Positions 1-64,000 of a stretch of DNA of 64,000 bases are shown piece by piece. The stretch's first letter is position 1; each line of letters begins with the position of its first letter. The DNA comes from Caulobacter sp. (lineage in GTDB: Bacteria > Pseudomonadota > Alphaproteobacteria > Caulobacterales > Caulobacteraceae). The notes under the pieces were generated by a model. The model searched no databases, had not been told where the DNA came from, and worked only from the letters and a program-made list of their open reading frames with translations. Where the stretch lies: positions 6,082 to 70,081 of the forward strand of contig JAQGIK010000064.1 in NCBI GenBank assembly GCA_028291265.1, in the 5' to 3' direction. Made by a program: the position numbers and the translations under genes.

Positions 1-3000
1 AGGGCCTGGTCGGCGCCGCCGACGATGGTGAAGCTCAGGACCGCACCCGCGTCCGGATCGCCGGCCGTGATCGTTCCGACGTTGGCCGGGTTGAGGTTTT
101 CGGCGACGGAATAGTTGGCCGCCGCGCCGCCGCCGCCGGAGGAGATGACCGGCGCCTCATTGACGTTGGTGACGGTGACCGCGATGGCCTGGGTGTCGGA
201 CGTCGTGCCGTCAAAGACCCGCACGACCACGTCGTAGACGTTGTTGAGCCCCGAATCGCTGGGGTTTTCGAAGTTGTGGGGGCCCAGGAAGGTCAGCACG
301 CCGGTGGTGGCGTTGATGGCGAACTGGGTGCCGTCGATGCCGCCGGCGATGCTGTAGCTCAGGCTGCCGGGCGGGGTGTCGGGATCGGTGGCCGTGACCG
401 TGGTCACCGCCGTGGTGTTCTCGGCGATGCTCACCGCCGCCGTCGGGCCGGCGCCGTTCGAGGTGATGGTCGGAGACGCCCCCCCTTCGGCGACATCGGC
501 GATGACCACGGTGATCGTCTGCACGTCGGTCAGGGCGCCGTCGCTGGAGCGGACGATGACGATGTATTTGTTGTCGCCGTTGCTGTCGGCCGGGGCTTCG
601 AAGTCGGGGTTGCTGACGAAGCTGAGCGCGCCGGTGGCGGTGTTGATGCTGAAGCGCGCCGCATCGACGCCGCCCGAGATCGAATAGCTGAGGGTCGTGC
701 CGGCGTCCTGGTCGGTCGCCGTGACCGTGGTGACCAGCAGCGGCCCGTTCTCGGCGCGGGTGATGGTGGCGGCCGCGCCGCCGCCGTTGGAGGTGATGAC
801 CGGCGCGTCGTTGCGGTTGGTCACCGTGACGTTGACCGCCTGGGTGTCGGTGTTGGTCCCGTCGCTGGCCTGGACGACGACGTTGTAGACGTTGTCGCCG
901 TTGCTGTCGGAGGGCGCCTCGAAGTCGCGGCCGCTGATGAAGGCCAAGGCCCCGGTCGTCGCATCGATGGTGAACAGGGAGGAGTCGGTCCCGCCGACGA
1001 TGCTGAAGCTCAGGGTCGCGCCGGCGTCCGGGTCGGTCGCCGTCACCGTGGTCACCACGGTGGAGTTTTCCACCACGCTCCTGGCCGCCGTCGCCCCGCC
1101 GCCGTTGGAGGTGATGACCGGCGCTTCGTTGGCGTTGGTGACCGTCAGGTTGATGGTCTGGGTATCGGTCAGAGTCCCGTCGCTGGCCTGGACGATGACG
1201 GTGTAGACGTTGTCGCCGTTACTGTCGGCCGGGGCCTCGAAGTTGGGATTGGCCGCCAGCTGGATGACGCCCAGGGCGTTGATCACGAAGCGGGCGGCGT
1301 CGGCGCCGCCGACGATGCTGTAGGTGACAGTCGCCCCGGCGTCGGGATCGGCCGCGACGATCGGGTTCGGACCCAGGGTGTTTTCGGCGATCGTATAGCC
1401 GCCGACCGCGCCGCCGCCGTTGCTGGTGATGACCGGCGCTTCGTTCTGGTTGGTCACCGCGACGGTGATCGTCTGGCTGTCGGTGAAAGATCCGTTCGAG
1501 GCCTGGACGATGACCTGGTAGCTGTTGTCGGTGTTGCTGTCGGTCGGCGCCTCGAAGTTGGGCGGGGCCACGAAGCTGAGCACGCCGGTGGAGCTGTTGA
1601 TCGTGAAGCGGGCCTGATCGAGGCCGCCGGTGATGCTGTAGGTCAGGGTCGCGCCGTTAGGATCACTGGCGGTGACGGTGGTGACCGCCGTGCCGTTCTC
1701 AGGCCTGCTGAGGCTGGCGGTTGCGCCGCCGCCTTCGGAGGTGATGACCGGCGCCTCGGCGGCGTCGGTGACCGTGATCTTGAGGGCCTGGGTATCGACC
1801 AGGGCGCCGTCGGAGACCCGGACAATGACGTCGTAGATGTTGTCGCCGCCGACGTCGGTCGGGGCCTCGAAGTTACGGGCCGAGATAAAGCTCAGCGCCC
1901 CGGTCGTGGCGTTGATGGTGAACAGCGCGGCGTCGGCGCCGCCGGCCAGGCTGTAGGTCAGGCTGGCGCCGGCGTCGGGGTCGCTGGCGGTGACCGTGGT
2001 GACGGCCGTGGTATTCTCGGCGACGCTGCCGATCGCATTGGTCCCGCCGCCGCCCGAGGTGATGACGGGCGCTTCATTCTGGTTGAAGACCCGGAAAGTG
2101 ATGGCCTGGGTATCGGTCAGGGTCCCGTCCGAGAGCTGGACCGTGACCAGGTAGTCGTTGTCGCCGTTGGCGTCGTGCGGCGCTTCGAAGTTCGGGTCGG
2201 TGACGAAGGCGATGGCGCCAGTCGTGCTGTTCAGGGTGAACAGGGCCGCGTCGGCGCCGCCGATGATGCTCCAGGTCAGAGTGGCCCCGGCATCCGGATC
2301 GCTGGCCGGAAGGGTGGTCGGGCCGCCCGGGTTTTCGGGCACGTTGACGACGGCGGTCGGAGCGCTGCCGTTGATGTTGATGGTCGGGGCTTCGTTGACG
2401 TTGGTGACCGTAACCGCGATGTCCTGGGTGTCGGTGTTGGCGCCGTCGGAGACCTGGACCGTCACGTCGTAGACGTTGTTGCCGCCGATATCGGTCGGCG
2501 CTTCGAAATTGGGCGCGCTGACGAAGCTGAGAACGCCGGTCGTGCTGTTGATGGTGAACCGGGCCGCGTCGGCGCCGCCCAAGATCGAGAAGGTCAGGCT
2601 GGCGCCGGCGTCGGGATCGGCGGCGGTGACGGTGGTGACCGCGGTGGTGTTCTCGGCGACGCTGGCGGTGGCGTTGGTCCCGCCGCCGCCGGAGGTGATG
2701 GCCGGCGGTTCGTTGGTGTTGGTCACCGTGACGGCGATGGCCTGGCTGTCGGTCAGCGTCCCGTCGGAAACCTGGACCACCACGTCATAGACATTGTTGG
2801 TCCCGACGTCGGCCGGCGCCTCGAAATTCCGTGTGCTGACGAAGTTCAGCAGGCCGGTGGCGGCATTGATGGTGAACAGCGCCGCGTCGGCCCCGCCGAT
2901 GATGCTGTAGGTCAGGGCCGCGCCGGCGTCCTGGTCCGTCGAGGTGACCGTGGTGACCCCCAGCAGGTTCTCGGGCACGCTGATGTTGGCCGTGCCGCCG

Positions 3001-5270
3001 GCGCCGTTGCTGGTGATGGCCGGGGCGTCGTTGGCGTTCGTCACCGTGACCGCGATCGCCTGGGTGTCGGCCAGGGTTCCGTCCGAGACCTGCACGGTGA
3101 CGTCGTAGACGCCGTTGCCCCCGGCGTCGCTGGGCGTCTCGAAGTCGCGGCCGGAAATGAAGGCCAGGGCCCCCGTCGTGGCGTTGATGGTGAACAGCCC
3201 CTGGTCGGCCCCGCCGACAATGGAGAAGGTCAGGCTGGCGCCGGCGTCCGGATCGCTGGCCGTGACCGTGGTGACGGCGGTGGCGCCCTCGGCGACGCTG
3301 GCGCCGGCGTTCGGTCCGCCGCCCCCCGAAGTGATGACCGGGGCCTCGTTCGCATTCAGGATAGTAAGTTGGATGGTCTGGGTGTCGCTCAGGGCGCCGT
3401 CGAAGGCGCGGACGATGACCTCGTAGATGTTGTCGCCGTTGGCGTCGGCCGGCGTCTCGAAGTCGCGGGCCGCGGCCAGCTGCAGCAGGCCGGTGGTGGT
3501 GTTGATGGTGAAGAAGCCGGCGTCGGCGCCGCCGACGATGCTGTAGGTCGGGGTCGTGCCGTCCGGATCGGTGGCGCTGACCGTCGTCGGGCCCGTGGTC
3601 CCTTCGAAGATCGAATAGGCCCCGTTCGGGCCGCCGCCCAGCGAGTTGATCACCGGCGCGCCGTTGGTGTCGGTCACCCGGATGTTGAGCGTCTGGACGT
3701 CGGTGCGGGCTCCGTCAGTGACGCGGATCTGCACCTGGTAGATGTTGTTGGCGCCGCTATCGAGCGGGGTGGCGAAGTCCGGCGGGTTGGCGAAGTCGAG
3801 GATGCCCGTCGCGCTGTTGATGACGAAGAAGGCCTGGTCGGTCCCGCCGATGATGGCCCAGGTCAGGGTGGAGCCGGCGTCCGGGTCGACCGCGGTGTTG
3901 AGGATGGCGCCGGTCGTGCCCTCGACGACATCGTAGCTGGCCGTCGTGCCGCCGGCGCCGGAGGTGATCACCGGGCTTTCGTTGGCGTTGGTGATGGTGA
4001 CGGTCAAAGCCTGGGTGTCGGTCAGGGTTCCGTCACTGGCCTGGACGGTGACCTGGTAGGCGTTGTCGGCGTTGGCGTCGCCGGGGTTTTCGAAGTCGGG
4101 GGCATTGGCGAAACGCAGGGCCCCGGAGGCCGGATCGATCAGGAAGAGGGCCGCGTCGGCGCCGCCGACGATGGACCAGGTCGGGGCCGTGCCGTCGGGG
4201 TCGGTGGCCAGGTTGGTGGTGACGGCGGTCAGGTTCTCGGCGATCGCGCGCGTAGCGGCGGCGCCGCCGCCGTTGCTGGTGATGACCGGCGCCTCGGCGA
4301 CGTTGGTCACCGTGACGGCGATGGCCTGGGTGTCGGACAGCGTCCCGTCGCTGGCCCGGACGACGACGTCGTAGACGTTGTCGGCGCCGACGTCGGTCGG
4401 GGCCTCGAAGTTGGGGGCGACCTTGAATTCGAGCAGACCGGTGGTGGCGTTGATCTTGAATTTGGCGCTGTCCGCCCCGCCGATGATGGCGAAGGTCGGG
4501 GCCGTGCCGTCCGGGTCGGTTGCGGCGACGGTGGCGACCACTGTAGCCCCTTCGGCGGTCGAGGCGGTGGCGTTGGCGCCGCCGCCGCCGGAGGTGATGA
4601 CGGGCGCCTCGTTGGCGTTGGTGATGGTCACCGACAGGTTCTGGCTGTCGGTCAGCACGCCGTCGGAGACCTGGACGACGACCTGGTAGACGTTGTCGAG
4701 ATTGCTGTCGGTCGGGGCCTCGAAGTTGGGGGCGCTGACGAAGGCCAGCACGCCGGTCAGGCTGTTGATCGTGAAGCGGGCGGCGTCGGCCCCGCCGCTG
4801 ATGCTGTAGGTCAGCATGGCGCCGGCGTCGGCGTCAGAGGCGGTGACGGTGGTCACGGCCGTGGTGTTCTCGGCCTGGCTCGGGCTGGCGGCGACGCCGC
4901 CGCCGTTCGAGGTGATGGCCGGGGCCTCATTCTGGTTGGTGACATTGACGGTGAAGGCCTGGGTGTCGCTGGCCGTCCCGTCGCTGGCCTGGACGATCAC
5001 CTGGTAGGCGTTGTCGGCATTGGCGTCGGTGGGGGTCTCGAAGTCGGGGGCGGCGACGAAGCTGAGGGCCCCCGTCGTGCCGTTGATGGTGAAGCGGCTG
5101 GCGTCGGCGCCGCCGGCGATGCTGTAGGTGATGACCGCGCCGTTATCGATGTCGACGGCGGTGATGGTGGCGACGCTGCTCCCGTTCTCGACCCGGCCGA
5201 CGGTGGCGGCCGCGCCGCCGCCGCCCGAGGTGATGACCGGGGCGTCGTTCACGCCGGTGATGGTGACGGT
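1..5270 (-). repeat. At least 17 tandem cadherin-like domain repeats (~315-330 bp period)
   Basis: N(E/D)APxI(T/N/S)S linker motif counted 17 times between ~5250 and ~155, each followed by DPD/DxD Ca-binding-type motifs. Confidence 0.9.
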
Positions 5271-7181
5271 CACCGTGGTCGGGTTGGTCAGCCGGGCGAT
5301 GTTGGCCGCGCCGTAGAGGACGTAGGACGCGCCGGCGTCGGTGCGGCCGCTGGGGTCGGCGTTGGGCGAGCCGATGATCAGGTCGTCGATCCCGTCGTTG
5401 TTGAGATCGCCGGCCGCCGTCACCGACTGGCCGCTGAAGCCGCCGGCCGTGCCGCCGCCGACCGCGAAGCCGGTCAGGCCGTTGAGCAGGGAGAGGTCGA
5501 CGCTGGTGTAGCCGCCGGTCCGGCCGAACAGCACATAGCTCTGGCCGGCGTCGGCCCCGCCGCCGGCCGGATCGGCGTAGAGGGCCCCGATCAGCAGATC
5601 GTCGATGCCGTCGGCGTTGACGTCGCCGGCCGAGCTGACCGTGTGGCCGGTCAGGTCGCTGGCCGCGCCGCCGCTGATCACGAAGCCGGTCGTGCCCGAG
5701 ATGCTGGAGAGGTTGACCGAGGCGCCGAAGCCGCCGCCGTTACGGCCATAGAGGATGTAGACCTCGCCGGCGTTGGTCCGCCCGAGCGGGTCGCCGTAGA
5801 GGGCGCCGACGGCGATGTCGTCGATGCCGTCGTTGTTGAGGTCGCCGGCCTTGGCCACCGACCAGCCGGCGAAGTCGCCGGCGTCGATGCCGTTCAGCAC
5901 AAAGCCGTTGGTCCCGTTGAGGGTCGAGAGATCGATGCTGGCCGCGAAGCCGCCCGTGTGGCCGAACAGGACATAGGCCTCGCCGGCGTTGGTCCGGGCC
6001 CCGGGATCGCCGCCGGCCGCGCCGACGATGAGGTCGGCCAGGCCGTCGTTGTTGAGGTCCCCGGCCGAGGCCACCGACAGGCCGCTCTGGTCGTCGGCGT
6101 CGATGCCGGAGATCGAGAAGCCGTTGGTCCCGTTCAGGGTGGTGACGTCGATCGAGGCGCTGAACGGTCCGGTGTGGCCGAACAGGACGTAGGACTTGCC
6201 GGCCCCCGAATGGCCGGCCGGGTCGGCGTCGCGGGCCCCGACGATGATGTCGGCCCGGCCGTCGCCGTTGACGTCCCCGGCCGCCGAGACCGAGAAGCCC
6301 AGGCTGTCGGTGGCGGCGCCGCCGCGGATGACGAAGCCATTGGTCCCGTTGAGGCTGGAGACGTCGATGCCGCCGGCGAAGCCGCCGGCCGCCTGCCCGA
6401 AGATGACATAGGCGGCGCCGACATCGACCCCGGCCGGACCATTGGCCTTGGGCGCGCCGACGATGAAGTCGGCGCGGCCGTCGCCGTTGACGTCGCCGGC
6501 CGCCGACACGCTGGTGCCGCTGAAGTCGAGGGCCGCAAAGCCGCGGATGGAGAAGCCCTGGGCCGTGGTCAGGGCGGCCAGGTCGATGCCGGTATAGCCG
6601 CCGGTCTTGCCGTAGAGGACATAGGAGGTCCCGGCGCTGCTGCGCCCGCCCGGGTCGGCCTGCAGGGCCCCGATCAGCACGTCGTCGATGCCGTCGGAAT
6701 TGACGTCGCCGATGCCGGCCACGGCGTAGCCGGCCAGGTCCCCGGCCGCCGCGCCGACGATGGTGAAGCCCTTGGCGGCGGTGAGGGCGCCGGCGCTGAT
6801 GAAGCCGTCGGGGGCGACGGCCGAGCCGCCGCCGTCGGTGGCGACATAGGTGAAGGTCTCGGTGGCGGTCTGGCCGGCGGCCAGCTGCTGGTAGGCGCCA
6901 TTGACGAGGAAGCTCAGCGTGCCGTTGGCATTGACCAGGATCTGCACGCCGGACACCAGGGTGATCACCGAGCCTGGGGAAACGCTGGACCCGTTGACCT
7001 GGACGATGCCGACCACGCCGGTGTCGTTGCCCAGCACCGGCAGGACGACGGCCCCGCCGTCCTCGGTCGCCGGCCCGGCGTCATTGGTTCCGGAGACCAC
7101 CCGAGGGGCCGCCAGCGGATCGCCTCCGACCGGCAAGAGAGCCGCAAGGGTGGTGTCGCGAGAACTGGTTTTTACGGCCAC
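1..7181 (-). CDS. Giant cadherin-repeat / FG-GAP adhesin-like protein (>2390 aa, 3' end outside window)
   Basis: Absent from the ORF track because its stop lies outside the window. Read by hand from GTG at 7181 (GGGGAAGA upstream); the same frame still reads cadherin-like sequence at 59-3 (DPDAGAVLSFTIVGGADQA). N-terminal Ig/VCBS-like domain, seven GxxVxxxGDxNxDGxxD blades, then ~105-aa NEAPVITS...DxD...FE repeats. No Sec signal seen. Confidence 0.92.
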   Translation of the reverse strand, partial: MAVKTSSRDTTLAALLPVGGDPLAAPRVVSGTNDAGPATEDGGAVVLPVLGNDTGVVGIVQVNGSSVSPGSVITLVSGVQILVNANGTLSFLVNGAYQQLAAGQTATETFTYVATDGGGSAVAPDGFISAGALTAAKGFTIVGAAAGDLAGYAVAGIGDVNSDGIDDVLIGALQADPGGRSSAGTSYVLYGKTGGYTGIDLAALTTAQGFSIRGFAALDFSGTSVSAAGDVNGDGRADFIVGAPKANGPAGVDVGAAYVIFGQAAGGFAGGIDVSSLNGTNGFVIRGGAATDSLGFSVSAAGDVNGDGRADIIVGARDADPAGHSGAGKSYVLFGHTGPFSASIDVTTLNGTNGFSISGIDADDQSGLSVASAGDLNNDGLADLIVGAAGGDPGARTNAGEAYVLFGHTGGFAASIDLSTLNGTNGFVLNGIDAGDFAGWSVAKAGDLNNDGIDDIAVGALYGDPLGRTNAGEVYILYGRNGGGFGASVNLSSISGTTGFVISGGAASDLTGHTVSSAGDVNADGIDDLLIGALYADPAGGGADAGQSYVLFGRTGGYTSVDLSLLNGLTGFAVGGGTAGGFSGQSVTAAGDLNNDGIDDLIIGSPNADPSGRTDAGASYVLYGAANIARLTNPTTVTVTITGVNDAPVITSGGGGAAATVGRVENGSSVATITAVDIDNGAVITYSIAGGADASRFTINGTTGALSFVAAPDFETPTDANADNAYQVIVQASDGTASDTQAFTVNVTNQNEAPAITSNGGGVAASPSQAENTTAVTTVTASDADAGAMLTYSISGGADAARFTINSLTGVLAFVSAPNFEAPTDSNLDNVYQVVVQVSDGVLTDSQNLSVTITNANEAPVITSGGGGANATASTAEGATVVATVAATDPDGTAPTFAIIGGADSAKFKINATTGLLEFKVAPNFEAPTDVGADNVYDVVVRASDGTLSDTQAIAVTVTNVAEAPVITSNGGGAAATRAIAENLTAVTTNLATDPDGTAPTWSIVGGADAALFLIDPASGALRFANAPDFENPGDANADNAYQVTVQASDGTLTDTQALTVTITNANESPVITSGAGGTTASYDVVEGTTGAILNTAVDPDAGSTLTWAIIGGTDQAFFVINSATGILDFANPPDFATPLDSGANNIYQVQIRVTDGARTDVQTLNIRVTDTNGAPVINSLGGGPNGAYSIFEGTTGPTTVSATDPDGTTPTYSIVGGADAGFFTINTTTGLLQLAAARDFETPADANGDNIYEVIVRAFDGALSDTQTIQLTILNANEAPVITSGGGGPNAGASVAEGATAVTTVTASDPDAGASLTFSIVGGADQGLFTINATTGALAFISGRDFETPSDAGGNGVYDVTVQVSDGTLADTQAIAVTVTNANDAPAITSNGAGGTANISVPENLLGVTTVTSTDQDAGAALTYSIIGGADAALFTINAATGLLNFVSTRNFEAPADVGTNNVYDVVVQVSDGTLTDSQAIAVTVTNTNEPPAITSGGGGTNATASVAENTTAVTTVTAADPDAGASLTFSILGGADAARFTINSTTGVLSFVSAPNFEAPTDIGGNNVYDVTVQVSDGANTDTQDIAVTVTNVNEAPTININGSAPTAVVNVPENPGGPTTLPASDPDAGATLTWSIIGGADAALFTLNSTTGAIAFVTDPNFEAPHDANGDNDYLVTVQLSDGTLTDTQAITFRVFNQNEAPVITSGGGGTNAIGSVAENTTAVTTVTASDPDAGASLTYSLAGGADAALFTINATTGALSFISARNFEAPTDVGGDNIYDVIVRVSDGALVDTQALKITVTDAAEAPVITSEGGGATASLSRPENGTAVTTVTASDPNGATLTYSITGGLDQARFTINSSTGVLSFVAPPNFEAPTDSNTDNSYQVIVQASNGSFTDSQTITVAVTNQNEAPVITSNGGGAVGGYTIAENTLGPNPIVAADPDAGATVTYSIVGGADAARFVINALGVIQLAANPNFEAPADSNGDNVYTVIVQASDGTLTDTQTINLTVTNANEAPVITSNGGGATAARSVVENSTVVTTVTATDPDAGATLSFSIVGGTDSSLFTIDATTGALAFISGRDFEAPSDSNGDNVYNVVVQASDGTNTDTQAVNVTVTNRNDAPVITSNGGGAAATITRAENGPLLVTTVTATDQDAGTTLSYSISGGVDAARFSINTATGALSFVSNPDFEAPADSNGDNKYIVIVRSSDGALTDVQTITVVIADVAEGGASPTITSNGAGPTAAVSIAENTTAVTTVTATDPDTPPGSLSYSIAGGIDGTQFAINATTGVLTFLGPHNFENPSDSGLNNVYDVVVRVFDGTTSDTQAIAVTVTNVNEAPVISSGGGGAAANYSVAENLNPANVGTITAGDPDAGAVLSFTIVGGADQA
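5340..6760 (-). repeat. Seven FG-GAP (integrin-alpha-like) beta-propeller repeats
   Basis: Motifs GDVNSDGIDD, GDVNGDGRAD (twice), GDLNNDGLAD, GDLNNDGIDD, GDVNADGIDD, GDLNNDGIDD at ~215 bp spacing. Confidence 0.9.
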
Positions 7182-7435
7182 AATGTCTTCCCCTGAACCC
7201 CGACCGGCCCCTCCGACCGACCAACGCACCGTGAACGGTGTTCGTCAGATACGCACCTTCCGCGCGTTTGGTTTTGCCGTCAAATTTGAAGGGCTTAGCC
7301 GTTATGGTGAACCGGCGGGATCGGGCTCTCCATCCGCTTGCATTCCGTTTGGCCGACCGGTGTTTGATGCTATCGTGACCCCTTCGGGGATGGACCCAGG
7401 CCGGGGAGGCCGGGAACGAGCGTATAGGGGGCCGC

Positions 7436-8773
7436 GTGGAGCGACTGCTCGCGGGCAAGATCAGTGCGGTCTCGGGCTTGCTTTGGCCTGGGGCAATGCT
7501 CGCGGTGGTGCTGCTGTTCGCCGCGCCGGCCGCCGCGCAGGCTGTGCACAACGGCGTCGGTAGCTGCGCGGGCTCGACCTGTCATGGGCGCAGCGCCGGC
7601 GACGGCGCCGTGGTGCGCCAGAACGAACTGGTCGTCTGGCAGGACTATACCAGCGCCGCCGGGGCCCACTCCAAGGCCTGGCGCAGCCTGCAGACCCCCT
7701 GGGCCCAGAAGATCGCCGACCGGCTGGGCATGGGCGAAGCCGCCCGCGCCCCGGCCTGCCTCGGCTGCCACACCGACAACGCCGTCCGCCGCGGGCCGAC
7801 CTTCCAGGTTTCCGACGGGGTCGGCTGCGAGTCCTGCCACGGCGGGTCCGAGGGCTGGCTGGCCAGCCACTACACGGTCGGGGCCAGCCGCGCCGACAAT
7901 CGGGCGCGCGGCATGCGAGCCCTGGAAGATCCGCGGGTGCTGGCCAGCACCTGCCTCGACTGCCACTTCGGCAGCGACAAGCCCGGCCAGTTCGTCAGCC
8001 ACCGCATGATGGCCGCCGGCCATCCGCGCATGAGTTTCGAACTGGACCTGTTCAACAGCTACCAGAACCACGCCCGCAAGCGTTCGGTCAGCGGCGTGAC
8101 CAGCTGGGCGGTCGGCCAGGCTATGGCGCTCGAGCGGTCGCTGACCCTGTTCGCCTCTTCGAAGGGCAGCGAGGGGGTATTCCCCGAATTCTACTTCTTC
8201 GACTGCCACAGCTGTCACCGGGCGATCAGCGACGAGGCCAATCCGCCGGTGCGGTTCGGGACCAATCCCGGCCGGCCCATCGTCTGGGGGGCGCCGCCCT
8301 ACAACGACGAGAACATGATCCTCCTCAACGCCGCCGCCAGGGTCGCCGCACCGGAACTGGCCGACCGCTTCGCCGCCGACTCCAAGGCCTTCCACCAGGC
8401 GATGGGCGGCGATCGGGCCGGCATGCTGAGCGCCGCGAGCCGCCTGAACGCCACCACCAGGCAGCTGGGCAATCGCTTCGCCGGGCGGGGCTTCGGCGAC
8501 AAGGACACCGTCGCCATCCTGCGGCTGGTGCTCGGCGACGCCTTGACCGTTCGCTACACCGACTACAGCGGCGGGGCCCAGGCGGTGATGGCCGTCGACA
8601 CCCTGCTGACCGCGGCGGTCAACCAGGGCGCGGTATCCAGCGGCGCGGCCGGCGGCATGCGCCGCGACATCGAGGCGGCCTACGCCGCCGTCCGTGACCC
8701 CAACGCCTATCGACCGGGCGACTTCCGCGCGGCCCTCGGCCGGGTGCGAAGCGCCCTGGAGCGCGCCACATGA
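7436..8773 (+). CDS. Exported multiheme cytochrome c (c554-like; 4 CxxCH plus one CxxxxCH)
   Basis: Signal peptide ending AAA-Q; CAGSTCH, CLGCH, CESCH, CLDCH, CHSCH. Start may be the ATG at 7496. Confidence 0.85.
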   Translation: MERLLAGKISAVSGLLWPGAMLAVVLLFAAPAAAQAVHNGVGSCAGSTCHGRSAGDGAVVRQNELVVWQDYTSAAGAHSKAWRSLQTPWAQKIADRLGMGEAARAPACLGCHTDNAVRRGPTFQVSDGVGCESCHGGSEGWLASHYTVGASRADNRARGMRALEDPRVLASTCLDCHFGSDKPGQFVSHRMMAAGHPRMSFELDLFNSYQNHARKRSVSGVTSWAVGQAMALERSLTLFASSKGSEGVFPEFYFFDCHSCHRAISDEANPPVRFGTNPGRPIVWGAPPYNDENMILLNAAARVAAPELADRFAADSKAFHQAMGGDRAGMLSAASRLNATTRQLGNRFAGRGFGDKDTVAILRLVLGDALTVRYTDYSGGAQAVMAVDTLLTAAVNQGAVSSGAAGGMRRDIEAAYAAVRDPNAYRPGDFRAALGRVRSALERAT

Positions 8774-10755
8774 TCCGGGCTTCAGTCCTGAGCCGAGCTT
8801 TGACCAGCGTCCTCGTCGCCGCCTCGCTCGTTGTCGCCTCCTGCTCCGGCGGCGGCGGTGGCGGCGGCGGTGGAGGGGGCGGAGGCGGTGGTGGCGGGGG
8901 AGGCGGCGGTGGCGGCGGCGGTGGGCCGGTCTATCCGCCGCTCGGCCTGGCCGCGCTCAGCGTCGCCGATGTCGAGGGCGTGGTGGCCCGGGCCGTGGCC
9001 GAGGCGCGGGCCCGGTCGCGCCCGGCGGTGATCGCCGTGACCGACCGGGTCGGCAATGTGCTGGCCGTCTATCGGATGACCGGCGCGCCGGCGACCATCA
9101 CCATCCGCCCGGGTCCCGGGACCAACCGCGACATCCAGGGCGTCGTCGCCCCCGCCGAGGCCGGGGCCATCGCCAAGGCGGTGACCGGCGCCTACCTCTC
9201 CTCGGCCGGCAACGCCTTCTCCAGCCGCACGGCCAGCATGATCGTGCAGCAGCACTTCCCGCCGGCTCCCGGCGCGGTCGGCCTCGAAAGCGGCCCGCTG
9301 TTCGGGGTGCAGTTCAGCCAGCTGCCCTGTTCGGACCTGAACCGGCGCTATGCGGCCGGCGGCGGGGCCACCGCCTTCCTCGGTCCCAAGCGCTCGCCGC
9401 TGGGCCTGGCCGCCGACCCCGGCGGCTTCCCGCTCTACAAGGGCGGGGTGCTGGTCGGCGGCGTCGGCGTCATCGCCGAGGGCGACTACGGCTTCGACCC
9501 CAACGTCACCAACGTCGACAACGACCTCGAAGAGATCATCGCCCTGGCGGCCATGAGCGGCCTCGACCCGGCGACCGAGATCAAGGCCGACCGCATCACC
9601 GTCGATGGGACGAGCCTGCGCTTCAGCGACGCCACGACCTCCGACCTGATGAGCACCCCGGCCAGCGCCCCGGCCTTTGGAACCCTGCCGGTCGGCACGG
9701 GCGTTCTCGTGCCGGTCATCGGCTATTACGCGGGCGGCGCGGCCATCGCCGGCCAGACCTTCGGAACCGAGGGCTCGGGGGTGCGCGACGCGGCCCCCGC
9801 CGAGTTCGCCGATCCGGACGCCTTCGTCCTGACCAACGGCGCCGGCGGCAATCGCTACCCGCCGGCCGCCGGGGCCGATGGCGGCAGCGTCACCACGCCG
9901 CTGACCGCCGCCGAGGCGCGCAGCCTTCTGGAGCAGGCCTTCGCCGTCATGCGCCACGCCCGGGCCCAGATCCGCCAGCCGCTCGACAGCCGCGCCCAGG
10001 TGACCATCTCGGTGGTCGACACCCACGGCGACATCCTCGGCATGGTGCGCTCGCCCGACGCCCCGGTGTTCGGCATCGACGTCTCGCTGCAGAAGGCCCG
10101 CACGGCGGCCTTCATGAGCAACCCCAACGCCGGCGCCGACCTGTCGGCCGATCCCAGCGCCGACGTCCGCGCCTTCGTGCCGGCCACCCGCACCTTCCTC
10201 GGCCGTCCCGACGCCCTGACCGGCGCCATCGGCTTTTCGGTCCGGGCCATCGGCAACCTGCACCGGCCCTATTTCCCCGACGGCGAGGTCGGCCGGCCGC
10301 CCGGCCCGCTGTCGCGCTCGATCGCCGACTGGAGCCCCTTCTCGACCGGCCTGCAGTCGGCCCTGGTCTTTAGCAATCTCGGCCAGCACCTGACCTTCGT
10401 GAACGGCGGCGGGGCCGACACCCCGGCCCGCTGCACGGCCCTGCCCGACGCCCGCCCCGGCCAGAACCGGCTGCAGAACGGCCTGCAGATCTTCCCCGGC
10501 GGCGTGCCCATCTATCGCGGCGGCCAGCTGGTCGGCGCCATCGGCGTCTCCGGCGACGGCATCGACCAGGACGACATGATCAGCGCCCTGGGCCTGACCA
10601 ACGCCGGCGGCGCCATCGGCCATCCGGCCCCGGGCATCCGCTCCGACACGGTCGTCGTCGTACAGGGCGCGACCAGCACGCGCCTGCGCTACGTCAACTG
10701 TCCCTTCGCGCCCTACATCGACAGCGGCGCCTCCAACGTCTGTTCCGGAATCTGA
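8770..10755 (+). CDS. Lipoprotein with poly-Gly linker and two GlcG/HbpS (heme-binding, DUF336-like) domains
   Basis: Lipobox VVAS-C; 26 Gly codons; two copies of the family signature (AIAKAVTGA / GGFPLYKGGVLVGGVGV and LQKARTAA / GGVPIYRGGQLVGAIGVSG). 4-nt overlap with the upstream gene. Confidence 0.82.
   Translation: MIRASVLSRALTSVLVAASLVVASCSGGGGGGGGGGGGGGGGGGGGGGGGGGPVYPPLGLAALSVADVEGVVARAVAEARARSRPAVIAVTDRVGNVLAVYRMTGAPATITIRPGPGTNRDIQGVVAPAEAGAIAKAVTGAYLSSAGNAFSSRTASMIVQQHFPPAPGAVGLESGPLFGVQFSQLPCSDLNRRYAAGGGATAFLGPKRSPLGLAADPGGFPLYKGGVLVGGVGVIAEGDYGFDPNVTNVDNDLEEIIALAAMSGLDPATEIKADRITVDGTSLRFSDATTSDLMSTPASAPAFGTLPVGTGVLVPVIGYYAGGAAIAGQTFGTEGSGVRDAAPAEFADPDAFVLTNGAGGNRYPPAAGADGGSVTTPLTAAEARSLLEQAFAVMRHARAQIRQPLDSRAQVTISVVDTHGDILGMVRSPDAPVFGIDVSLQKARTAAFMSNPNAGADLSADPSADVRAFVPATRTFLGRPDALTGAIGFSVRAIGNLHRPYFPDGEVGRPPGPLSRSIADWSPFSTGLQSALVFSNLGQHLTFVNGGGADTPARCTALPDARPGQNRLQNGLQIFPGGVPIYRGGQLVGAIGVSGDGIDQDDMISALGLTNAGGAIGHPAPGIRSDTVVVVQGATSTRLRYVNCPFAPYIDSGASNVCSGI
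8848..8925 (+). repeat. GGN trinucleotide tract encoding Gly26
   Basis: 26 consecutive GGN codons using mixed GGC/GGT/GGA/GGG. Confidence 0.95.
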
Positions 10756-10757
10756 CG

Positions 10758-12680
10758 ATGGCCGCCCTCCGCCCAACCCTGCTGCTCGGGAGCGCGGCCG
10801 CCGCCGCGCTGCTGGCCGGCGGAGCGTGGGCGGGAGACGGGTCAGTGATCGAGCAAGCGGTCGAGGCGGCGCGGCATCAGGCAGATGGCGAGACTCCGCC
10901 CGAGGTCATTGCCTCGCAGCCGAGATCCAGGCCGGATGCCGAGACCGTCGCGACCGCGCCCGCCGGAGAAGCCCAGCCGCAGTCGATGTTCGAATGGCTG
11001 CCCTGGCGCCGCCGACCAGGCCGTATCGAGACCTATCCCGACCGCGATCCGCAGGAGAACCCCGGCGCGGTCAACGCCCCGCCGCCGGAAGCCTTCCCGG
11101 CCGACCATTTCCCGATCCCCGACCGCTGGCGCCTGGCCGACCAGTTCGGGGTCAAGGAGAACTGGTTCGACCCCTACAACCAGAACACCTTCAAGGGCGA
11201 CCGCCCGATCCCCGGCACCGACGACCGCTTCCTGGTCTTCACCGGCATCATGGACACGGTCATCGAGCCGCGCAGCTTCCCCGTGCCGGTCGGCGTCCAG
11301 ACCACCTCGGGCCCCGGAAGCAACGATGTCTTCGGCCGCGCCGACAGCCTGGTCGCCTCACAGACCTTCGTCGCCGGCCTGGCCTTCATCGAGGGCTCGA
11401 CGGCCTTCAAGCCGCCGGACTTCGAGGCCCGGCTGACCCTGGCCTTCAACTACAATTACGCCGACATCAGCGAGCGCCGCATCCTGTCGGTCAAGCCCAG
11501 CCGCGACACCGAGCGCGAGGACTGGTTCATCGGCCTGCAGGAAGCCTTCGTCGATTACCACCTGCGCAACGTCTCGGACCGCTTCGACTTCGATTCCATA
11601 CGGGTCGGTATCCAGCCTTTCAACGCCGACTTCCGCGGCTTCCTGTTCCAGGACAACCAGCTGGGCGTGCGGCTTTTCGGCAACCGCGACAACAATCGCT
11701 GGCAGTACAACCTGGCCCTCTTCTGGCGCATCGAGAAGGACACCAACTCGGGCCTCAACGACCTGACCCAGACCCTGCGCGACGACCAGCTGTTCGTGGC
11801 CAACCTCTACCGCCAGGATTTCCCGGTCCCCGGCATGACCTCGCAGGTCACCGCCGTCTACAACCGCAACGACGAGGCCGACGAGATCCAGGTCGACGAC
11901 AACGGCTTCCCGGTCCGCCCGGCCCTGATCGGCAACCTGCGGCCCCGCGACTACGACGTCCTCTACCTGGGATACTCCGCCGACGGACGGTTTGGCCGGC
12001 TCAACCTCTCGGGCAGCCTCTACGGGGCGTTCGGCGAGGACCGCAATTCCATCTTCACCAGCAAGCCGGCCGACATCCGCGCCTGGTTCGCGGCGGTGGA
12101 GCCGTCGATCGATTTCAACTGGGTGCGGGTGAGGGGCTCCTTCCTCTACGCCTCGGGCGACGACGACCCCTACGACAACGTCGAGAAGGGCTTCGACGCC
12201 ATCTTCGAGAACCCGCAGTTCGCCGGAGCCGACACCAGCTACTGGATCCGCCAGTCGATCCCCTTCGCCGGCGGCGGCCGCGCCGTCGGCATCAACGGCC
12301 GCAACGGCATCCTCAATTCGCTGCGCTCGTCGAAGGAAGAGGGGCAGTCCAACTTCAACAACCCGGGGACCATGCTGGTCGGGATCGGGGCCGACCTCGA
12401 CGTCACGCCGCAGGTTCGCTTGAGCGGCAACATCAACCACCTGTGGTTCGACGACACCATCACCGTCCAGGTGTTGCGCAACGAGGGCTCGATCCCCAGG
12501 GAGCTGGGCCTCGACATGTCGGTCGGCGCCATCTGGCGGCCGTGGATGACCCAGAACATCGTCTTCAGGGCCTCGGGCGCGGTGTTCGAACCGGGCGACG
12601 GCTTCGGCGACCTGTTCACCAACGCCGAGGGCGACGACCGCTACTATTCGATCCTGCTCAACGCGACCCTGGCCTTCTGA
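10758..12680 (+). CDS. Putative outer-membrane beta-barrel protein
   Basis: Signal peptide (AWA-G), alternating amphipathic aromatic-rich strands, C-terminal ...LLNATLAF ending in Phe (BAM-type signal). Confidence 0.72.
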   Translation: MAALRPTLLLGSAAAAALLAGGAWAGDGSVIEQAVEAARHQADGETPPEVIASQPRSRPDAETVATAPAGEAQPQSMFEWLPWRRRPGRIETYPDRDPQENPGAVNAPPPEAFPADHFPIPDRWRLADQFGVKENWFDPYNQNTFKGDRPIPGTDDRFLVFTGIMDTVIEPRSFPVPVGVQTTSGPGSNDVFGRADSLVASQTFVAGLAFIEGSTAFKPPDFEARLTLAFNYNYADISERRILSVKPSRDTEREDWFIGLQEAFVDYHLRNVSDRFDFDSIRVGIQPFNADFRGFLFQDNQLGVRLFGNRDNNRWQYNLALFWRIEKDTNSGLNDLTQTLRDDQLFVANLYRQDFPVPGMTSQVTAVYNRNDEADEIQVDDNGFPVRPALIGNLRPRDYDVLYLGYSADGRFGRLNLSGSLYGAFGEDRNSIFTSKPADIRAWFAAVEPSIDFNWVRVRGSFLYASGDDDPYDNVEKGFDAIFENPQFAGADTSYWIRQSIPFAGGGRAVGINGRNGILNSLRSSKEEGQSNFNNPGTMLVGIGADLDVTPQVRLSGNINHLWFDDTITVQVLRNEGSIPRELGLDMSVGAIWRPWMTQNIVFRASGAVFEPGDGFGDLFTNAEGDDRYYSILLNATLAF

Positions 12681-12684
12681 AGCC

Positions 12685-15600
12685 ATGGGGCGGAAGGGCA
12701 TCAAACGCTGGCTGCTCGGAGCCCTGGCCATCGCGGCCTCCGTCCTTGTGGTCGGGGGCCTGACCACGGCCTCGGCCCTGGCGCGGGCCGAGGAAGAGGA
12801 AATGCCGGTCGCCCGGACCTACGTCGCCGCCCCGCCCGCCAAGGCCGGCCAGGCGCCCGCCGAAGCAAAAGCCAAGAGCGCCGGCTGCATGAGCTGCCAT
12901 TCGCCGGTCGACTCGGTGTCGATGCATGCCTCCGAGGCCGTGGTCATCGGCTGCGCCGACTGCCACGGCGGCGACGCTGGTGCGAGCCTGCCGGCCGGGA
13001 CAGCGAAGGACAGCGCCTCCTACGTCGCCGTCCGCGACCGGGCCCACGTCCTGCCGCGCTATCCCAAGGCCTGGGGCTGGCCGGGCTCGGCCAATCCCAA
13101 ACGCAGCTACAGCCTGCTCAATCGCGAGTCGCCAGCGTTCATCCGCTTCGTCAATCCGGGCGACTACCGCGTCGCCCGCCAGGCCTGCGGCGCCTGCCAC
13201 ATGGGGCTGATCGAGGCCAACGAACGCTCCCTGATGGCCACCGGGGCGATGTTCTATGGCGGGGCCAGCTACAACAACGGCGTCCTGCCGTTCAAACGCT
13301 ACATGGTCGGCGAGTCCTACACGCCCGACGGCGAGACGGCGAAGATCGTCTCTCCCGGCAAACCGGCCGGCACGGTCACCGAGGCGGAAGCCAGGCGCGG
13401 CGCCCTGCCGGTGCTCTATCCGCTGCCGACCTGGCAGGTGGTGCCGCCGGGCGATGTCTTCCGGGTGTTCGAGCGCGGCGGCCGCAACATCGGCACGCAG
13501 TTCCCCGAGATCGGCTTGCCCAACCCGACCGGCCAGACCCAGCGGCTGGAAGAGGCCGGCCGGCCCGACATCCGCCAGTCGAACCGGGGTCCGGGCACCG
13601 GCCTGCGCATCGCCGTGCCGGTGCTCAATATCCACAAGACCCGGCTGAACGATCCCTACACCTGGTTCCTCGGCACCAACGACCAGCCCGGCGACTACCG
13701 CTCCTCGGGCTGCGCCAGCTGCCACGTCGTCTACGCCAACGACCGCGAGCCGCGGCACAGCCTGACCTACGCCCAGTTCGGCCGCGACGGGCAGAGCCAG
13801 ACCGCCGATCCGACCATCGACAAGGCCGCGCCGGGCCACCCGCTGAAGCATGTGTTCAGCCGCGCCATCCCGACCAGCCAGTGCATGAACTGCCACATGC
13901 ACCAGCCCAACATGTTCCTGAACAGTTTCCTCGGCTACACCATGTGGGACTACGAGTCCGACGCGCCCTCGATGTGGCCGAAAAAGCAGAAATACCCCTC
14001 GGACAAGGACATCCGCGAAACCAACGACCGCAACCCCGAGGGCGCCGCGCCGAAGGGCCTGTGGGGCGACCTCGACTTCATGCGTGAGGTCTACGGCCTC
14101 AACAAAAACCTGAAAGACACCCAGTTCGCCGACTACCACGGCCACGGCTGGAACATCCCCGGCGTCTTGAAGCGCGACCGGGCAGGCAACCTGCTCGACA
14201 AGGACGGCAAGATCGTCAGCCCGGACGACCCCGAGAAATGGCGCAGGAAGGGGGAGGGCGAGTTCGTCCAGCCCGGCGTCAATCCCGGCAAGACCGTCCA
14301 CATGATGGATATCCACGCCGAGAAGGGCATGCAGTGCGCCGACTGCCACTTCGCCCAGGACAGCCACGGCAGCGGCCTGATCATGGGCGAGGTCGCCTCG
14401 GCCGTGGAGATCAGCTGCAAGGACTGCCACGGCAACGCGCGCAAGTATCCGAATCTGCGCACGTCCGGGCCGGCCGCCCCGCCTGGCGGCGCCGACCTGA
14501 TGGTCCTACGCAACCCGGACGGCCAGCGCCGTTTCGAATGGCTGGAGCGGGATGGCCGGCGCGTGCTGATGCAGCGCTCCATCGTCGATCCCAAGCTGGA
14601 GTGGGAGGTGTCGCTGGTGAAGGACGCCGTCGATCCGACCAGCCCGACCTTCAACGCCAAGTCGGCCCGCGCCAAGCTGATGAGCAAGGGGGTGGCGGGC
14701 CAGAAGCCGTTCGCGTTTGGATCGGGTGTCGCCGACAAGGATCTCGCCCACCCCGAGGCCGAGATCGCCTGCTTCACCTGCCACACCAGCTGGACGCCGA
14801 GCTGCGGCGGCTGCCACCTGCCCATCGAGGCCAACTGGAAGGCCGAGAGCCACAAGGACAAGGGCGGCGAGACCCGCAACTTCGCCACCTACAATCCGCA
14901 GGTGGCCCGCGACGACATGTTCCAGCTGGGCAAGCACCAGCTGACCCGCGGCGGCATCATCGCGCCTGTCCGATCAAGTTCGGCCCTGGTGCTCAGTTCA
15001 ACCAACATCAACCGCGAGCGCATCTATGTGCAGCAGCCGCCGATCTCGGCGGCGGGCTTCTCCAGCCAGGCCTTCGCGCCGCACTTCCCGCACACGGTGC
15101 GGACGACCGAGACCAAGACCTGCACCGACTGCCACGTCTCGGCGGCCGAGGACAACAACGCCATCATGGCCCAGCTGCTGACGCTGGGAACGGGCACAGT
15201 CAACTTCGTCGGCATGCATGCCTGGGTCGGGGCTGAAGGCGGCTTCGAGGCCATCCGCGTCACCGAATGGGACGAGCCGCAGGCGGTGCTCGGCTCCTAC
15301 CTGCAGAAGTACGCCTACCCCGACTTCTACGGGATGCACGTCAGCAAGAACCGTCTCCAGCTGATGAACTGGACCCGCAAGGCCAGGGACGGCGGGGTCG
15401 AGGAATTCGCCAATGTCCGCCAGGGGGCCGGCGGCGACGTCCGCTGCCTGCAGCTGCGCGGGGAATACATGTACGTGGCCGAGGGCCGGGGCGGCTTCCG
15501 CGTCTATGACGTGGCCAGCATCGGCAACAAGGGCGTCTCCGAACGCATCGTCACCGCGCCGTTCTCGGGCGCGGGCCACGACACCCAGGTCGCCTCGGCC

Positions 15601-16587
15601 AACGCCACCTGCATGGCCCTGCCGACCAACCAGCCGATCAACCCGCTGCGCAACACGCCGATGATGCAGCAGGAAAACCTCGAACAGCCCTTCCACCCCA
15701 TTTACCACTACGCCTTCGTCACCGACGCGAAGGAGGGGTTGATCGCGGTCAACGTCGACACGCTTGCCGACGGCGACCCACGCAACAACAAACTGAAGCG
15801 CGCGGTGACCTGGAACCCCGGCGGGGTGCTGAACGGGGCCCGCCACATCACCCTGGCCGGCCGCTATGCCTACATCGCCGCCACCTCGGGCCTCGTGGTC
15901 GTCGACCTCGACGATCCGCTCAAGCCTCGCCATGTGACCACCGTGCCGCTCGCCGACGTGCGGGCCAGCGCCGTGCAGTTCCGCTACCTGTTCGTCACCG
16001 ACCGCGAAGGGGTGCGGGTCCTGGACGTCACCCGTCTCGACCGCCCCGTGGTCATCCCCGGCGCCGTCGTGCCGCTGGCCGATGCGCGCCGCCTCTACGC
16101 CGCCCGCACCTACCTCTATGTGGCGGCCAAGGCCGAGGGCCTGGTCATCCTCGACATCGAGCGGCCCCGCGCGCCCCGCATCGCCCAGCGCATCACCTTC
16201 GACGGCCGGCTGAACGACGCCGAGGACGTGGTCATCGGCGCCACCAACGCCAGCCTGTTCGCCTACGTCGCCGACGGCCGCAATGGCCTGAAGGTCCTGC
16301 AGCTGACCAGCCCGGCCAGCCAGCCCAACTTCTACGGCTTCAGCCCCGCCCCGGTCCCCGAACTGATCGCCTGGGCGAAGACCAGGACGCCGGCCTTCGC
16401 TCTGTCCCGCGGCCTCGACCGCGACCGCGCCGTCGACGAGACCGGCAACCAGATGGCCGTCTTCGGCCGCCTGGGCTCGCGACCCTTCAACAGGAGCGAG
16501 ATGGAACGGCTGTTCCTCAACCCGCAGGGCGAGGTCTATCGGGTGACCGACACGCCCAGCATGGCCGACTGGCTGGCGGGCCGCTAA
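12685..16587 (+). CDS. 1300-aa exported decaheme cytochrome c with C-terminal LVIVD-type beta-propeller
   Basis: Signal peptide; ten CxxCH (CMSCH, CADCH, CGACH, CASCH, CMNCH, CADCH, CKDCH, CFTCH, CGGCH, CTDCH); about six Y(A/L/M)(Y/F)V...G(L/F/V)xVxD(V/I/L) repeats in the C-terminal third. Confidence 0.88.
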   Translation: MGRKGIKRWLLGALAIAASVLVVGGLTTASALARAEEEEMPVARTYVAAPPAKAGQAPAEAKAKSAGCMSCHSPVDSVSMHASEAVVIGCADCHGGDAGASLPAGTAKDSASYVAVRDRAHVLPRYPKAWGWPGSANPKRSYSLLNRESPAFIRFVNPGDYRVARQACGACHMGLIEANERSLMATGAMFYGGASYNNGVLPFKRYMVGESYTPDGETAKIVSPGKPAGTVTEAEARRGALPVLYPLPTWQVVPPGDVFRVFERGGRNIGTQFPEIGLPNPTGQTQRLEEAGRPDIRQSNRGPGTGLRIAVPVLNIHKTRLNDPYTWFLGTNDQPGDYRSSGCASCHVVYANDREPRHSLTYAQFGRDGQSQTADPTIDKAAPGHPLKHVFSRAIPTSQCMNCHMHQPNMFLNSFLGYTMWDYESDAPSMWPKKQKYPSDKDIRETNDRNPEGAAPKGLWGDLDFMREVYGLNKNLKDTQFADYHGHGWNIPGVLKRDRAGNLLDKDGKIVSPDDPEKWRRKGEGEFVQPGVNPGKTVHMMDIHAEKGMQCADCHFAQDSHGSGLIMGEVASAVEISCKDCHGNARKYPNLRTSGPAAPPGGADLMVLRNPDGQRRFEWLERDGRRVLMQRSIVDPKLEWEVSLVKDAVDPTSPTFNAKSARAKLMSKGVAGQKPFAFGSGVADKDLAHPEAEIACFTCHTSWTPSCGGCHLPIEANWKAESHKDKGGETRNFATYNPQVARDDMFQLGKHQLTRGGIIAPVRSSSALVLSSTNINRERIYVQQPPISAAGFSSQAFAPHFPHTVRTTETKTCTDCHVSAAEDNNAIMAQLLTLGTGTVNFVGMHAWVGAEGGFEAIRVTEWDEPQAVLGSYLQKYAYPDFYGMHVSKNRLQLMNWTRKARDGGVEEFANVRQGAGGDVRCLQLRGEYMYVAEGRGGFRVYDVASIGNKGVSERIVTAPFSGAGHDTQVASANATCMALPTNQPINPLRNTPMMQQENLEQPFHPIYHYAFVTDAKEGLIAVNVDTLADGDPRNNKLKRAVTWNPGGVLNGARHITLAGRYAYIAATSGLVVVDLDDPLKPRHVTTVPLADVRASAVQFRYLFVTDREGVRVLDVTRLDRPVVIPGAVVPLADARRLYAARTYLYVAAKAEGLVILDIERPRAPRIAQRITFDGRLNDAEDVVIGATNASLFAYVADGRNGLKVLQLTSPASQPNFYGFSPAPVPELIAWAKTRTPAFALSRGLDRDRAVDETGNQMAVFGRLGSRPFNRSEMERLFLNPQGEVYRVTDTPSMADWLAGR

Positions 16588-16976
16588 GGCTCGCGCGAGA
16601 TCGGGAACAGCGCCCGCAGTCTCGGATTGCGCAGCCACAGCCCGCCCCACATGAACAGGCCGAGATAGAGACTGAACAGCTCATGGCTGAACAGCGGATT
16701 GCCGACCCGCACCTGGGTCGCCATGGCCCCGCCCAGCAGTCCCATCATCAGCACCGCGCCGAGCACACTGGTGCGCGGGATCAGGTAGAGCACCAGGCAG
16801 GTCAGCTCGATGATGCCGATCAGCAGCACATAGCCCGGCGGCCAGCCGAGGCCGGTGAGGGTTTCGGCCGCCACCGGCAGATGCAGCAGCTTGGGCGCGA
16901 TGGATGCGCCGAGCATGAACAGGGCGAAGAGCCCGGTCAGCACGCGGCCGGTCCAGACCATTGCGGATGCGTTCAT
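16584..16976 (-). CDS. DoxX-family membrane protein
   Basis: 130 aa, four hydrophobic segments, IGIIEL...LYLIPRTSVLGAVL pattern typical of DoxX_2. Confidence 0.8.
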   Translation of the reverse strand: MNASAMVWTGRVLTGLFALFMLGASIAPKLLHLPVAAETLTGLGWPPGYVLLIGIIELTCLVLYLIPRTSVLGAVLMMGLLGGAMATQVRVGNPLFSHELFSLYLGLFMWGGLWLRNPRLRALFPISREP

Positions 16977-17156
16977 TTACGTCCCCTCCCGGGATTGTGG
17001 CCTTGGGCCCGTTGGCCCGCCTCTCTTCCAAGGACGGCCGCTGCCGGCCGTTCCCGACATGGCCCTGACAGTAATCGCCGTTCGCCGGCCCCGAAAGGCC
17101 CCGTCGCCTCGGCCTTCGGGATGGTCCATAAGGAGGCGTCGCCCGGAGCACCGCCC

Positions 17157-17327
17157 GTGAAATCGCCGCCTTCCAAGACCCGCCTGTCGGACCTCAAGGG
17201 CGGATCGGGCCCCGCCAAGAAGTTCGAACCGCCGACCCCGAAGGTCAGCCGCCTCAAGAAGGGCAAGGTGCTGACGCCGGCCGAGAAGGCGGCCTTCCTG
17301 GCCTCGAGACCCGACCTCAAGGGGTGA
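17157..17327 (+). CDS. Small basic hypothetical protein (56 aa; alternative ATG at 17121)
   Basis: GGAG 8 nt before GTG; GC-rich third positions; Lys/Pro-rich. No family recognised. Confidence 0.45.
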   Translation: MKSPPSKTRLSDLKGGSGPAKKFEPPTPKVSRLKKGKVLTPAEKAAFLASRPDLKG

Positions 17328-17337
17328 GGAAGCCCGA

Positions 17338-17793
17338 ATGGAGACCAACAAGGGTCAGTTCGCAGGTCGGATGATGCGTCCCATTTCCCTGGTCGTCGTC
17401 TCGCTGCTGGTCGGCTCGCCGCTTGCCGCCGGGCCGGCCGCCGCCACCGGCCTGTCCCATCCGGCGCGGGCGCCCAACGAGAAAGACGCCGCCGCGATTG
17501 TCGCCAGGCCGGTGTGGCTGCAGCGTCCGACCAAGGCACAGCTCGAAGCGGCCTACCCGCGTATGGCGCTTCGTCGAAACGTCTCCGGCCTGGCGGTTCT
17601 TTGGTGCAGCGTCCGTCCCGACGGCTGGCTGCGTGACTGTCGGGTCGTTTCCGAGACTTCAACCGGCTACGGCTTTGGCCAGGCCGCCATCGACGTCAGC
17701 CCCCGGTATCGGTTGGCCAGCAAGGACGCCCTTGGCCGTAGGGTCGCGGGCCGGTTCGTTCGCTTCAGCGTCGTCTTCCGGACTCCCGACTAA
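17338..17793 (+). CDS. TonB C-terminal domain protein
   Basis: Hydrophobic N-terminus, then AYPxxA...SGxAVLxCxVxPDGxLxDCxVVSE...GFGxAA, the alphaproteobacterial TonB_C pattern. Confidence 0.75.
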   Translation: METNKGQFAGRMMRPISLVVVSLLVGSPLAAGPAAATGLSHPARAPNEKDAAAIVARPVWLQRPTKAQLEAAYPRMALRRNVSGLAVLWCSVRPDGWLRDCRVVSETSTGYGFGQAAIDVSPRYRLASKDALGRRVAGRFVRFSVVFRTPD

Positions 17794-18659
17794 TGCCCGG
17801 CTGAGCCCTCGGCCCGCTCATGGGCCAGGTGCTTGAGGAACCCCTGCATCTTCACCGTATAGCGGGCCAGGATCTTGGCCCGGCCCTGTTCGTCGGTGTC
17901 GGTGTAGTGGCTGACCAGGGCCTTGCCGTTCCACCAGTGCAGGCCGATGCCGGGCGGGCCGGCGACGATCATCGGGCGGTCGTCGGGGTTGTCCAGGTTC
18001 ATCGGGTCAAGGTCGAGCACGACCTGCGGCTGGGTCGAGGGACAGACCCGCACGGTCGTCCCCCCGAACGCCGAGATGATCGGCCGGTGTACGTGGCCCG
18101 CCAGGATGGCGACGATGTTGTTGTGCCGGGCGACGATGGGCTCCAGCCGGGCGACCCAGGCCTCCGACGGGCCGATGGTCATCCACTCGATGCCGGTGTC
18201 GATGGGCGGGTGGTGCATGACCACCAGGGTCGGCCGGTCGGACTCGGCCAGCCGCTGTTCCAGCCAGGCGGCGCGGGGCTCGTCGAAGCCGCCGCCGTGA
18301 CGGCCGGTTTCGAGCGTGTCGAGCACCAGGATGCGCAGCGGCAGATTGTCGACGGCATACTGGTTGAAGCCGCCCGAGAAGGGGGCGTTCGGATAGACCT
18401 GGCGGAAGACGTCGCGGTTGTCGTGGTTGCCCATGCAGAACAGGACCGGCATGGCCAGCTTGTCGAGGATCTTCTTCAGCCGCTTGTAGCTGGGCAGGTC
18501 GCCGTGGTCGGTGAGATCGCCGGTGGCCAGCACCAGGTCGGGCCGCGGCGCCAGTTCGTTCAGCGTCTTGACCACCAGGCGCAGGCGCTTGGCGTTGTCC
18601 TCGAAGTCCCCGCCGGAGCCGAAGCCCAGGTGCAGGTCGGTGATCTGGGCGATCAGCAT
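17790..18659 (-). CDS. cpdA: Class III metallophosphoesterase (CpdA/GpdQ-like cyclic-nucleotide phosphodiesterase)
   Basis: Motifs DLH, GDLTD, GNHD, HHPP, GHVH; last gene of the cyclase operon. Substrate not proven. Confidence 0.8.
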   Translation of the reverse strand: MLIAQITDLHLGFGSGGDFEDNAKRLRLVVKTLNELAPRPDLVLATGDLTDHGDLPSYKRLKKILDKLAMPVLFCMGNHDNRDVFRQVYPNAPFSGGFNQYAVDNLPLRILVLDTLETGRHGGGFDEPRAAWLEQRLAESDRPTLVVMHHPPIDTGIEWMTIGPSEAWVARLEPIVARHNNIVAILAGHVHRPIISAFGGTTVRVCPSTQPQVVLDLDPMNLDNPDDRPMIVAGPPGIGLHWWNGKALVSHYTDTDEQGRAKILARYTVKMQGFLKHLAHERAEGSAGH

Positions 18660-18708
18660 GGTTGCCCCTCAGCAGCTGTAATCGTCCGGCCCGAACGCGG
18701 CCCTCCCG

Positions 18709-20973
18709 TTACTTATCTTCCGCTTGATACACCCCGTCCCAGTCCGCCGCCGGCGGGCTCAAGCTGTATCGTGCGATACGTTCGGCGAAGAGTCCCGCCA
18801 GTTTTTCGATTCCGAACACAGCGCCCGCAGCTCTCACGCGAGTTAGGGCGGTTTGCGCCGCCGTCCACTGCTGTCCGCGATAGGCGGCCAGCATGTCGGC
18901 GAAGGCGGTTTTCATCGCCTGGAAATCCTTGTCGCCGGCCATCACCGGCCGCCCCAAAAGGGCGAAGATGCGCTCCGGGGTGTCTCGTCCGACCACCCGC
19001 ACCTGGTCGACTTCGAGCTGGGCGAACTCCGGGATTTCCCTGGCCAGGGTCTGGCCCATCAGGATCGGCACGCCATAGACTTTGGTCAGACCCTCCAGCC
19101 GCGAGGCCAGGTTCACGGCGTCGCCGATCAGGCTGTAGCTCAAGCGTTGGCGCGAGCCCATGTTGCCGACGCAGCAGCGGCCGGCGTTGAGGCCGATGCC
19201 GATGGCGATGTCGCCTGGCCAGGGACCAACCAGGCCGCTCTGGCGGGCGTTCATCTCCTTCATGGCGTCGATCATGTCGAGCGCCGCGTTGGCTGAGTTG
19301 CGGTACTGGTCCGGGTCGTCCAGCGGCGCGTTCCAGAAGGCCAGCACGGCGTCGCCGATGTATTTGTCGATGGTCGCCTTGCGGGCCAGCAGGGCCTCGG
19401 TCAGCGGGGTGAGCAGCTCGATCAGGAAACTGATCAGTTCCTGCGGGGCCATCTTCTCGCTGATCCGCGAGAAGCTGCGGATGTCGCTGAACAGGACGGT
19501 CATGTCCCGCTCCTCGCCGCCCAGTTCGAGCTGTCCCGGATCGCGGGCGATGCGCTCGACGAGCTCCGGCGAGAGGTACCGGTCGAAGGCGCGGCGGATG
19601 TAGGCCCGCGAACGCTCTTCCCGATAGAAGCTGAAGCTGGTGACCAGGGTGTAGACCAGGGCGATGGTCAGCACCGGCATGGTCGGCTCCAGCAGCAGGC
19701 CGTTGTAGCGGAACGAAACCCAGGAGGCGGCCATGGTGCCCGCCAGCGACAGAGCGGCGATCAACCCGCTGCGCAGCGCGCCCAAGGTTGGGGCGAGGAA
19801 GGCCAGGGCCAGGCCGAACAGCACCACCAGCACCCGCTCCAACCCCAGCGCCCAATCGGGCCGTGACAGGAACTTGCCGAGAATTATCTGTTCGGCGGCC
19901 TGGGCGTGGACGATCACCCCCAACTCGTTCGCATTCAGGGGGGTTGCGACCAGATCGCGCAGACCGACCGCGCCGGTCCCGACGAACACCAGCTTGCCCT
20001 CGAACTTTTGCCTTATCTCCTCGGGGCTGAGCTCGCCGGTCAGGATGCGCCAGGCCGGCACGATCCGTTCGGGGCGGTCGGCGGTGTAGTGCATCCACAG
20101 CTCGCCCCCCTGTGTGGTAGGCGCCTCGTACTGGCCGACCTTGACGGCGACTACCGCGACCTGGCCGCCGGAAAACTCGCCGCTGGCGTCGGCGCCCTTG
20201 ACCATGATGGCCCCGGCCCCCTGGGCCACGCGCAGGGCCTCCAGCGACAGGGACGGCACGATCCGTTCGCCGATGCGGGCGACCAAGGGCACGCTGCGGA
20301 TGACGCCGCCCCCCCGGTTCACCACATTGACGAAGCCGGCCCCCGCCGCCTTCTCGGCAATGGCTGGCAGGGTCGGGATGGCGCCGTTGAAGGCCGGTAA
20401 GGCGCTCATCGGCGGGGTGCCGACCGCCACCACCCCGGCTGGCTCGAACGGGCGCGCCTTGTTGGGGGTTTCTGTCATAAAATAGCTGGCCACGGTCGGG
20501 CCGTTGGCCATGGCTTGGCCGAACAGCAGGTCGTGGTCGGGTAGGGCCGCGATGTCGGCGTAGTCGCCCTTGGCCTGCGGGTTCTGCCGCAATAGCTCGG
20601 CGGCGCGCGAGGGGCTGGTGCGGTCGGGCTCGCTGAACACCACGTCGAAGGCGATAGCGGCGGCGCCGGAGTCGGTCAGGGCCTGGGTCAGGCGGGCGGT
20701 GTCGGTGCGCGGCCACGGCCACTGTCCAAGGCGCCGGATCGTCTCGTCGTCGATGTCGACCACGCGGACGTCGGCGTCTTCATACGGCCTCGGATAAAGA
20801 CGCTGATAGCTGTCGAACACCAGGTTGCCGAGGTTCGAAAGGACCGCCGGCTGCCATAGGTGGATCAAGGCAATGATCAGGGTGACCACCAGCCCCGGGG
20901 CGGCGGACTTCATGGTTTGGACCCAGCCGGCGCTCTGGCCTGCGCGGGGCTTGCGGGCCCTTTTCTCGCTCAT
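18709..20973 (-). CDS. CHASE2-domain class III adenylate cyclase
   Basis: N-terminal TM, CHASE2 (VVDIDD...GQWPWPR...FDVVFSEPDR), three TMs, catalytic LFSDIRSFS, DKYIGDA and YSLIGDAVNLASRLE. Confidence 0.93.
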   Translation of the reverse strand: MSEKRARKPRAGQSAGWVQTMKSAAPGLVVTLIIALIHLWQPAVLSNLGNLVFDSYQRLYPRPYEDADVRVVDIDDETIRRLGQWPWPRTDTARLTQALTDSGAAAIAFDVVFSEPDRTSPSRAAELLRQNPQAKGDYADIAALPDHDLLFGQAMANGPTVASYFMTETPNKARPFEPAGVVAVGTPPMSALPAFNGAIPTLPAIAEKAAGAGFVNVVNRGGGVIRSVPLVARIGERIVPSLSLEALRVAQGAGAIMVKGADASGEFSGGQVAVVAVKVGQYEAPTTQGGELWMHYTADRPERIVPAWRILTGELSPEEIRQKFEGKLVFVGTGAVGLRDLVATPLNANELGVIVHAQAAEQIILGKFLSRPDWALGLERVLVVLFGLALAFLAPTLGALRSGLIAALSLAGTMAASWVSFRYNGLLLEPTMPVLTIALVYTLVTSFSFYREERSRAYIRRAFDRYLSPELVERIARDPGQLELGGEERDMTVLFSDIRSFSRISEKMAPQELISFLIELLTPLTEALLARKATIDKYIGDAVLAFWNAPLDDPDQYRNSANAALDMIDAMKEMNARQSGLVGPWPGDIAIGIGLNAGRCCVGNMGSRQRLSYSLIGDAVNLASRLEGLTKVYGVPILMGQTLAREIPEFAQLEVDQVRVVGRDTPERIFALLGRPVMAGDKDFQAMKTAFADMLAAYRGQQWTAAQTALTRVRAAGAVFGIEKLAGLFAERIARYSLSPPAADWDGVYQAEDK

Positions 20974-22817
20974 TGCCCTGTCCCCCAGGTGATGGCGCGG
21001 CTTTGCACGGCGATGGCCTTGGACCCCTTTGCCGGCTCCTTGCGGGTCGGCCGGATCGGCGCGTGATAGCTGTGGCAGTCGGCGCAGTCGGCCCCGGCCG
21101 CCTGTTTGACCTTGGCCCGGTCGGCCCCGTGGCAGGACTGGCAGGTCGCGAGCCTGGGCAGCAGCAGGTCCTTGGCCGTCCCCGACTTGCCGGCGGCGTG
21201 GCAGGTCGCACAGGCCGGCTGGCCGTCGGGGCCTTTCGAATGTTCGGGGATGTCGTGGTTGAAGGTCCCCTCGGTCAGCCAGGCGTCGGCCAGCTTGACC
21301 GGCCCGGCTCGCCAGACCAGCGAGCCGTCCGTCGGCGGCGAGGCGCCGTGACAGCCGAAACAGGTCCCGCCCGGCGAGAACAGGCCACGGATACGCTGGG
21401 CGGCGCTGGCGGTGACGCCGCTGTAGACCTCCGGATCGCCGGGCCGCCGGCGGCCCATGGTCGGGCCGCTGCGGGAGACTACGCCGCCGCCCCCGGAGAA
21501 GAAGCTCACCAGTTTGCGGGTGTCGCCGTGCGGCAGGGCGCCAATCGAATGGCAGGCGCCGCAGGCCGCTTCCATCTTCACCGGCAGGTAGTTACCGCCC
21601 TTCGGTTCTTCCTTGTGGCAGCTCTGGCAGTCGAGCGGGGCGCCATAGCCGCGTCCCGCGCCCAACGAGATCGCCATGCGCGCCGGGCCGCCGGTGCGCG
21701 ACAGGTGCAGGTCGTGCGGGAAGATCAGGCCGCTGTTCTCGGACGGGTGGGCGGCCATGGAGATGCGGCGAACCTGCAGCGGCGAGGGCGAGACGGTGAC
21801 CAGGGGCGCCAAGTCCGGGTGGCGGCCCCAGTCGGCGACGTTGGCCAGCCTGGTGTCCTTCAGCCGGCGGTCGAGCCCGGCGTGACAGGCGGTGCAGCTG
21901 TGCGCCGTCTGCAGGGTCGGCTTGGCGTGGTCGGGATCGCCCAGCGGATCGCCGATGTGCTCGACGTGGCAGCTGGCGCAGCGCTGCTGCGGCTTGTTGA
22001 ACACCTTGCGGGCGTAGTCGAAGACCTGCTCACCCCAGCCGTCCGGGGCCGGCGTGCCCCAGACCAGACGGCGCAGCCCGGCGTGGTCGGCGACGGTGCG
22101 CAAGGGCTGGTCGGGCGCGCCCCTGGTCTTGAGGCGGGCGACGGTCGCCTGCAGTTGGGCGGGCGTCTGGCTGGCCGTGTGACAGCTCTGGCAGGCGTCG
22201 TCGCGCACGGCGACGAAAGCTTGCTGGTGACAGGCCTGGCAGTCGTTCTCGAGGAAGGCGTGGGTCTTCGACAGCGGGCCCGACGACCACTGGCTGTCGA
22301 GATCGATCTTCGGATGGCTGCCGAACACGCCATAGACGGCCAGCACCGGCAGGATCAGGCTGAGCACGGCGATCAGCAGGAAACCCGTCCAGGCGATCCG
22401 CCGCTTGCCCAGCACCTTGGCGCGGGGGATCAGGGTCGCCGGGGTGGCGACATCGCCCTGGCCGGGGGCGGCCTCGACGCGGCTCAGGGTCAGGATGACC
22501 TCATCGCCCTGGCCGGGGCCGATGGTCAGCAGGTGGTCGCCGAAGCTGAGCTCGGGGACGTCGCTGATCTTGACCACGGCGCTCTTGGTGAAGCGGCCGT
22601 CGACGCCGAACGGCTGGTCGCCCACCGCCTGGATGCGCAGGCGGCCGAGGCCCTCCTGGCTGAGAGTGGCGTGGTGGATGCTGACCGCCAGGTCGGGCAC
22701 ACGGATCTCGCAGTCGGCGCCCCGGCCGATGCGAAGAGGCCCTTCGGCATAGGTCTTCTTGCGGACGATCTCGCCGCCGGCGGCCCGTTTGGTGATCTGG
22801 CGAAGGGTGAAGCTCAT
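20970..22817 (-). CDS. FHA domain - TM - decaheme cytochrome c
   Basis: IGRG...VSIHHA FHA signature, one TM helix, ten CxxCH (CQACH, CQSCH, CASCH, CTACH, CQSCH, CGACH, CFGCH, CATCH, CQSCH, CADCH). Confidence 0.88.
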   Translation of the reverse strand: MSFTLRQITKRAAGGEIVRKKTYAEGPLRIGRGADCEIRVPDLAVSIHHATLSQEGLGRLRIQAVGDQPFGVDGRFTKSAVVKISDVPELSFGDHLLTIGPGQGDEVILTLSRVEAAPGQGDVATPATLIPRAKVLGKRRIAWTGFLLIAVLSLILPVLAVYGVFGSHPKIDLDSQWSSGPLSKTHAFLENDCQACHQQAFVAVRDDACQSCHTASQTPAQLQATVARLKTRGAPDQPLRTVADHAGLRRLVWGTPAPDGWGEQVFDYARKVFNKPQQRCASCHVEHIGDPLGDPDHAKPTLQTAHSCTACHAGLDRRLKDTRLANVADWGRHPDLAPLVTVSPSPLQVRRISMAAHPSENSGLIFPHDLHLSRTGGPARMAISLGAGRGYGAPLDCQSCHKEEPKGGNYLPVKMEAACGACHSIGALPHGDTRKLVSFFSGGGGVVSRSGPTMGRRRPGDPEVYSGVTASAAQRIRGLFSPGGTCFGCHGASPPTDGSLVWRAGPVKLADAWLTEGTFNHDIPEHSKGPDGQPACATCHAAGKSGTAKDLLLPRLATCQSCHGADRAKVKQAAGADCADCHSYHAPIRPTRKEPAKGSKAIAVQSRAITWGTGQ

Positions 22818-22824
22818 GCCCGCC

Positions 22825-23697
22825 TCACCAGTAGATGAAGACGCTGACGATGTGCGCGGTCAGCGCCATCAGCAGGGCGATGGAAGCGGGGACGTGAATA
22901 GCCAGCCAGGCCCCCAGCAGGGTGCGGATGCGCAGGTGCTTGCGCAGTTGCAAGAGGGCGGCGCTCTTGCGGTCGAGCAGGGCGGTGACGTTGCCGATGG
23001 CGGCCCGTTCGCTCTCGCTGGCCCGGCGGATGAGGCCCTTCAGCTTGCGCAGCGCCCGCCGGGTGCCGCAGTCCATCGGCCGGGTGCTCAGCCTGCGGAA
23101 GAAACCGCCGCCGACCTTGCTCTTCTCCAGCGACAGCCGCACCGCCGCCGCCTGGCGCTGGTTCAGCGGCTGGGCCGCGTCGTTGAGCTGGCGGTCGAGG
23201 CTGCGGATGGTCTCGACCATCTGCTTCTGGGTGGTCTCGCGGCGGTTGTTGCTGAGGGCCTTGGGCAGGCCGGCGTAGGCGATGATGCCGTAGACTCCCG
23301 ACAGCACGACGAGGATCATCAAGGCATAGGCGAGCGTATGGATGTTCCAGCCGAACTGCAGCCCGCTGTGCAGGGTGGCGATGGCGACCAGGGCGATGCC
23401 CAGATAGACGTGGGCCGAGACCCAGGCCTTCAGCGACCAGTCGCCCTTGGTGATCACCCGCTTGCGGATGCCCAGCGCCGTCAGCCAGACGATCAGCAGG
23501 GCGCCGATGGTCCCGAGCGTATAGCCGTACCAGCTGCCGCCATTGGGCCTGGGGTGCACATCGGCCAGCACATAGCCGACCGCCGCCGCGATGCTCAAGG
23601 CCAGTCCGACCCAGGCCCAGCGATAGCCGGCATGGCGCAGGAAGCCGACATGGACCTGGGCGTTCGACCGCTTTCCCTTGCGCGGCGCCCTGGCCAT
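22825..23697 (-). CDS. Integral membrane protein with two His-x13-His helices (di-heme b / ferric-reductase-like)
   Basis: About five TM segments; AHVYLGIALVAIATLH and IHVPASIALLMALTAH. 1-nt gap from the upstream gene. Confidence 0.7.
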   Translation of the reverse strand: MARAPRKGKRSNAQVHVGFLRHAGYRWAWVGLALSIAAAVGYVLADVHPRPNGGSWYGYTLGTIGALLIVWLTALGIRKRVITKGDWSLKAWVSAHVYLGIALVAIATLHSGLQFGWNIHTLAYALMILVVLSGVYGIIAYAGLPKALSNNRRETTQKQMVETIRSLDRQLNDAAQPLNQRQAAAVRLSLEKSKVGGGFFRRLSTRPMDCGTRRALRKLKGLIRRASESERAAIGNVTALLDRKSAALLQLRKHLRIRTLLGAWLAIHVPASIALLMALTAHIVSVFIYW

Positions 23698-23698
23698 C

Positions 23699-26146
23699 TC
23701 AGCTCTCGCCCCGCACGCGGGTGACGGTCAGGAAGTCCTCGGGCGAGACCCGGATCGCCGCCCCGGTCGGGCAGGCCCGCACGCAGGCCGGACCCCCGTC
23801 GATGCCGGCGCACATGTCGCATTTGATGGCGACCTTGGGCTTCTCGCCGTGCTTCTTCTTGGCCTTGGTCTTCCACTCGAGGTCCGGCTCGCCGGGCCCG
23901 GGTCCGGCCCCGAACAGGAACCAGCTCAGGAGGCCCGGCTTCTGCGGCGGCGGGCTGTCCATGCGGATCACTCCGTAAGGGCAGTTGCGCTGGCAGTTGC
24001 CGCAGCCGATGCAGGTCTCGTCGATGAACACCTCGCCGTCGGCCCCGCGCCGGATGGCGTTGGGCGGGCAGTCGGTCATGCAGTAGGGGTGCTCGCAGTG
24101 CCGGCAGCTGGTCGGCACATGCAGGTTGGCGTAGGTGCGGCCCGCCTCGCGGTCCAGTCGCGACAGCCCGTCATGAACGTCGGCGCAGGCCTTCTCGCAG
24201 TTGTCGCAGCCGACGCAGAGGGTCTCGTCGATCAGCAGCACGTCGGTGGCCTCGCCGATGCCCTGGTCGACCAGGAAGTCGGCCACGGAGCTGTAAAGAT
24301 CGACCACCCCGCTGAAGCGGTCCTTCTGCTCCTCGATGTAGCTGTTGATCTGTTTGCGGGACCGCATGTCCTCCCGCATCTTGGCTTCGAGTTCGGGCTT
24401 GCGGGCCAGCAGCCGCCGGAACAGATCGCCGTCCAGCCGCACCACTTCGGAGCGGATCGCCGCCCGCACCGTCGCCGTCCGTCGGCCGCCGTCGATCAGC
24501 GCCATCTCCCCGACATACGACCCGGCCGGGACATAGTTGAGGAACACCGTCTTGCCGCCGATCTCCTTTTCGATGGTCATCGAGCCGGAGCGGATGATGA
24601 AGATGTCGTAGCCTTCCTCACCCTCGTTGATGATGGCGTCCTCGGCCTTGACCTGCATGAGCTCGGCGCTGGTCAGCACCTCGACGATGTCTTCCTTGGT
24701 CAGGCCCGAGCCGAAGATCTGCAGCATCTGGCGTTCGGTGGTGATGCGGTTGACCGTCTCCCGCGCGTCCTTGTTCTGGGCCATCAGCCGCAGGCTGGCC
24801 GTGCGTGGCATCTCCAGCAGGATGCAGGGCTCGGCCGCACGGATCGTCGCCCCGCGGCGGCGGCCGGATATGAGGCCCACCTCGCCGAAGATGGAGCCCT
24901 GGCCGATCGGCACCGTCTCGCGCCGGTTCTTCGGATTGACCTCGACCTTCACGGAGCCGGCGGCGATGCCGAACATCGAGGAGCCGATGGAATTGCGCTG
25001 GAAGATGACCTCGTCCGGCGCGCAGACCCGCACCGAGGAATCGAGCAGGAACTCCCGCATCTGCAGGGTTGACAGGCCGTTGAGGATTTCGATCCGTGTG
25101 CGGAGGAATTCCAGCCACTCGGCCACCGACTGGCCGCCGGGCAGGGCCGCCAGCTTGGCCTCGAGGATCGGTTCGTCGGCGGGTTTCAGGCCGAGGTTGC
25201 CGGTGATGAACTCGATGACATCGTAGCCCTGGTTCATGCAGTGCTTGATCAGCGGATAGCCGGCCAGGGCCCCGATGACATAGATGCCGGGCGCGGTGGT
25301 TTCGAAGGTCGGCGACAGGCGCGGAAAGGCGTCGCGGTCCGCGCTCGTGAAGGCCACGCCCATGGCCTCGACGAACTTGCGCGGCGGGGCCGAGCCCATG
25401 CGGGCGATGATCCGGTCACAGCGGATCGACTGCTGCCCTTCCGGTGTGTCGATGGTGATGAAGCCGGGGTCGACCCGGGCCGGACTGGAGCCCGCCAGGA
25501 TGGTGATCCGGCCGGCCGCCGCCGCGTCGGTCAGGGCCTTGACGTTGGCCTCCTTGGCGCGCGCGAAATCCATCGACTTGTTGAGCAGGGTGACGGTGTT
25601 GCCCTGGGCCTGGTCGGCGATCAGGCCCAGCGCGTTCTCGATGCCGGCGTCGCCGCCGCCGACCACGACGATGTGCTCGTCGACGTACTCGGTCGGGTCG
25701 TCGAGCGTGTACTGGATGTGCTTCAGGTCGCTGCCCGGCACGGTCATGACGTTGGGGTTGCCCTGGGTGCCGATGGCCAGCACCACGGTCTCGGCCTTCA
25801 GCACCCGGCCGTCGGTCAGGGTGATGGTGAAGTCGCCGCGCGATCCGGCGACGGAGGCGGCCTCGGCCCTGTAGGCGACATTGACCTTGTGGCCGCCCGT
25901 CTCGCTGTTCCAGCGGTCGAGGATGGTCTCGCGCTTGCCGGCCTCGAAACCGATGTCCGAGCGCAGCACCAGCTGCGTCGGGGTGGCCATGATGTGCTTG
26001 CCGCGCTGGTAGCGGAAGATGGTGTCGGAGAGGCGGTCGGTCTTCTCCAGCAGGACGTGACTCATCCCCCGGCGGGCGGCGCGCGCGGCGGCGCTGAGGC
26101 CGGCCGGCCCCGAGCCCAGGATCGCAACCCTGTAGACTCCCTCCAT
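23699..26146 (-). CDS. Fusion: FAD/NAD(P)-dependent oxidoreductase (TrxB/YpdA-like) + two cNMP-binding domains + 4x[4Fe-4S] ferredoxin (815 aa)
   Basis: Start MEGVYRVAILGSGPAG at 26146; second Rossmann motif VVGGGDAG; FGEVGLISGRRRGATIRA and VGEMALIDGGRRTATVRA; 16 Cys in four DmsB/NrfC-like cluster motifs. Confidence 0.9.
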   Translation of the reverse strand: MEGVYRVAILGSGPAGLSAAARAARRGMSHVLLEKTDRLSDTIFRYQRGKHIMATPTQLVLRSDIGFEAGKRETILDRWNSETGGHKVNVAYRAEAASVAGSRGDFTITLTDGRVLKAETVVLAIGTQGNPNVMTVPGSDLKHIQYTLDDPTEYVDEHIVVVGGGDAGIENALGLIADQAQGNTVTLLNKSMDFARAKEANVKALTDAAAAGRITILAGSSPARVDPGFITIDTPEGQQSIRCDRIIARMGSAPPRKFVEAMGVAFTSADRDAFPRLSPTFETTAPGIYVIGALAGYPLIKHCMNQGYDVIEFITGNLGLKPADEPILEAKLAALPGGQSVAEWLEFLRTRIEILNGLSTLQMREFLLDSSVRVCAPDEVIFQRNSIGSSMFGIAAGSVKVEVNPKNRRETVPIGQGSIFGEVGLISGRRRGATIRAAEPCILLEMPRTASLRLMAQNKDARETVNRITTERQMLQIFGSGLTKEDIVEVLTSAELMQVKAEDAIINEGEEGYDIFIIRSGSMTIEKEIGGKTVFLNYVPAGSYVGEMALIDGGRRTATVRAAIRSEVVRLDGDLFRRLLARKPELEAKMREDMRSRKQINSYIEEQKDRFSGVVDLYSSVADFLVDQGIGEATDVLLIDETLCVGCDNCEKACADVHDGLSRLDREAGRTYANLHVPTSCRHCEHPYCMTDCPPNAIRRGADGEVFIDETCIGCGNCQRNCPYGVIRMDSPPPQKPGLLSWFLFGAGPGPGEPDLEWKTKAKKKHGEKPKVAIKCDMCAGIDGGPACVRACPTGAAIRVSPEDFLTVTRVRGES

Positions 26147-26278
26147 TGTTCGCCCCGTCGGCCGGAAAGCCCGGCTGCCCCAAGGGATACGGCCCCCTGC
26201 CGCCCCTTCGATTGCTTTACCAGTACAGGCGATTGCGACTAACGTATATCGCTTGGAACGGGAGCGCGTCGGGGGACC

Positions 26279-28255
26279 ATGAGCGCCGAAATCGGCCAGT
26301 TCGCCCTGATCCTCGCCTTCGTGCTGGCGCTGGTTCAATCCGTGGTGACGATGTGGGGCGCCCACCGTCGCGATGACGCCCTGATGGCGCTCGGCCGCAT
26401 GGCCACGCTGCTGCAGCTTTTCTTCGTGGTCATCGCCTTCGGGGCCATCGCCTGGGGCTATGCGACGCTCGACTTTTCGGTCGAGCTGGTCGCCCGCCAC
26501 AGCCACACGACCCAGCCGCTCGCCTACCGCCTGGCCGCCACCTGGGGCAGCCATGAGGGCTCGATGGTGCTGTGGATCCTGATCCTGGCGCTGCACGGTG
26601 GGGCCTTGGCCGTGTTCGGCCGCCCCCTGCGGACGACCTTCCTGTCGCGGGTGCTCGGCATCCAGGGCCTGCTCGGCGCCGCCTTCCTCGGCTTTTCGCT
26701 GTTCACGTCCAATCCCTTCCTGCGTCTATCGCCCGCGCCACTCGAAGGGACCGAGCTCAATCCGCTGCTGCAGGACCCCGGCCTGATCAGCCACCCGCCG
26801 CTGCTCTACCTCGGCTACGTCGGCTTCAGCGTCGCCTTCGCCTTCGCCCTCGCCGCCCTGATCGAGGGCCGGGTCGACGCCGCCTGGGCGAGATGGGTGC
26901 GGCCCTGGGTGCTGTTCGCCTGGACGTCCCTGACCGTCGGTATCGCGCTCGGCAGTCACTGGGCCTACTACGAGTTGGGCTGGGGCGGCTGGTGGTTCTG
27001 GGATCCGGTCGAGAACGCCTCCCTGATGCCCTGGCTGATGGGCACCGCCCTGCTGCACAGCGCCCTGGTGCTGGAAAAGCGCGGGGCCCTGATCAGCTGG
27101 ACCCTGCTGCTTTCTATCCTCACCTTCTCGCTCAGCCTGATCGGCACCTTCCTGGTCCGCTCGGGCATCCTCAACAGCGTCCACGCCTTCGCCGTCGACA
27201 GCGCCCGCGGCGCCTATGTCCTGGCCTTCTGCGTGTTGGCGACGGGCTCGGCCCTGGCCCTCTACGCCTGGCGGGCCCCGGCCATGCGCACCGGCGCCGT
27301 CTTTGGTCCCATCTCCAGGGAGGCCGGGATCACGCTCAACAACCTGGTGCTGGTGGTGGCCACGGCGACCGTCTTCCTCGGCACCTTCTATCCGCTGCTC
27401 TACCCGCTGATCAGCAATGGCGGCACCATCACCGTCGGCCCGCCCTTCTTCAACCTGATCTTCCTGCCGTTGTTCGCCATCCTCCTGACCCTGGTCGGCT
27501 TCGGCCCTCTGCTGCATTGGAAGCGGGATGCGGTGAAGGCCATCCTCGTCCGCCTGCGCTGGCCGCTCGGCCTGTTCGTCATCGCGCTGCTGGTCGGGAC
27601 CTTCGCCTTCGGCCTCGGCAAGACCCTGGCCGCCTTCGGCATCGCGCTGGGCGTCTGGCTGATCGCCGCCGGCGGCCTCCTGCTCGTGCGCCGCTGGGGC
27701 CTGGGCTCGAAGAGCGCCGCCGCCAACTGGAGCCTGGTCCGCACCACGCCGGTCGCCATCTGGGCCGTGGCCCTGGCCCACACGGGCCTCGGCGTCACCT
27801 GCGTTGGGGTCACCGCCATGGGCGGGTTCGAGGCCAGCAAGGTGCTGCGCATGGGCCCCGGCGACCAGGTCGAGTTCGCCGGCCGCACCGTCATCCTCGA
27901 CAGCCTCGGCGAGGTCGCCGGCCCCAACTACCAGGCCGACCGCGGGGTCTTCCGCATCGTCGGCGGGCGCGGCCCCAGACAGCTGATCTCCGAGCGCCGC
28001 TTCTACCCCTCCAGCCAGAGCCAGACCATCGAGGCGGCCATCGGGCCGTCGCTGGTCGGCAATCTCTACATCTCGGTCGGTGAGCGCGACCAGGCCGGCA
28101 AGGCCGTCATCCGGATGTGGAACCACCCCTTCGTCGGCTGGATCTGGGGCGGCGCCATCCTGATGGCGCTCGGCGGCCTCATTTCGCTCAGCGACCGCCG
28201 CCTGCGCCTCGGCGCCCCCCAGCCGTCCCGCAAGACCGTCGAGGCCGCCGCATGA
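26279..28255 (+). CDS. ccmF: Cytochrome c heme lyase CcmF/NrfE
   Basis: WGGWWFWDPVENASL (WWD domain), WGSHEGS, HPPLLYLGY, SVHAFA. Confidence 0.96.
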   Translation: MSAEIGQFALILAFVLALVQSVVTMWGAHRRDDALMALGRMATLLQLFFVVIAFGAIAWGYATLDFSVELVARHSHTTQPLAYRLAATWGSHEGSMVLWILILALHGGALAVFGRPLRTTFLSRVLGIQGLLGAAFLGFSLFTSNPFLRLSPAPLEGTELNPLLQDPGLISHPPLLYLGYVGFSVAFAFALAALIEGRVDAAWARWVRPWVLFAWTSLTVGIALGSHWAYYELGWGGWWFWDPVENASLMPWLMGTALLHSALVLEKRGALISWTLLLSILTFSLSLIGTFLVRSGILNSVHAFAVDSARGAYVLAFCVLATGSALALYAWRAPAMRTGAVFGPISREAGITLNNLVLVVATATVFLGTFYPLLYPLISNGGTITVGPPFFNLIFLPLFAILLTLVGFGPLLHWKRDAVKAILVRLRWPLGLFVIALLVGTFAFGLGKTLAAFGIALGVWLIAAGGLLLVRRWGLGSKSAAANWSLVRTTPVAIWAVALAHTGLGVTCVGVTAMGGFEASKVLRMGPGDQVEFAGRTVILDSLGEVAGPNYQADRGVFRIVGGRGPRQLISERRFYPSSQSQTIEAAIGPSLVGNLYISVGERDQAGKAVIRMWNHPFVGWIWGGAILMALGGLISLSDRRLRLGAPQPSRKTVEAAA

Positions 28256-28791
28256 GGCGCCTGGCCTTCATCGTCCCGGTCATCGTCTTCCTCGGCATCG
28301 CCGCCGTGCTGGCCGTCGGCCTCGGTCGCGATCCGAAAATCCTGCCCTCGATGCTGATCGGCAAGCCGTTGCCGACCTTCAACCTGCCCGACGTCCGCGC
28401 CGGCACGGGCGGCCGGGGCCTCGCCTCAGCCGACTTCCACGGCAAACCCGGCCTGATCAACGTCTTCGCCAGCTGGTGTGTCTCCTGCCGCATCGAGCAC
28501 CCCTTCCTGATGCGTCTCAAGGCCGAGGGCGTCTCGATCCACGGCCTCAACTGGAAGGACAAGGGCGACGCCGGAGCCCGCTGGCTGACCCGGTTCGGCG
28601 ACCCCTACGACCGCGTCGGCTACGACCCGACGGGCCGCACCGGCATCAACCTCGGCGTCACCGGCGCCCCCGAGACCTTCGTCATCGATAGCAAGGGCGT
28701 GGTCCGCTACCGCTACGTCGGCCCGATCACGCCGGAGGTCTGGGCCACCACCCTGAAACCCCTGCTCGACAAGCTGGAGGCCGAAGCATGA
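28252..28791 (+). CDS. ccmG: Thiol:disulfide interchange protein CcmG/DsbE
   Basis: N-terminal anchor, NVFASWCVSC, LGVTGAPETFVID; ATG overlaps the ccmF stop. Confidence 0.93.
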   Translation: MRRLAFIVPVIVFLGIAAVLAVGLGRDPKILPSMLIGKPLPTFNLPDVRAGTGGRGLASADFHGKPGLINVFASWCVSCRIEHPFLMRLKAEGVSIHGLNWKDKGDAGARWLTRFGDPYDRVGYDPTGRTGINLGVTGAPETFVIDSKGVVRYRYVGPITPEVWATTLKPLLDKLEAEA

Positions 28792-29246
28792 AGCGTCTCC
28801 TCGCCCTCGTCCTCGCCTTGACCGTCGTCGCCGGCCCGGCCCTCGCGGTCCTGCCCGAAGAACAGCTCAAGGACCCGGTTCTCGAGGCCCGCGCCCGCCA
28901 TCTCAGCAAGGAACTGCGCTGCGTCGTCTGCCAGAACCAGACCATCGACGACAGCGACGCCCCCCTGGCCGCCGACCTGCGCGCTATCCTGCGCGAGCGG
29001 CTGGTGGCCGGCGACAGCGACAAGCAGGCCAAGGCCTATCTGGTCCAGCGCTACGGCGACTTCGTGCTGCTGAAACCGCCGATCAATCCCGCCACCCTGT
29101 TCCTCTGGTTCGGCCCGGCCCTGCTGCTGCTCGGCGGCGGCTTTGGCGTCTGGCGCTACTGGCGCGGCCGGTCGGTCGCCGCCCCGGCCCCGCTCGACCC
29201 CGAAGAACAGGCCCGGCTCAAAGCCCTGCTGAGCGAGACATCATGA
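28788..29246 (+). CDS. ccmH: Cytochrome c biogenesis protein CcmH/CycL
   Basis: LRCVVCQNQTIDDS motif and YGDFVLLKPP. Confidence 0.95.
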   Translation: MKRLLALVLALTVVAGPALAVLPEEQLKDPVLEARARHLSKELRCVVCQNQTIDDSDAPLAADLRAILRERLVAGDSDKQAKAYLVQRYGDFVLLKPPINPATLFLWFGPALLLLGGGFGVWRYWRGRSVAAPAPLDPEEQARLKALLSETS

Positions 29247-30421
29247 TCCTCTGGATGGTCCTCACCCTGCTGGTCGCCCTGGCCGTGGTCGGCCTAGTCA
29301 TCCCCCTGACCCGGCCGCGCAAGAGCGTCGACGCCGCCGCCACCCCGACCGGCATCCTCGCCGACCAGCTGACCGAGCTCGACGCCCAGGCCGCCGCCGG
29401 GACCGTCACCGCCGACGAGGCCGCCCGGCTCAGGCTGGAGATCGAGCGCCGCATGCTGGCCGAGGCCAAGGGCCCCGAAGCCCCCGCCCGTCCGTTGAGT
29501 GAAAAGGCCCTGCTGGGCCTGGCCCTCGGCCTGGCCGTCGTCGTCGCGCTCGGCGCCACCGGCCTCTACGCGGTGATGGGCAAACCCGACATTCTGTCCG
29601 CCAACGCCCAGGCCGCCGGCCCGCCGGGTTCGGCCAGCTTGGCCGCCAACCACCCCGGCGGCGACGTGCCCGCCATGATCGCCCAGCTCAAGGCCCAGGT
29701 GGAGCGCAACCCGTCCGACCCGGAAGGCTGGCGGATGCTCGGCTGGTCCTACTTCCAGAGCGGCCAGTTCGACGAGTCCGCCGCCGCCTACGACAAGGCT
29801 GCGACCAACGATCCGACCAACCCCGAGCACCGCTCGGCCCAGGGCGAGTCCCTCGTCCAGGCCGCCGGCGGCCAGATGACCCCGGCCTCCTCCGCCGCCT
29901 TCCGTCAGGCCCTCAAGCTCGACCCGAACGACCCCCGCGCCCGCTACTTCCTGGCCGTCGAGAAGGACCAGGCCGGCGACCAGGACGGGGCCATGGCCGA
30001 CTGGATCGCCCTGATCAATTCGGCCCCGGAGGGCGCCCCCTGGGTCGGCGAGGTCCGCAACTTCGTCGAGGACCTGGCCCGCGAACGCGGCCTCGACCTG
30101 ACCGGCAAGCTGAAACCCGTCAGCGGCGGCGGCGGCCCGCGCGGCCCCAGCGCGGACGACGTCGCGGTCGCCCAGAAGATGACCCCCGACGACCAGCAGC
30201 AGATGATCCGCGGCATGGTCGAGGGCCTCGAAGGCCGTCTGCAGGAACAGCCCCGCGACGCCGAAGGCTGGATCCGCCTGATGCGCGCCCGCATGGTGCT
30301 GGGCGAACCGGCGGCCGCCTCCCGGGCGCTGAAACAAGGCCGGGCGGCGTTCGCCGACTCCCCGTCCGACCAGGCGCGGATCAGCGAGGCGGCGAAGGGG
30401 CTGAAGGTGCCGGGGGCCTAA
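29243..30421 (+). CDS. ccmI: Cytochrome c biogenesis protein CcmI/CycH (TPR)
   Basis: Two N-terminal TMs, leucine-zipper-like loop, TPR-like periplasmic region; follows ccmH. Confidence 0.9.
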   Translation: MILWMVLTLLVALAVVGLVIPLTRPRKSVDAAATPTGILADQLTELDAQAAAGTVTADEAARLRLEIERRMLAEAKGPEAPARPLSEKALLGLALGLAVVVALGATGLYAVMGKPDILSANAQAAGPPGSASLAANHPGGDVPAMIAQLKAQVERNPSDPEGWRMLGWSYFQSGQFDESAAAYDKAATNDPTNPEHRSAQGESLVQAAGGQMTPASSAAFRQALKLDPNDPRARYFLAVEKDQAGDQDGAMADWIALINSAPEGAPWVGEVRNFVEDLARERGLDLTGKLKPVSGGGGPRGPSADDVAVAQKMTPDDQQQMIRGMVEGLEGRLQEQPRDAEGWIRLMRARMVLGEPAAASRALKQGRAAFADSPSDQARISEAAKGLKVPGA

Positions 30422-31127
30422 GGTCGAGCAACGGCCCGGTGCAGTCGACAATGCGAGCGGTGCGCCAGCCGAACAGCCCCGGATTGATGTCCAGGCAGGC
30501 CGTGCCGCCGACGATGGTCCCCTCATAGACCGCCGAGCTGACATCCAGGTGGTTGATTTCCTCGCCGTCCGGCAGTCTCAGACTGAGGTCCGGCCCGCTG
30601 CGGTTCAAGTCCTCGCGCCAGATAATCTTGGCGGCCTCCACCTTGCCGGGTGCGGGGTCGAGCAGGACGTTGGCCTGCATGACGACGCCCCAGCTGAAGA
30701 ACAGGGCGATCATGCCGTTGCAGACCGTCGCCCAGCTGAGCAGGCGGCCCTCGGCGCGGACGCAGATGAAGGTCATCGGAATGGCCAGGCCGACGCAGGC
30801 CAGCAGCGGCCAACCCCAATCCACCAACTCGACATCGAATATAGCCCGCAGGGCGGTCGCCATCCCCGGAAGGGTCCAGAGCCCTGTCAGGCTGAGCCGG
30901 CCTCCGAGGCGCCGGCCAAAGGAGAGTTCCTCGCCGTCCTCGACCGCGATCCAGTCGGGCCAACATGCCGCCGTGCACAGAAACGCCAACGGGGCCAGCC
31001 CGACGAGAATGACCAACGGCAGATAAGGCACGGGCCAGAGGAGCAGCCAGAAACCCAGCACCCAGGCTGCGCCATTGAGCCAACGGACCCAGGCCGGTGG
31101 ACCGTGGAAGTGGTCGTAGAGTGTCAA
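30381..31127 (-). CDS. Hypothetical multi-pass membrane protein (~248 aa)
   Basis: TTG start after GGGGG; five or six Trp-rich hydrophobic segments; fills the gap between ccmI and the Rieske gene and overlaps the ccmI 3' end by 41 nt. Confidence 0.6.
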   Translation of the reverse strand: MTLYDHFHGPPAWVRWLNGAAWVLGFWLLLWPVPYLPLVILVGLAPLAFLCTAACWPDWIAVEDGEELSFGRRLGGRLSLTGLWTLPGMATALRAIFDVELVDWGWPLLACVGLAIPMTFICVRAEGRLLSWATVCNGMIALFFSWGVVMQANVLLDPAPGKVEAAKIIWREDLNRSGPDLSLRLPDGEEINHLDVSSAVYEGTIVGGTACLDINPGLFGWRTARIVDCTGPLLDLRPPAPSAPSPPR

Positions 31128-31211
31128 ACACGCCCCCTGCCGGAGCCAACCGTCGGCCACCGAACTTCGGCAGCTTCTCCGATCATGGCCTCTCAGGCTA
31201 GACTGCGCCCC

Positions 31212-32378
31212 ATGAGCGCCGCCCAGCCCCTGCATCCGCACACCGACCCGGACCTCGCCAACCTCGGCCTGCCGGGCTGGATCTATCACGACGCCGACTT
31301 CTTCGAGGCCGAGAAGGCGGCGGTGTTCCGCACCAGCTGGCAGGTCGTCTGCCATCTGTCCGACATCCCCGAGCAGGGCGACTTCCACACCCTCGACTTC
31401 CTCGGCGAGAGCCTGGTGGTGGTGCGCGGCGACGACGATCATGTTCGCGCCTTCCACAACGTCTGCCGCCACCGCGCCTCGCGGGTCGTCGACGGGCCGT
31501 CGGGCAACTGCGGGGTGCGGATGACCTGCCCCTACCATGCCTGGAGCTACGACCTGCGTGGCCGCCTGGCCGGCGTGCCCCACGCCAAGGCCTTCGGCGA
31601 CTTCGACCGGGCGGCCCACAACCTCGTCCCCGTCGAGCACGAGATCTGCCTGGGCTTCGTCTTCGTGCGGCTGCAGGGCGGCCTGCCGACCGTGCGCGAG
31701 ATGCTCGGCGACTATTATTTCGAGCTTGAACACTACCGCATGGAGGAGCTCACACCCCTCGGCCGCGTCACCCTGCGCGAGCGGGATGTCAACTGGAAGA
31801 ACGTCTCCGACAACTATTCGGACAGCCTGCACATCACCGTCGCCCACCCGGGCCTGACCCGGCTGTTCGGGGTCGGCTACGGCCTGGAAGCCGGGCCCTG
31901 GTGCGACAAGATGTGGGGCAGCTTACGCGAGAGCCCGTCCGACAACTGGTCCGAGCGGCTGTACCAACGGCTCCTGCCGACGGTCGATCATCTGCCCACG
32001 GATCGAAAGCGCCTTTGGACCTATTTCAAGCTCTGGCCGAACGTCGCCTTCGACGTCTACCCCGACCAGATCGACTTCATGCAGTTCCTGCCGGTGTCGC
32101 CGACCAGGACGGTGCTGCGCGAGATCGCCTACGTCCTGCCCGACGACCGACGCGAGATGAAGGCGGCGCGCTACCTCAACTGGCGGATCAACCGCGTGGT
32201 CAACATCGAGGACAAGGCGCTGATTGAGCGGGTCCAGGCCGGCATGGCCTCCTCCAGCTACGCCATGGGCCCGCTCAGCGAGAACGAGGTGGCCCTGAAG
32301 AGCTTCGCCCGGCGAATGCGGACGCTGATTCCGGAATCGAAGCTGGTCGCTGCACCGGTGAAGGGCTGGAGCCGGTGA
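31212..32378 (+). CDS. Rieske non-heme iron oxygenase alpha subunit (choline/carnitine/glycine-betaine monooxygenase-like)
   Basis: CRHR...CPYHAW Rieske motif; NWKNVSDNYSDSLH...H iron site. Alternative ATG at 31185. Confidence 0.9.
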   Translation: MSAAQPLHPHTDPDLANLGLPGWIYHDADFFEAEKAAVFRTSWQVVCHLSDIPEQGDFHTLDFLGESLVVVRGDDDHVRAFHNVCRHRASRVVDGPSGNCGVRMTCPYHAWSYDLRGRLAGVPHAKAFGDFDRAAHNLVPVEHEICLGFVFVRLQGGLPTVREMLGDYYFELEHYRMEELTPLGRVTLRERDVNWKNVSDNYSDSLHITVAHPGLTRLFGVGYGLEAGPWCDKMWGSLRESPSDNWSERLYQRLLPTVDHLPTDRKRLWTYFKLWPNVAFDVYPDQIDFMQFLPVSPTRTVLREIAYVLPDDRREMKAARYLNWRINRVVNIEDKALIERVQAGMASSSYAMGPLSENEVALKSFARRMRTLIPESKLVAAPVKGWSR

Positions 32379-32589
32379 CTCAGTGGCTGTGGTTCGTCGG
32401 GCTGCTGATCGGCGCGCCCGTCGTGACCTGGCTGTGCATCCGTCTCGGCGTCACCTTGCGCCGGCCGGGCGGTAGCAGCCTCGGACCGGCTCTGGCGGAG
32501 CTGAACGCCGCCTTCGACCCGGCCAGCCGCAACGTCGAGGCCGTCCAGGCCCAGCGCCCCGTCGATAGTCCGGACGACGATCCGCCCCG

Positions 32590-32593
<4 letters not shown>
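32375..32593 (+). CDS. Small single-TM hypothetical protein
   Basis: GTGA overlap with the Rieske stop; N-terminal hydrophobic helix. Confidence 0.55.
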
Positions 32594-34047
<1,454 letters not shown>

Positions 34048-34056
34048 GGCGTAACG

Positions 34057-35703
<1,647 letters not shown>

Positions 35704-36078
35704 GGTCTTCTCCGGGGCGGGCGCGGAGGCGGGCGCCGGGTGGGACGCGGGCAGGGACACAGGGGAGAGGGCTGGCGGTTCCGGAAGCGGCGCGACGTCG
35801 AACAGGCTGGCCCGCTCCCGCCGGCGCATCGCGCGCCGACCGGCCGCGCGGGCGAACAGCAGGATGAGCAGCAGGGCGACGAAGCCGCCCAGCCACGATG
35901 CGCCCGGTCCCAGAGCCCAGGCCGCGATCGTCTCGACAGTCCCCATGACCCCCATCCCTTCTCCCGCACCATGACCCAGCCGCCGACGCTTGGCGAGCGG
36001 CGTTACGTGAACCTGAAAGCAGAACGGGGGCGAACCTCGCGGCCCGCCCCCGTCCTTTCGGTCAGTCTGTCGGCGGCC

Positions 36079-37221
36079 CTACGGCTGGCCGACGCCCAGG
36101 GCCAGCAGGGTTTCGCTGGTCACTCCGCCCGACAGCCGCCGGTCGGTCTGGAAACGGCCGAGGGCCGCCTGGGTGCGGGTGTTGAACACCCCGTCGCGCG
36201 GGCCGCTGTAGTAGCCGCGCAGCCCGAGCGCCGCCTGCATGTCACGCACCAGCTGCGGGGTGACCCGCACCTGCTGGGGACCCGTTTCCACGTAGGGACG
36301 CGGGCCCGAGGTCGGGGCGCCGTACATGCCGGCCGGCGTCGCCGGACCCGAGCAGTTGTCGATGCAGTCGCGGCCATAGCCACCGCCCTGAGGCTGCGGC
36401 GGGGGAGGCGGCGGCGTCGAATAGCTGGCCTTGTCGGCGCAGACGATCTCACGCCACTGGAAGCTGGTGTCGGTCACCATCCGCTGCTTGGTCACCGTCT
36501 TGTAGGTGGCCGGAATGGTGTAGGTCTCGACCCGCTCCTGGGTGATCACCACGCGCACGCGGACCGAGCGGTACTCGGCCGGGATGACGCGCTTTTCGAC
36601 CCGGGCCTGCTGGTCGATGACCTGGCGGGTGACCACCTGGGTCTCGGCCGGGACCTGGATCTGCACCGTGCGTTCGGGGGTGCGAAGCACCTGGCGGGTC
36701 ACCGTCGAGTATTCGGCCGCGACCTCGACCAGGCAGAGCACCTCGCCGGTGGCCAGCACCTTGTAGTGGTTGGGATCGGTCGGCTGCTGAGACTTCGGCA
36801 CGCCGCGGCGCCACTCGTAGTGGGCCTCGCGGACCAGCACCCGCTCGGTGATGGTCTCATAGGTGGCCGGCACGGTCTCGGTGCGGACGCTGGCCGCCTT
36901 CAGGATGATGGTCTCGGTCACCGTGCGATAGGTGGCCGGCAGGGTGATGTATTCGGTCCGCTCTTCCCGAACCAGGAGCTGCTGGACTTCCTCGCCGTAG
37001 ACGGCGGGGATGACGCGGGTCTCGACCCGTCCCGGCCGGTCGATGATCTGCTCGACATAGCTCTCGTAGGACGGCGGGATCAGCATCTTCTCATAGCATT
37101 TGCCCGGCACCGCGTTCGGCGGGAAGTCGCCGCTCGGTCCGCCGGCCATCGCGCTTCCCGCGGAGAGCGCCAGCAGCGTCGCGCCCAGCGCCACGCCGCC
37201 CAAAAGTTTCGACCTGCCCAT
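36079..37221 (-). CDS. Exported protein with eight 23-aa Val/Thr/Arg-rich repeats and C-terminal peptidoglycan-binding domain
   Basis: Signal peptide AMA-G; PAxYxxxxxx(V/I/L) repeats; MQAALGLRGYYSGPRDGVFNTRTQAALGRFQ (PG_binding_1 pattern). Confidence 0.85.
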   Translation of the reverse strand: MGRSKLLGGVALGATLLALSAGSAMAGGPSGDFPPNAVPGKCYEKMLIPPSYESYVEQIIDRPGRVETRVIPAVYGEEVQQLLVREERTEYITLPATYRTVTETIILKAASVRTETVPATYETITERVLVREAHYEWRRGVPKSQQPTDPNHYKVLATGEVLCLVEVAAEYSTVTRQVLRTPERTVQIQVPAETQVVTRQVIDQQARVEKRVIPAEYRSVRVRVVITQERVETYTIPATYKTVTKQRMVTDTSFQWREIVCADKASYSTPPPPPPQPQGGGYGRDCIDNCSGPATPAGMYGAPTSGPRPYVETGPQQVRVTPQLVRDMQAALGLRGYYSGPRDGVFNTRTQAALGRFQTDRRLSGGVTSETLLALGVGQP

Positions 37222-37433
37222 TATGGTTCAACCCCTTGTCCTAGCCCGCGTTAACCATAGTCCGGACAAGGTATCCGCCAAGAGGAAACAGCGTTATTCC
37301 CGCGCGGGGCGAGATGAATACACAATAAGTCGCGTGGAAGACGTGACCCGTCGCGGTGAATTCGCGTTTCAGGAGAATAGACACCCGAATTGGGCGAGTA
37401 ACGCTCCGCCCATGTTGGGCGAAGGCGGCCGGG

Positions 37434-38684
37434 CTACTCCAGCCAGGTCAGCTCGGCATCGACGATGACCGACAGCAGGGTGGTGGCCGTGGTCGTCCCG
37501 CGGCCGTCCAGCGGCGTGACGGTCAGCTCCAGGGTCCGGGTCTTGCGGGCCGCGCCGTTCCAGGCCCCGTCCAGGCTGATGCGCAGCCCCTGCCGCGACT
37601 CGCAGGCGCCCGAGGGCACCAGGAACAGGGAGTCGGCATCGACCTCGCGCCCGTCGGCCAGCACCCGGATCCGGACGACCGAGGCCGCGTCGGGATCGGG
37701 CTTGACCTCGATGAAGCCGGTCGTCACCGCCTCGGAGGCCCCGATCGCCTCGGCCGGAACGGTGACCAGCGCCGTCCGCGGGGTGAGGATGTCGCCGGCC
37801 AGGTTAACGGTCTTGCGCTGCATCATCCGCATCGGCGCGGCGGCGAAGACGATCGGCGGCGTCATGTCGAAGGGATAGTCGTAGCCGAAGCTCGCCGTCC
37901 GCATGGTCGAGGCCGCGTCGACGGTCGGCGCCAGGCGCCCGCGGGTGTCGAGAAAACCGCTGAACGCCTCGTCGCGCCAGGGCTTGGGATAAAGGCCGTC
38001 GCTGTTCTTCGAGTGCCAGAGCGTCCAGATGCGGTCGATGTTGCAGTGGTGCATCCAGAACAGCGGGTCGTTCGGCGAGCGGTCGAGCCGGCCCATGTCG
38101 CCGCCGACAAAGCCGTGGATCATGTTGTGGCCGCTCCACTCGGCCGACCCCGAATAGCCGCCCTGGGCCGGCGTGCCGACGTTGCGGGCCCGGCCGAAGA
38201 AGGTGGAGAAGTCGTCGGTGATGCGGCCCTGGAAACGCTGGCCGTTGCGCTGCATGAAGGCCTTCAGGGAGTCGGTGGCCTTGGCGTCGCGCTGCATGGC
38301 GAACACCGGGTCGCTCGACATGATCGCCGGAATGCGGTCGTCGTCCCAGTCCCAGTAGGGCAGGGCGAAGTTGGCCTTGCCGCTGAACCGCGCCACCTGC
38401 CGCTCGAACCAGACCAGCTGCAGCCGGTGCCAGGGCAAAAAGCGCCAGGAGGAGTGGTGCCGCTGGCGCATGTCGGCGTGCAGGGCGATCTGCTCGGTCC
38501 AGACCCCGGCCTGTTTCATCAGCGGGATGGCCCGCCGCAGGGCGGCGAGGTCGGGATCATTGGCTGTCAGGCTGGAGACCGGCCGCCGGAGGCGCAGGCT
38601 CTGGGCCATCGACAGGTCGACGCCGGCCAGTCCCGCGCCGACAAGGCCGGCAAGCGCCGCGCGCCGATGAATGGCCATATCCAT
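37434..38684 (-). CDS. Tat-exported tyrosinase / type-3 copper oxidase
   Basis: HRRAAL Tat-like signal; CuA H...HSSWRFLPWHR; CuB HNMIHGFVGGDM...DPLFWMHHCNID. Confidence 0.9.
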   Translation of the reverse strand: MDMAIHRRAALAGLVGAGLAGVDLSMAQSLRLRRPVSSLTANDPDLAALRRAIPLMKQAGVWTEQIALHADMRQRHHSSWRFLPWHRLQLVWFERQVARFSGKANFALPYWDWDDDRIPAIMSSDPVFAMQRDAKATDSLKAFMQRNGQRFQGRITDDFSTFFGRARNVGTPAQGGYSGSAEWSGHNMIHGFVGGDMGRLDRSPNDPLFWMHHCNIDRIWTLWHSKNSDGLYPKPWRDEAFSGFLDTRGRLAPTVDAASTMRTASFGYDYPFDMTPPIVFAAAPMRMMQRKTVNLAGDILTPRTALVTVPAEAIGASEAVTTGFIEVKPDPDAASVVRIRVLADGREVDADSLFLVPSGACESRQGLRISLDGAWNGAARKTRTLELTVTPLDGRGTTTATTLLSVIVDAELTWLE

Positions 38685-38933
38685 ACGCCCCTGACAGATC
38701 CCCGGCGGCGATTGGTTAACGGCTGGCCCCGCGAGTCAATCCGGCTCGCCCCCGGCGTGCAGCTCTACAGCTCGACGGTCTCGGCGTAGACGATACGGCT
38801 CGCCTGTCGGCTACGCCCGGTGTCGCCTACCTTACCGAAAAGACACTCGACGCTTCCCCGGCGCGGGCCAATAGTCCCCGCCTTCAACGGATCGCCCGCA
38901 GAGGCGGCCGCCCCGCTCCAGGAGGCTCTTCCC

Positions 38934-40766
38934 ATGCATACCAATCGCCGCCAGCTCCTGCTGGGCGCCGCCGCCGTCGGCGCGGTCGCCGGTCTGCCCC
39001 TCGCGTCCTGCGCCCCGGCCGCCGCCAAGGGCCCGGTCGCCGACGCCAGGCTGGCCTCGCTGCTCGACGCCTTCGTCAACGAAATCCTCGTCGATTCGCC
39101 GGAGACGGCCACCTCGCTCGGCCTCGACAAGGACGCCCTGGCCGGCCTCAAGAGCAAGCTGTCCGACGTCTCGGCCGCCGGCCGCCGCAAGACCATCGCC
39201 GACTACAAGAGCCGGGCTGCCCGCCTGAAGGAGATCAAGCGCGACGGCCTGAGCGATCACGACACCACCCTCTACGACACCGTCCTGGCCTCGCAGGAGC
39301 TGGGCGCCCAGGGTGGCGACTTCAGCTTCGGCGGCGACTACGCCAACCCCTATGTGCTCAGCCAGCAGAACGGCTCGGTCGGCGGCATCCCCGAGTTCCT
39401 CAACAGCCAGCACCTGATCAAGGCGAAGTCGGACGTCGACGCCTACATCGCCCGCACCGAGGCCCTGGCCGGCGTCATCGACCAGGAGACCGAGCGCTTC
39501 AAGGCCGACGTCGCCGCCGGCGTCGTGCCGCCCAACTTCCTGCTGCCCAACCTGCTCGGCCAGCTGAAGGGCTTCCGCGCCCAGAAGGCCGGTGAAACGG
39601 GCCTGGTCAAATCCGTCGTCGACCGCGCCGGCAAGGCCGGCATCGCCGGCGACTTCGCCGCCCCGGTCACCACCCTGGTCAGTGACAAGATCTTTCCGGC
39701 CATCGACCGCCAGATCGCCGCCGTCGAGGCGGCGATGAAGACGGCCACCGGCGACGCCGGCGTCTGGAAGCTGCCGCAGGGCGAGGCCTACTACGCCTGG
39801 GGCCTGGAAGAGGGCACCACCACCACCATGACCGCCGACGAGATCCACCAGATGGGTCTCGAACAGGGCAAGGCCATCGACGCCCAGATGGACGCCCTGC
39901 TCAAGGGCGAGGGCTACACCACCGGCACGGTCGGCGAGCGGGTCGGCGCCCTGACCCGGGACCCCAAACAGCTCTACGCCAACACCGAGGCCGGCAAGGC
40001 CGAGCTGATCGCCTACCTCAACGGCTGCATCGACAAGATCCGCCCGCACATGACCGAGCTGTCGAAGCTCGGCCTCAAGGCCGCCGTCGAGGTCAAGCCG
40101 GTGCCCAAGGACATCCAGGACGGCGCCGCGCTCGGCTACATGAACTTCGCCTCGCTCGATGGCGCCCGCCCGGCCATCTACTATGTGAACCTCAAGGATA
40201 CGGGCAACTGGCCGCGCTATTCGCTGAACAGCCTGACCATGCACGAGGCCATTCCCGGCCACGCCTGGCAGGGCGCCTACCTCTCCGAGAAGCATGACCT
40301 GGTCCACCCGATCAGCTCGCTGATGGGCTTCAACGCCTTCGTCGAGGGCTGGGCCCTCTACGCCGAGCAGATGGCCGACGAGGTCGGCATGTACAACGGC
40401 GACGCGCTGGGCCGCGTCGGCTACCTGCAGGCCCTGCGCTTCCGCGCCGCCCGGCTGGTGGTCGACACCGGCCTGCACGCCAAGAAGTGGACCCGCCAGC
40501 AGGCCATCGCCTGGATGACCGAGGCCACCGGCCGCTCGACCGGCGCCATCACCTCGGAAGTCGACCGCTACTGCGCCAGCCCCGGCCAGGCCTGCGGCTA
40601 CAAGGTCGGCCACACCGAGATCGTCCGCCTGCGCGAAAAGGCCAGGGCGGCGCTCGGCGCCAAGTTCGACATCCGCGACTTCAACGACACCGTCGTCGCC
40701 ACCGGCGGCGCCCCGCTGACGGTCCTGGGCACGGTCATTGACCGCTACATCGCCGGCGGGAAGTGA
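38934..40766 (+). CDS. DUF885 family Tat (lipo)protein
   Basis: NRRQLL signal with LASC lipobox; HEAIPGH, EGWALYAE, PGQACGYKVG. Confidence 0.9.
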   Translation: MHTNRRQLLLGAAAVGAVAGLPLASCAPAAAKGPVADARLASLLDAFVNEILVDSPETATSLGLDKDALAGLKSKLSDVSAAGRRKTIADYKSRAARLKEIKRDGLSDHDTTLYDTVLASQELGAQGGDFSFGGDYANPYVLSQQNGSVGGIPEFLNSQHLIKAKSDVDAYIARTEALAGVIDQETERFKADVAAGVVPPNFLLPNLLGQLKGFRAQKAGETGLVKSVVDRAGKAGIAGDFAAPVTTLVSDKIFPAIDRQIAAVEAAMKTATGDAGVWKLPQGEAYYAWGLEEGTTTTMTADEIHQMGLEQGKAIDAQMDALLKGEGYTTGTVGERVGALTRDPKQLYANTEAGKAELIAYLNGCIDKIRPHMTELSKLGLKAAVEVKPVPKDIQDGAALGYMNFASLDGARPAIYYVNLKDTGNWPRYSLNSLTMHEAIPGHAWQGAYLSEKHDLVHPISSLMGFNAFVEGWALYAEQMADEVGMYNGDALGRVGYLQALRFRAARLVVDTGLHAKKWTRQQAIAWMTEATGRSTGAITSEVDRYCASPGQACGYKVGHTEIVRLREKARAALGAKFDIRDFNDTVVATGGAPLTVLGTVIDRYIAGGK

Positions 40767-41905
40767 TCGACCGCCGCTTGGCGCTGGGTGGATTGGGCGG
40801 GCTGGCGGCGATGGCCGCCACCCCAGCCCTGGCCGTCGACCCCAAACGACGGCCGCCGCCCAAGCCGCCACAGCCCCAGCCGCTGCCGCTGGGCGTCACC
40901 CGCGGCCTGCCCTGGACCAGCGTCCAGATTGGCGACGCCGCGGCCAGGCCCTTCGGCCTGAACCTCGCCAACCACGAATGGTACGCCCACCCCTCGGTCT
41001 TCGATCCGGCCTACAAACCCGGCGCCGCCGACGCCGAGCGCAAGCTCAAGCTCGACCGCGTGCTGATCGGCGGCCGGCTGATCGACGCCGACGTCACCTG
41101 CTGGAGTTGGCCGCAGGCCTTCGAGGGCCAGCCCGTCGCCGGCTGGATCGGCCTGGAGCGCTACGATCCCCTGCTGCTCGACTGGGACCGCCGGGTGATG
41201 ACCGTCAACGCCATGCCGCCGGAAGGCTGGCCGACCCTGCCGTTCAACCGGCAGGTCGACACCCACAGCGTCATCGACGTCACCCTCGACGGCGCCCCCT
41301 GCCGCCTGGCGCTCGGCTCCTTCTACAGCTGGGGCCTCGAGCTGTCGGAGGACTATGTCCAGGCCCGCGGCCTCTGGGACCGCTATCCGCGCCGCCGCGA
41401 CAACCACGACGCCGACGGCCGGCTGACCCACCAAAGCGTGGTCATGGAGCGGCTGGACATCGCCGGCCTGACCTTCGATGCGCCCGTCGCCCGGCTGAAC
41501 GCCGGCAAGCCGACGCCGAGGCTCGGCGGCTACAGGTCCGACGGCGTTATCGGCTACGACCTGCTGCGCCGCTTCAACCTGCACGTCGACCATCGTAAGA
41601 CCGGGACGCGCGGCATCGCCGTCGCCTACAGCCGCCAGAAGGACGACCCCTGGGCCGACGACCGGGCCGGCATCGCCTTTAAGGCCTATGGCAACGAACT
41701 GCAGGTCGGCCGCCTTGACGAGACCGGCCCGGCTTTCCAATCCGGGGTACGGTTGGGCGACATCGTCATCGACGCCGAGGTCGAGGGGGGCGCCGAAGGG
41801 CTCGCCTACGCCCTGACCCGCCCCGCAGGAACGCAGGTTCCGCTCGACATCCTGCGCGGCGAGAAGCGGCTGCGGATCGTCGTCACCCTCAAGGACCGGC
41901 TCTAG
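40763..41905 (+). CDS. Tat-signal protein with retropepsin-like repeats (no DTG motif) and C-terminal PDZ
   Basis: DRRLAL signal; GWIG/DGVIGYDLLRRF...D pattern; PAFQSGVRLGDIVIDAE PDZ-like region. GTGA overlap with DUF885. Confidence 0.6.
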   Translation: MIDRRLALGGLGGLAAMAATPALAVDPKRRPPPKPPQPQPLPLGVTRGLPWTSVQIGDAAARPFGLNLANHEWYAHPSVFDPAYKPGAADAERKLKLDRVLIGGRLIDADVTCWSWPQAFEGQPVAGWIGLERYDPLLLDWDRRVMTVNAMPPEGWPTLPFNRQVDTHSVIDVTLDGAPCRLALGSFYSWGLELSEDYVQARGLWDRYPRRRDNHDADGRLTHQSVVMERLDIAGLTFDAPVARLNAGKPTPRLGGYRSDGVIGYDLLRRFNLHVDHRKTGTRGIAVAYSRQKDDPWADDRAGIAFKAYGNELQVGRLDETGPAFQSGVRLGDIVIDAEVEGGAEGLAYALTRPAGTQVPLDILRGEKRLRIVVTLKDRL

Positions 41906-42082
41906 ATTTCTCCAGGGTGGATTGAGGGTGGTTGATCGACGCGCGCCGGTAGGCGGAAACAGGCCTTCAAGCCGACAAGCGGTTGGTATCATGGTGTTGA
42001 AATTCAAAGAGAAATAGTCCGGGCGGCCGTCGAATTCCTGCTATAATGGTTCCGCTTCGACAAGCCACCCGGACCGCAGCGC

Positions 42083-43243
42083 CTAGACCGCTTCCAGCAC
42101 CGTCGCCACGCCCTGCCCGCCGCCGATGCACTGGGTGGAGAGGGCGAACCTGCCGCCCTGCCGCTTCATGATCTGCGCCGCCTTGGCGGTGATGCGGGCC
42201 CCGGTGGCGCCCAGCGGGTGGCCGATGGCGATGCCGCCGCCGTCGATGTTGACCCGCGCCTCGTCCATGCCCAGCTCGCGGATACAGGCCACCGCCTGGC
42301 TGCCGAAAGCCTCGTTGATCTCGATGACGTCGATGTCGTCGATGGTCAGGCCGGCCCGGGCCAGCGCCTTGCGGGTGGCCGGCACGGGGCCGATGCCCAT
42401 CAGTTCGGGCGGACAGCCGGCGGCCGAGACCGAGCGGATGGCGGCCAGGACCTCGAGGTTGTTCCTCAAAGCGTATTCCTCGCTGACCACCAGCACCGCC
42501 GAGGCGCCGTCGGTCAGCGGCGAGGCCGTGCCGGCGGTGACCGAGCCGTCGGGCCGGAAGGCGGGCTTCAGACCCGCCAGCCCTTCCAGGGTCGTGCCGG
42601 GGCGCAGGCAGCCGTCGGCAGCGATCACCGTGCCGTCGGCCAGGACGATGGGGACGATCTCGTCTTTCAGGCGGCCCGCCGACTGGGCGGCGAACGCCTT
42701 CTGTTGCGAGGCGAACGCCAGCTTCTCCTGGTCCTCGCGGGAGACATGGTAGAGGGCGGCCACGTTCTCGGCCGTCTCGCCCATGGTGATGTAGGCCTCG
42801 ATGCCGATCTCTTCGCTGTCCGGGCTGACGCCCTTGAACTTCGGATTGGGCGAGAAGTTGAAACCGCCCTGCGGCACCATGGTCATCGACTCGACGCCGC
42901 CCACGAGAAAGGCCTCGCCGGCCCCCAGCGCGATCTGGCCGGCGGCGATGTGGATGGCCGACATCGACGAGCCGCAGAAGCGGTTGACCGTCATGCCGGG
43001 GACCTCGACGGGCAGACCGGCCAGAAGGCTGGCCAGCCGGGCGATGTTGTTGCCCTGGGCCGCTTCCGGATAGGCGCAGCCGAGCAGCACATCGTCCAAG
43101 GTCGCCGGATCGATGCCGCTGCGCTCCACCACCGCCTTCAGGGCGGCGGCGGCCAGGTCGTCGGGCCGCACCCCGGCCAGCGCCCCCTTGCGGGCAAAGT
43201 GGAACGGGGTGCGGGCGTACGCAGCGAGGACGGCGCGGGTCAT
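42083..43243 (-). CDS. Thiolase (acetyl-CoA C-acyltransferase)
   Basis: NRFCGSS, NEAF, GHPLGATG, CIGGGQG. Confidence 0.96.
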   Translation of the reverse strand: MTRAVLAAYARTPFHFARKGALAGVRPDDLAAAALKAVVERSGIDPATLDDVLLGCAYPEAAQGNNIARLASLLAGLPVEVPGMTVNRFCGSSMSAIHIAAGQIALGAGEAFLVGGVESMTMVPQGGFNFSPNPKFKGVSPDSEEIGIEAYITMGETAENVAALYHVSREDQEKLAFASQQKAFAAQSAGRLKDEIVPIVLADGTVIAADGCLRPGTTLEGLAGLKPAFRPDGSVTAGTASPLTDGASAVLVVSEEYALRNNLEVLAAIRSVSAAGCPPELMGIGPVPATRKALARAGLTIDDIDVIEINEAFGSQAVACIRELGMDEARVNIDGGGIAIGHPLGATGARITAKAAQIMKRQGGRFALSTQCIGGGQGVATVLEAV

Positions 43244-43255
43244 GGGGTTTGCTCC

Positions 43256-44053
43256 TTAGGCGGCCACGGCCGGGCGGACGCCGTAGCGTTCCGCCGACTG
43301 GTCGCGGGACAGGTTGGGGCCAAGGTTCAGGCGGGCGGCTTCCAGCGCCTGCCAGTCGGCGGCGTCGGGCAGGGCGGGGATGGTCACCGTCTCGCCCTGG
43401 GCCAGACCGGCGAGGGCCGCATCGACCATGTCCTCGACGCCCATGACCATGCCGGCCGGCAGGCTGTCGACGTCGACGCCGCTCTTGGCCCAGATGTCGG
43501 TGCGGGTGGCGCCGGGCAGCACGGCCTGGACGCGGACGCCCTTGTCCTTGAGCTGGGCGGCCAGCGCCTGTGTCAGCGCCAGCACATAGGCTTTGCTGGC
43601 CAGGTAGGTGGGCTCGAACCGTTCGGGCAGCAGGGCGGTGACCGAACCGATGTTGATGATGGTCCCGTGGCCCTTGGCGGTGAACGCCGCCGCGGCGGCG
43701 GCCGACAGCCGGGTCAGGGCGGTGATGTTGAGGTCGATCAGGTCCTCGATCCGTTCGGGATCGTGGGTCTCGAAGGAGCCGCCGATGGAGATGCCGGCGT
43801 TGTTGATGATGCCGTCGATGTCATGGTCATTGTGGATCCGCCGCTCGACCGCATGCAGGTCGGCTGGCGAGCCGAGGTCGGCCGGGAAGACCTGGACGGT
43901 CGTCCCGTCCCGGGCGCTCAGCCTGTCGGCCAAGGCCTCGAGCTTCTTCAGGTCGCGGGCGACCAGGACGAGGTCATGGCCGGCGGCGCTCAGCCGGTCG
44001 GCATAGGTGGCGCCGATGCCCGCAGAGGCGCCGGTGATCAGGGTCTTCGTCAT
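43256..44053 (-). CDS. Short-chain dehydrogenase/reductase
   Basis: Start MTKTLITGASAGIG after GGAGA; NNAG; YLASK. Confidence 0.93.
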   Translation of the reverse strand: MTKTLITGASAGIGATYADRLSAAGHDLVLVARDLKKLEALADRLSARDGTTVQVFPADLGSPADLHAVERRIHNDHDIDGIINNAGISIGGSFETHDPERIEDLIDLNITALTRLSAAAAAAFTAKGHGTIINIGSVTALLPERFEPTYLASKAYVLALTQALAAQLKDKGVRVQAVLPGATRTDIWAKSGVDVDSLPAGMVMGVEDMVDAALAGLAQGETVTIPALPDAADWQALEAARLNLGPNLSRDQSAERYGVRPAVAA

Positions 44054-44137
44054 AGTCAGTCTCCTTTGAAAACTGATATGGGAATACCTTGCCCCGGCGA
44101 AAGGGGCGAGGCGATCAGACAGGCGGATTTCCGTCTC

Positions 44138-44149
44138 ATATCTTCGTAT
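44138..44149. promoter_or_regulatory. Candidate ATAC-N4-GTAT regulator box 1
   Basis: ATAT-CTTC-GTAT in the divergent SDR/response-regulator gap. Confidence 0.45.
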
Positions 44150-44208
44150 GGTGGGCCTCCCCGCCTGGGTGTGGCATTCTGCCCATATCGGCCGCTTCCG
44201 AGCCCCCA

Positions 44209-44826
44209 ATGCCCCAGGCTATCGTCCATATTGTCGATGACGACGCCTCCCTCGCGGACTCGCTGGGCAGCCTGTTCCGTTCGGTCGGCCTGCAGAGCCG
44301 CACCTACGGCTCGACCGCCGCCTTCCTCGAAGCCGACCTCCCCGATATCCCGGGTTGCCTGGTCCTCGATGTCCGCCTGCCCGGCGTCAGCGGCCTCGAC
44401 TTCCAGGGCCAGCTTGTCGGCCTTGGCATCCGCCTCCCCGTCGTCCTGATGACCGGCCACGGCGACATCCCGATGAGCGTGCGCGGCATGAAGGCCGGCG
44501 CCGTCGACTTCCTGCCCAAGCCCTTCCGCGACCAGGACATGCTCGACGCCGTCGCCGCCGGCATCGCCCGCGACGGCCAGCGACGCGCCGTCGAGGGCGA
44601 CCTGAACCGGGTCAAGGACCTCTTCGCGACCCTCTCCCCGCGCGAGCGGCAGGTCATGGGCCTGGTCACCGCCGGCAAGCTGAACAAACAGGTGGCCGGC
44701 GACCTCAACCTCTCGGAGATCACCGTGAAGATCCACCGCGGCTCGGCCATGCGGAAGATGCAGGCCCGCTCCCTGGCCGACTTGGTGCGGATGGCGGAAA
44801 CGCTGGGCCTGCGTCAAACCGCCTGA
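44209..44826 (+). CDS. FixJ/NodW-family response regulator (REC + LuxR HTH)
   Basis: IVDDD, LDVRLPG, KP, then LSPRERQV...NKQVA...TVKIHRG. Confidence 0.95.
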   Translation: MPQAIVHIVDDDASLADSLGSLFRSVGLQSRTYGSTAAFLEADLPDIPGCLVLDVRLPGVSGLDFQGQLVGLGIRLPVVLMTGHGDIPMSVRGMKAGAVDFLPKPFRDQDMLDAVAAGIARDGQRRAVEGDLNRVKDLFATLSPRERQVMGLVTAGKLNKQVAGDLNLSEITVKIHRGSAMRKMQARSLADLVRMAETLGLRQTA

Positions 44827-44837
44827 CACCTAGGTAT
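44826..44837. promoter_or_regulatory. Candidate ATAC-N4-GTAT regulator box 2
   Basis: ACAC-CTAG-GTAT immediately after the regulator stop, upstream of the second receiver gene. Confidence 0.45.
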
Positions 44838-44924
44838 AATTTCTGACGGCCGCGCCAGATGCGACAACCCACTGGCAGGGAAAGCAAAAGGCGTCTTCGC
44901 ACGCCGTCGCAAAGGCCAATTTGA

Positions 44925-45290
44925 GTGACCCCACCGCTTATCGCCATCGTCGAGGACGACGACTCCCTGCGCGAGTCCCTGGTCGGCCTCGTCCGCTCCC
45001 TCGGCTACCGCGCCAGCAGCTTCGCCTCCGCCGACCTCTTCCTGGCGGCCGGCGAGGAAGCCGCCTGCGACTGCATCATCACCGACATCCAGATGCCGGG
45101 GACCAGCGGCATCGACCTCAAGCTCAAGCTGACCGCCGCCGGCTGCACCGCCCCGGTCATCATGATCACCGCCCGCACCGAGGCCGCCCTGCACGACCGC
45201 GCCCGGGCCAGCGGCGCGGTCTGCCTGCTGCAGAAGCCGTTCGCTGTCGAGGCCCTGGTCTCATGCCTGGAGACGGCGCTGGCCGCCTAG
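44925..45290 (+). CDS. Single-domain response regulator
   Basis: IVEDD, TDIQMPG, ITA, KPF; GTG start. Confidence 0.92.
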   Translation: MTPPLIAIVEDDDSLRESLVGLVRSLGYRASSFASADLFLAAGEEAACDCIITDIQMPGTSGIDLKLKLTAAGCTAPVIMITARTEAALHDRARASGAVCLLQKPFAVEALVSCLETALAA

Positions 45291-45318
45291 GCTAGCGTTC
45301 GCGCGAAGGGGAGGGGCG

Positions 45319-46530
45319 ATGGCGGACACCGAAGATCTGGTCGAGGCGCTCAAGCGCAGCGAGCACCGCTACCGCAACATCTTCCAGGCCATGTCGGTGG
45401 CCTTCTGGGAGCTCGACTTCTTTCCGGTGGGCGACATGCTGCGGGGCCTGCGCAAGCAAGGGGTGACCGACTTCGCCGCCCACTTCCGGGCCCACCCCGA
45501 GTTCGTCCGGGCGATGATGGACGCCACCCGCATCATCGACGCCAACGACCGCACCGTCGCCCTGCACGGTCCCGGCGACAAGGCGGCCCTCATGGCCGCC
45601 GGCCTCGGCGCCTACTGGCCGGCCGCCAGCAGCCACGTCTATGCCGAGGCCGTCATCGCCGCCGTCACCGGCGCGCCGCACTACGTCACCGAGACCCGCG
45701 TCCAGACCCTGCACGGCGTCGAGTTCGACGCCCTGTTCACCGCCGTCTTCCCGCCCGACACCATGAACAAGGGCACCCTGCTGATCGGGGTGGTCGACAT
45801 CACCGAGCGCAAGCGGGCCGAGGCCCTGCTGGCCCAGGTCCAGGCCGAGTTCGCCCATGCGGCCCGCATCTCCATGCTGGGCGAACTGACCGCCTCCATC
45901 GCCCATGAGATCAACCAGCCGCTGGCCGCCATCGCCGCCAGCGCCGCCGCCGGCCAGCGCTGGCTGGACCGGGAAGAGCCCGACCTCGAGGAGGTGAAGA
46001 CCCTCGTCGCCCGCATCGCCCGCGACGCCGACCGCGCCGCCCGCACCATCGGCCGGGTCCGCGACATGGCCATGCGCCGCGCGCCCGAGCCCTCGCCACT
46101 GTCGCTGAACGGTCTGGTCGAGGAGGCCATGGTCTTCCTGCGCCACGAGATCCAGAGCCACGAGGTCACCCTGACCCTCGACCTCGCCAGGGGCCTGCCG
46201 CCGGTAATGGCCGACCGTACCCAGCTGCAGCAGGTGGTCGTCAACCTGGCCGTCAACGCCCTGCAGGCCATGGGCCAGGGCGGCAGGCTGGTGCTGGCCA
46301 CCGATCTCACCGACCACGGCATTCGCCTCACGGTCAGCGACACCGGCCCCGGCATCGCCCCGGACGACCTCGGCAAGCTGTTCGCCAGCTTCTACACCAC
46401 CAAGGACGGCGGCATGGGTATGGGCCTGCCCATCTGCCAGACCATCGTCGAAAGCTACGGCGGGACCATCAAGGCGGCGAACGGCGAGACTGGGGCGGTA
46501 TTTACGGTGACGTTGCCCACCTCCCCTTGA
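45319..46530 (+). CDS. PAS sensor histidine kinase (NodV-like, cytoplasmic)
   Basis: AHEINQPL H-box, NLAVNA, DTGPG, FYTTKDGGMGMGL; no TM segment. Confidence 0.94.
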   Translation: MADTEDLVEALKRSEHRYRNIFQAMSVAFWELDFFPVGDMLRGLRKQGVTDFAAHFRAHPEFVRAMMDATRIIDANDRTVALHGPGDKAALMAAGLGAYWPAASSHVYAEAVIAAVTGAPHYVTETRVQTLHGVEFDALFTAVFPPDTMNKGTLLIGVVDITERKRAEALLAQVQAEFAHAARISMLGELTASIAHEINQPLAAIAASAAAGQRWLDREEPDLEEVKTLVARIARDADRAARTIGRVRDMAMRRAPEPSPLSLNGLVEEAMVFLRHEIQSHEVTLTLDLARGLPPVMADRTQLQQVVVNLAVNALQAMGQGGRLVLATDLTDHGIRLTVSDTGPGIAPDDLGKLFASFYTTKDGGMGMGLPICQTIVESYGGTIKAANGETGAVFTVTLPTSP

Positions 46531-46531
46531 T

Positions 46532-46563
46532 CCGCTCATCCCGGCGAATGCCGGGATGAGCGG
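46532..46563. repeat. REP-like perfect hairpin (14-bp stem, GAAT loop); possible terminator
   Basis: CCGCTCATCCCGGC-GAAT-GCCGGGATGAGCGG right after the kinase stop; the same unit forms both arms at 50774-50900. Confidence 0.85.
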
Positions 46564-46597
46564 CAGTTGTGGGGACAAATGACCGGTTGCCCAGCCC

Positions 46598-46609
46598 ATA
46601 CGAAGGTGT
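46598..46609. promoter_or_regulatory. Candidate ATAC-N4-GTAT regulator box 3
   Basis: ATAC-GAAG-GTGT about 100 bp upstream of the hydrolase cluster. Confidence 0.45.
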
Positions 46610-46710
46610 GAGGCATCGAGCCGCACGTAGAATATCGCCGCTACACCAACCGGCGCATCGTCAATCCCAGGACATCACGGCGCTAGAGGCGCCCAACGGG
46701 AGAGACGACC

Positions 46711-47520
46711 ATGACCAAGACCATCATGCTGATCCACGGCGCCTGGCTGACCCCGGCCTCCTGGGACCGCTTCCGTGGCCGCTACGAAGCCAGGGGCTAC
46801 ACCGTCGTCACCCCCGCCTGGCCGACCCACGAAGGCACGCCGGCCCAGATGCGTGCCAACCCGCCGGCCGCCATGGGCAAGCTCGGCGTCAAGGACATCG
46901 TCGACCACTACGAGCGCGAAATCCGCAAGCTGTCGGAAGCGCCGATCCTGATGGGCCACAGCTTCGGCGGCCTGTTCGTCCAGCTGCTGCTCGACCGGGG
47001 CCTCGGCGCCGTCGGCGTCGCCATCGACCCCGGCGCGCCGTTCGGCGTGCTGGTCCATCCGACCGCCGTCATCACCAGCCTGCCGGTGTTCACCACCTGG
47101 AATGCCTGGAACAAGGCGCTGCCCTTCACCCGCAAGAGCTTCGCCGCCGGCTTCGCCAACACCCTGCCGCAGGGCCAGCTGGCCGCCGAATACGACGCCC
47201 AGATCGTCCCCTCGCCGGGCCGCATCTTCTACGACGTGGTGCTCGGCCGCGGCGCCCGGGTGAACTGGAAGAACCCCACGCGCGCCCCGCTGCTGCTGAT
47301 CGCCGCCGAGCACGACCGCACCGTGCCGACCCCGATGGTCAAACAGAACTACGCCAAGCAGAAGCGCGCGCCCAGCACGACCGCTTTCCACGAGTTCTAC
47401 GGACGCAGCCACTACCTCTGCAACGAGAGCGGCTGGGAAGACGTCGCCGACTACTGCCTCGACTGGGCCGTGGCGCAGCTGCCGGCGCAAGCCACACCCA
47501 AGCTCGCCGCCGTCGCCTAG
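46711..47520 (+). CDS. Alpha/beta hydrolase
   Basis: IHGAW oxyanion motif, GHSFGG nucleophile elbow. Confidence 0.92.
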   Translation: MTKTIMLIHGAWLTPASWDRFRGRYEARGYTVVTPAWPTHEGTPAQMRANPPAAMGKLGVKDIVDHYEREIRKLSEAPILMGHSFGGLFVQLLLDRGLGAVGVAIDPGAPFGVLVHPTAVITSLPVFTTWNAWNKALPFTRKSFAAGFANTLPQGQLAAEYDAQIVPSPGRIFYDVVLGRGARVNWKNPTRAPLLLIAAEHDRTVPTPMVKQNYAKQKRAPSTTAFHEFYGRSHYLCNESGWEDVADYCLDWAVAQLPAQATPKLAAVA

Positions 47521-47544
47521 ATCCCTGAGCCGAGGAGAACGACC

Positions 47545-48366
47545 ATGCCTTTCATCACCGCCAGGGACGGCGCGAAGATATTCTACAAGGACTGGGGCAG
47601 GGGCCAGCCGGTCCTCTTCTCCCATGGCTGGCCGCTGAGTTCGGACGCCTGGGACGGTCAGATGACCTTCCTCGGCCAGCAGGGCTACCGCGTCATCGCC
47701 CACGACCGCCGCAGCCACGGCCGTTCCGACCAGACCTGGGACGGCAACGAGATGGATACCTACGCCGACGATCTCGGCGCCCTGATCGAGACCCTCGACC
47801 TCAAGGACGTCGTCCTCGTCGGCCACTCGACCGGCGGCGGCGAGATCACCCACTACGTCGGCCGCCACGGGACCAAACGGGTCGCCAAGGTGGTGCTGAT
47901 CGGGGCGGTGCCGCCACTGATGGTCAAGACGGCGGCCAACCCCGGCGGCCTGCCGCTGGCGGTCTTCGACGGCATCCGCAAGGGCACGTTCGACAACCGC
48001 AGCCAGTTCTACAAGGACCTGGCCATCCCCTTCTACGGCTACAACCGCGACGGCGCGGCGCTGTCCGAGGGCGTCCGCGACAGCTTCTGGCTGCAGGGCA
48101 TGGCGGGCGGCCTCAAGGGCCAGCTCGACTGCATCCACGAGTTCTCGGAGGTCGACTACACCGACGACCTCAGGAAGATCGACAGGCCGACCCTGATCCT
48201 GCACGGCGACGACGACCAGATTGTCCCCATCGGCGCCTCGGCGATGATGTCCTCGAGGATCGTCAAGGGCGCGACCCTGAAGATCTACAAGGGCGCCCCG
48301 CACGGCTTTCCGACCACCCACCAGGACGAGGTCAACGCCGACCTCCTGGCCTTCATCCGAGGCTGA
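47545..48366 (+). CDS. cpo: Non-heme chloroperoxidase / arylesterase (alpha/beta hydrolase)
   Basis: [36 protein letters not shown]. Confidence 0.9.
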
Positions 48367-48389
48367 CGCCCCCCCCCGCAGCCCGGACA

Positions 48390-48428
48390 GGCCCGCGCCG
48401 CTTCCTCCCCCCTTGAGGCGGCGCGGGC
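48390..48428. terminator. GC-rich stem-loop between cpo and the next hydrolase
   Basis: GGCCCGCGCCGC / GCGGCGCGGGCC 12-bp stem with only a weak U-tail. Confidence 0.35.
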
Positions 48429-48450
48429 CGCCCCTTTCTCAGAGGCCGCC

Positions 48451-49236
48451 ATGAGCAAGACCCCCCAGAGCAAAACGATCGTCCTGATCCACGGCGCCTG
48501 GGTGACCCCGGCCAGCTGGGCCGACTTCCGCCAGCCCTTCGAGGCGGCCGGTTACACCGTCCACACCCCGACCTGGCCGCTCCTCGACGGCTTCACCCCG
48601 GCCGAGATCAACGCCAATCCCCCGGCCGGCTTCGGCGCCCTCACCGTCGGCAAGATCGTCGATCACCTGCAGCGGTTCATCGAGGCCCTTCCCGAACAAC
48701 CGATCCTGATCGGCCACAGCTTCGGCGGTCTCTATACCCAGATGCTTCTGGACCGGGGCGTCGGCGTCGCCGGCGTGGCGCTCAACCCGGTGCTGATCGG
48801 CGGCATCGTTCCCGGGCCGGTGACCCTGACCGCCGCCCTGCCGATCCTCGCCCGCCCGAACGGCTGGAACCGGCCCTACGCCTTCACCCGCGACCGCTGG
48901 TTCCGCCGCTTCGCCAACGCCGCCTCGAAAGCCCTCTCCGACGAGGCCTACGACGCTTACGTCATCCCCGCCCCGGGCCGCATCTTCTACCAGGCGGCCA
49001 GCTGGATCGGGACCTTCGTCGATCCCCGCCGCCGCACCGCGCCGCTGCTGATCACCGAAGGCTCGGCCGACCGCCTGGTGACGCCCTACCTGTCCCGCGC
49101 GGCCTTCAACATCCAGAAAGGCTCACCCGCCAGGACCGACTACGCGGCGTTCCCGGGGATGAGCCATTTCCTGATCGCCGAGCCCGGCTGGGAGCGTGTC
49201 GCCGGGGCGGCGCTCGACTGGATCGAGAGCCTCTAG
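48451..49236 (+). CDS. Alpha/beta hydrolase (paralog of 46711-47520)
   Basis: IHGAWVTPASW, GHSFGG, PGRIFY shared with the first copy. Confidence 0.92.
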   Translation: MSKTPQSKTIVLIHGAWVTPASWADFRQPFEAAGYTVHTPTWPLLDGFTPAEINANPPAGFGALTVGKIVDHLQRFIEALPEQPILIGHSFGGLYTQMLLDRGVGVAGVALNPVLIGGIVPGPVTLTAALPILARPNGWNRPYAFTRDRWFRRFANAASKALSDEAYDAYVIPAPGRIFYQAASWIGTFVDPRRRTAPLLITEGSADRLVTPYLSRAAFNIQKGSPARTDYAAFPGMSHFLIAEPGWERVAGAALDWIESL

Positions 49237-50321
49237 GCGGCGACCGCCTTCTCCCGCGCCGGGGTGACCAGCCGCCAGGCCGAGCCCAGGATATTGCCGA
49301 CCGTCTCGATCATCATCCCGATGACGATCAGGGTCAGCAGGGTCGCCAGGCTGAAGTGCCCGTGCGCCATGCGCTGCGCGGCGTCGATCAGGGCCTGCAT
49401 GGAGTCCATGTGGATGACCGGCGACAGCGGCGAAGAGCTCCACAACCACAGCAGACCGCCCAGCCGCACCAGGGCCAGGGTCAACTGTCCCAGCGCCGTC
49501 ACCCGCCGCGCCGCCGGCCGCCAGGCCCGGAACAGCTCCAGGGCGATGCGGGCGGCCAGGTAGGCCAGGATCGGCCAGAAGCCGACCTCGACGATGCCGG
49601 TCAGGATGGCCCCGTAGTCGACGCCGTCCATCACCCAGTTCCCGGCCCCGGGGCGCAGGTCGGCGATCGGCAGCACGCCGGTCCACCACAGCAGGAGCAC
49701 GGTCAAACCCATGGCCGCCCCCAGCGCGTTCGCGGTCGGCGAACCCGATTTCCAGCCCATGACGACGTTGCCTTTCTTGCCGGTCTTGAACGAGCGCTCG
49801 ATGGCCTCGGTGTCGAAGGCGGCGAGCTCGAACAGGTGCAGGTCGCGGACCCGCCATTCGCGCAGGAACTTCGGCTTCTCCGGCTGCCGCTCCATGACGA
49901 AGCCGAGGATGGCCGCCAGCCCGACCAGGCTGAGGCCGCCCTGCACGAGGTTGCCGACCACCTTGCCGAGTAGCTGGCCAAAGCCGATCTCGCCGACCGC
50001 CAGCTGGATGAAGGCCCCGATCAGGGTGAGGCCGACCAGCGCCGCCAGCCCGATCTTCACCGCGAACAGGAAGTAGGGGTACAGCTCCGGCCCGATCAGA
50101 TGGTTGGCCCCGGTGTGATAGCGGCCGGCGACCGACAGCGGATGGCCGACCTCGCGCAGGATGGTTTCCTGCTCGGCCTCGGTCAGCGGCCGCCCGAGCA
50201 CCTCCTCCTTCGCCTCGAAGCGGTTGAGGATCATGTCCTTCAGTTCGGCGACGATGTCGTCGCGCACGTGCTTGGGCAGCTGCGCCGCCACGGCCTTCAG
50301 GTATTGGTCCAGCAGGGTCAT
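49233..50321 (-). CDS. Membrane protein with N-terminal HAAS-like helical domain (PadR partner)
   Basis: LLDQYLKAV...DDIVAEL...GHP N-terminus followed by about six TMs; downstream of PadR. Confidence 0.75.
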   Translation of the reverse strand: MTLLDQYLKAVAAQLPKHVRDDIVAELKDMILNRFEAKEEVLGRPLTEAEQETILREVGHPLSVAGRYHTGANHLIGPELYPYFLFAVKIGLAALVGLTLIGAFIQLAVGEIGFGQLLGKVVGNLVQGGLSLVGLAAILGFVMERQPEKPKFLREWRVRDLHLFELAAFDTEAIERSFKTGKKGNVVMGWKSGSPTANALGAAMGLTVLLLWWTGVLPIADLRPGAGNWVMDGVDYGAILTGIVEVGFWPILAYLAARIALELFRAWRPAARRVTALGQLTLALVRLGGLLWLWSSSPLSPVIHMDSMQALIDAAQRMAHGHFSLATLLTLIVIGMMIETVGNILGSAWRLVTPAREKAVAA

Positions 50322-50351
50322 TGCCCCCTCCTTGAAGAAATTCGTTGGGTT

Positions 50352-50678
50352 TCAGAGCATCCGGTCCAGCGAGGCGGAGATGTTCCGCCACTCGGCCGCC
50401 AGGCGCTCCAGCATGATCCGGCCCGCGGCGCTGAGGCGGTAGAACCGCTTCTTGCGCCGGTCTTCCTCGCGCCATTCAGAGTCGAGGAGGCCTTGGGATT
50501 CCAGCCGGCGCAGCAGGGGATAGAGGGTGCTTTCCTCCATCTCCAACCCGTCGCCGGCCAGGGCGACGCGCAGGCTGTAGCCGTATTGCTCGGTCTTCAG
50601 CCGGGCCATCACCGCCAGGATCAGGGACCCCCGGCGCAGCTCCAGCTTCAGGCTTTCAAACAGATCGGTCTCGGACAT
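50352..50678 (-). CDS. PadR-family transcriptional regulator
   Basis: LRRGSL, YGYSL, TLYPLLRRLE, RKKRFYRLS. Confidence 0.95.
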   Translation of the reverse strand: MSETDLFESLKLELRRGSLILAVMARLKTEQYGYSLRVALAGDGLEMEESTLYPLLRRLESQGLLDSEWREEDRRKKRFYRLSAAGRIMLERLAAEWRNISASLDRML

Positions 50679-50697
50679 CGCAGCTTCGCCTTGGCGT

Positions 50698-50748
50698 CAC
50701 ATAGTGTGTGACACACAGTGTATGGCGCATACTGTACGAGGCTGTCAA
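50698..50748 (-). promoter_or_regulatory. Putative PadR promoter with operator array
   Basis: Minus-strand TTGACA (50748-50743), 16 nt, then GCCATACA; overlaps three C(A/G)CA-N3-TGT(G/A) palindromes at 14-bp period (50698, 50712, 50726). Confidence 0.55.
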
Positions 50749-50773
50749 GTGGCCCGAAAGCCACCCCACACTT

Positions 50774-50900
50774 CCGCTCATCCCGGCGAATGCCGGGACC
50801 CGGATTCAGCCTCGCTGTTGGATGATTGGCCTAAGATCGAGTCCGCAACCTGCACAGGCGCGGGCTCCATCTGGGTCCCGGCATTCGCCGGGATGAGCGG
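50774..50900. repeat. REP doublet / MITE-like element: perfect 28-bp inverted arms, 71-bp spacer
   Basis: CCGCTCATCCCGGCGAATGCCGGGACCC ... GGGTCCCGGCATTCGCCGGGATGAGCGG. Confidence 0.88.
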
Positions 50901-50919
50901 TAGAGGAGGGGAGGGGAGC

Positions 50920-51504
50920 CTATCCCTCGATCCGGTAGTGAATGGGCTTGAACGCATAGTTGTTCGACTGCAGCGCCGAACAGGCGGTCAGCGCCACCAC
51001 CAGGTCCATCTCCGCCTCGAGCAGGATGTGGTCGCCCGCCTTGCTCAGCGGCGGCTCGACCTTCAACGCCGAGGTCGCCGGATCGACCGTCACGTTCATG
51101 AAGATGTTGAACGCCGTCGGGATCTGGTCCGGCGTCACGCCATAGGGCGCCAGCGCCTCGGCCAGGTTGCCGAAACAGCCCCGGTGCGGATGCGTGTCGC
51201 CATAGATGATCCGGAAGGTGTCCTTCGAACACGGCGTCAGCAGAAAGTCGTGCCGCCCCACCGTGTCCTCGACGATGCGCAGCATGACGTTGCTGCGGTT
51301 GGAGTAGAGCGGATCGCCGGTCGTCAGGTAGAGCTTGGACGCATAGTCGAGGCTGCGCCCCGAACTGATCGCCTCGGCCACGTCGCCCGCCGCGAACGCC
51401 AGCATGTCCGACACCTGCTCGCCCAGCGGATCGATGACCCGCAGCCGCTGGCCGGCGTTGAGCCGGAAGGCGACGCCGGTGCGCGGTGCAATCTCAATTG
51501 TCAT
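50920..51504 (-). CDS. DUF1989 / urea carboxylase-associated family protein
   Basis: GQRLRVIDPLGEQVSD, HDFLLTPC, HRGCFGNL, FNIFMNV, ALTACSA. Confidence 0.88.
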   Translation of the reverse strand: MTIEIAPRTGVAFRLNAGQRLRVIDPLGEQVSDMLAFAAGDVAEAISSGRSLDYASKLYLTTGDPLYSNRSNVMLRIVEDTVGRHDFLLTPCSKDTFRIIYGDTHPHRGCFGNLAEALAPYGVTPDQIPTAFNIFMNVTVDPATSALKVEPPLSKAGDHILLEAEMDLVVALTACSALQSNNYAFKPIHYRIEG

Positions 51505-52189
51505 TGGCGTTTCCGGAACCGGGCGACTTGAACGGCGGCGTCCAGCGCGGCTCGACCTCGCGGCCGCTGTACTGGCGGGCGGCCGAGGCCTCGCCATGCT
51601 TGGCCAGCATCGGGTTGGGCTCGCCGGCCAGGGCCACGTCGCGCTCGATGATCCTCTCGCGCAGCTTCTCGTAGCGGCCCTCCTCGCGCAGGGTCTCGAA
51701 CTGGGCGTGCGGGTTGAAGACGATCACCGGCCGCTCGAACCGCCGGGCCGGCCGGCTGGCCCCCGGATGCAGGCCGACGATGAAGAAGGCCTCCTCGCCG
51801 AGGCTGAGCGCGAAATGGGGGCTCGTCACATCGTCGCTGACCCTGGGATCGTGCAGGTAGCCGTTGAAGGCGTCCTTGTCGGCCAGCGACTGCAGCCGCG
51901 CCCAGAGAGCGTCCTCGAACTGCGTCTCGCTCATCCGGTCTGGGGCCTGGAAGATCACCGCCAGGCTCTGGAACGGGTGCGGGGCGGCCCGGTAGCGGCC
52001 GGCGAAACGGGTGACGGCGGCGAAGATGTCGAGGTCGTCCCAGGCCGAGCGGATGTCGCGCGCCTCGAGGATCTCCATCTCGGCCCGGGCCAGCGCCGAC
52101 TTGGCGCCGACGCAGGGAAACGACCCATCCTGGATGAAGTCGGCGAATCGTTCGGCCAGGCCCGTCACTGTCTTGCTTGGCTCACCCAC
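51494..52189 (-). CDS. YqcI/YcgG-family heme-dependent enzyme (DcsA/GntA-like N-hydroxylase family)
   Basis: FPCVGAKSA, HFALSLG..FF.VGLHP..SR.ARRF, VFNPH.QFE.LR, ARQYSGR. Confidence 0.82.
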   Translation of the reverse strand: MGEPSKTVTGLAERFADFIQDGSFPCVGAKSALARAEMEILEARDIRSAWDDLDIFAAVTRFAGRYRAAPHPFQSLAVIFQAPDRMSETQFEDALWARLQSLADKDAFNGYLHDPRVSDDVTSPHFALSLGEEAFFIVGLHPGASRPARRFERPVIVFNPHAQFETLREEGRYEKLRERIIERDVALAGEPNPMLAKHGEASAARQYSGREVEPRWTPPFKSPGSGNANDN

Positions 52190-53132
52190 GCCCCACCAAC
52201 CTTTCCAGGGCCCGTCCGAGCCGGGTCATCGAACGGATCTTGTCGACCCAGGAGAGGGCGATAAGCGGCCCAAGATCGGTTTTGTTCACGTCGACGATGT
52301 AGATTCTTCCGTCATGGCGGTCGCGCAGGATGTCGAGCCCGCCCCAGTCGGCCCCCATCCGGGCGTTGAACGCGGCGATCAGCGCCCGTTCGCGCGGGCT
52401 GAACACCTCGGCCGGGTCATGCAGCGTCGCCCGCCGGTTCTGGATGGCGAAGCGACGGCCGGCCGGCTTGACCTTGATCCAGACCAGCACCGGCTCGCCG
52501 CCGGCGCAGGGGGTGCGCAGGTCGCGGCAGGCCCCGTCGTCGCCGGCCGTGTCGACCAGCCTCTGGTAGACGCAGTCCGGCCGGCGCCGACACGGCCCCT
52601 CGACGATGCGGCCGTCATGGACCCCGTTCTTCTCCGACTTCTCGACGATGGGCCCGGCGGTGGTCAGCGGGTCGACGGCCAGCGGATAGCCGAACACCGC
52701 TTCGAACACCGCCGCAACATGGCTCTTGGAGACATCGGCGCAGCCGAAGTTGAGGCCGCGCAAGGGACCCGCGCTCTCCGGGACCCCGACGGTCACGTCG
52801 TCGAAGTAGAAGGCCGCGTCGGCGTCTTCCGGCCGCCTTGCCACATCGATGCCGGCCCACATCGCCGCCGCCCGGATCAGGTACCAGGGCCGCGGCCGCT
52901 CGGGCGCGAACCAGATCGCCGACGGCCGACGCCGCTTCAGCCTGGCGAAAAAGGCCACGGGCCACAGGATCGCCAGCCACACCGCCCAGGATGCGATCTC
53001 GGCCAGCACATCGCCGTTCAAGGACAGCCGGATGCCGGTCTTGCGAATCTCCAGCCGGCCGTCGGTCCAGGCGAAATCCGAGATCCACGACGTGGCGCGC
53101 CCGTCCGTCGGAGCATCGAGGTGAGCGACCAT
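52182..53132 (-). CDS. Hypothetical ATP-grasp-like protein with one N-terminal TM segment
   Basis: VEKSEKNGVHDG, VYQRLVD, GGLDILRD..DGRIYIVDVN resemble RimK-type ATP-grasp motifs; stop overlaps the next start. Confidence 0.62.
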   Translation of the reverse strand: MVAHLDAPTDGRATSWISDFAWTDGRLEIRKTGIRLSLNGDVLAEIASWAVWLAILWPVAFFARLKRRRPSAIWFAPERPRPWYLIRAAAMWAGIDVARRPEDADAAFYFDDVTVGVPESAGPLRGLNFGCADVSKSHVAAVFEAVFGYPLAVDPLTTAGPIVEKSEKNGVHDGRIVEGPCRRRPDCVYQRLVDTAGDDGACRDLRTPCAGGEPVLVWIKVKPAGRRFAIQNRRATLHDPAEVFSPRERALIAAFNARMGADWGGLDILRDRHDGRIYIVDVNKTDLGPLIALSWVDKIRSMTRLGRALERLVGRG

Positions 53133-53204
53133 GGCAGACCCAATGGCGGAGCCGGACCGAAGTTCCGCCGGCAGGGTGCGCCCGTTAACGACGCCGGGCA
53201 ACTG

Positions 53205-53368
53205 ACCTCCCTCCCGGAATTGGGGAGGGCAGGCGCGCGTTGCGCGCCGGGTGGGGAAGCCGGCCACCGCTCCCAGAGCCACGAACTTTGCAGTGAATAC
53301 CGGTGGGGTTGGCGACCCACTTCCCCACCCGGCCTTCGGCCTGCCCTCCCCAATTCGGGGAGGGAGGT
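53205..53368. repeat. Palindromic REP/MITE-like element (~164 bp)
   Basis: Arms ACCTCCCTCCCGGAATTGGGGAGGGCAGG / CCTGCCCTCCCCAATTCGGGGAGGGAGGT (1 mismatch); inner CCGGGTGGGGAAG / CTTCCCCACCCGG. Confidence 0.85.
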
Positions 53369-53381
53369 TCGTGCTGAACCC

Positions 53382-55190
53382 CTAACTCAGCGACAGCCCC
53401 GCCAGCTCGCCGTCCTTACGCCACTCCTCGATCAGCGCGATGAACGCCATCGAGCCCTTGCCGTACGGCCCGTTGCGGGCCGCCATGGCGCTCGGCTGGC
53501 CCTCGTTGTTGTAGTAGCCGGGCGTGCATTCCTCGGCGAACTTCTGGCGCTGGATGGCGCTGTCGATCACCTCCTGCACCCAGGCCGCCTCGGCCGCGGG
53601 CGTCGCCTCGACCACCGTCGCCTGCCGGGCCGTCGCTTCGCTGATGATGTAGGCGGCGTGCTTGGACTGCTCGTTCAGCATGTGCGGGTAGTTGGCCGTG
53701 AACCCCGACTGGCTGTTGGCGAAGATGTAGCAGTTGGGGAAACCCACCGAATGCATGCCGTGCAGGGTCGAGACCCCGTTCGCCCACCGCTGGCTCAGGG
53801 TCACGCCGTCCCGCCCGGTGATCTCGTAACCGGCCCGCCGCGCGTACGACGTCCCGACCTCGAACCCGGTGCCATAGATCAGGCAGTCGAGTTCGTACTC
53901 GACGCCGTTCACCACCACGCCCTTCTCGGTGATCCGGTCCACTCCCTGGCCGTCGGTGTCGATCAGATGGACGTTCGGCCGGTTGAAGGCGTCCAGGTAG
54001 TCGTCGTGGAAGCAGGGTCGCTTGCAGAACTGGTTGTACCAGGGCTTCAGCGCCTCGGCCTTCTGCCGGTCGGCCACCACCTGGTCGACCCGCGCCCGGA
54101 TCGATTCCATCTTCTGGAAGTCGGCCAGCTGCAGCAGCTCCATCGGATCGCCGGGACCCAGCTCCCCCTTGGCCGCCCGCCGCGCCGCGGCCAGGCCCAG
54201 GTTGCGGATGATGTCGGTCCAGCCGTCGTTGACCAGGTCCTCCTTCTGCCAGCCGCCGCTGACCAGGACGTTGAAATTGTCCATCCGCTTCTGCTGCCAG
54301 CCGGACTCCAGGCTTTCCGCCCATTCCGGATCGGTCGGCCTGTTGTTGCGCACGTCGATGGAGGAGGGGGTGCGCTGGAAGACGAACAGCTCCTTGGCAT
54401 GCGCCCCCAGGTGCGGCACGCACTGCACGGATGTCGCCCCGGTGCCGATGATGCCGACCCGCTTGTCGGCCAGGCCGGTCAGGCCGCCCATCGGGTCGCC
54501 GCCGGTGTAGTCGTAGTCCCAGCGGCTGGTGTGGAAGGTGTGGCCCTTGAAGCTGTCGACGCCCGGAATGCCCGGCAGTTTGGGCCGATGCAGCGGCCCG
54601 TTGGCCATGATCACATGGCGGGCGCGGATGGCCTCGTCCCGGTTGGTGCGGATGATCCAGCGGCCCGCCGCCTCGTCCCAGGTCATGTCCTTGACCTCGG
54701 TCTGGAACAGCGCCCCCTCGTAGAGGCCGAAGTGCCGGCCGATGCGCTTGCAGTAGTCGAGGATCTCCGGGGCCCGCGTGTACTTCTCGACCGGCATGTA
54801 GCCGACCTCTTCCAGCAGCGGCAGGTAGACATAGCTCTCGATATCGCAGGCCGCGCCGGGATAGCGGTTCCAGTACCAGGTGCCGCCGAAGTCGCCGCCC
54901 TTCTCGATCAGCCGCAGGTCGGTGATCCCGGCTTCACGCAGCCGCGCCCCGGCCAGCAGGCCGCCGAAACCGCCGCCGATGACCACCACCTCGACCTCGT
55001 CGGTGATCGGATCGCGCGTGAACCCCGGCTCGACATAGGGGTCTTCGAGATAGCGGCTGTAGTCGCCGGTCATCTCGACATACTGCTGGTTGCCGTCGGT
55101 CCGCAGGCGCTTGTCGCGCTCGGCGCGGTACTTGGCCCGCAGGGCGACGGGGTCGATGTCCTGGACGATTGCTTCGGCGGAGTCGGCCAT
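53382..55190 (-). CDS. Type I Baeyer-Villiger monooxygenase
   Basis: [28 protein letters not shown] fingerprint, GTGAT. Confidence 0.94.
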
Positions 55191-55270
55191 CGGGGGAGGT
55201 TCCTGGTCGTTTCGCTAGAGTGTCGGTGTCTGACGCAGGGTCAGGTCAAGGGATCAGTCCGTCTTGCTTG

Positions 55271-56137
55271 TCAGGAGGTCTGGGCCAGCTCGGCGGCCCC
55301 GGCCCACAGCTTTTCCCGCTCCTTCAGGCGCCGCGCCTGTTCCTCGGGGTCCCAGCTGGAGCGCGGGCCGACCAGCATGCCCCCGTCGACGAGGATGTGG
55401 GTGCCGGTCACGAAGCTGCTGGCCGGGCTGGCCAGGTAGAGGGCCGCCTGGGCGATGTCGTCGGCCTCGCCGGGCCGCTGGACCGGCTGGGCCGCATGCG
55501 CCATGCCGCGCATGGTCAGCTGCACCGCCGACTTGATCTGGCTGGGGATGTCGCCCGGGGTGAAGATGTTGGTCAGGATGAAGCCCGGGCAGATGGCGTT
55601 GACCCGGATGTTGTATCTGGAGAGCTCGGCCGCCGCGCATTTGCTGAGGTGCAGCACCCCGGCCTTGGCCGCCGAATAGGCGATCGGCCCCATGCCGGCC
55701 TGCAGGGCCGCGATGCTGGCGGTGTTGACGATGGCCCCGCCGCCGCGCGCCTTCATGTGCGGAATGGCGTAGCGCATGCCCAGGGCCACCGAGCGCAGCA
55801 GCAGGTTCTGGCTGACGTCCCACAGCTCGCCGGTCATCTCCTCGAGCGGCGTCGGCGAGCCGCCGGCCCCGGCGTTGTTGAACAGGATGTCGAGGCCGCC
55901 GAAGGTCTGCGACGCGACCTCCAGGGTGACGGCGATGTCGTCCTCGCTCATCACGTCGCACTTGTGGAAGACGACCTGGCCCGGATGCGCCGCCTCCAGC
56001 GCGCGGCCGGCCTCGACGTCGATATCGGCCGCCAGCACCCTGGCGCCGGCCTCGGCGAAGCGTTCGACGCTGGCCTTGCCGATGCCCGACGCCGCGCCGG
56101 TGATCACCGCGACCTTGCCGTCCAGACTGGTGGTCAT
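55271..56137 (-). CDS. Short-chain dehydrogenase/reductase
   Basis: TGAASGIG, NNAG, YSAAK. Confidence 0.93.
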   Translation of the reverse strand: MTTSLDGKVAVITGAASGIGKASVERFAEAGARVLAADIDVEAGRALEAAHPGQVVFHKCDVMSEDDIAVTLEVASQTFGGLDILFNNAGAGGSPTPLEEMTGELWDVSQNLLLRSVALGMRYAIPHMKARGGGAIVNTASIAALQAGMGPIAYSAAKAGVLHLSKCAAAELSRYNIRVNAICPGFILTNIFTPGDIPSQIKSAVQLTMRGMAHAAQPVQRPGEADDIAQAALYLASPASSFVTGTHILVDGGMLVGPRSSWDPEEQARRLKEREKLWAGAAELAQTS

Positions 56138-56255
56138 ATGTCGTCGCTCCCTGATCGCTGATAATACAGCGCCCGCCGAAACCGACAAACCCGAAATTCA
56201 AAAAATCGAAAATGTCGCGGCTATGGGGCGCTGTTGGCCGTTCCCCGCGTAGGAA

Positions 56256-57503
56256 TTAGCGGCTGAGCAGGCCCGTCAACGCCGGCCGGGCATAGATGTC
56301 GGTGACCTTTTCGGGGGTCAGGCCGTCGGTCCAGGCGATCAGGTCGGCGGCGGCGTTGACCGCGGCGCTGACCATCTGGGCGGCCAGGAAGGGGTCGACC
56401 GCGCGGATCGAGCCGTCGGCCGCCCCGTCGGCGATCATCGAGGCGAACCGCTGGCTGACCCGTTCGGCCCGCCAGACGGCGCTGGCCCGCATGCCTTCCG
56501 GCAATGCCTGCAAGGCCGAGAACCGCAACAGCAACCCGTCGGGCTCGGCCTGCCGCGAGACCAGCGAGGCGACCGAACTCGACAGCGCCTGCCACTGGTC
56601 GCTGGCCCCCGCCAGGGCCGCTTCCTGGGTGGCGCGGATCACCTCGAAGGTGCGGTCGAAGCAGGCGACCACGATGTCGTCCTTGGCTTCCATGTGATGG
56701 TAGAAGCTGCCCTTGGTCAGGTTCAGCCGTCCGGTGATGGCGCTGACCGAGGCCCCGCGATAGCTGCGCTCGTTGATCAGCGGCGTGGCCGCCCGCAGGA
56801 AGGTTTCGGTCGCCGCGTCGCCCCCCCCGACGTCGATGGGGCGCGGCGCGATGGCCAGCGGCGTCGGCGCGAAGGTCCGCCCCGCCCCCGCCAGTCCCTT
56901 GCAGAGGATGTCGAACATCCGCGCCCGCAGGCGGGGGAAGTCCTCGACGTCGTAGCGCGACAGCCAGGCCGACGACCAGTAGAGCTGCTCCAGCAGCATA
57001 TGGGCCCGGGCCGCCCGGGCCAACCGGTCGAGGTGGAAATAGCCCGGCGCCGCGAACAGCGCCTGCACCTTGTCGAACAGGGCGCGATAGGCCTCGGCCA
57101 CCGGGGCCCGGTGCTCGTCGCTGAGCGCCCGCACGTCACTGAGGATGGTCAGAGGCGGCTCGGCCTTGGCGCGCACCCGCGTCTGCAAGGCCAGATGCTC
57201 GTCCAGCAGGGCCCCGATCCGCCCGGCCAGTTCCGGCTCGGCGCCGGCCGCTTCGACCATCGCTTCCAGCCGCCGCAGCCCGTGCAGGAAACAGTCGACC
57301 GCCAGCAGCTCCTTGCGCCGGTAATAGTAGGTGACGCTGGTCGTCGTCAGGTCGACCCGGGCCGCCACGTCGGCCAGGGTCATCCCCTTGAGGCCCTCCT
57401 TGTTGAGCACCTCGATGGCGGCCGCCAGCACCGCCTCCTTGCGCTTCTCGAAGCGCGCGGTGGCGGGCCGGGGCGGTGTGGCGATGTCGGCGGTTGTGGC
57501 CAT
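56256..57503 (-). CDS. Tandem (double) TetR-family regulator
   Basis: Two HTH motifs: AAIEVLNKEGLKGMTLADVA...VTYYY and AATPLINERSYRGASVSAIT...GSFYHH. Confidence 0.9.
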   Translation of the reverse strand: MATTADIATPPRPATARFEKRKEAVLAAAIEVLNKEGLKGMTLADVAARVDLTTTSVTYYYRRKELLAVDCFLHGLRRLEAMVEAAGAEPELAGRIGALLDEHLALQTRVRAKAEPPLTILSDVRALSDEHRAPVAEAYRALFDKVQALFAAPGYFHLDRLARAARAHMLLEQLYWSSAWLSRYDVEDFPRLRARMFDILCKGLAGAGRTFAPTPLAIAPRPIDVGGGDAATETFLRAATPLINERSYRGASVSAITGRLNLTKGSFYHHMEAKDDIVVACFDRTFEVIRATQEAALAGASDQWQALSSSVASLVSRQAEPDGLLLRFSALQALPEGMRASAVWRAERVSQRFASMIADGAADGSIRAVDPFLAAQMVSAAVNAAADLIAWTDGLTPEKVTDIYARPALTGLLSR

Positions 57504-57576
57504 GCCTGCTGCTTAGACGATCCGCGCGCCGCCGACCATCGGGCCGCCCGTCGCAGCAAGGAGTGGGTTCGCCTCT

Positions 57577-57623
57577 GGTCCCCCTTCTCCCGCGAGGGGA
57601 GAAGGGCGCCCCGAGGCGAACTC
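57577..57623. repeat. Collapsed REP-like hairpin; inverted copy of the terminus of the 59642 element
   Basis: 57585-57623 matches the reverse complement of 59642-59680 at 38 of 39 nt. Confidence 0.85.
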
Positions 57624-57701
57624 TCTCAACCGGATTGGCGTCATTCAACTCCCGGCGCTAAACACGTCCTGTCGGCGCCTGCCGCGCCGGAGGCCCCCCG
57701 C

Positions 57702-59633
57702 ATGAAGTTCCCCTCGATCCTCGGCCTGCTCGCCGTCCTGCTTCTCGGCCTTCCCGCCGCCGCCCAATCCCCGCCTTCAATGGCGCCCGAGCCGCTGCCG
57801 GCCATCTCCCCCGACATCGCGCCGAAGTTCACCGCCCCCACCGACGCCAACGACTACACCAAGCGCGACGTCATGATCCCCATGCGCGACGGGGTGAAGC
57901 TGCACACCGTCATCGTCATCCCCAAGGGCGCGAAAGACGCCCCGATCCTCCTCACCCGTACCCCCTACAACGCCTCCGGCCGCGCCTCGCGCGGCGCCAG
58001 CACCCGCATGCTCGGCATCCTCCCGCAGGGCGACGAGGTGTTCGTCGAGGCCGGCTACATCCGCGTCTTCCAGGACATCCGCGGCAAGTACGGCTCCGAG
58101 GGCGACTACGTCGTCACCCGCCCGATCCGCGGCCCCCTGAACCCGACGCAGGTCGACCATGTCACCGACGCCTGGGACACCATCGACTGGCTGGTCAAGA
58201 ACATCCCCGAGAGCAACGGCCGGGTCGGCATGCTGGGCTCCTCCTACGAGGGCTTCACCGTGGTCATGGCCCTGCTCGACCCGCACCCGGCCCTCAAGGT
58301 CGCAGCCCCGATGAGCGCCATGATCGACGGCTGGCGCGGCGACGACTGGTTCCACAACGGCGCCTTCCGGCAGGTGAACCTCGACTTCTTCGGCAGCCAG
58401 ATGACGGCCCGGGGCAAGGGCGAGGAGTTCGCCCGGCCGGGCTACGACGACTACGAGACCTTCCGCCGCGCCGGCTCGGTCGGCGCCTATGGCAGGACCG
58501 TCGGCCTCGACCAGATCCCCTACTATCAAAAGCTCACCCAGCACCCGGCCTACGACGAGTTCTGGAGCGGCCAGGCCCTCGACGAGACCCTGAAGACCCG
58601 CCCCCTCAAGACGCCCACCATGTGGATTGGAAGTCTCTGGGACCAGGAGGACAGCTACGGCGCCATCCACGCCTACCGCGCCTGGGAATCGAAGGATGTT
58701 GGCAACACCCTCAACTACCTGGCGCTCGGCCCCTGGCGTCACAGCCAGGTCAACTACGACGGCTCCGGGCTCGGCGTCTTCAAGTGGGACGGCGACACCG
58801 CCCTGCAGTTCCGCCGCGATGTCCTGCGGCCCTTCTTCGACCAGTACCTGAAGACGGACGGCAGGAAGGCCGACACCCCGCCGGTGCTGATCTACGACAC
58901 CGGCGCCAACCGCTGGGACCGCCTGCAGAGCTTCCCCGGCGCCTGCGAAGGCTGCGCCACCGCCGGCAGGCCGATCTACCTGACCGGCGGTTTCGGCCTG
59001 TCCTTCGACAAGCCCGCGGGCAAGGGTTTCGACGACTACGTCTCCGACCCGGCCAAGCCGGTGCCCTACCTGCCGCGCCCGGTTCGCTTCGCCAACGGCG
59101 ACGCCTGGCGCACCTGGCTGGTCGCCGACCAGCGCTTCGTCGCCGACCGCCCCGACGTCCTGGTCTATGTTTCCGAGCCCCTGACCGCGCCGCTGAAGAT
59201 CAGCGGCATCCCGACCGTCAACCTGTTCGCCTCGACCAGCGGCACCGACAGCGACTGGGTGGTCAAGCTGATCGACGTCTACCCCGACGAAGTCCCGTCA
59301 CAGCCGGAACTGGGCGGCTACCAGCTCGGCATCGGCATCGACATCTTCCGCGGCCGCTACCGCGACAGCCTGAGCAAACCCACCGCCGTCCCGGCCAACA
59401 AGGTCCAACGCTACCGCTTCGACCTCCCCCCGGCCAACCACGTCTTCAAGCCCGGCCACCGCATCATGGTCCAGGTCCAGTCGAGCCTCTTCCCCCTCTA
59501 CGACCGCAACCCCCAGACCTTCGTCGACAACATCTTCTTCGCGAAACCCGAGGACTACAAAAAGGCCACGCAGCGGGTGTTCCGGGCCGGCTCCGACGCC
59601 AGCTTCATCACCCTGCCGGTGGTGGAGAACTGA
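57702..59633 (+). CDS. CocE/NonD-family serine hydrolase (alpha-amino acid ester hydrolase-like)
   Basis: Signal peptide; IPMRDGVKLHT, RTPY, QDIRGKYGSEG, GSSYEG, GPWRH. Confidence 0.93.
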   Translation: MKFPSILGLLAVLLLGLPAAAQSPPSMAPEPLPAISPDIAPKFTAPTDANDYTKRDVMIPMRDGVKLHTVIVIPKGAKDAPILLTRTPYNASGRASRGASTRMLGILPQGDEVFVEAGYIRVFQDIRGKYGSEGDYVVTRPIRGPLNPTQVDHVTDAWDTIDWLVKNIPESNGRVGMLGSSYEGFTVVMALLDPHPALKVAAPMSAMIDGWRGDDWFHNGAFRQVNLDFFGSQMTARGKGEEFARPGYDDYETFRRAGSVGAYGRTVGLDQIPYYQKLTQHPAYDEFWSGQALDETLKTRPLKTPTMWIGSLWDQEDSYGAIHAYRAWESKDVGNTLNYLALGPWRHSQVNYDGSGLGVFKWDGDTALQFRRDVLRPFFDQYLKTDGRKADTPPVLIYDTGANRWDRLQSFPGACEGCATAGRPIYLTGGFGLSFDKPAGKGFDDYVSDPAKPVPYLPRPVRFANGDAWRTWLVADQRFVADRPDVLVYVSEPLTAPLKISGIPTVNLFASTSGTDSDWVVKLIDVYPDEVPSQPELGGYQLGIGIDIFRGRYRDSLSKPTAVPANKVQRYRFDLPPANHVFKPGHRIMVQVQSSLFPLYDRNPQTFVDNIFFAKPEDYKKATQRVFRAGSDASFITLPVVEN

Positions 59634-59641
59634 CGAGCGGT

Positions 59642-59821
59642 GAGTTCGCCTCGGGGCGCCCTTCTCCCCTTGCGGGAGAAAGTGGCGCGAAGCGCCGGAT
59701 GAGGGGTCGATAGGTCTTCAAGCCGCGATGAGGCGGTAGCGACAGGCCGTGTCGTCGGCCGGCGCGCCCCCTCATCCGTCGCCTTCGGCGCCACCTTCTC
59801 CCGCAAGGGGAGAAGGGACCC
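59642..59821. repeat. Palindromic REP/MITE-like element (~180 bp)
   Basis: CCCTTCTCCCCTTGCGGGAGAAAGTGGCG ... CGCCACCTTCTCCCGCAAGGGGAGAAGGG; inner CGGATGAGGGG / CCCCTCATCCG. Confidence 0.88.
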
Positions 59822-59950
59822 TCACGGCGGCTGATACTGTCTTGGCCGATCCGAAACATGGGACAATAGGGCTGCCGCTTCGATAAGCCCGAGCCCGCCC
59901 ATGCCCCCGTCAATCCCGGCTTCAGATCGCCGTCAAGGGCGCCTCATGCC

Positions 59951-59983
59951 GACTTCAAATCGACTTCAAACAAACTTCAACCC
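59951..59983. repeat. Three 11-bp-period direct repeats (ACTTCAA core)
   Basis: GACTTCAAATC GACTTCAAACA AACTTCAACCC. Confidence 0.7.
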
Positions 59984-60031
59984 GCCCGGGGTCAAGCTGT
60001 TGAAATCCCTCAACAAGGCTGCGCAATCCCG

Positions 60032-61639
60032 TCACCGGTCCTCGATCAGCATCCCCGCACCCTTCTCGGCCATCATCAACGTTGGCGAATTGGTATTCCC
60101 CGACACGATCCGCGGCATGGCCGAGGCGTCCACCACCCGCAAACCGCCGACCCCGCGCACCCGCATCCGCGCATCGAGCACGGCCCGCGCATCGCCGTCC
60201 GGCCCCATGGCCGCCGTCCCGACCGGATGGAAGATGGTCGTCCCCAGCTGCCGCGCGGCGTCGAGCAGTTCGGCGTCCGAGGTCAAGGCGGCGCCGGGCC
60301 GATATTCCTCCGGCCGGTACTTCGCCAGCGGCGCCTGGCCGACGATGGTCCGCGTCAGCCGCAGGGCCTCGACCGCCACCTGCCGATCCTCCTCGGTCGA
60401 GAGATACCCCGGCGCGATCCGCGGGCTGGCGTCCGGATCGGGCGACACCACCTGCACCTCGCCCCGGCTCGTGGGCCGCAGGTTGCAGACGCTGGCCGTG
60501 AAGGCCCCGAACGGGTGCATGCCGTCGCCCCATTTGTCGAGCGACAGCGGCTGGAAATGGAACTGCAGGTTGGCCGTCGCGTAGCGGGCGCTCGACCGGG
60601 CGAACAGCCCGACCTGCGACGGCGCCATGGTCAGCGGCCCACGCCGGAACAGGGCGAAGTCGACGCCCATCATCCCGCGCCGCAACAGGTTGGCGTAGTC
60701 GGTGTTCAGGGTCCGCACGCCGCTGACCTTGAACACCGGCCTGATCTGCAGATGGTCCTGCAGGTTGGCCCCGACCCCCGGCGAGGCGTGGGTGACCGCA
60801 ATTCCCGCCGCCGCCAGCCGGGCCGGATCGCCGATCCCCGACCGCTGCAGGATGGCCGGCGAGCCGATGGCCCCGGCGCTGAGCACCACCTCGCCCCGGG
60901 CCCCCGCCGTCACCGTCCGCCCGTGCCGGCGATAGACGACGCCGACCGCCCGGCCGCCCTCGATGAGCACCCGGTCGACCGTCACCCCGGTCTCCAGCCT
61001 CAGGTTCGGCCGCTTCAGAACGGGTTTGAGAAACGCCGTCGCCGCGCTGACCCGCAGGCCCCGCCGCTGGTTGACCTGGAAGTAGGAGGACCCCTCGTTG
61101 TCGCCGCCGTTGAAGTCGTCGACCTTGGCGAATCCCGCCGCCGCCGCCGCCTCGCGGATGGCGTCGAGGATCTCCCAGCGGATGCGCGGATACTCCACCC
61201 GCCACTCGCCGCCCGACCGGTGCAGGCCGCTCGGCGGCGCCACATGGTCCTCATGCTTCAGGAAGGCCGGCAGCACGTCCTCCCAGCCCCAGCCCTCCAG
61301 GCCCAGCTGCCGCCAGCCGTCGTAGTCGGCCGCCTGGCCGCGCATGTAGATCATGGCGTTGATCGCCGACGACCCGCCCAGCACCTTGCCGCGCGCATAG
61401 GCCAGGGCCCGGCCGCCCAGCCCCTCCTCGGCGGCGGTCTGATACATCCAGTCGGAGCGCGGATTGCCGATGGCGAACAGGTAGCCGGCCGGGATGTGCA
61501 GCCAGATCCAGTCGTCCTTGGCCCCGGCCTCGAGGATCAGCACCTTGCGGCCAGCGTCCGCCGACAGCCGGTTGGCCAGCAGGCAGCCGGCCGAGCCCGC
61601 GCCCACGACGATGTCGTCCCAGAGGATGTCCCCGCTCAT
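60032..61639 (-). CDS. GMC-family oxidoreductase (choline dehydrogenase-like)
   Basis: VVGAGSAG, GKVLGGSSAIN, NLQDHL, HPVGTA, GNTNSP. Confidence 0.95.
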   Translation of the reverse strand: MSGDILWDDIVVGAGSAGCLLANRLSADAGRKVLILEAGAKDDWIWLHIPAGYLFAIGNPRSDWMYQTAAEEGLGGRALAYARGKVLGGSSAINAMIYMRGQAADYDGWRQLGLEGWGWEDVLPAFLKHEDHVAPPSGLHRSGGEWRVEYPRIRWEILDAIREAAAAAGFAKVDDFNGGDNEGSSYFQVNQRRGLRVSAATAFLKPVLKRPNLRLETGVTVDRVLIEGGRAVGVVYRRHGRTVTAGARGEVVLSAGAIGSPAILQRSGIGDPARLAAAGIAVTHASPGVGANLQDHLQIRPVFKVSGVRTLNTDYANLLRRGMMGVDFALFRRGPLTMAPSQVGLFARSSARYATANLQFHFQPLSLDKWGDGMHPFGAFTASVCNLRPTSRGEVQVVSPDPDASPRIAPGYLSTEEDRQVAVEALRLTRTIVGQAPLAKYRPEEYRPGAALTSDAELLDAARQLGTTIFHPVGTAAMGPDGDARAVLDARMRVRGVGGLRVVDASAMPRIVSGNTNSPTLMMAEKGAGMLIEDR

Positions 61640-61756
61640 GGTTGCGATCCTAGAGCGCGCCGGCTTCCGACCCAAGCCCGCGGACCGCGCTTGACGTCAG
61701 GGCGCGGCGGGTTTCGAATGTCGGGTACGCTCCGCCAGAGAGCCGGGAGAAACGTC

Positions 61757-62932
61757 ATGCCCTACGTTGAAGGCCAGACCGTCCACGACGCCGACGCCCA
61801 TGTCATGGAACTGCCCGGCACCATCGAGCAGTACATCGACCCGGCCTGGCGCGAGCGCTTGGCGGCCAAGCTGCGCAAGAAGTCCGACGGTTTCGCCGAC
61901 GAGGCGCGCGCCCTGCAGGCCGATCCGCAGTTCCGGGCCGGGGCCGACGAGGCGCTGCTGCTGCGCAAGAACTACCAGGCCATGGGCGCGTTCGACAGCG
62001 CCGACCGGCCGCGCGCCGTCGACCTGCTCGGCTTCGCCAGCCAGCTGGTCTTCTCGACCGCCGGCCTGTTCCTGTTCACCCTCGAGCACGGCGACGACCC
62101 GGATCTCGCCGTCGAGGCGGCCCGGGCCCACAACCGCATGATGATCGACTACTGCCGGGTCGACCGCCGCCTGCTGCCCACCGCCTACGTCCCCCTCGTC
62201 GACCGCGCCCGCGCCGTGGAGGTGGCCCGCGAGGCGATTGCGATGGGGGCGAAAGGCCTGATGATCCCCAGCCGGGTTCCCCGGGGCCATGCGCCGAGCC
62301 ACGCCGACTTCGACCCGCTCTGGGCCCTGGCCCAGGAGGCCGGCCTGCCGATCCTGTTCCACGTCGGCGGCGAGCTGAAGACCGACCCGGCCTATTTCAA
62401 CAATGGCGGGCCGCAGGTGCTCGACTTCCATGGCGGGGCCGAGAACTTCACCTCGGTCAGCTTCATGTCGATCCCGGTGGCCATCTGGCAGACCCTGCCG
62501 GTGCTGGTCTTCGACGGCGTCTTCGACCGCTTCCCGAACCTCAAGTTCGGAGCCATCGAACTCGGCGCCGGCTGGCTGCCCAGCCTGATGCAGTTCATGG
62601 ATTCGGCGGCGCTGGCCTTCCACCGTGAGGAGCGCATCCAGAAGCTTTCCGGCAAGCCCAGCGACATCCTCAAGCGCCAGTTCTTCGCCACGCCCTACCC
62701 GCACGAGAACGTTGGCTGGATCATCGCCAACGGCTGCGAGGACATCGCCCTGTTCTCATCCGACTACCCGCACGTCGAGGGCGGCCGCAATCCGCTGAAG
62801 CGCTTCAACGAGAGCCTCGAAGGCGTCTCGGCCACGGCGCGCGGCAAGTTCTTCCGCGACAACTTCATCGCCCTGATGGGCAATGGCCTTGCCGCGGACC
62901 TGCACGAGATCCCGGGCCTGGAGGCCGCCTGA
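61757..62932 (+). CDS. Amidohydrolase-2 family metalloenzyme
   Basis: HDADAH, LFHVG, AIELGAGW, FSSDYPHVEG. Confidence 0.9.
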   Translation: MPYVEGQTVHDADAHVMELPGTIEQYIDPAWRERLAAKLRKKSDGFADEARALQADPQFRAGADEALLLRKNYQAMGAFDSADRPRAVDLLGFASQLVFSTAGLFLFTLEHGDDPDLAVEAARAHNRMMIDYCRVDRRLLPTAYVPLVDRARAVEVAREAIAMGAKGLMIPSRVPRGHAPSHADFDPLWALAQEAGLPILFHVGGELKTDPAYFNNGGPQVLDFHGGAENFTSVSFMSIPVAIWQTLPVLVFDGVFDRFPNLKFGAIELGAGWLPSLMQFMDSAALAFHREERIQKLSGKPSDILKRQFFATPYPHENVGWIIANGCEDIALFSSDYPHVEGGRNPLKRFNESLEGVSATARGKFFRDNFIALMGNGLAADLHEIPGLEAA

Positions 62933-62935
62933 GTC

Positions 62936-63166
62936 CTAGGATTCTTCTTCCAGGGTGACGGCGACGTCGCCGTTGGCCGACAGCCGCACCTTGCCGTCCT
63001 CGATGTCGGCGACCAGGCCGCCGTCGATCCAGTGGTGATGGTTGTGGGTCGTCGACTGCTTGGTCAGCTTGATGCGGCCGCCCTCGACGCTATCGACGAC
63101 GCCGACATGAACGCCATCGGCGCCGATGACTTCGGCGTGCTCTTTGACCTGATCCAGAATGGACAT
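62936..63166 (-). CDS. DUF2171 family small protein
   Basis: AAAGGAGA RBS; EVIGADGVHVGVVD.VEG.RIKLTK. Confidence 0.85.
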   Translation of the reverse strand: MSILDQVKEHAEVIGADGVHVGVVDSVEGGRIKLTKQSTTHNHHHWIDGGLVADIEDGKVRLSANGDVAVTLEEES

Positions 63167-63295
63167 GATGTCTCCTTTGCAGACCAAACGGGCGGACGGC
63201 GCTCAGGGTTGCTCCGCCCAATTCACGGCAAGAGGGCTTGCCCTCCCCAAGGGCGCCCCGGCAAAAGGGCGACACCAAACCAGGAGGATGCCCCG

Positions 63296-64000
63296 ATGAC
63301 CTTCAAGCCCTTCGACCTGACCGGCAAGGTCGCCCTGATCACCGGCGGCAACGGCGGCATCGGGCTTGGCATGGCCGAGGGCCTGGCGGCGGCCGGCGCC
63401 GACGTCGTCATCTGGGGCCAGAACCCCGACAAGAACGCAAAAGCCGAGGCGACGCTGAAGGCCTACGGCGGCAAGGTCATGGTCCGCCCGGTCGACGTGG
63501 CCAACGAGCAGGCGGTGGTCGACGGCGTCGCCGAGGCGCTGGCCCAGATGGGCCGGCTCGATTTCGTGGCCGCCAACGCCGGCGTCGGCAAGGGCGCGGC
63601 CTTCACCGAGATGACCACCGAGAACTGGCGCCGGGTCACCACCGTCAACCTCGACGCCGTCTTCTGGACCTTCCGCGAGGCCGCGAAACACATGGTCGAG
63701 CGGGCCGGAGCCGGCGATCCGGGCGGCAGCCTGCTGGTCACCTCCTCGACCTCGGCCATCCACGGCGCGCCGCGCAACCAGGCCTACGCCTCGTCCAAGG
63801 CGGCCGTGCAGGCGATGATCCGCGGCCTGGCCGTCGAGTTCGCCCGCTACGGCATCCGCGCCAACGCCGTGCTGCCGGGCTGGATCCGCTCGGACATGAC
63901 GGCCGGCGCCCAGGCTAACGACAAGTTCAACGACAAGGTCATCAGCCGCGTGCCGATGCGCCGCTGGGGCGACCCCGAGGACTTCGCCGGCCTGGCCGTC
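63296..64000 (+). CDS. Short-chain dehydrogenase/reductase (3' truncated by window)
   Basis: CAGGAGGA RBS; TGGNGGIG, ANAG, YASSK. Confidence 0.93.
   Translation, partial: MTFKPFDLTGKVALITGGNGGIGLGMAEGLAAAGADVVIWGQNPDKNAKAEATLKAYGGKVMVRPVDVANEQAVVDGVAEALAQMGRLDFVAANAGVGKGAAFTEMTTENWRRVTTVNLDAVFWTFREAAKHMVERAGAGDPGGSLLVTSSTSAIHGAPRNQAYASSKAAVQAMIRGLAVEFARYGIRANAVLPGWIRSDMTAGAQANDKFNDKVISRVPMRRWGDPEDFAGLAV

Follow-up and report, generated by a model that had tools for sequence, protein, structure and literature searches.

A flavo-iron-sulfur protein with tandem cyclic-nucleotide-binding domains is a candidate subunit for cAMP-controlled NAD(P)H entry into a proposed trans-envelope haem conduit in Caulobacter

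Introduction

In sulfate reducers, the Tmc, Hmc and DsrMKJOP complexes are transmembrane redox assemblies in which a Fe-S protein on the cytoplasmic side, a cytochrome b in the membrane and a multihaem cytochrome c in the periplasm connect the two compartments. NADPH oxidase/ferric-reductase (NOX) systems, and likewise MsrQ with the flavin reductase Fre, pass electrons from cytoplasmic NAD(P)H through a flavin and two bis-His b haems to an acceptor outside, while TrxR-type ferredoxin-NADP+ reductases (FNRs) deliver single electrons from NAD(P)H via FAD to an Fe-S protein. Bacterial cyclic nucleotides are known to act mainly through transcription factors, together with a few enzymes and channels; mycobacterial Pat (Rv0998/MSMEG_5458), a cAMP-activated acetyltransferase, provides a bacterial precedent for a cyclic-nucleotide-binding (cNMP) domain that allosterically switches a fused enzyme.

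Two gene clusters reported in preprints come closest to the locus described here. In the marine ptdABCDEFG clusters, whose function is unassigned and for which a porin-cytochrome conduit is suspected, PtdE, PtdF and PtdG are consecutive and comprise a cNMP-binding Fe-S protein, a 'ferric reductase-like' transmembrane (TM) protein and a decahaem cytochrome, located beside a pentahaem cytochrome and a porin; ptdEFG was noticed as a unit with no function assigned and no cNMP control noted, and PtdE was described with two 4Fe-4S clusters and no mention of a flavin module or of cNMP gating (bioRxiv 10.1101/2023.11.21.568154). The NHC cluster of Ferrigenium straubiae, expressed in all tested conditions, places a [4Fe-4S] protein, a 5-TM protein and an FHA-anchored nonahaem cytochrome side by side; the triad was given no function, the authors propose inward flow to quinone, and their account notes neither cNMP domains nor four TM His and describes no cyclase or phosphodiesterase (bioRxiv 10.64898/2026.01.22.701106, section 6.3.2). 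An earlier note on the DNA studied here knew of no characterised cAMP-gated flavo-FeS protein, and our literature search, which found no characterised cAMP-gated flavo-FeS electron-transfer enzyme, agrees with it; the gene family itself had already been noticed in these two preprints.

Here we describe a related locus in a 64,000-nt stretch of Caulobacter sp. DNA (the window). The protein family at its centre is widespread.

Results

A five-gene operon joins the redox triad to a cyclase and a phosphodiesterase

The operon consists of the following genes:

23699..26146, minus strand: flavo-cNMP-FeS protein (P0001), 815 aa, the first gene of the operon
22825..23697, minus strand: 5-TM protein, 290 aa, starting 1 nt past the flavoprotein stop
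20970..22817, minus strand: FHA-anchored decahaem cytochrome c, 615 aa (Pfam, CxxCH motifs)
18709..20973, minus strand: class IIIb adenylate cyclase with a fused CHASE2 sensor, 754 aa (Pfam, motif residues)
17790..18659, minus strand: CpdA/SpdA-like metallophosphoesterase, a predicted cyclic-nucleotide phosphodiesterase, 289 aa, the last gene of the operon

Gene spacings are 1, 7, -4 and 49 nt, the cyclase start overlapping the cytochrome stop by 4 nt, and no terminator-like site was found on the coding strand of the operon. Genes 1–3, hereafter the triad, encode cNMP/Fe-S, 5-TM and multihaem cytochrome proteins consecutively, as ptdEFG and the NHC cluster do. The likeness to PtdE-PtdF-PtdG is by description; none of the Table S7 PtdE accessions (SMF72598 and CTQ45789 are examples) was among the family cluster members that we looked up. 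As in the ptd clusters, a pentahaem cytochrome and a putative barrel are encoded nearby, here in a convergent operon; PtdC and PtdD are absent, and the locus differs from ptd in carrying an HbpS-like protein and a 1300-aa multihaem/LVIVD protein, the latter in the convergent operon, in addition to the cyclase and phosphodiesterase. Whereas the Ferrigenium cytochrome is nonahaem, the one in the window has ten periplasmic CxxCH motifs, together with a cytoplasmic FHA domain and a single TM helix (aa 146–164). A dedicated ccmFGHI set is also present, and on a Nitrospira-type contig the same seven-gene set occurs as one co-directional cluster.

The triad is syntenic at all 73 related loci with enough DNA and also occurs in relatives of 28–47% identity, and the phosphodiesterase is present at 63 of 69 loci. 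The cyclase is of the adenylate type, with Lys in DKYIGD and Ser at the CyaB/CyaC Thr position.

Invariant His96/His110 in TM3 and His268/His282 in TM5 predict that the 5-TM protein is a di-haem cytochrome b. It matches cytochrome b561, DUF4405 and Ferric_reduct weakly; the Ferric_reduct match has an E value of 0.032 and 14.7 bits against a cut-off of 28 (best family member, E 4e-4), and the family profile returned nothing significant against PDB sequences. The TM3/TM5 His pairs and the weak Ferric_reduct/cytochrome b561 matches recall NOX/MsrQ-type systems, a likeness in how the proteins would work rather than in family membership, as the 5-TM protein lies under every Pfam cut-off and the flavin module of its partner is TrxR-type, not FNR-type. 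The route of electrons would follow the same logic as in those systems, with a four-cluster wire and a decahaem cytochrome interposed. Tmc, Hmc and DsrMKJOP link two compartments with the same subunit types as the triad; however, those complexes have an HdrD-like cytoplasmic subunit, lack both an NAD(P)H flavin module and a second-messenger domain, and use membrane subunits unrelated to the 5-TM protein.

P0001 is a four-module fusion found across many genomes

Translation of window positions 23699–26146 gives an 815-aa frame with no internal stops; its Met start is common to homologues, and the open frame extends farther upstream. The modules, listed from the N terminus, are:

25226..26134, minus strand: FAD/NAD(P)H two-Rossmann module, aa 5–307 (Pfam, YpdA alignment, Foldseek)
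24737..25069, minus strand: cNMP-binding domain A, aa ~360–470, phosphate-binding cassette FGEVGLISGRRRGATIRA at aa 420–437 (Pfam, alignments)
24347..24697, minus strand: cNMP-binding domain B, aa ~484–600, phosphate-binding cassette VGEMALIDGGRRTATVRA at aa 545–562 (Pfam, alignments, AF2 model)
23729..24238, minus strand: HycB/DmsB-type four-[4Fe-4S] domain, aa 637–806 (Pfam, HycB match, Cys conservation)

The earlier note had read the gene as a four-module fusion in which two cNMP domains, each keeping the Gly-Glu and Arg of the cassette, sit between a flavin domain lacking a TrxB-type CxxC and the Fe-S domain. The frame and the Pfam flavin, double cNMP and Fer4 regions confirm the fusion, and the order of modules holds (aa ~360–600 for the cNMP domains, against 5–307 and 637–806 for their neighbours). 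The remaining details were also borne out: Cys243 and Cys302 are the only Cys of the flavin module, which has no CxxC, and the cassette residues are conserved among 147 relatives.

The same architecture is present in more than 5500 proteins of a 5.8-billion-protein set and is encoded at no fewer than 536 genome loci, and is therefore neither a chance product nor an assembly artefact. The host clades found for P0001-type loci are Caulobacterales and Sphingomonadales, and cultivable strains among the carriers include Brevundimonas denitrificans NBRC 110107, Rhizorhapis suberifaciens DSM 7465, Sphingomonas laterariae LNB2 and Phenylobacterium kunshanense BUT-10. We modelled the protein with alignment-based AF2 (pLDDT 81, pTM 0.67; single-sequence AF2 reached pLDDT 36). 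In a Foldseek search of the PDB, the flavin module alone was matched, and no solved chain spanned more than ~40% of the protein.

The flavin module resembles YpdA without its cysteine

Pyr_redox_3/2 matches cover aa 5–307, and the module carries GSGPAG and GGGDAG..E motifs, in which G11, G13, P14, G16, G165, D166 and E170 are invariant among 40 cluster representatives. The best match of aa 7–296 in both sequence and fold is the bacillithiol-disulfide reductase YpdA/Bdr (7a7b, 7apr), with Foldseek aligning 324 columns to 7a7b_A at TMt ~0.85–0.86 and rmsd 3.3. However, the score against the YpdA/Bdr family TIGR04018 is 128 bits, under the curated cut-off of 339.9, and that against low-Mr thioredoxin reductase (TIGR01292) is 50.9 bits against a cut-off of 343. 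The Cys of the YpdA motif GGGPCG (Cys14 in S. aureus YpdA) is Ala in P0001 (GSGPAG), and none of the 44 aligned family sequences has Cys there, the residue being A, S or G in each. A YpdA/TrxB-type disulfide reductase identity was rejected because the defining Cys residues are missing. Caulobacterales and Sphingomonadales are not known to produce bacillithiol.

A TrxR fold that lacks CxxC and retains GxGxxG/A motifs for FAD and NAD(P)H is also what characterises the TrxR-type FNRs, and by Foldseek the module lies nearest to YpdA and these enzymes, which include YumC (B. subtilis, 3lzw), Chlorobaculum FNR (3ab1) and B. cereus FNR1/2, although the match to the FNRs (TMt ~0.6) is below that to YpdA (0.85). 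Unlike these FNRs, which use a separate small ferredoxin and have no regulatory domain, P0001 has a fused four-cluster acceptor, separated from the flavin module by the two cNMP domains.

The Fe-S domain is of the four-cluster wire type

Fer4 families match aa 637–806, where the Cys motifs CxxCxxCxxxC, CxxCx4CxxxCP, CxxCxxCxxxCP and CxxCx8CxxxCP reproduce the 16-Cys, I-II-III-IV pattern of HycB/DmsB/NrfC-type ferredoxins; all 16 Cys are invariant in the 40 cluster representatives, down to 28% identity. The closest match is HycB (7z0s_B, E 7e-22, aa 637–810), which is a four-cluster electron wire; HmcB/DsrO matches are weak. The domain also contains a conserved hydrophobic loop, PGLLSWFLFGAGPGPG, at aa 737–752.

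The cNMP domains keep canonical cassettes in close relatives and lose them in a distant clade

Pfam cNMP_binding (PF00027) matches twice, with 117.9 bits against a cut-off of 27.5, and both cassettes contain Gly-Glu and Arg-x-Ala-Thr. In domain A, G421, E422, R431, A433 and T434, and in domain B, G546, E547, R556, A558 and T559, are invariant or at least 90% conserved among the 147 relatives, which share 46–84% identity. The A/B tandem aligns as a unit with the regulatory tandems of PKA RI-alpha and PKG, and P0001 also matches the NCBIfam entry for mycobacterial Pat (NF058543). What would set it apart from PKA, PKG and Pat is its regulated output, intramolecular electron transfer within a flavo-Fe-S enzyme. 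In the AF2 model, the last helix of domain B continues toward the Fe-S domain, and long helices after domain B (aa 584–627) lead into it, this connecting region being of low confidence (pLDDT 58–68).

Degenerate versions of both cassettes mark a distant clade (P0175, P0179, P0184, P0186, P0194 and P0166) that retains all four modules and has the triad at three of the four loci examined, P0166 being encoded without triad partners. Among the 40 cluster representatives, the only invariant cNMP-domain residues family-wide are structural Gly. Since distant clades keep the architecture with degenerate cassettes, gating cannot be the sole role of these domains; the cNMP folds evidently have a ligand-independent role as well, and gating would not be universal in the family. 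The idea that genomes of this clade have no cyclase was rejected: cyclases are present, and just the physical linkage is absent.

Genomic evidence links P0001 to cyclic nucleotides

The operon cyclase is the sole class III cyclase found in the source genome (G000, 94% complete) by a search that covered class III, and likewise only one was found in G499, a genome of the same genus that lies on a single contig and is 100% complete. P0001 holds the only canonical cNMP pockets of G000; the other eight cNMP-domain proteins, six Crp/Fnr regulators and two enzymes, have no canonical cassette. Across 151 Caulobacteraceae genomes, class III cyclases occur in 11 of 12 carriers of the gene and 27 of 139 non-carriers (p=7e-7). 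The cyclase of Caulobacteraceae carriers usually lies 4–26 kb away on the same contig, and in most Sphingomonadales it is not adjacent to the triad.

Taken together, the cyclase and phosphodiesterase in the operon, the single cyclase, the sole canonical pockets and the co-occurrence strongly support a link of P0001 to cyclic nucleotides, on grounds that the earlier note had not drawn on. The note had suggested that cNMP binding could reposition FAD relative to the FeS chain and so make an allosteric electron valve; this is supported in part, in its tie to cyclic nucleotides, the movement of FAD being a conjecture. As P0001 shares its operon with haem proteins, a cyclase and a phosphodiesterase, an electron route out of the cell may be under direct control of cAMP.

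Discussion

P0001 makes most sense as one part of a membrane conduit rather than as a stand-alone enzyme. From its modules and gene neighbourhood, we lean towards a reading in which it would be the cAMP-controlled NAD(P)H entry point, that is, the cytoplasmic electron-input subunit, of a three-subunit, quinone-independent trans-envelope haem conduit. NAD(P)H would reduce the FAD of P0001, and electrons would pass through four [4Fe-4S] clusters to two b haems of the adjacent 5-TM protein, on to the FHA-anchored cytochrome in the periplasm with its ten c haems, and then probably to products of the convergent operon, namely the pentahaem protein, the putative barrel and the 1300-aa multihaem protein. 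The CHASE2 cyclase would make cAMP and the phosphodiesterase would remove it; the PKA-R-like tandem would bind cAMP, and the Fe-S domain would respond to binding with a change in geometry or docking, so that electron export is switched by the second messenger at the enzyme and not via transcription. We infer the cofactor content, flow direction, cAMP binding and gating effect, the outward direction purely from thermodynamic reasoning.

We put forward more tentatively, as a somewhat doubtful extension, that the operon is a self-contained cAMP circuit with respiratory-type P0001 as its sole receptor. A periplasm-facing CHASE2 cyclase would write the signal and a CpdA-like phosphodiesterase would erase it, and cAMP would open a quinone-independent export valve for NAD(P)H electrons to the cell surface, along 4 Fe-S clusters, 2 b haems and at least 10 c haems.

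An unlikely alternative keeps the same conduit subunit and takes the cNMP folds for a structural spacer or dimerisation module, or for domains that bind another ligand, with the neighbouring cyclase and phosphodiesterase acting via other receptors, for example in transcription. This would account for degenerate cassettes in several distant clades that retain the architecture and for structural Gly as the only family-wide invariant cNMP residues, and the six Crp/Fnr regulators and two other cNMP-domain enzymes of G000 could be such receptors. However, none of those proteins has a canonical cassette, the window's clade and all relatives of at least 46% identity keep Gly-Glu and Arg-x-Ala-Thr in both domains, either invariantly or with conservation of 90% or more, and the cyclase and phosphodiesterase are physically linked to the P0001 gene across genera.

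Inward flow, in which periplasmic or extracellular donors would feed the haems and Fe-S clusters and electrons would end on NAD(P)+ or in the quinone pool, seems to us improbable. It has been proposed for the homologous Ferrigenium cluster, from Fe(II) oxidases (bioRxiv 10.64898/2026.01.22.701106). All cofactors of the chain are reversible in principle, but by established bioenergetics transfer to low-potential [4Fe-4S], FAD and NAD(P)+ would be uphill and against the membrane potential. A search for quinone-site families in the 5-TM protein found none, and the host clades seen here, Caulobacterales and Sphingomonadales, are in general aerobic heterotrophs.

We give little credence to the triad being mainly a signalling device that informs the cytoplasm of the redox state of the periplasm, or vice versa, while integrating cAMP and phospho-Thr (FHA). 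cNMP and FHA signalling domains are indeed built into the redox subunits, and translation of the sensor cyclase is coupled to that of the cytochrome, but Pfam reveals no recognisable output domain (kinase, DNA-binding, GGDEF) in the triad, and more than 20 haems, an apparent outer-membrane module and the ccmFGHI set suggest real electron flux. That P0001 is a soluble YpdA/TrxB-type reductase of disulfides or low-molecular-weight thiols, with incidental extra domains, is very improbable, for although its top single-family matches are YpdA (TIGR04018, and the YpdA structures), it falls far under the TIGR04018 cut-off, has Ala for the YpdA Cys and no CxxC, and combines 16 invariant cluster Cys with obligate synteny to membrane and haem partners.

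If the operon is indeed a self-contained cAMP circuit, it would be the first direct cyclic-nucleotide gating of an electron-transfer chain, and bacteria would have assembled a functional analogue of NADPH oxidase from unrelated components. If the favoured reading of P0001 as a cAMP-controlled conduit subunit is true, Nitrospira-type relatives and hundreds of Alpha- and Gammaproteobacteria, most of them aerobic, would own a second-messenger-controlled route that dumps or delivers reducing power across the envelope, bypassing the quinone pool. This would bear on redox balancing, on extracellular electron transfer by bacteria that are not considered electroactive, and on two unexplained clusters, ptd and NHC, of oxygen-deficient-zone and Fe(II)-oxidising bacteria. 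The window offers a particularly clean test case: writer, eraser and reader share one operon, and the genome seems to hold no further class III cyclase or canonical cNMP receptor.

Two further variations were seen in the family. Cassette loss accompanies loss of FHA from the cytochrome at three of three loci, which are probably one lineage, so that this counts as a single weak observation. Domain fusions also occur: in P0128 and in three species of one genus, a single reading frame spans the flavoprotein and the 5-TM protein, and in the P0140 variant two FHA domains are fused to the flavoprotein.

Domain architecture of the flavo-cNMP-FeS protein

Translation of the minus-strand open reading frame at window positions 23699–26146 gives P0001, a protein of 815 residues whose homologues share the same start methionine, though the open frame continues upstream. 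Pfam places Pyr_redox_3/2 at residues 5–307, followed by two cNMP_binding domains and by Fer4 families at residues 637–806. Searches of solved structures matched three separate segments to three unlike structures: the N-terminal module to YpdA/Bdr, residues 378–582 to the tandem cNMP domains of PKA RI-alpha, and the C-terminal domain to HycB of formate hydrogenlyase (E 7e-22). The top NCBIfam match was likewise YpdA (128 bits vs a cut-off of 339.9), with Ala at the Cys position of the YpdA GGGPCG motif. Since Cys243 and Cys302 are the sole cysteines of the flavin part, it has no CxxC. Both phosphate-binding cassettes, FGEVGLISGRRRGATIRA and VGEMALIDGGRRTATVRA, are canonical, and four Cys motifs hold 16 cysteines. 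An earlier note had described these four modules, two cassettes and 16 cysteines, and a flavin part lacking CxxC, all of it correctly.

An AlphaFold2 model of P0001 (147-sequence alignment; mean pLDDT 81, pTM 0.67) was confident for the flavin module and both cNMP domains. Foldseek against the PDB ranked YpdA first (TMt 0.85) and CxxC-less TrxR-type ferredoxin-NADP+ reductases next, with no match extending beyond the flavin module. After the second cNMP domain, helices at residues 573–582, 584–606 and 614–627 lead to the Fe-S domain, which begins at about residue 636; the linking segment is of low confidence (pLDDT 58–68). Because movement of the C-terminal helices is the usual output of characterised cNMP domains, among them those of CRP, PKA-R and Epac, a lever from the cNMP helices acting on the Fe-S domain would be a reasonable mechanism by analogy.

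Between Cys motifs III and IV, the Fe-S domain carries an inserted, conserved, hydrophobic Gly/Pro-rich loop, PGLLSWFLFGAGPGPG (residues 737–752, window 23894–23941), possibly a site at which the membrane or a partner protein docks. PSORTb calls PtdE 'cytoplasmic membrane' (bioRxiv 10.1101/2023.11.21.568154).

The operon and its surroundings

P0001 is encoded by the first of five minus-strand genes, spaced 1, 7, −4 and 49 nt apart in order; a search for terminator-like sites among them on the operon strand found none.

Genes of the operon and its surroundings in the window
Gene 1, minus: flavo-cNMP-FeS protein P0001
Gene 2, minus: 290 aa, five TM helices
Gene 3, minus: 615 aa, N-terminal FHA domain, one TM helix, ten CxxCH motifs
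Gene 4, 18709–20973, minus: 754 aa, CHASE2 and class III cyclase
Gene 5, minus: 289-aa CpdA/SpdA-like metallophosphoesterase
26279–30421, plus: ccmF, ccmG, ccmH and ccmI, upstream of and divergent from the operon
7436–17793, plus: convergent operon for c554-like pentahaem cytochrome; HbpS-like protein; 640-aa candidate outer-membrane barrel (no Pfam match); multihaem/LVIVD protein of 1300 aa; protein of 214 aa (no Pfam match); TonB_C protein

The five-TM protein carries His96/His110 on TM3 and His268/His282 on TM5, both pairs with H-x13-H spacing. Because these four histidines are invariant in 18–19 homologues, down to 25% identity, and the family has sub-threshold matches to cytochrome b561 (14/18) as well as to DUF4405 and Ferric_reduct, we predict from sequence that it is a di-haem cytochrome b. 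The cyclase domain is nearest to those of P. aeruginosa CyaB and Spirulina CyaC, retaining the Lys of DKYIGD and having Ser in place of the Thr of these class IIIb enzymes; by established specificity rules, its product should be cAMP. Of the convergent operon's products, the pentahaem, HbpS-like, candidate barrel and multihaem/LVIVD proteins probably form the outer half of a conduit.

The start codon of the cyclase gene and the stop codon of the cytochrome gene overlap in the sequence ATGA (window 20970–20973). Through this overlap, the periplasmic CHASE2 sensor and the periplasmic decahaem protein could be produced in a fixed stoichiometry; conceivably, the sensor monitors the state of the decahaem protein. 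A ccmF homologue is likewise placed in most Caulobacterales loci, and not in most Sphingomonadales loci.

Conservation of the partnership

Scanning a single genome for each species gave at least 536 P0001-type loci, of which the best 80 all belong to Caulobacterales and Sphingomonadales. Within these 80, the flavoprotein, five-TM protein and FHA-cytochrome (the triad) were syntenic in all 73 loci with enough DNA, a phosphodiesterase homologue was present in 63 of 69 (immediately after the cytochrome in 42), and a CHASE2-cyclase orthologue in 14. The triad also adjoins relatives of only 28–47% identity, and on a Nitrospira-type contig (L111) the same set of genes that makes up two operons in the window forms a single co-directional cluster, in the order c554-like pentahaem cytochrome, flavoprotein, five-TM protein, FHA-multihaem cytochrome, HbpS-like protein, a protein of 739 aa and a multihaem/LVIVD protein of 1304 aa. 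The flavoprotein is fused in frame to the five-TM protein (open frames of 1120–1146 aa) in the metagenomic protein P0128 and in three species of a single genus, and P0140 has two FHA domains fused at its N-terminus; these fusions support physical association. P0001 is best seen as a subunit of a larger conduit.

This conduit has previously been noticed without characterisation. The ptdABCDEFG cluster was named and its function given as unknown (bioRxiv 10.1101/2023.11.21.568154), and a Ferrigenium cluster, described as '[4Fe-4S] protein, 5-TM protein, FHA-nonahaem cytochrome', was expressed in all conditions tested (bioRxiv 10.64898/2026.01.22.701106); neither preprint mentions cNMP control or counts the flavin module as belonging to this protein. 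Known kinds to which the system is related are transmembrane redox complexes and cNMP-regulated enzymes.

Link to cAMP

A whole-genome search of the window's genome found exactly one class III cyclase, that of the operon. A congeneric genome, 100% complete on a single contig, likewise has exactly one, 4 kb downstream of a 96%-identical P0001 orthologue. Ten cNMP-domain hits were found in the window's genome, two of them in P0001; the other eight comprise a patatin fusion, a TrxR-like fusion and six Crp/Fnr regulators, and none of these eight combines Gly-Glu with Arg-x-Ala-Thr/Ser.

Among 151 evenly sampled Caulobacteraceae genomes, a cyclase occurred in 11 of 12 flavoprotein carriers vs 27 of 139 non-carriers (Fisher p=7e-7, kinship ignored), or in 11/12 vs 14/139 when only strong cyclase hits were counted (p=3e-9, kinship ignored). 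The sole carrier without a cyclase has an assembly that is 75% complete. Where contigs permit, 4–26 kb separate the cyclase gene from the flavoprotein gene, a linkage seen too in Sphingomonadales with a single cyclase. The carriers are spread over seven genera, which fits gene transfer as an island. The earlier note had proposed a cNMP-gated electron valve, a reading that is partly supported; with the operon's cyclase and phosphodiesterase and this co-occurrence, the cAMP connection is much stronger than could be known from that first reading.

The patatin phospholipase fusion (577 aa; C1:35572–35826, locus L113:112–1842) has His in place of the phosphate-binding Arg in its cassette, GEMALVGGTAHTAR. 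The second cNMP flavoenzyme (564 aa; C31:3813–4067, locus L114:1366–3057) joins an N-terminal cNMP fold with a degenerate cassette to a C-terminal Pyr_redox_2 (TrxR-like) module.

Proposed mechanism and alternatives

We judge it slightly more probable than its opposite that P0001 serves a cAMP-controlled electron conduit. NAD(P)H would be oxidised by P0001, with electrons entering FAD; four [4Fe-4S] clusters would carry them to the putative di-haem membrane protein, along with which the decahaem cytochrome would receive them; and the tandem domains would bind cAMP, binding controlling the transfer. An uncontrolled leak would waste reductant and membrane potential, hence a rationale for tight control.

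The main rival reading, that the cNMP folds are structural or bind another ligand, appears rather unlikely. Cassette residues of domain A (G421, E422, R429, R431, A433, T434) and domain B (G546, E547, R556, A558, T559) are invariant or at least 90% conserved across 147 relatives with 46% identity or more. In a distant group (P0142, P0145, P0148, P0166, P0175, P0179, P0184, P0186 and P0194), both cassettes are degenerate with the structural Gly kept. These clades, probably one lineage, show a ligand-independent role of the folds; in three of four loci examined they keep the triad, with a cytochrome lacking the FHA domain and no cNMP enzymes nearby.

For the cAMP-controlled conduit, thermodynamic reasoning favours outward flow, given low-potential donors inside and a membrane potential that aids electron exit; inward flow, as proposed by the Ferrigenium authors (bioRxiv 10.64898/2026.01.22.701106), is less likely. 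Also less likely are a role mainly in signalling and one as a thiol reductase, for which the YpdA-like module lacks both CxxC and the YpdA Cys.

Family size and variants

The P0001 architecture is common to more than 5500 proteins in a 5.8-billion-protein set, and a 50%-identity library holds about 45 full-length clusters with the same module order (28–66% identity). Source names extend to Xanthomonadales, Nevskia, Fontimonas, Rhodospirillaceae and Nitrospira, and are all generic, such as 'cyclic nucleotide-binding domain-containing protein' or 'thioredoxin reductase'. Forty representatives show no variation in any of the 16 cysteines, in the FAD motif or in the GxGD...E motif.

Among variants, P0172 has an additional ferredoxin that separates the flavin module from the cNMP domains, P0136 has degenerate cNMP domains with large insertions, and P0272 reaches 1458 aa. 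One genome (G001) has two copies, one in a triad and the other solitary (C34:52544–54940, locus L103); 4 kb upstream of the solitary copy lies a class III cyclase. At four loci of the degenerate-cassette clade (L081, L083, L107 and L108), the gene adjoins YceI/PSD/PSCyt-type, HXXSHH (PF07586) and DUF1501 genes, and at L107 the next gene after the cytochrome encodes a response-regulator-EAL protein (c-di-GMP phosphodiesterase).
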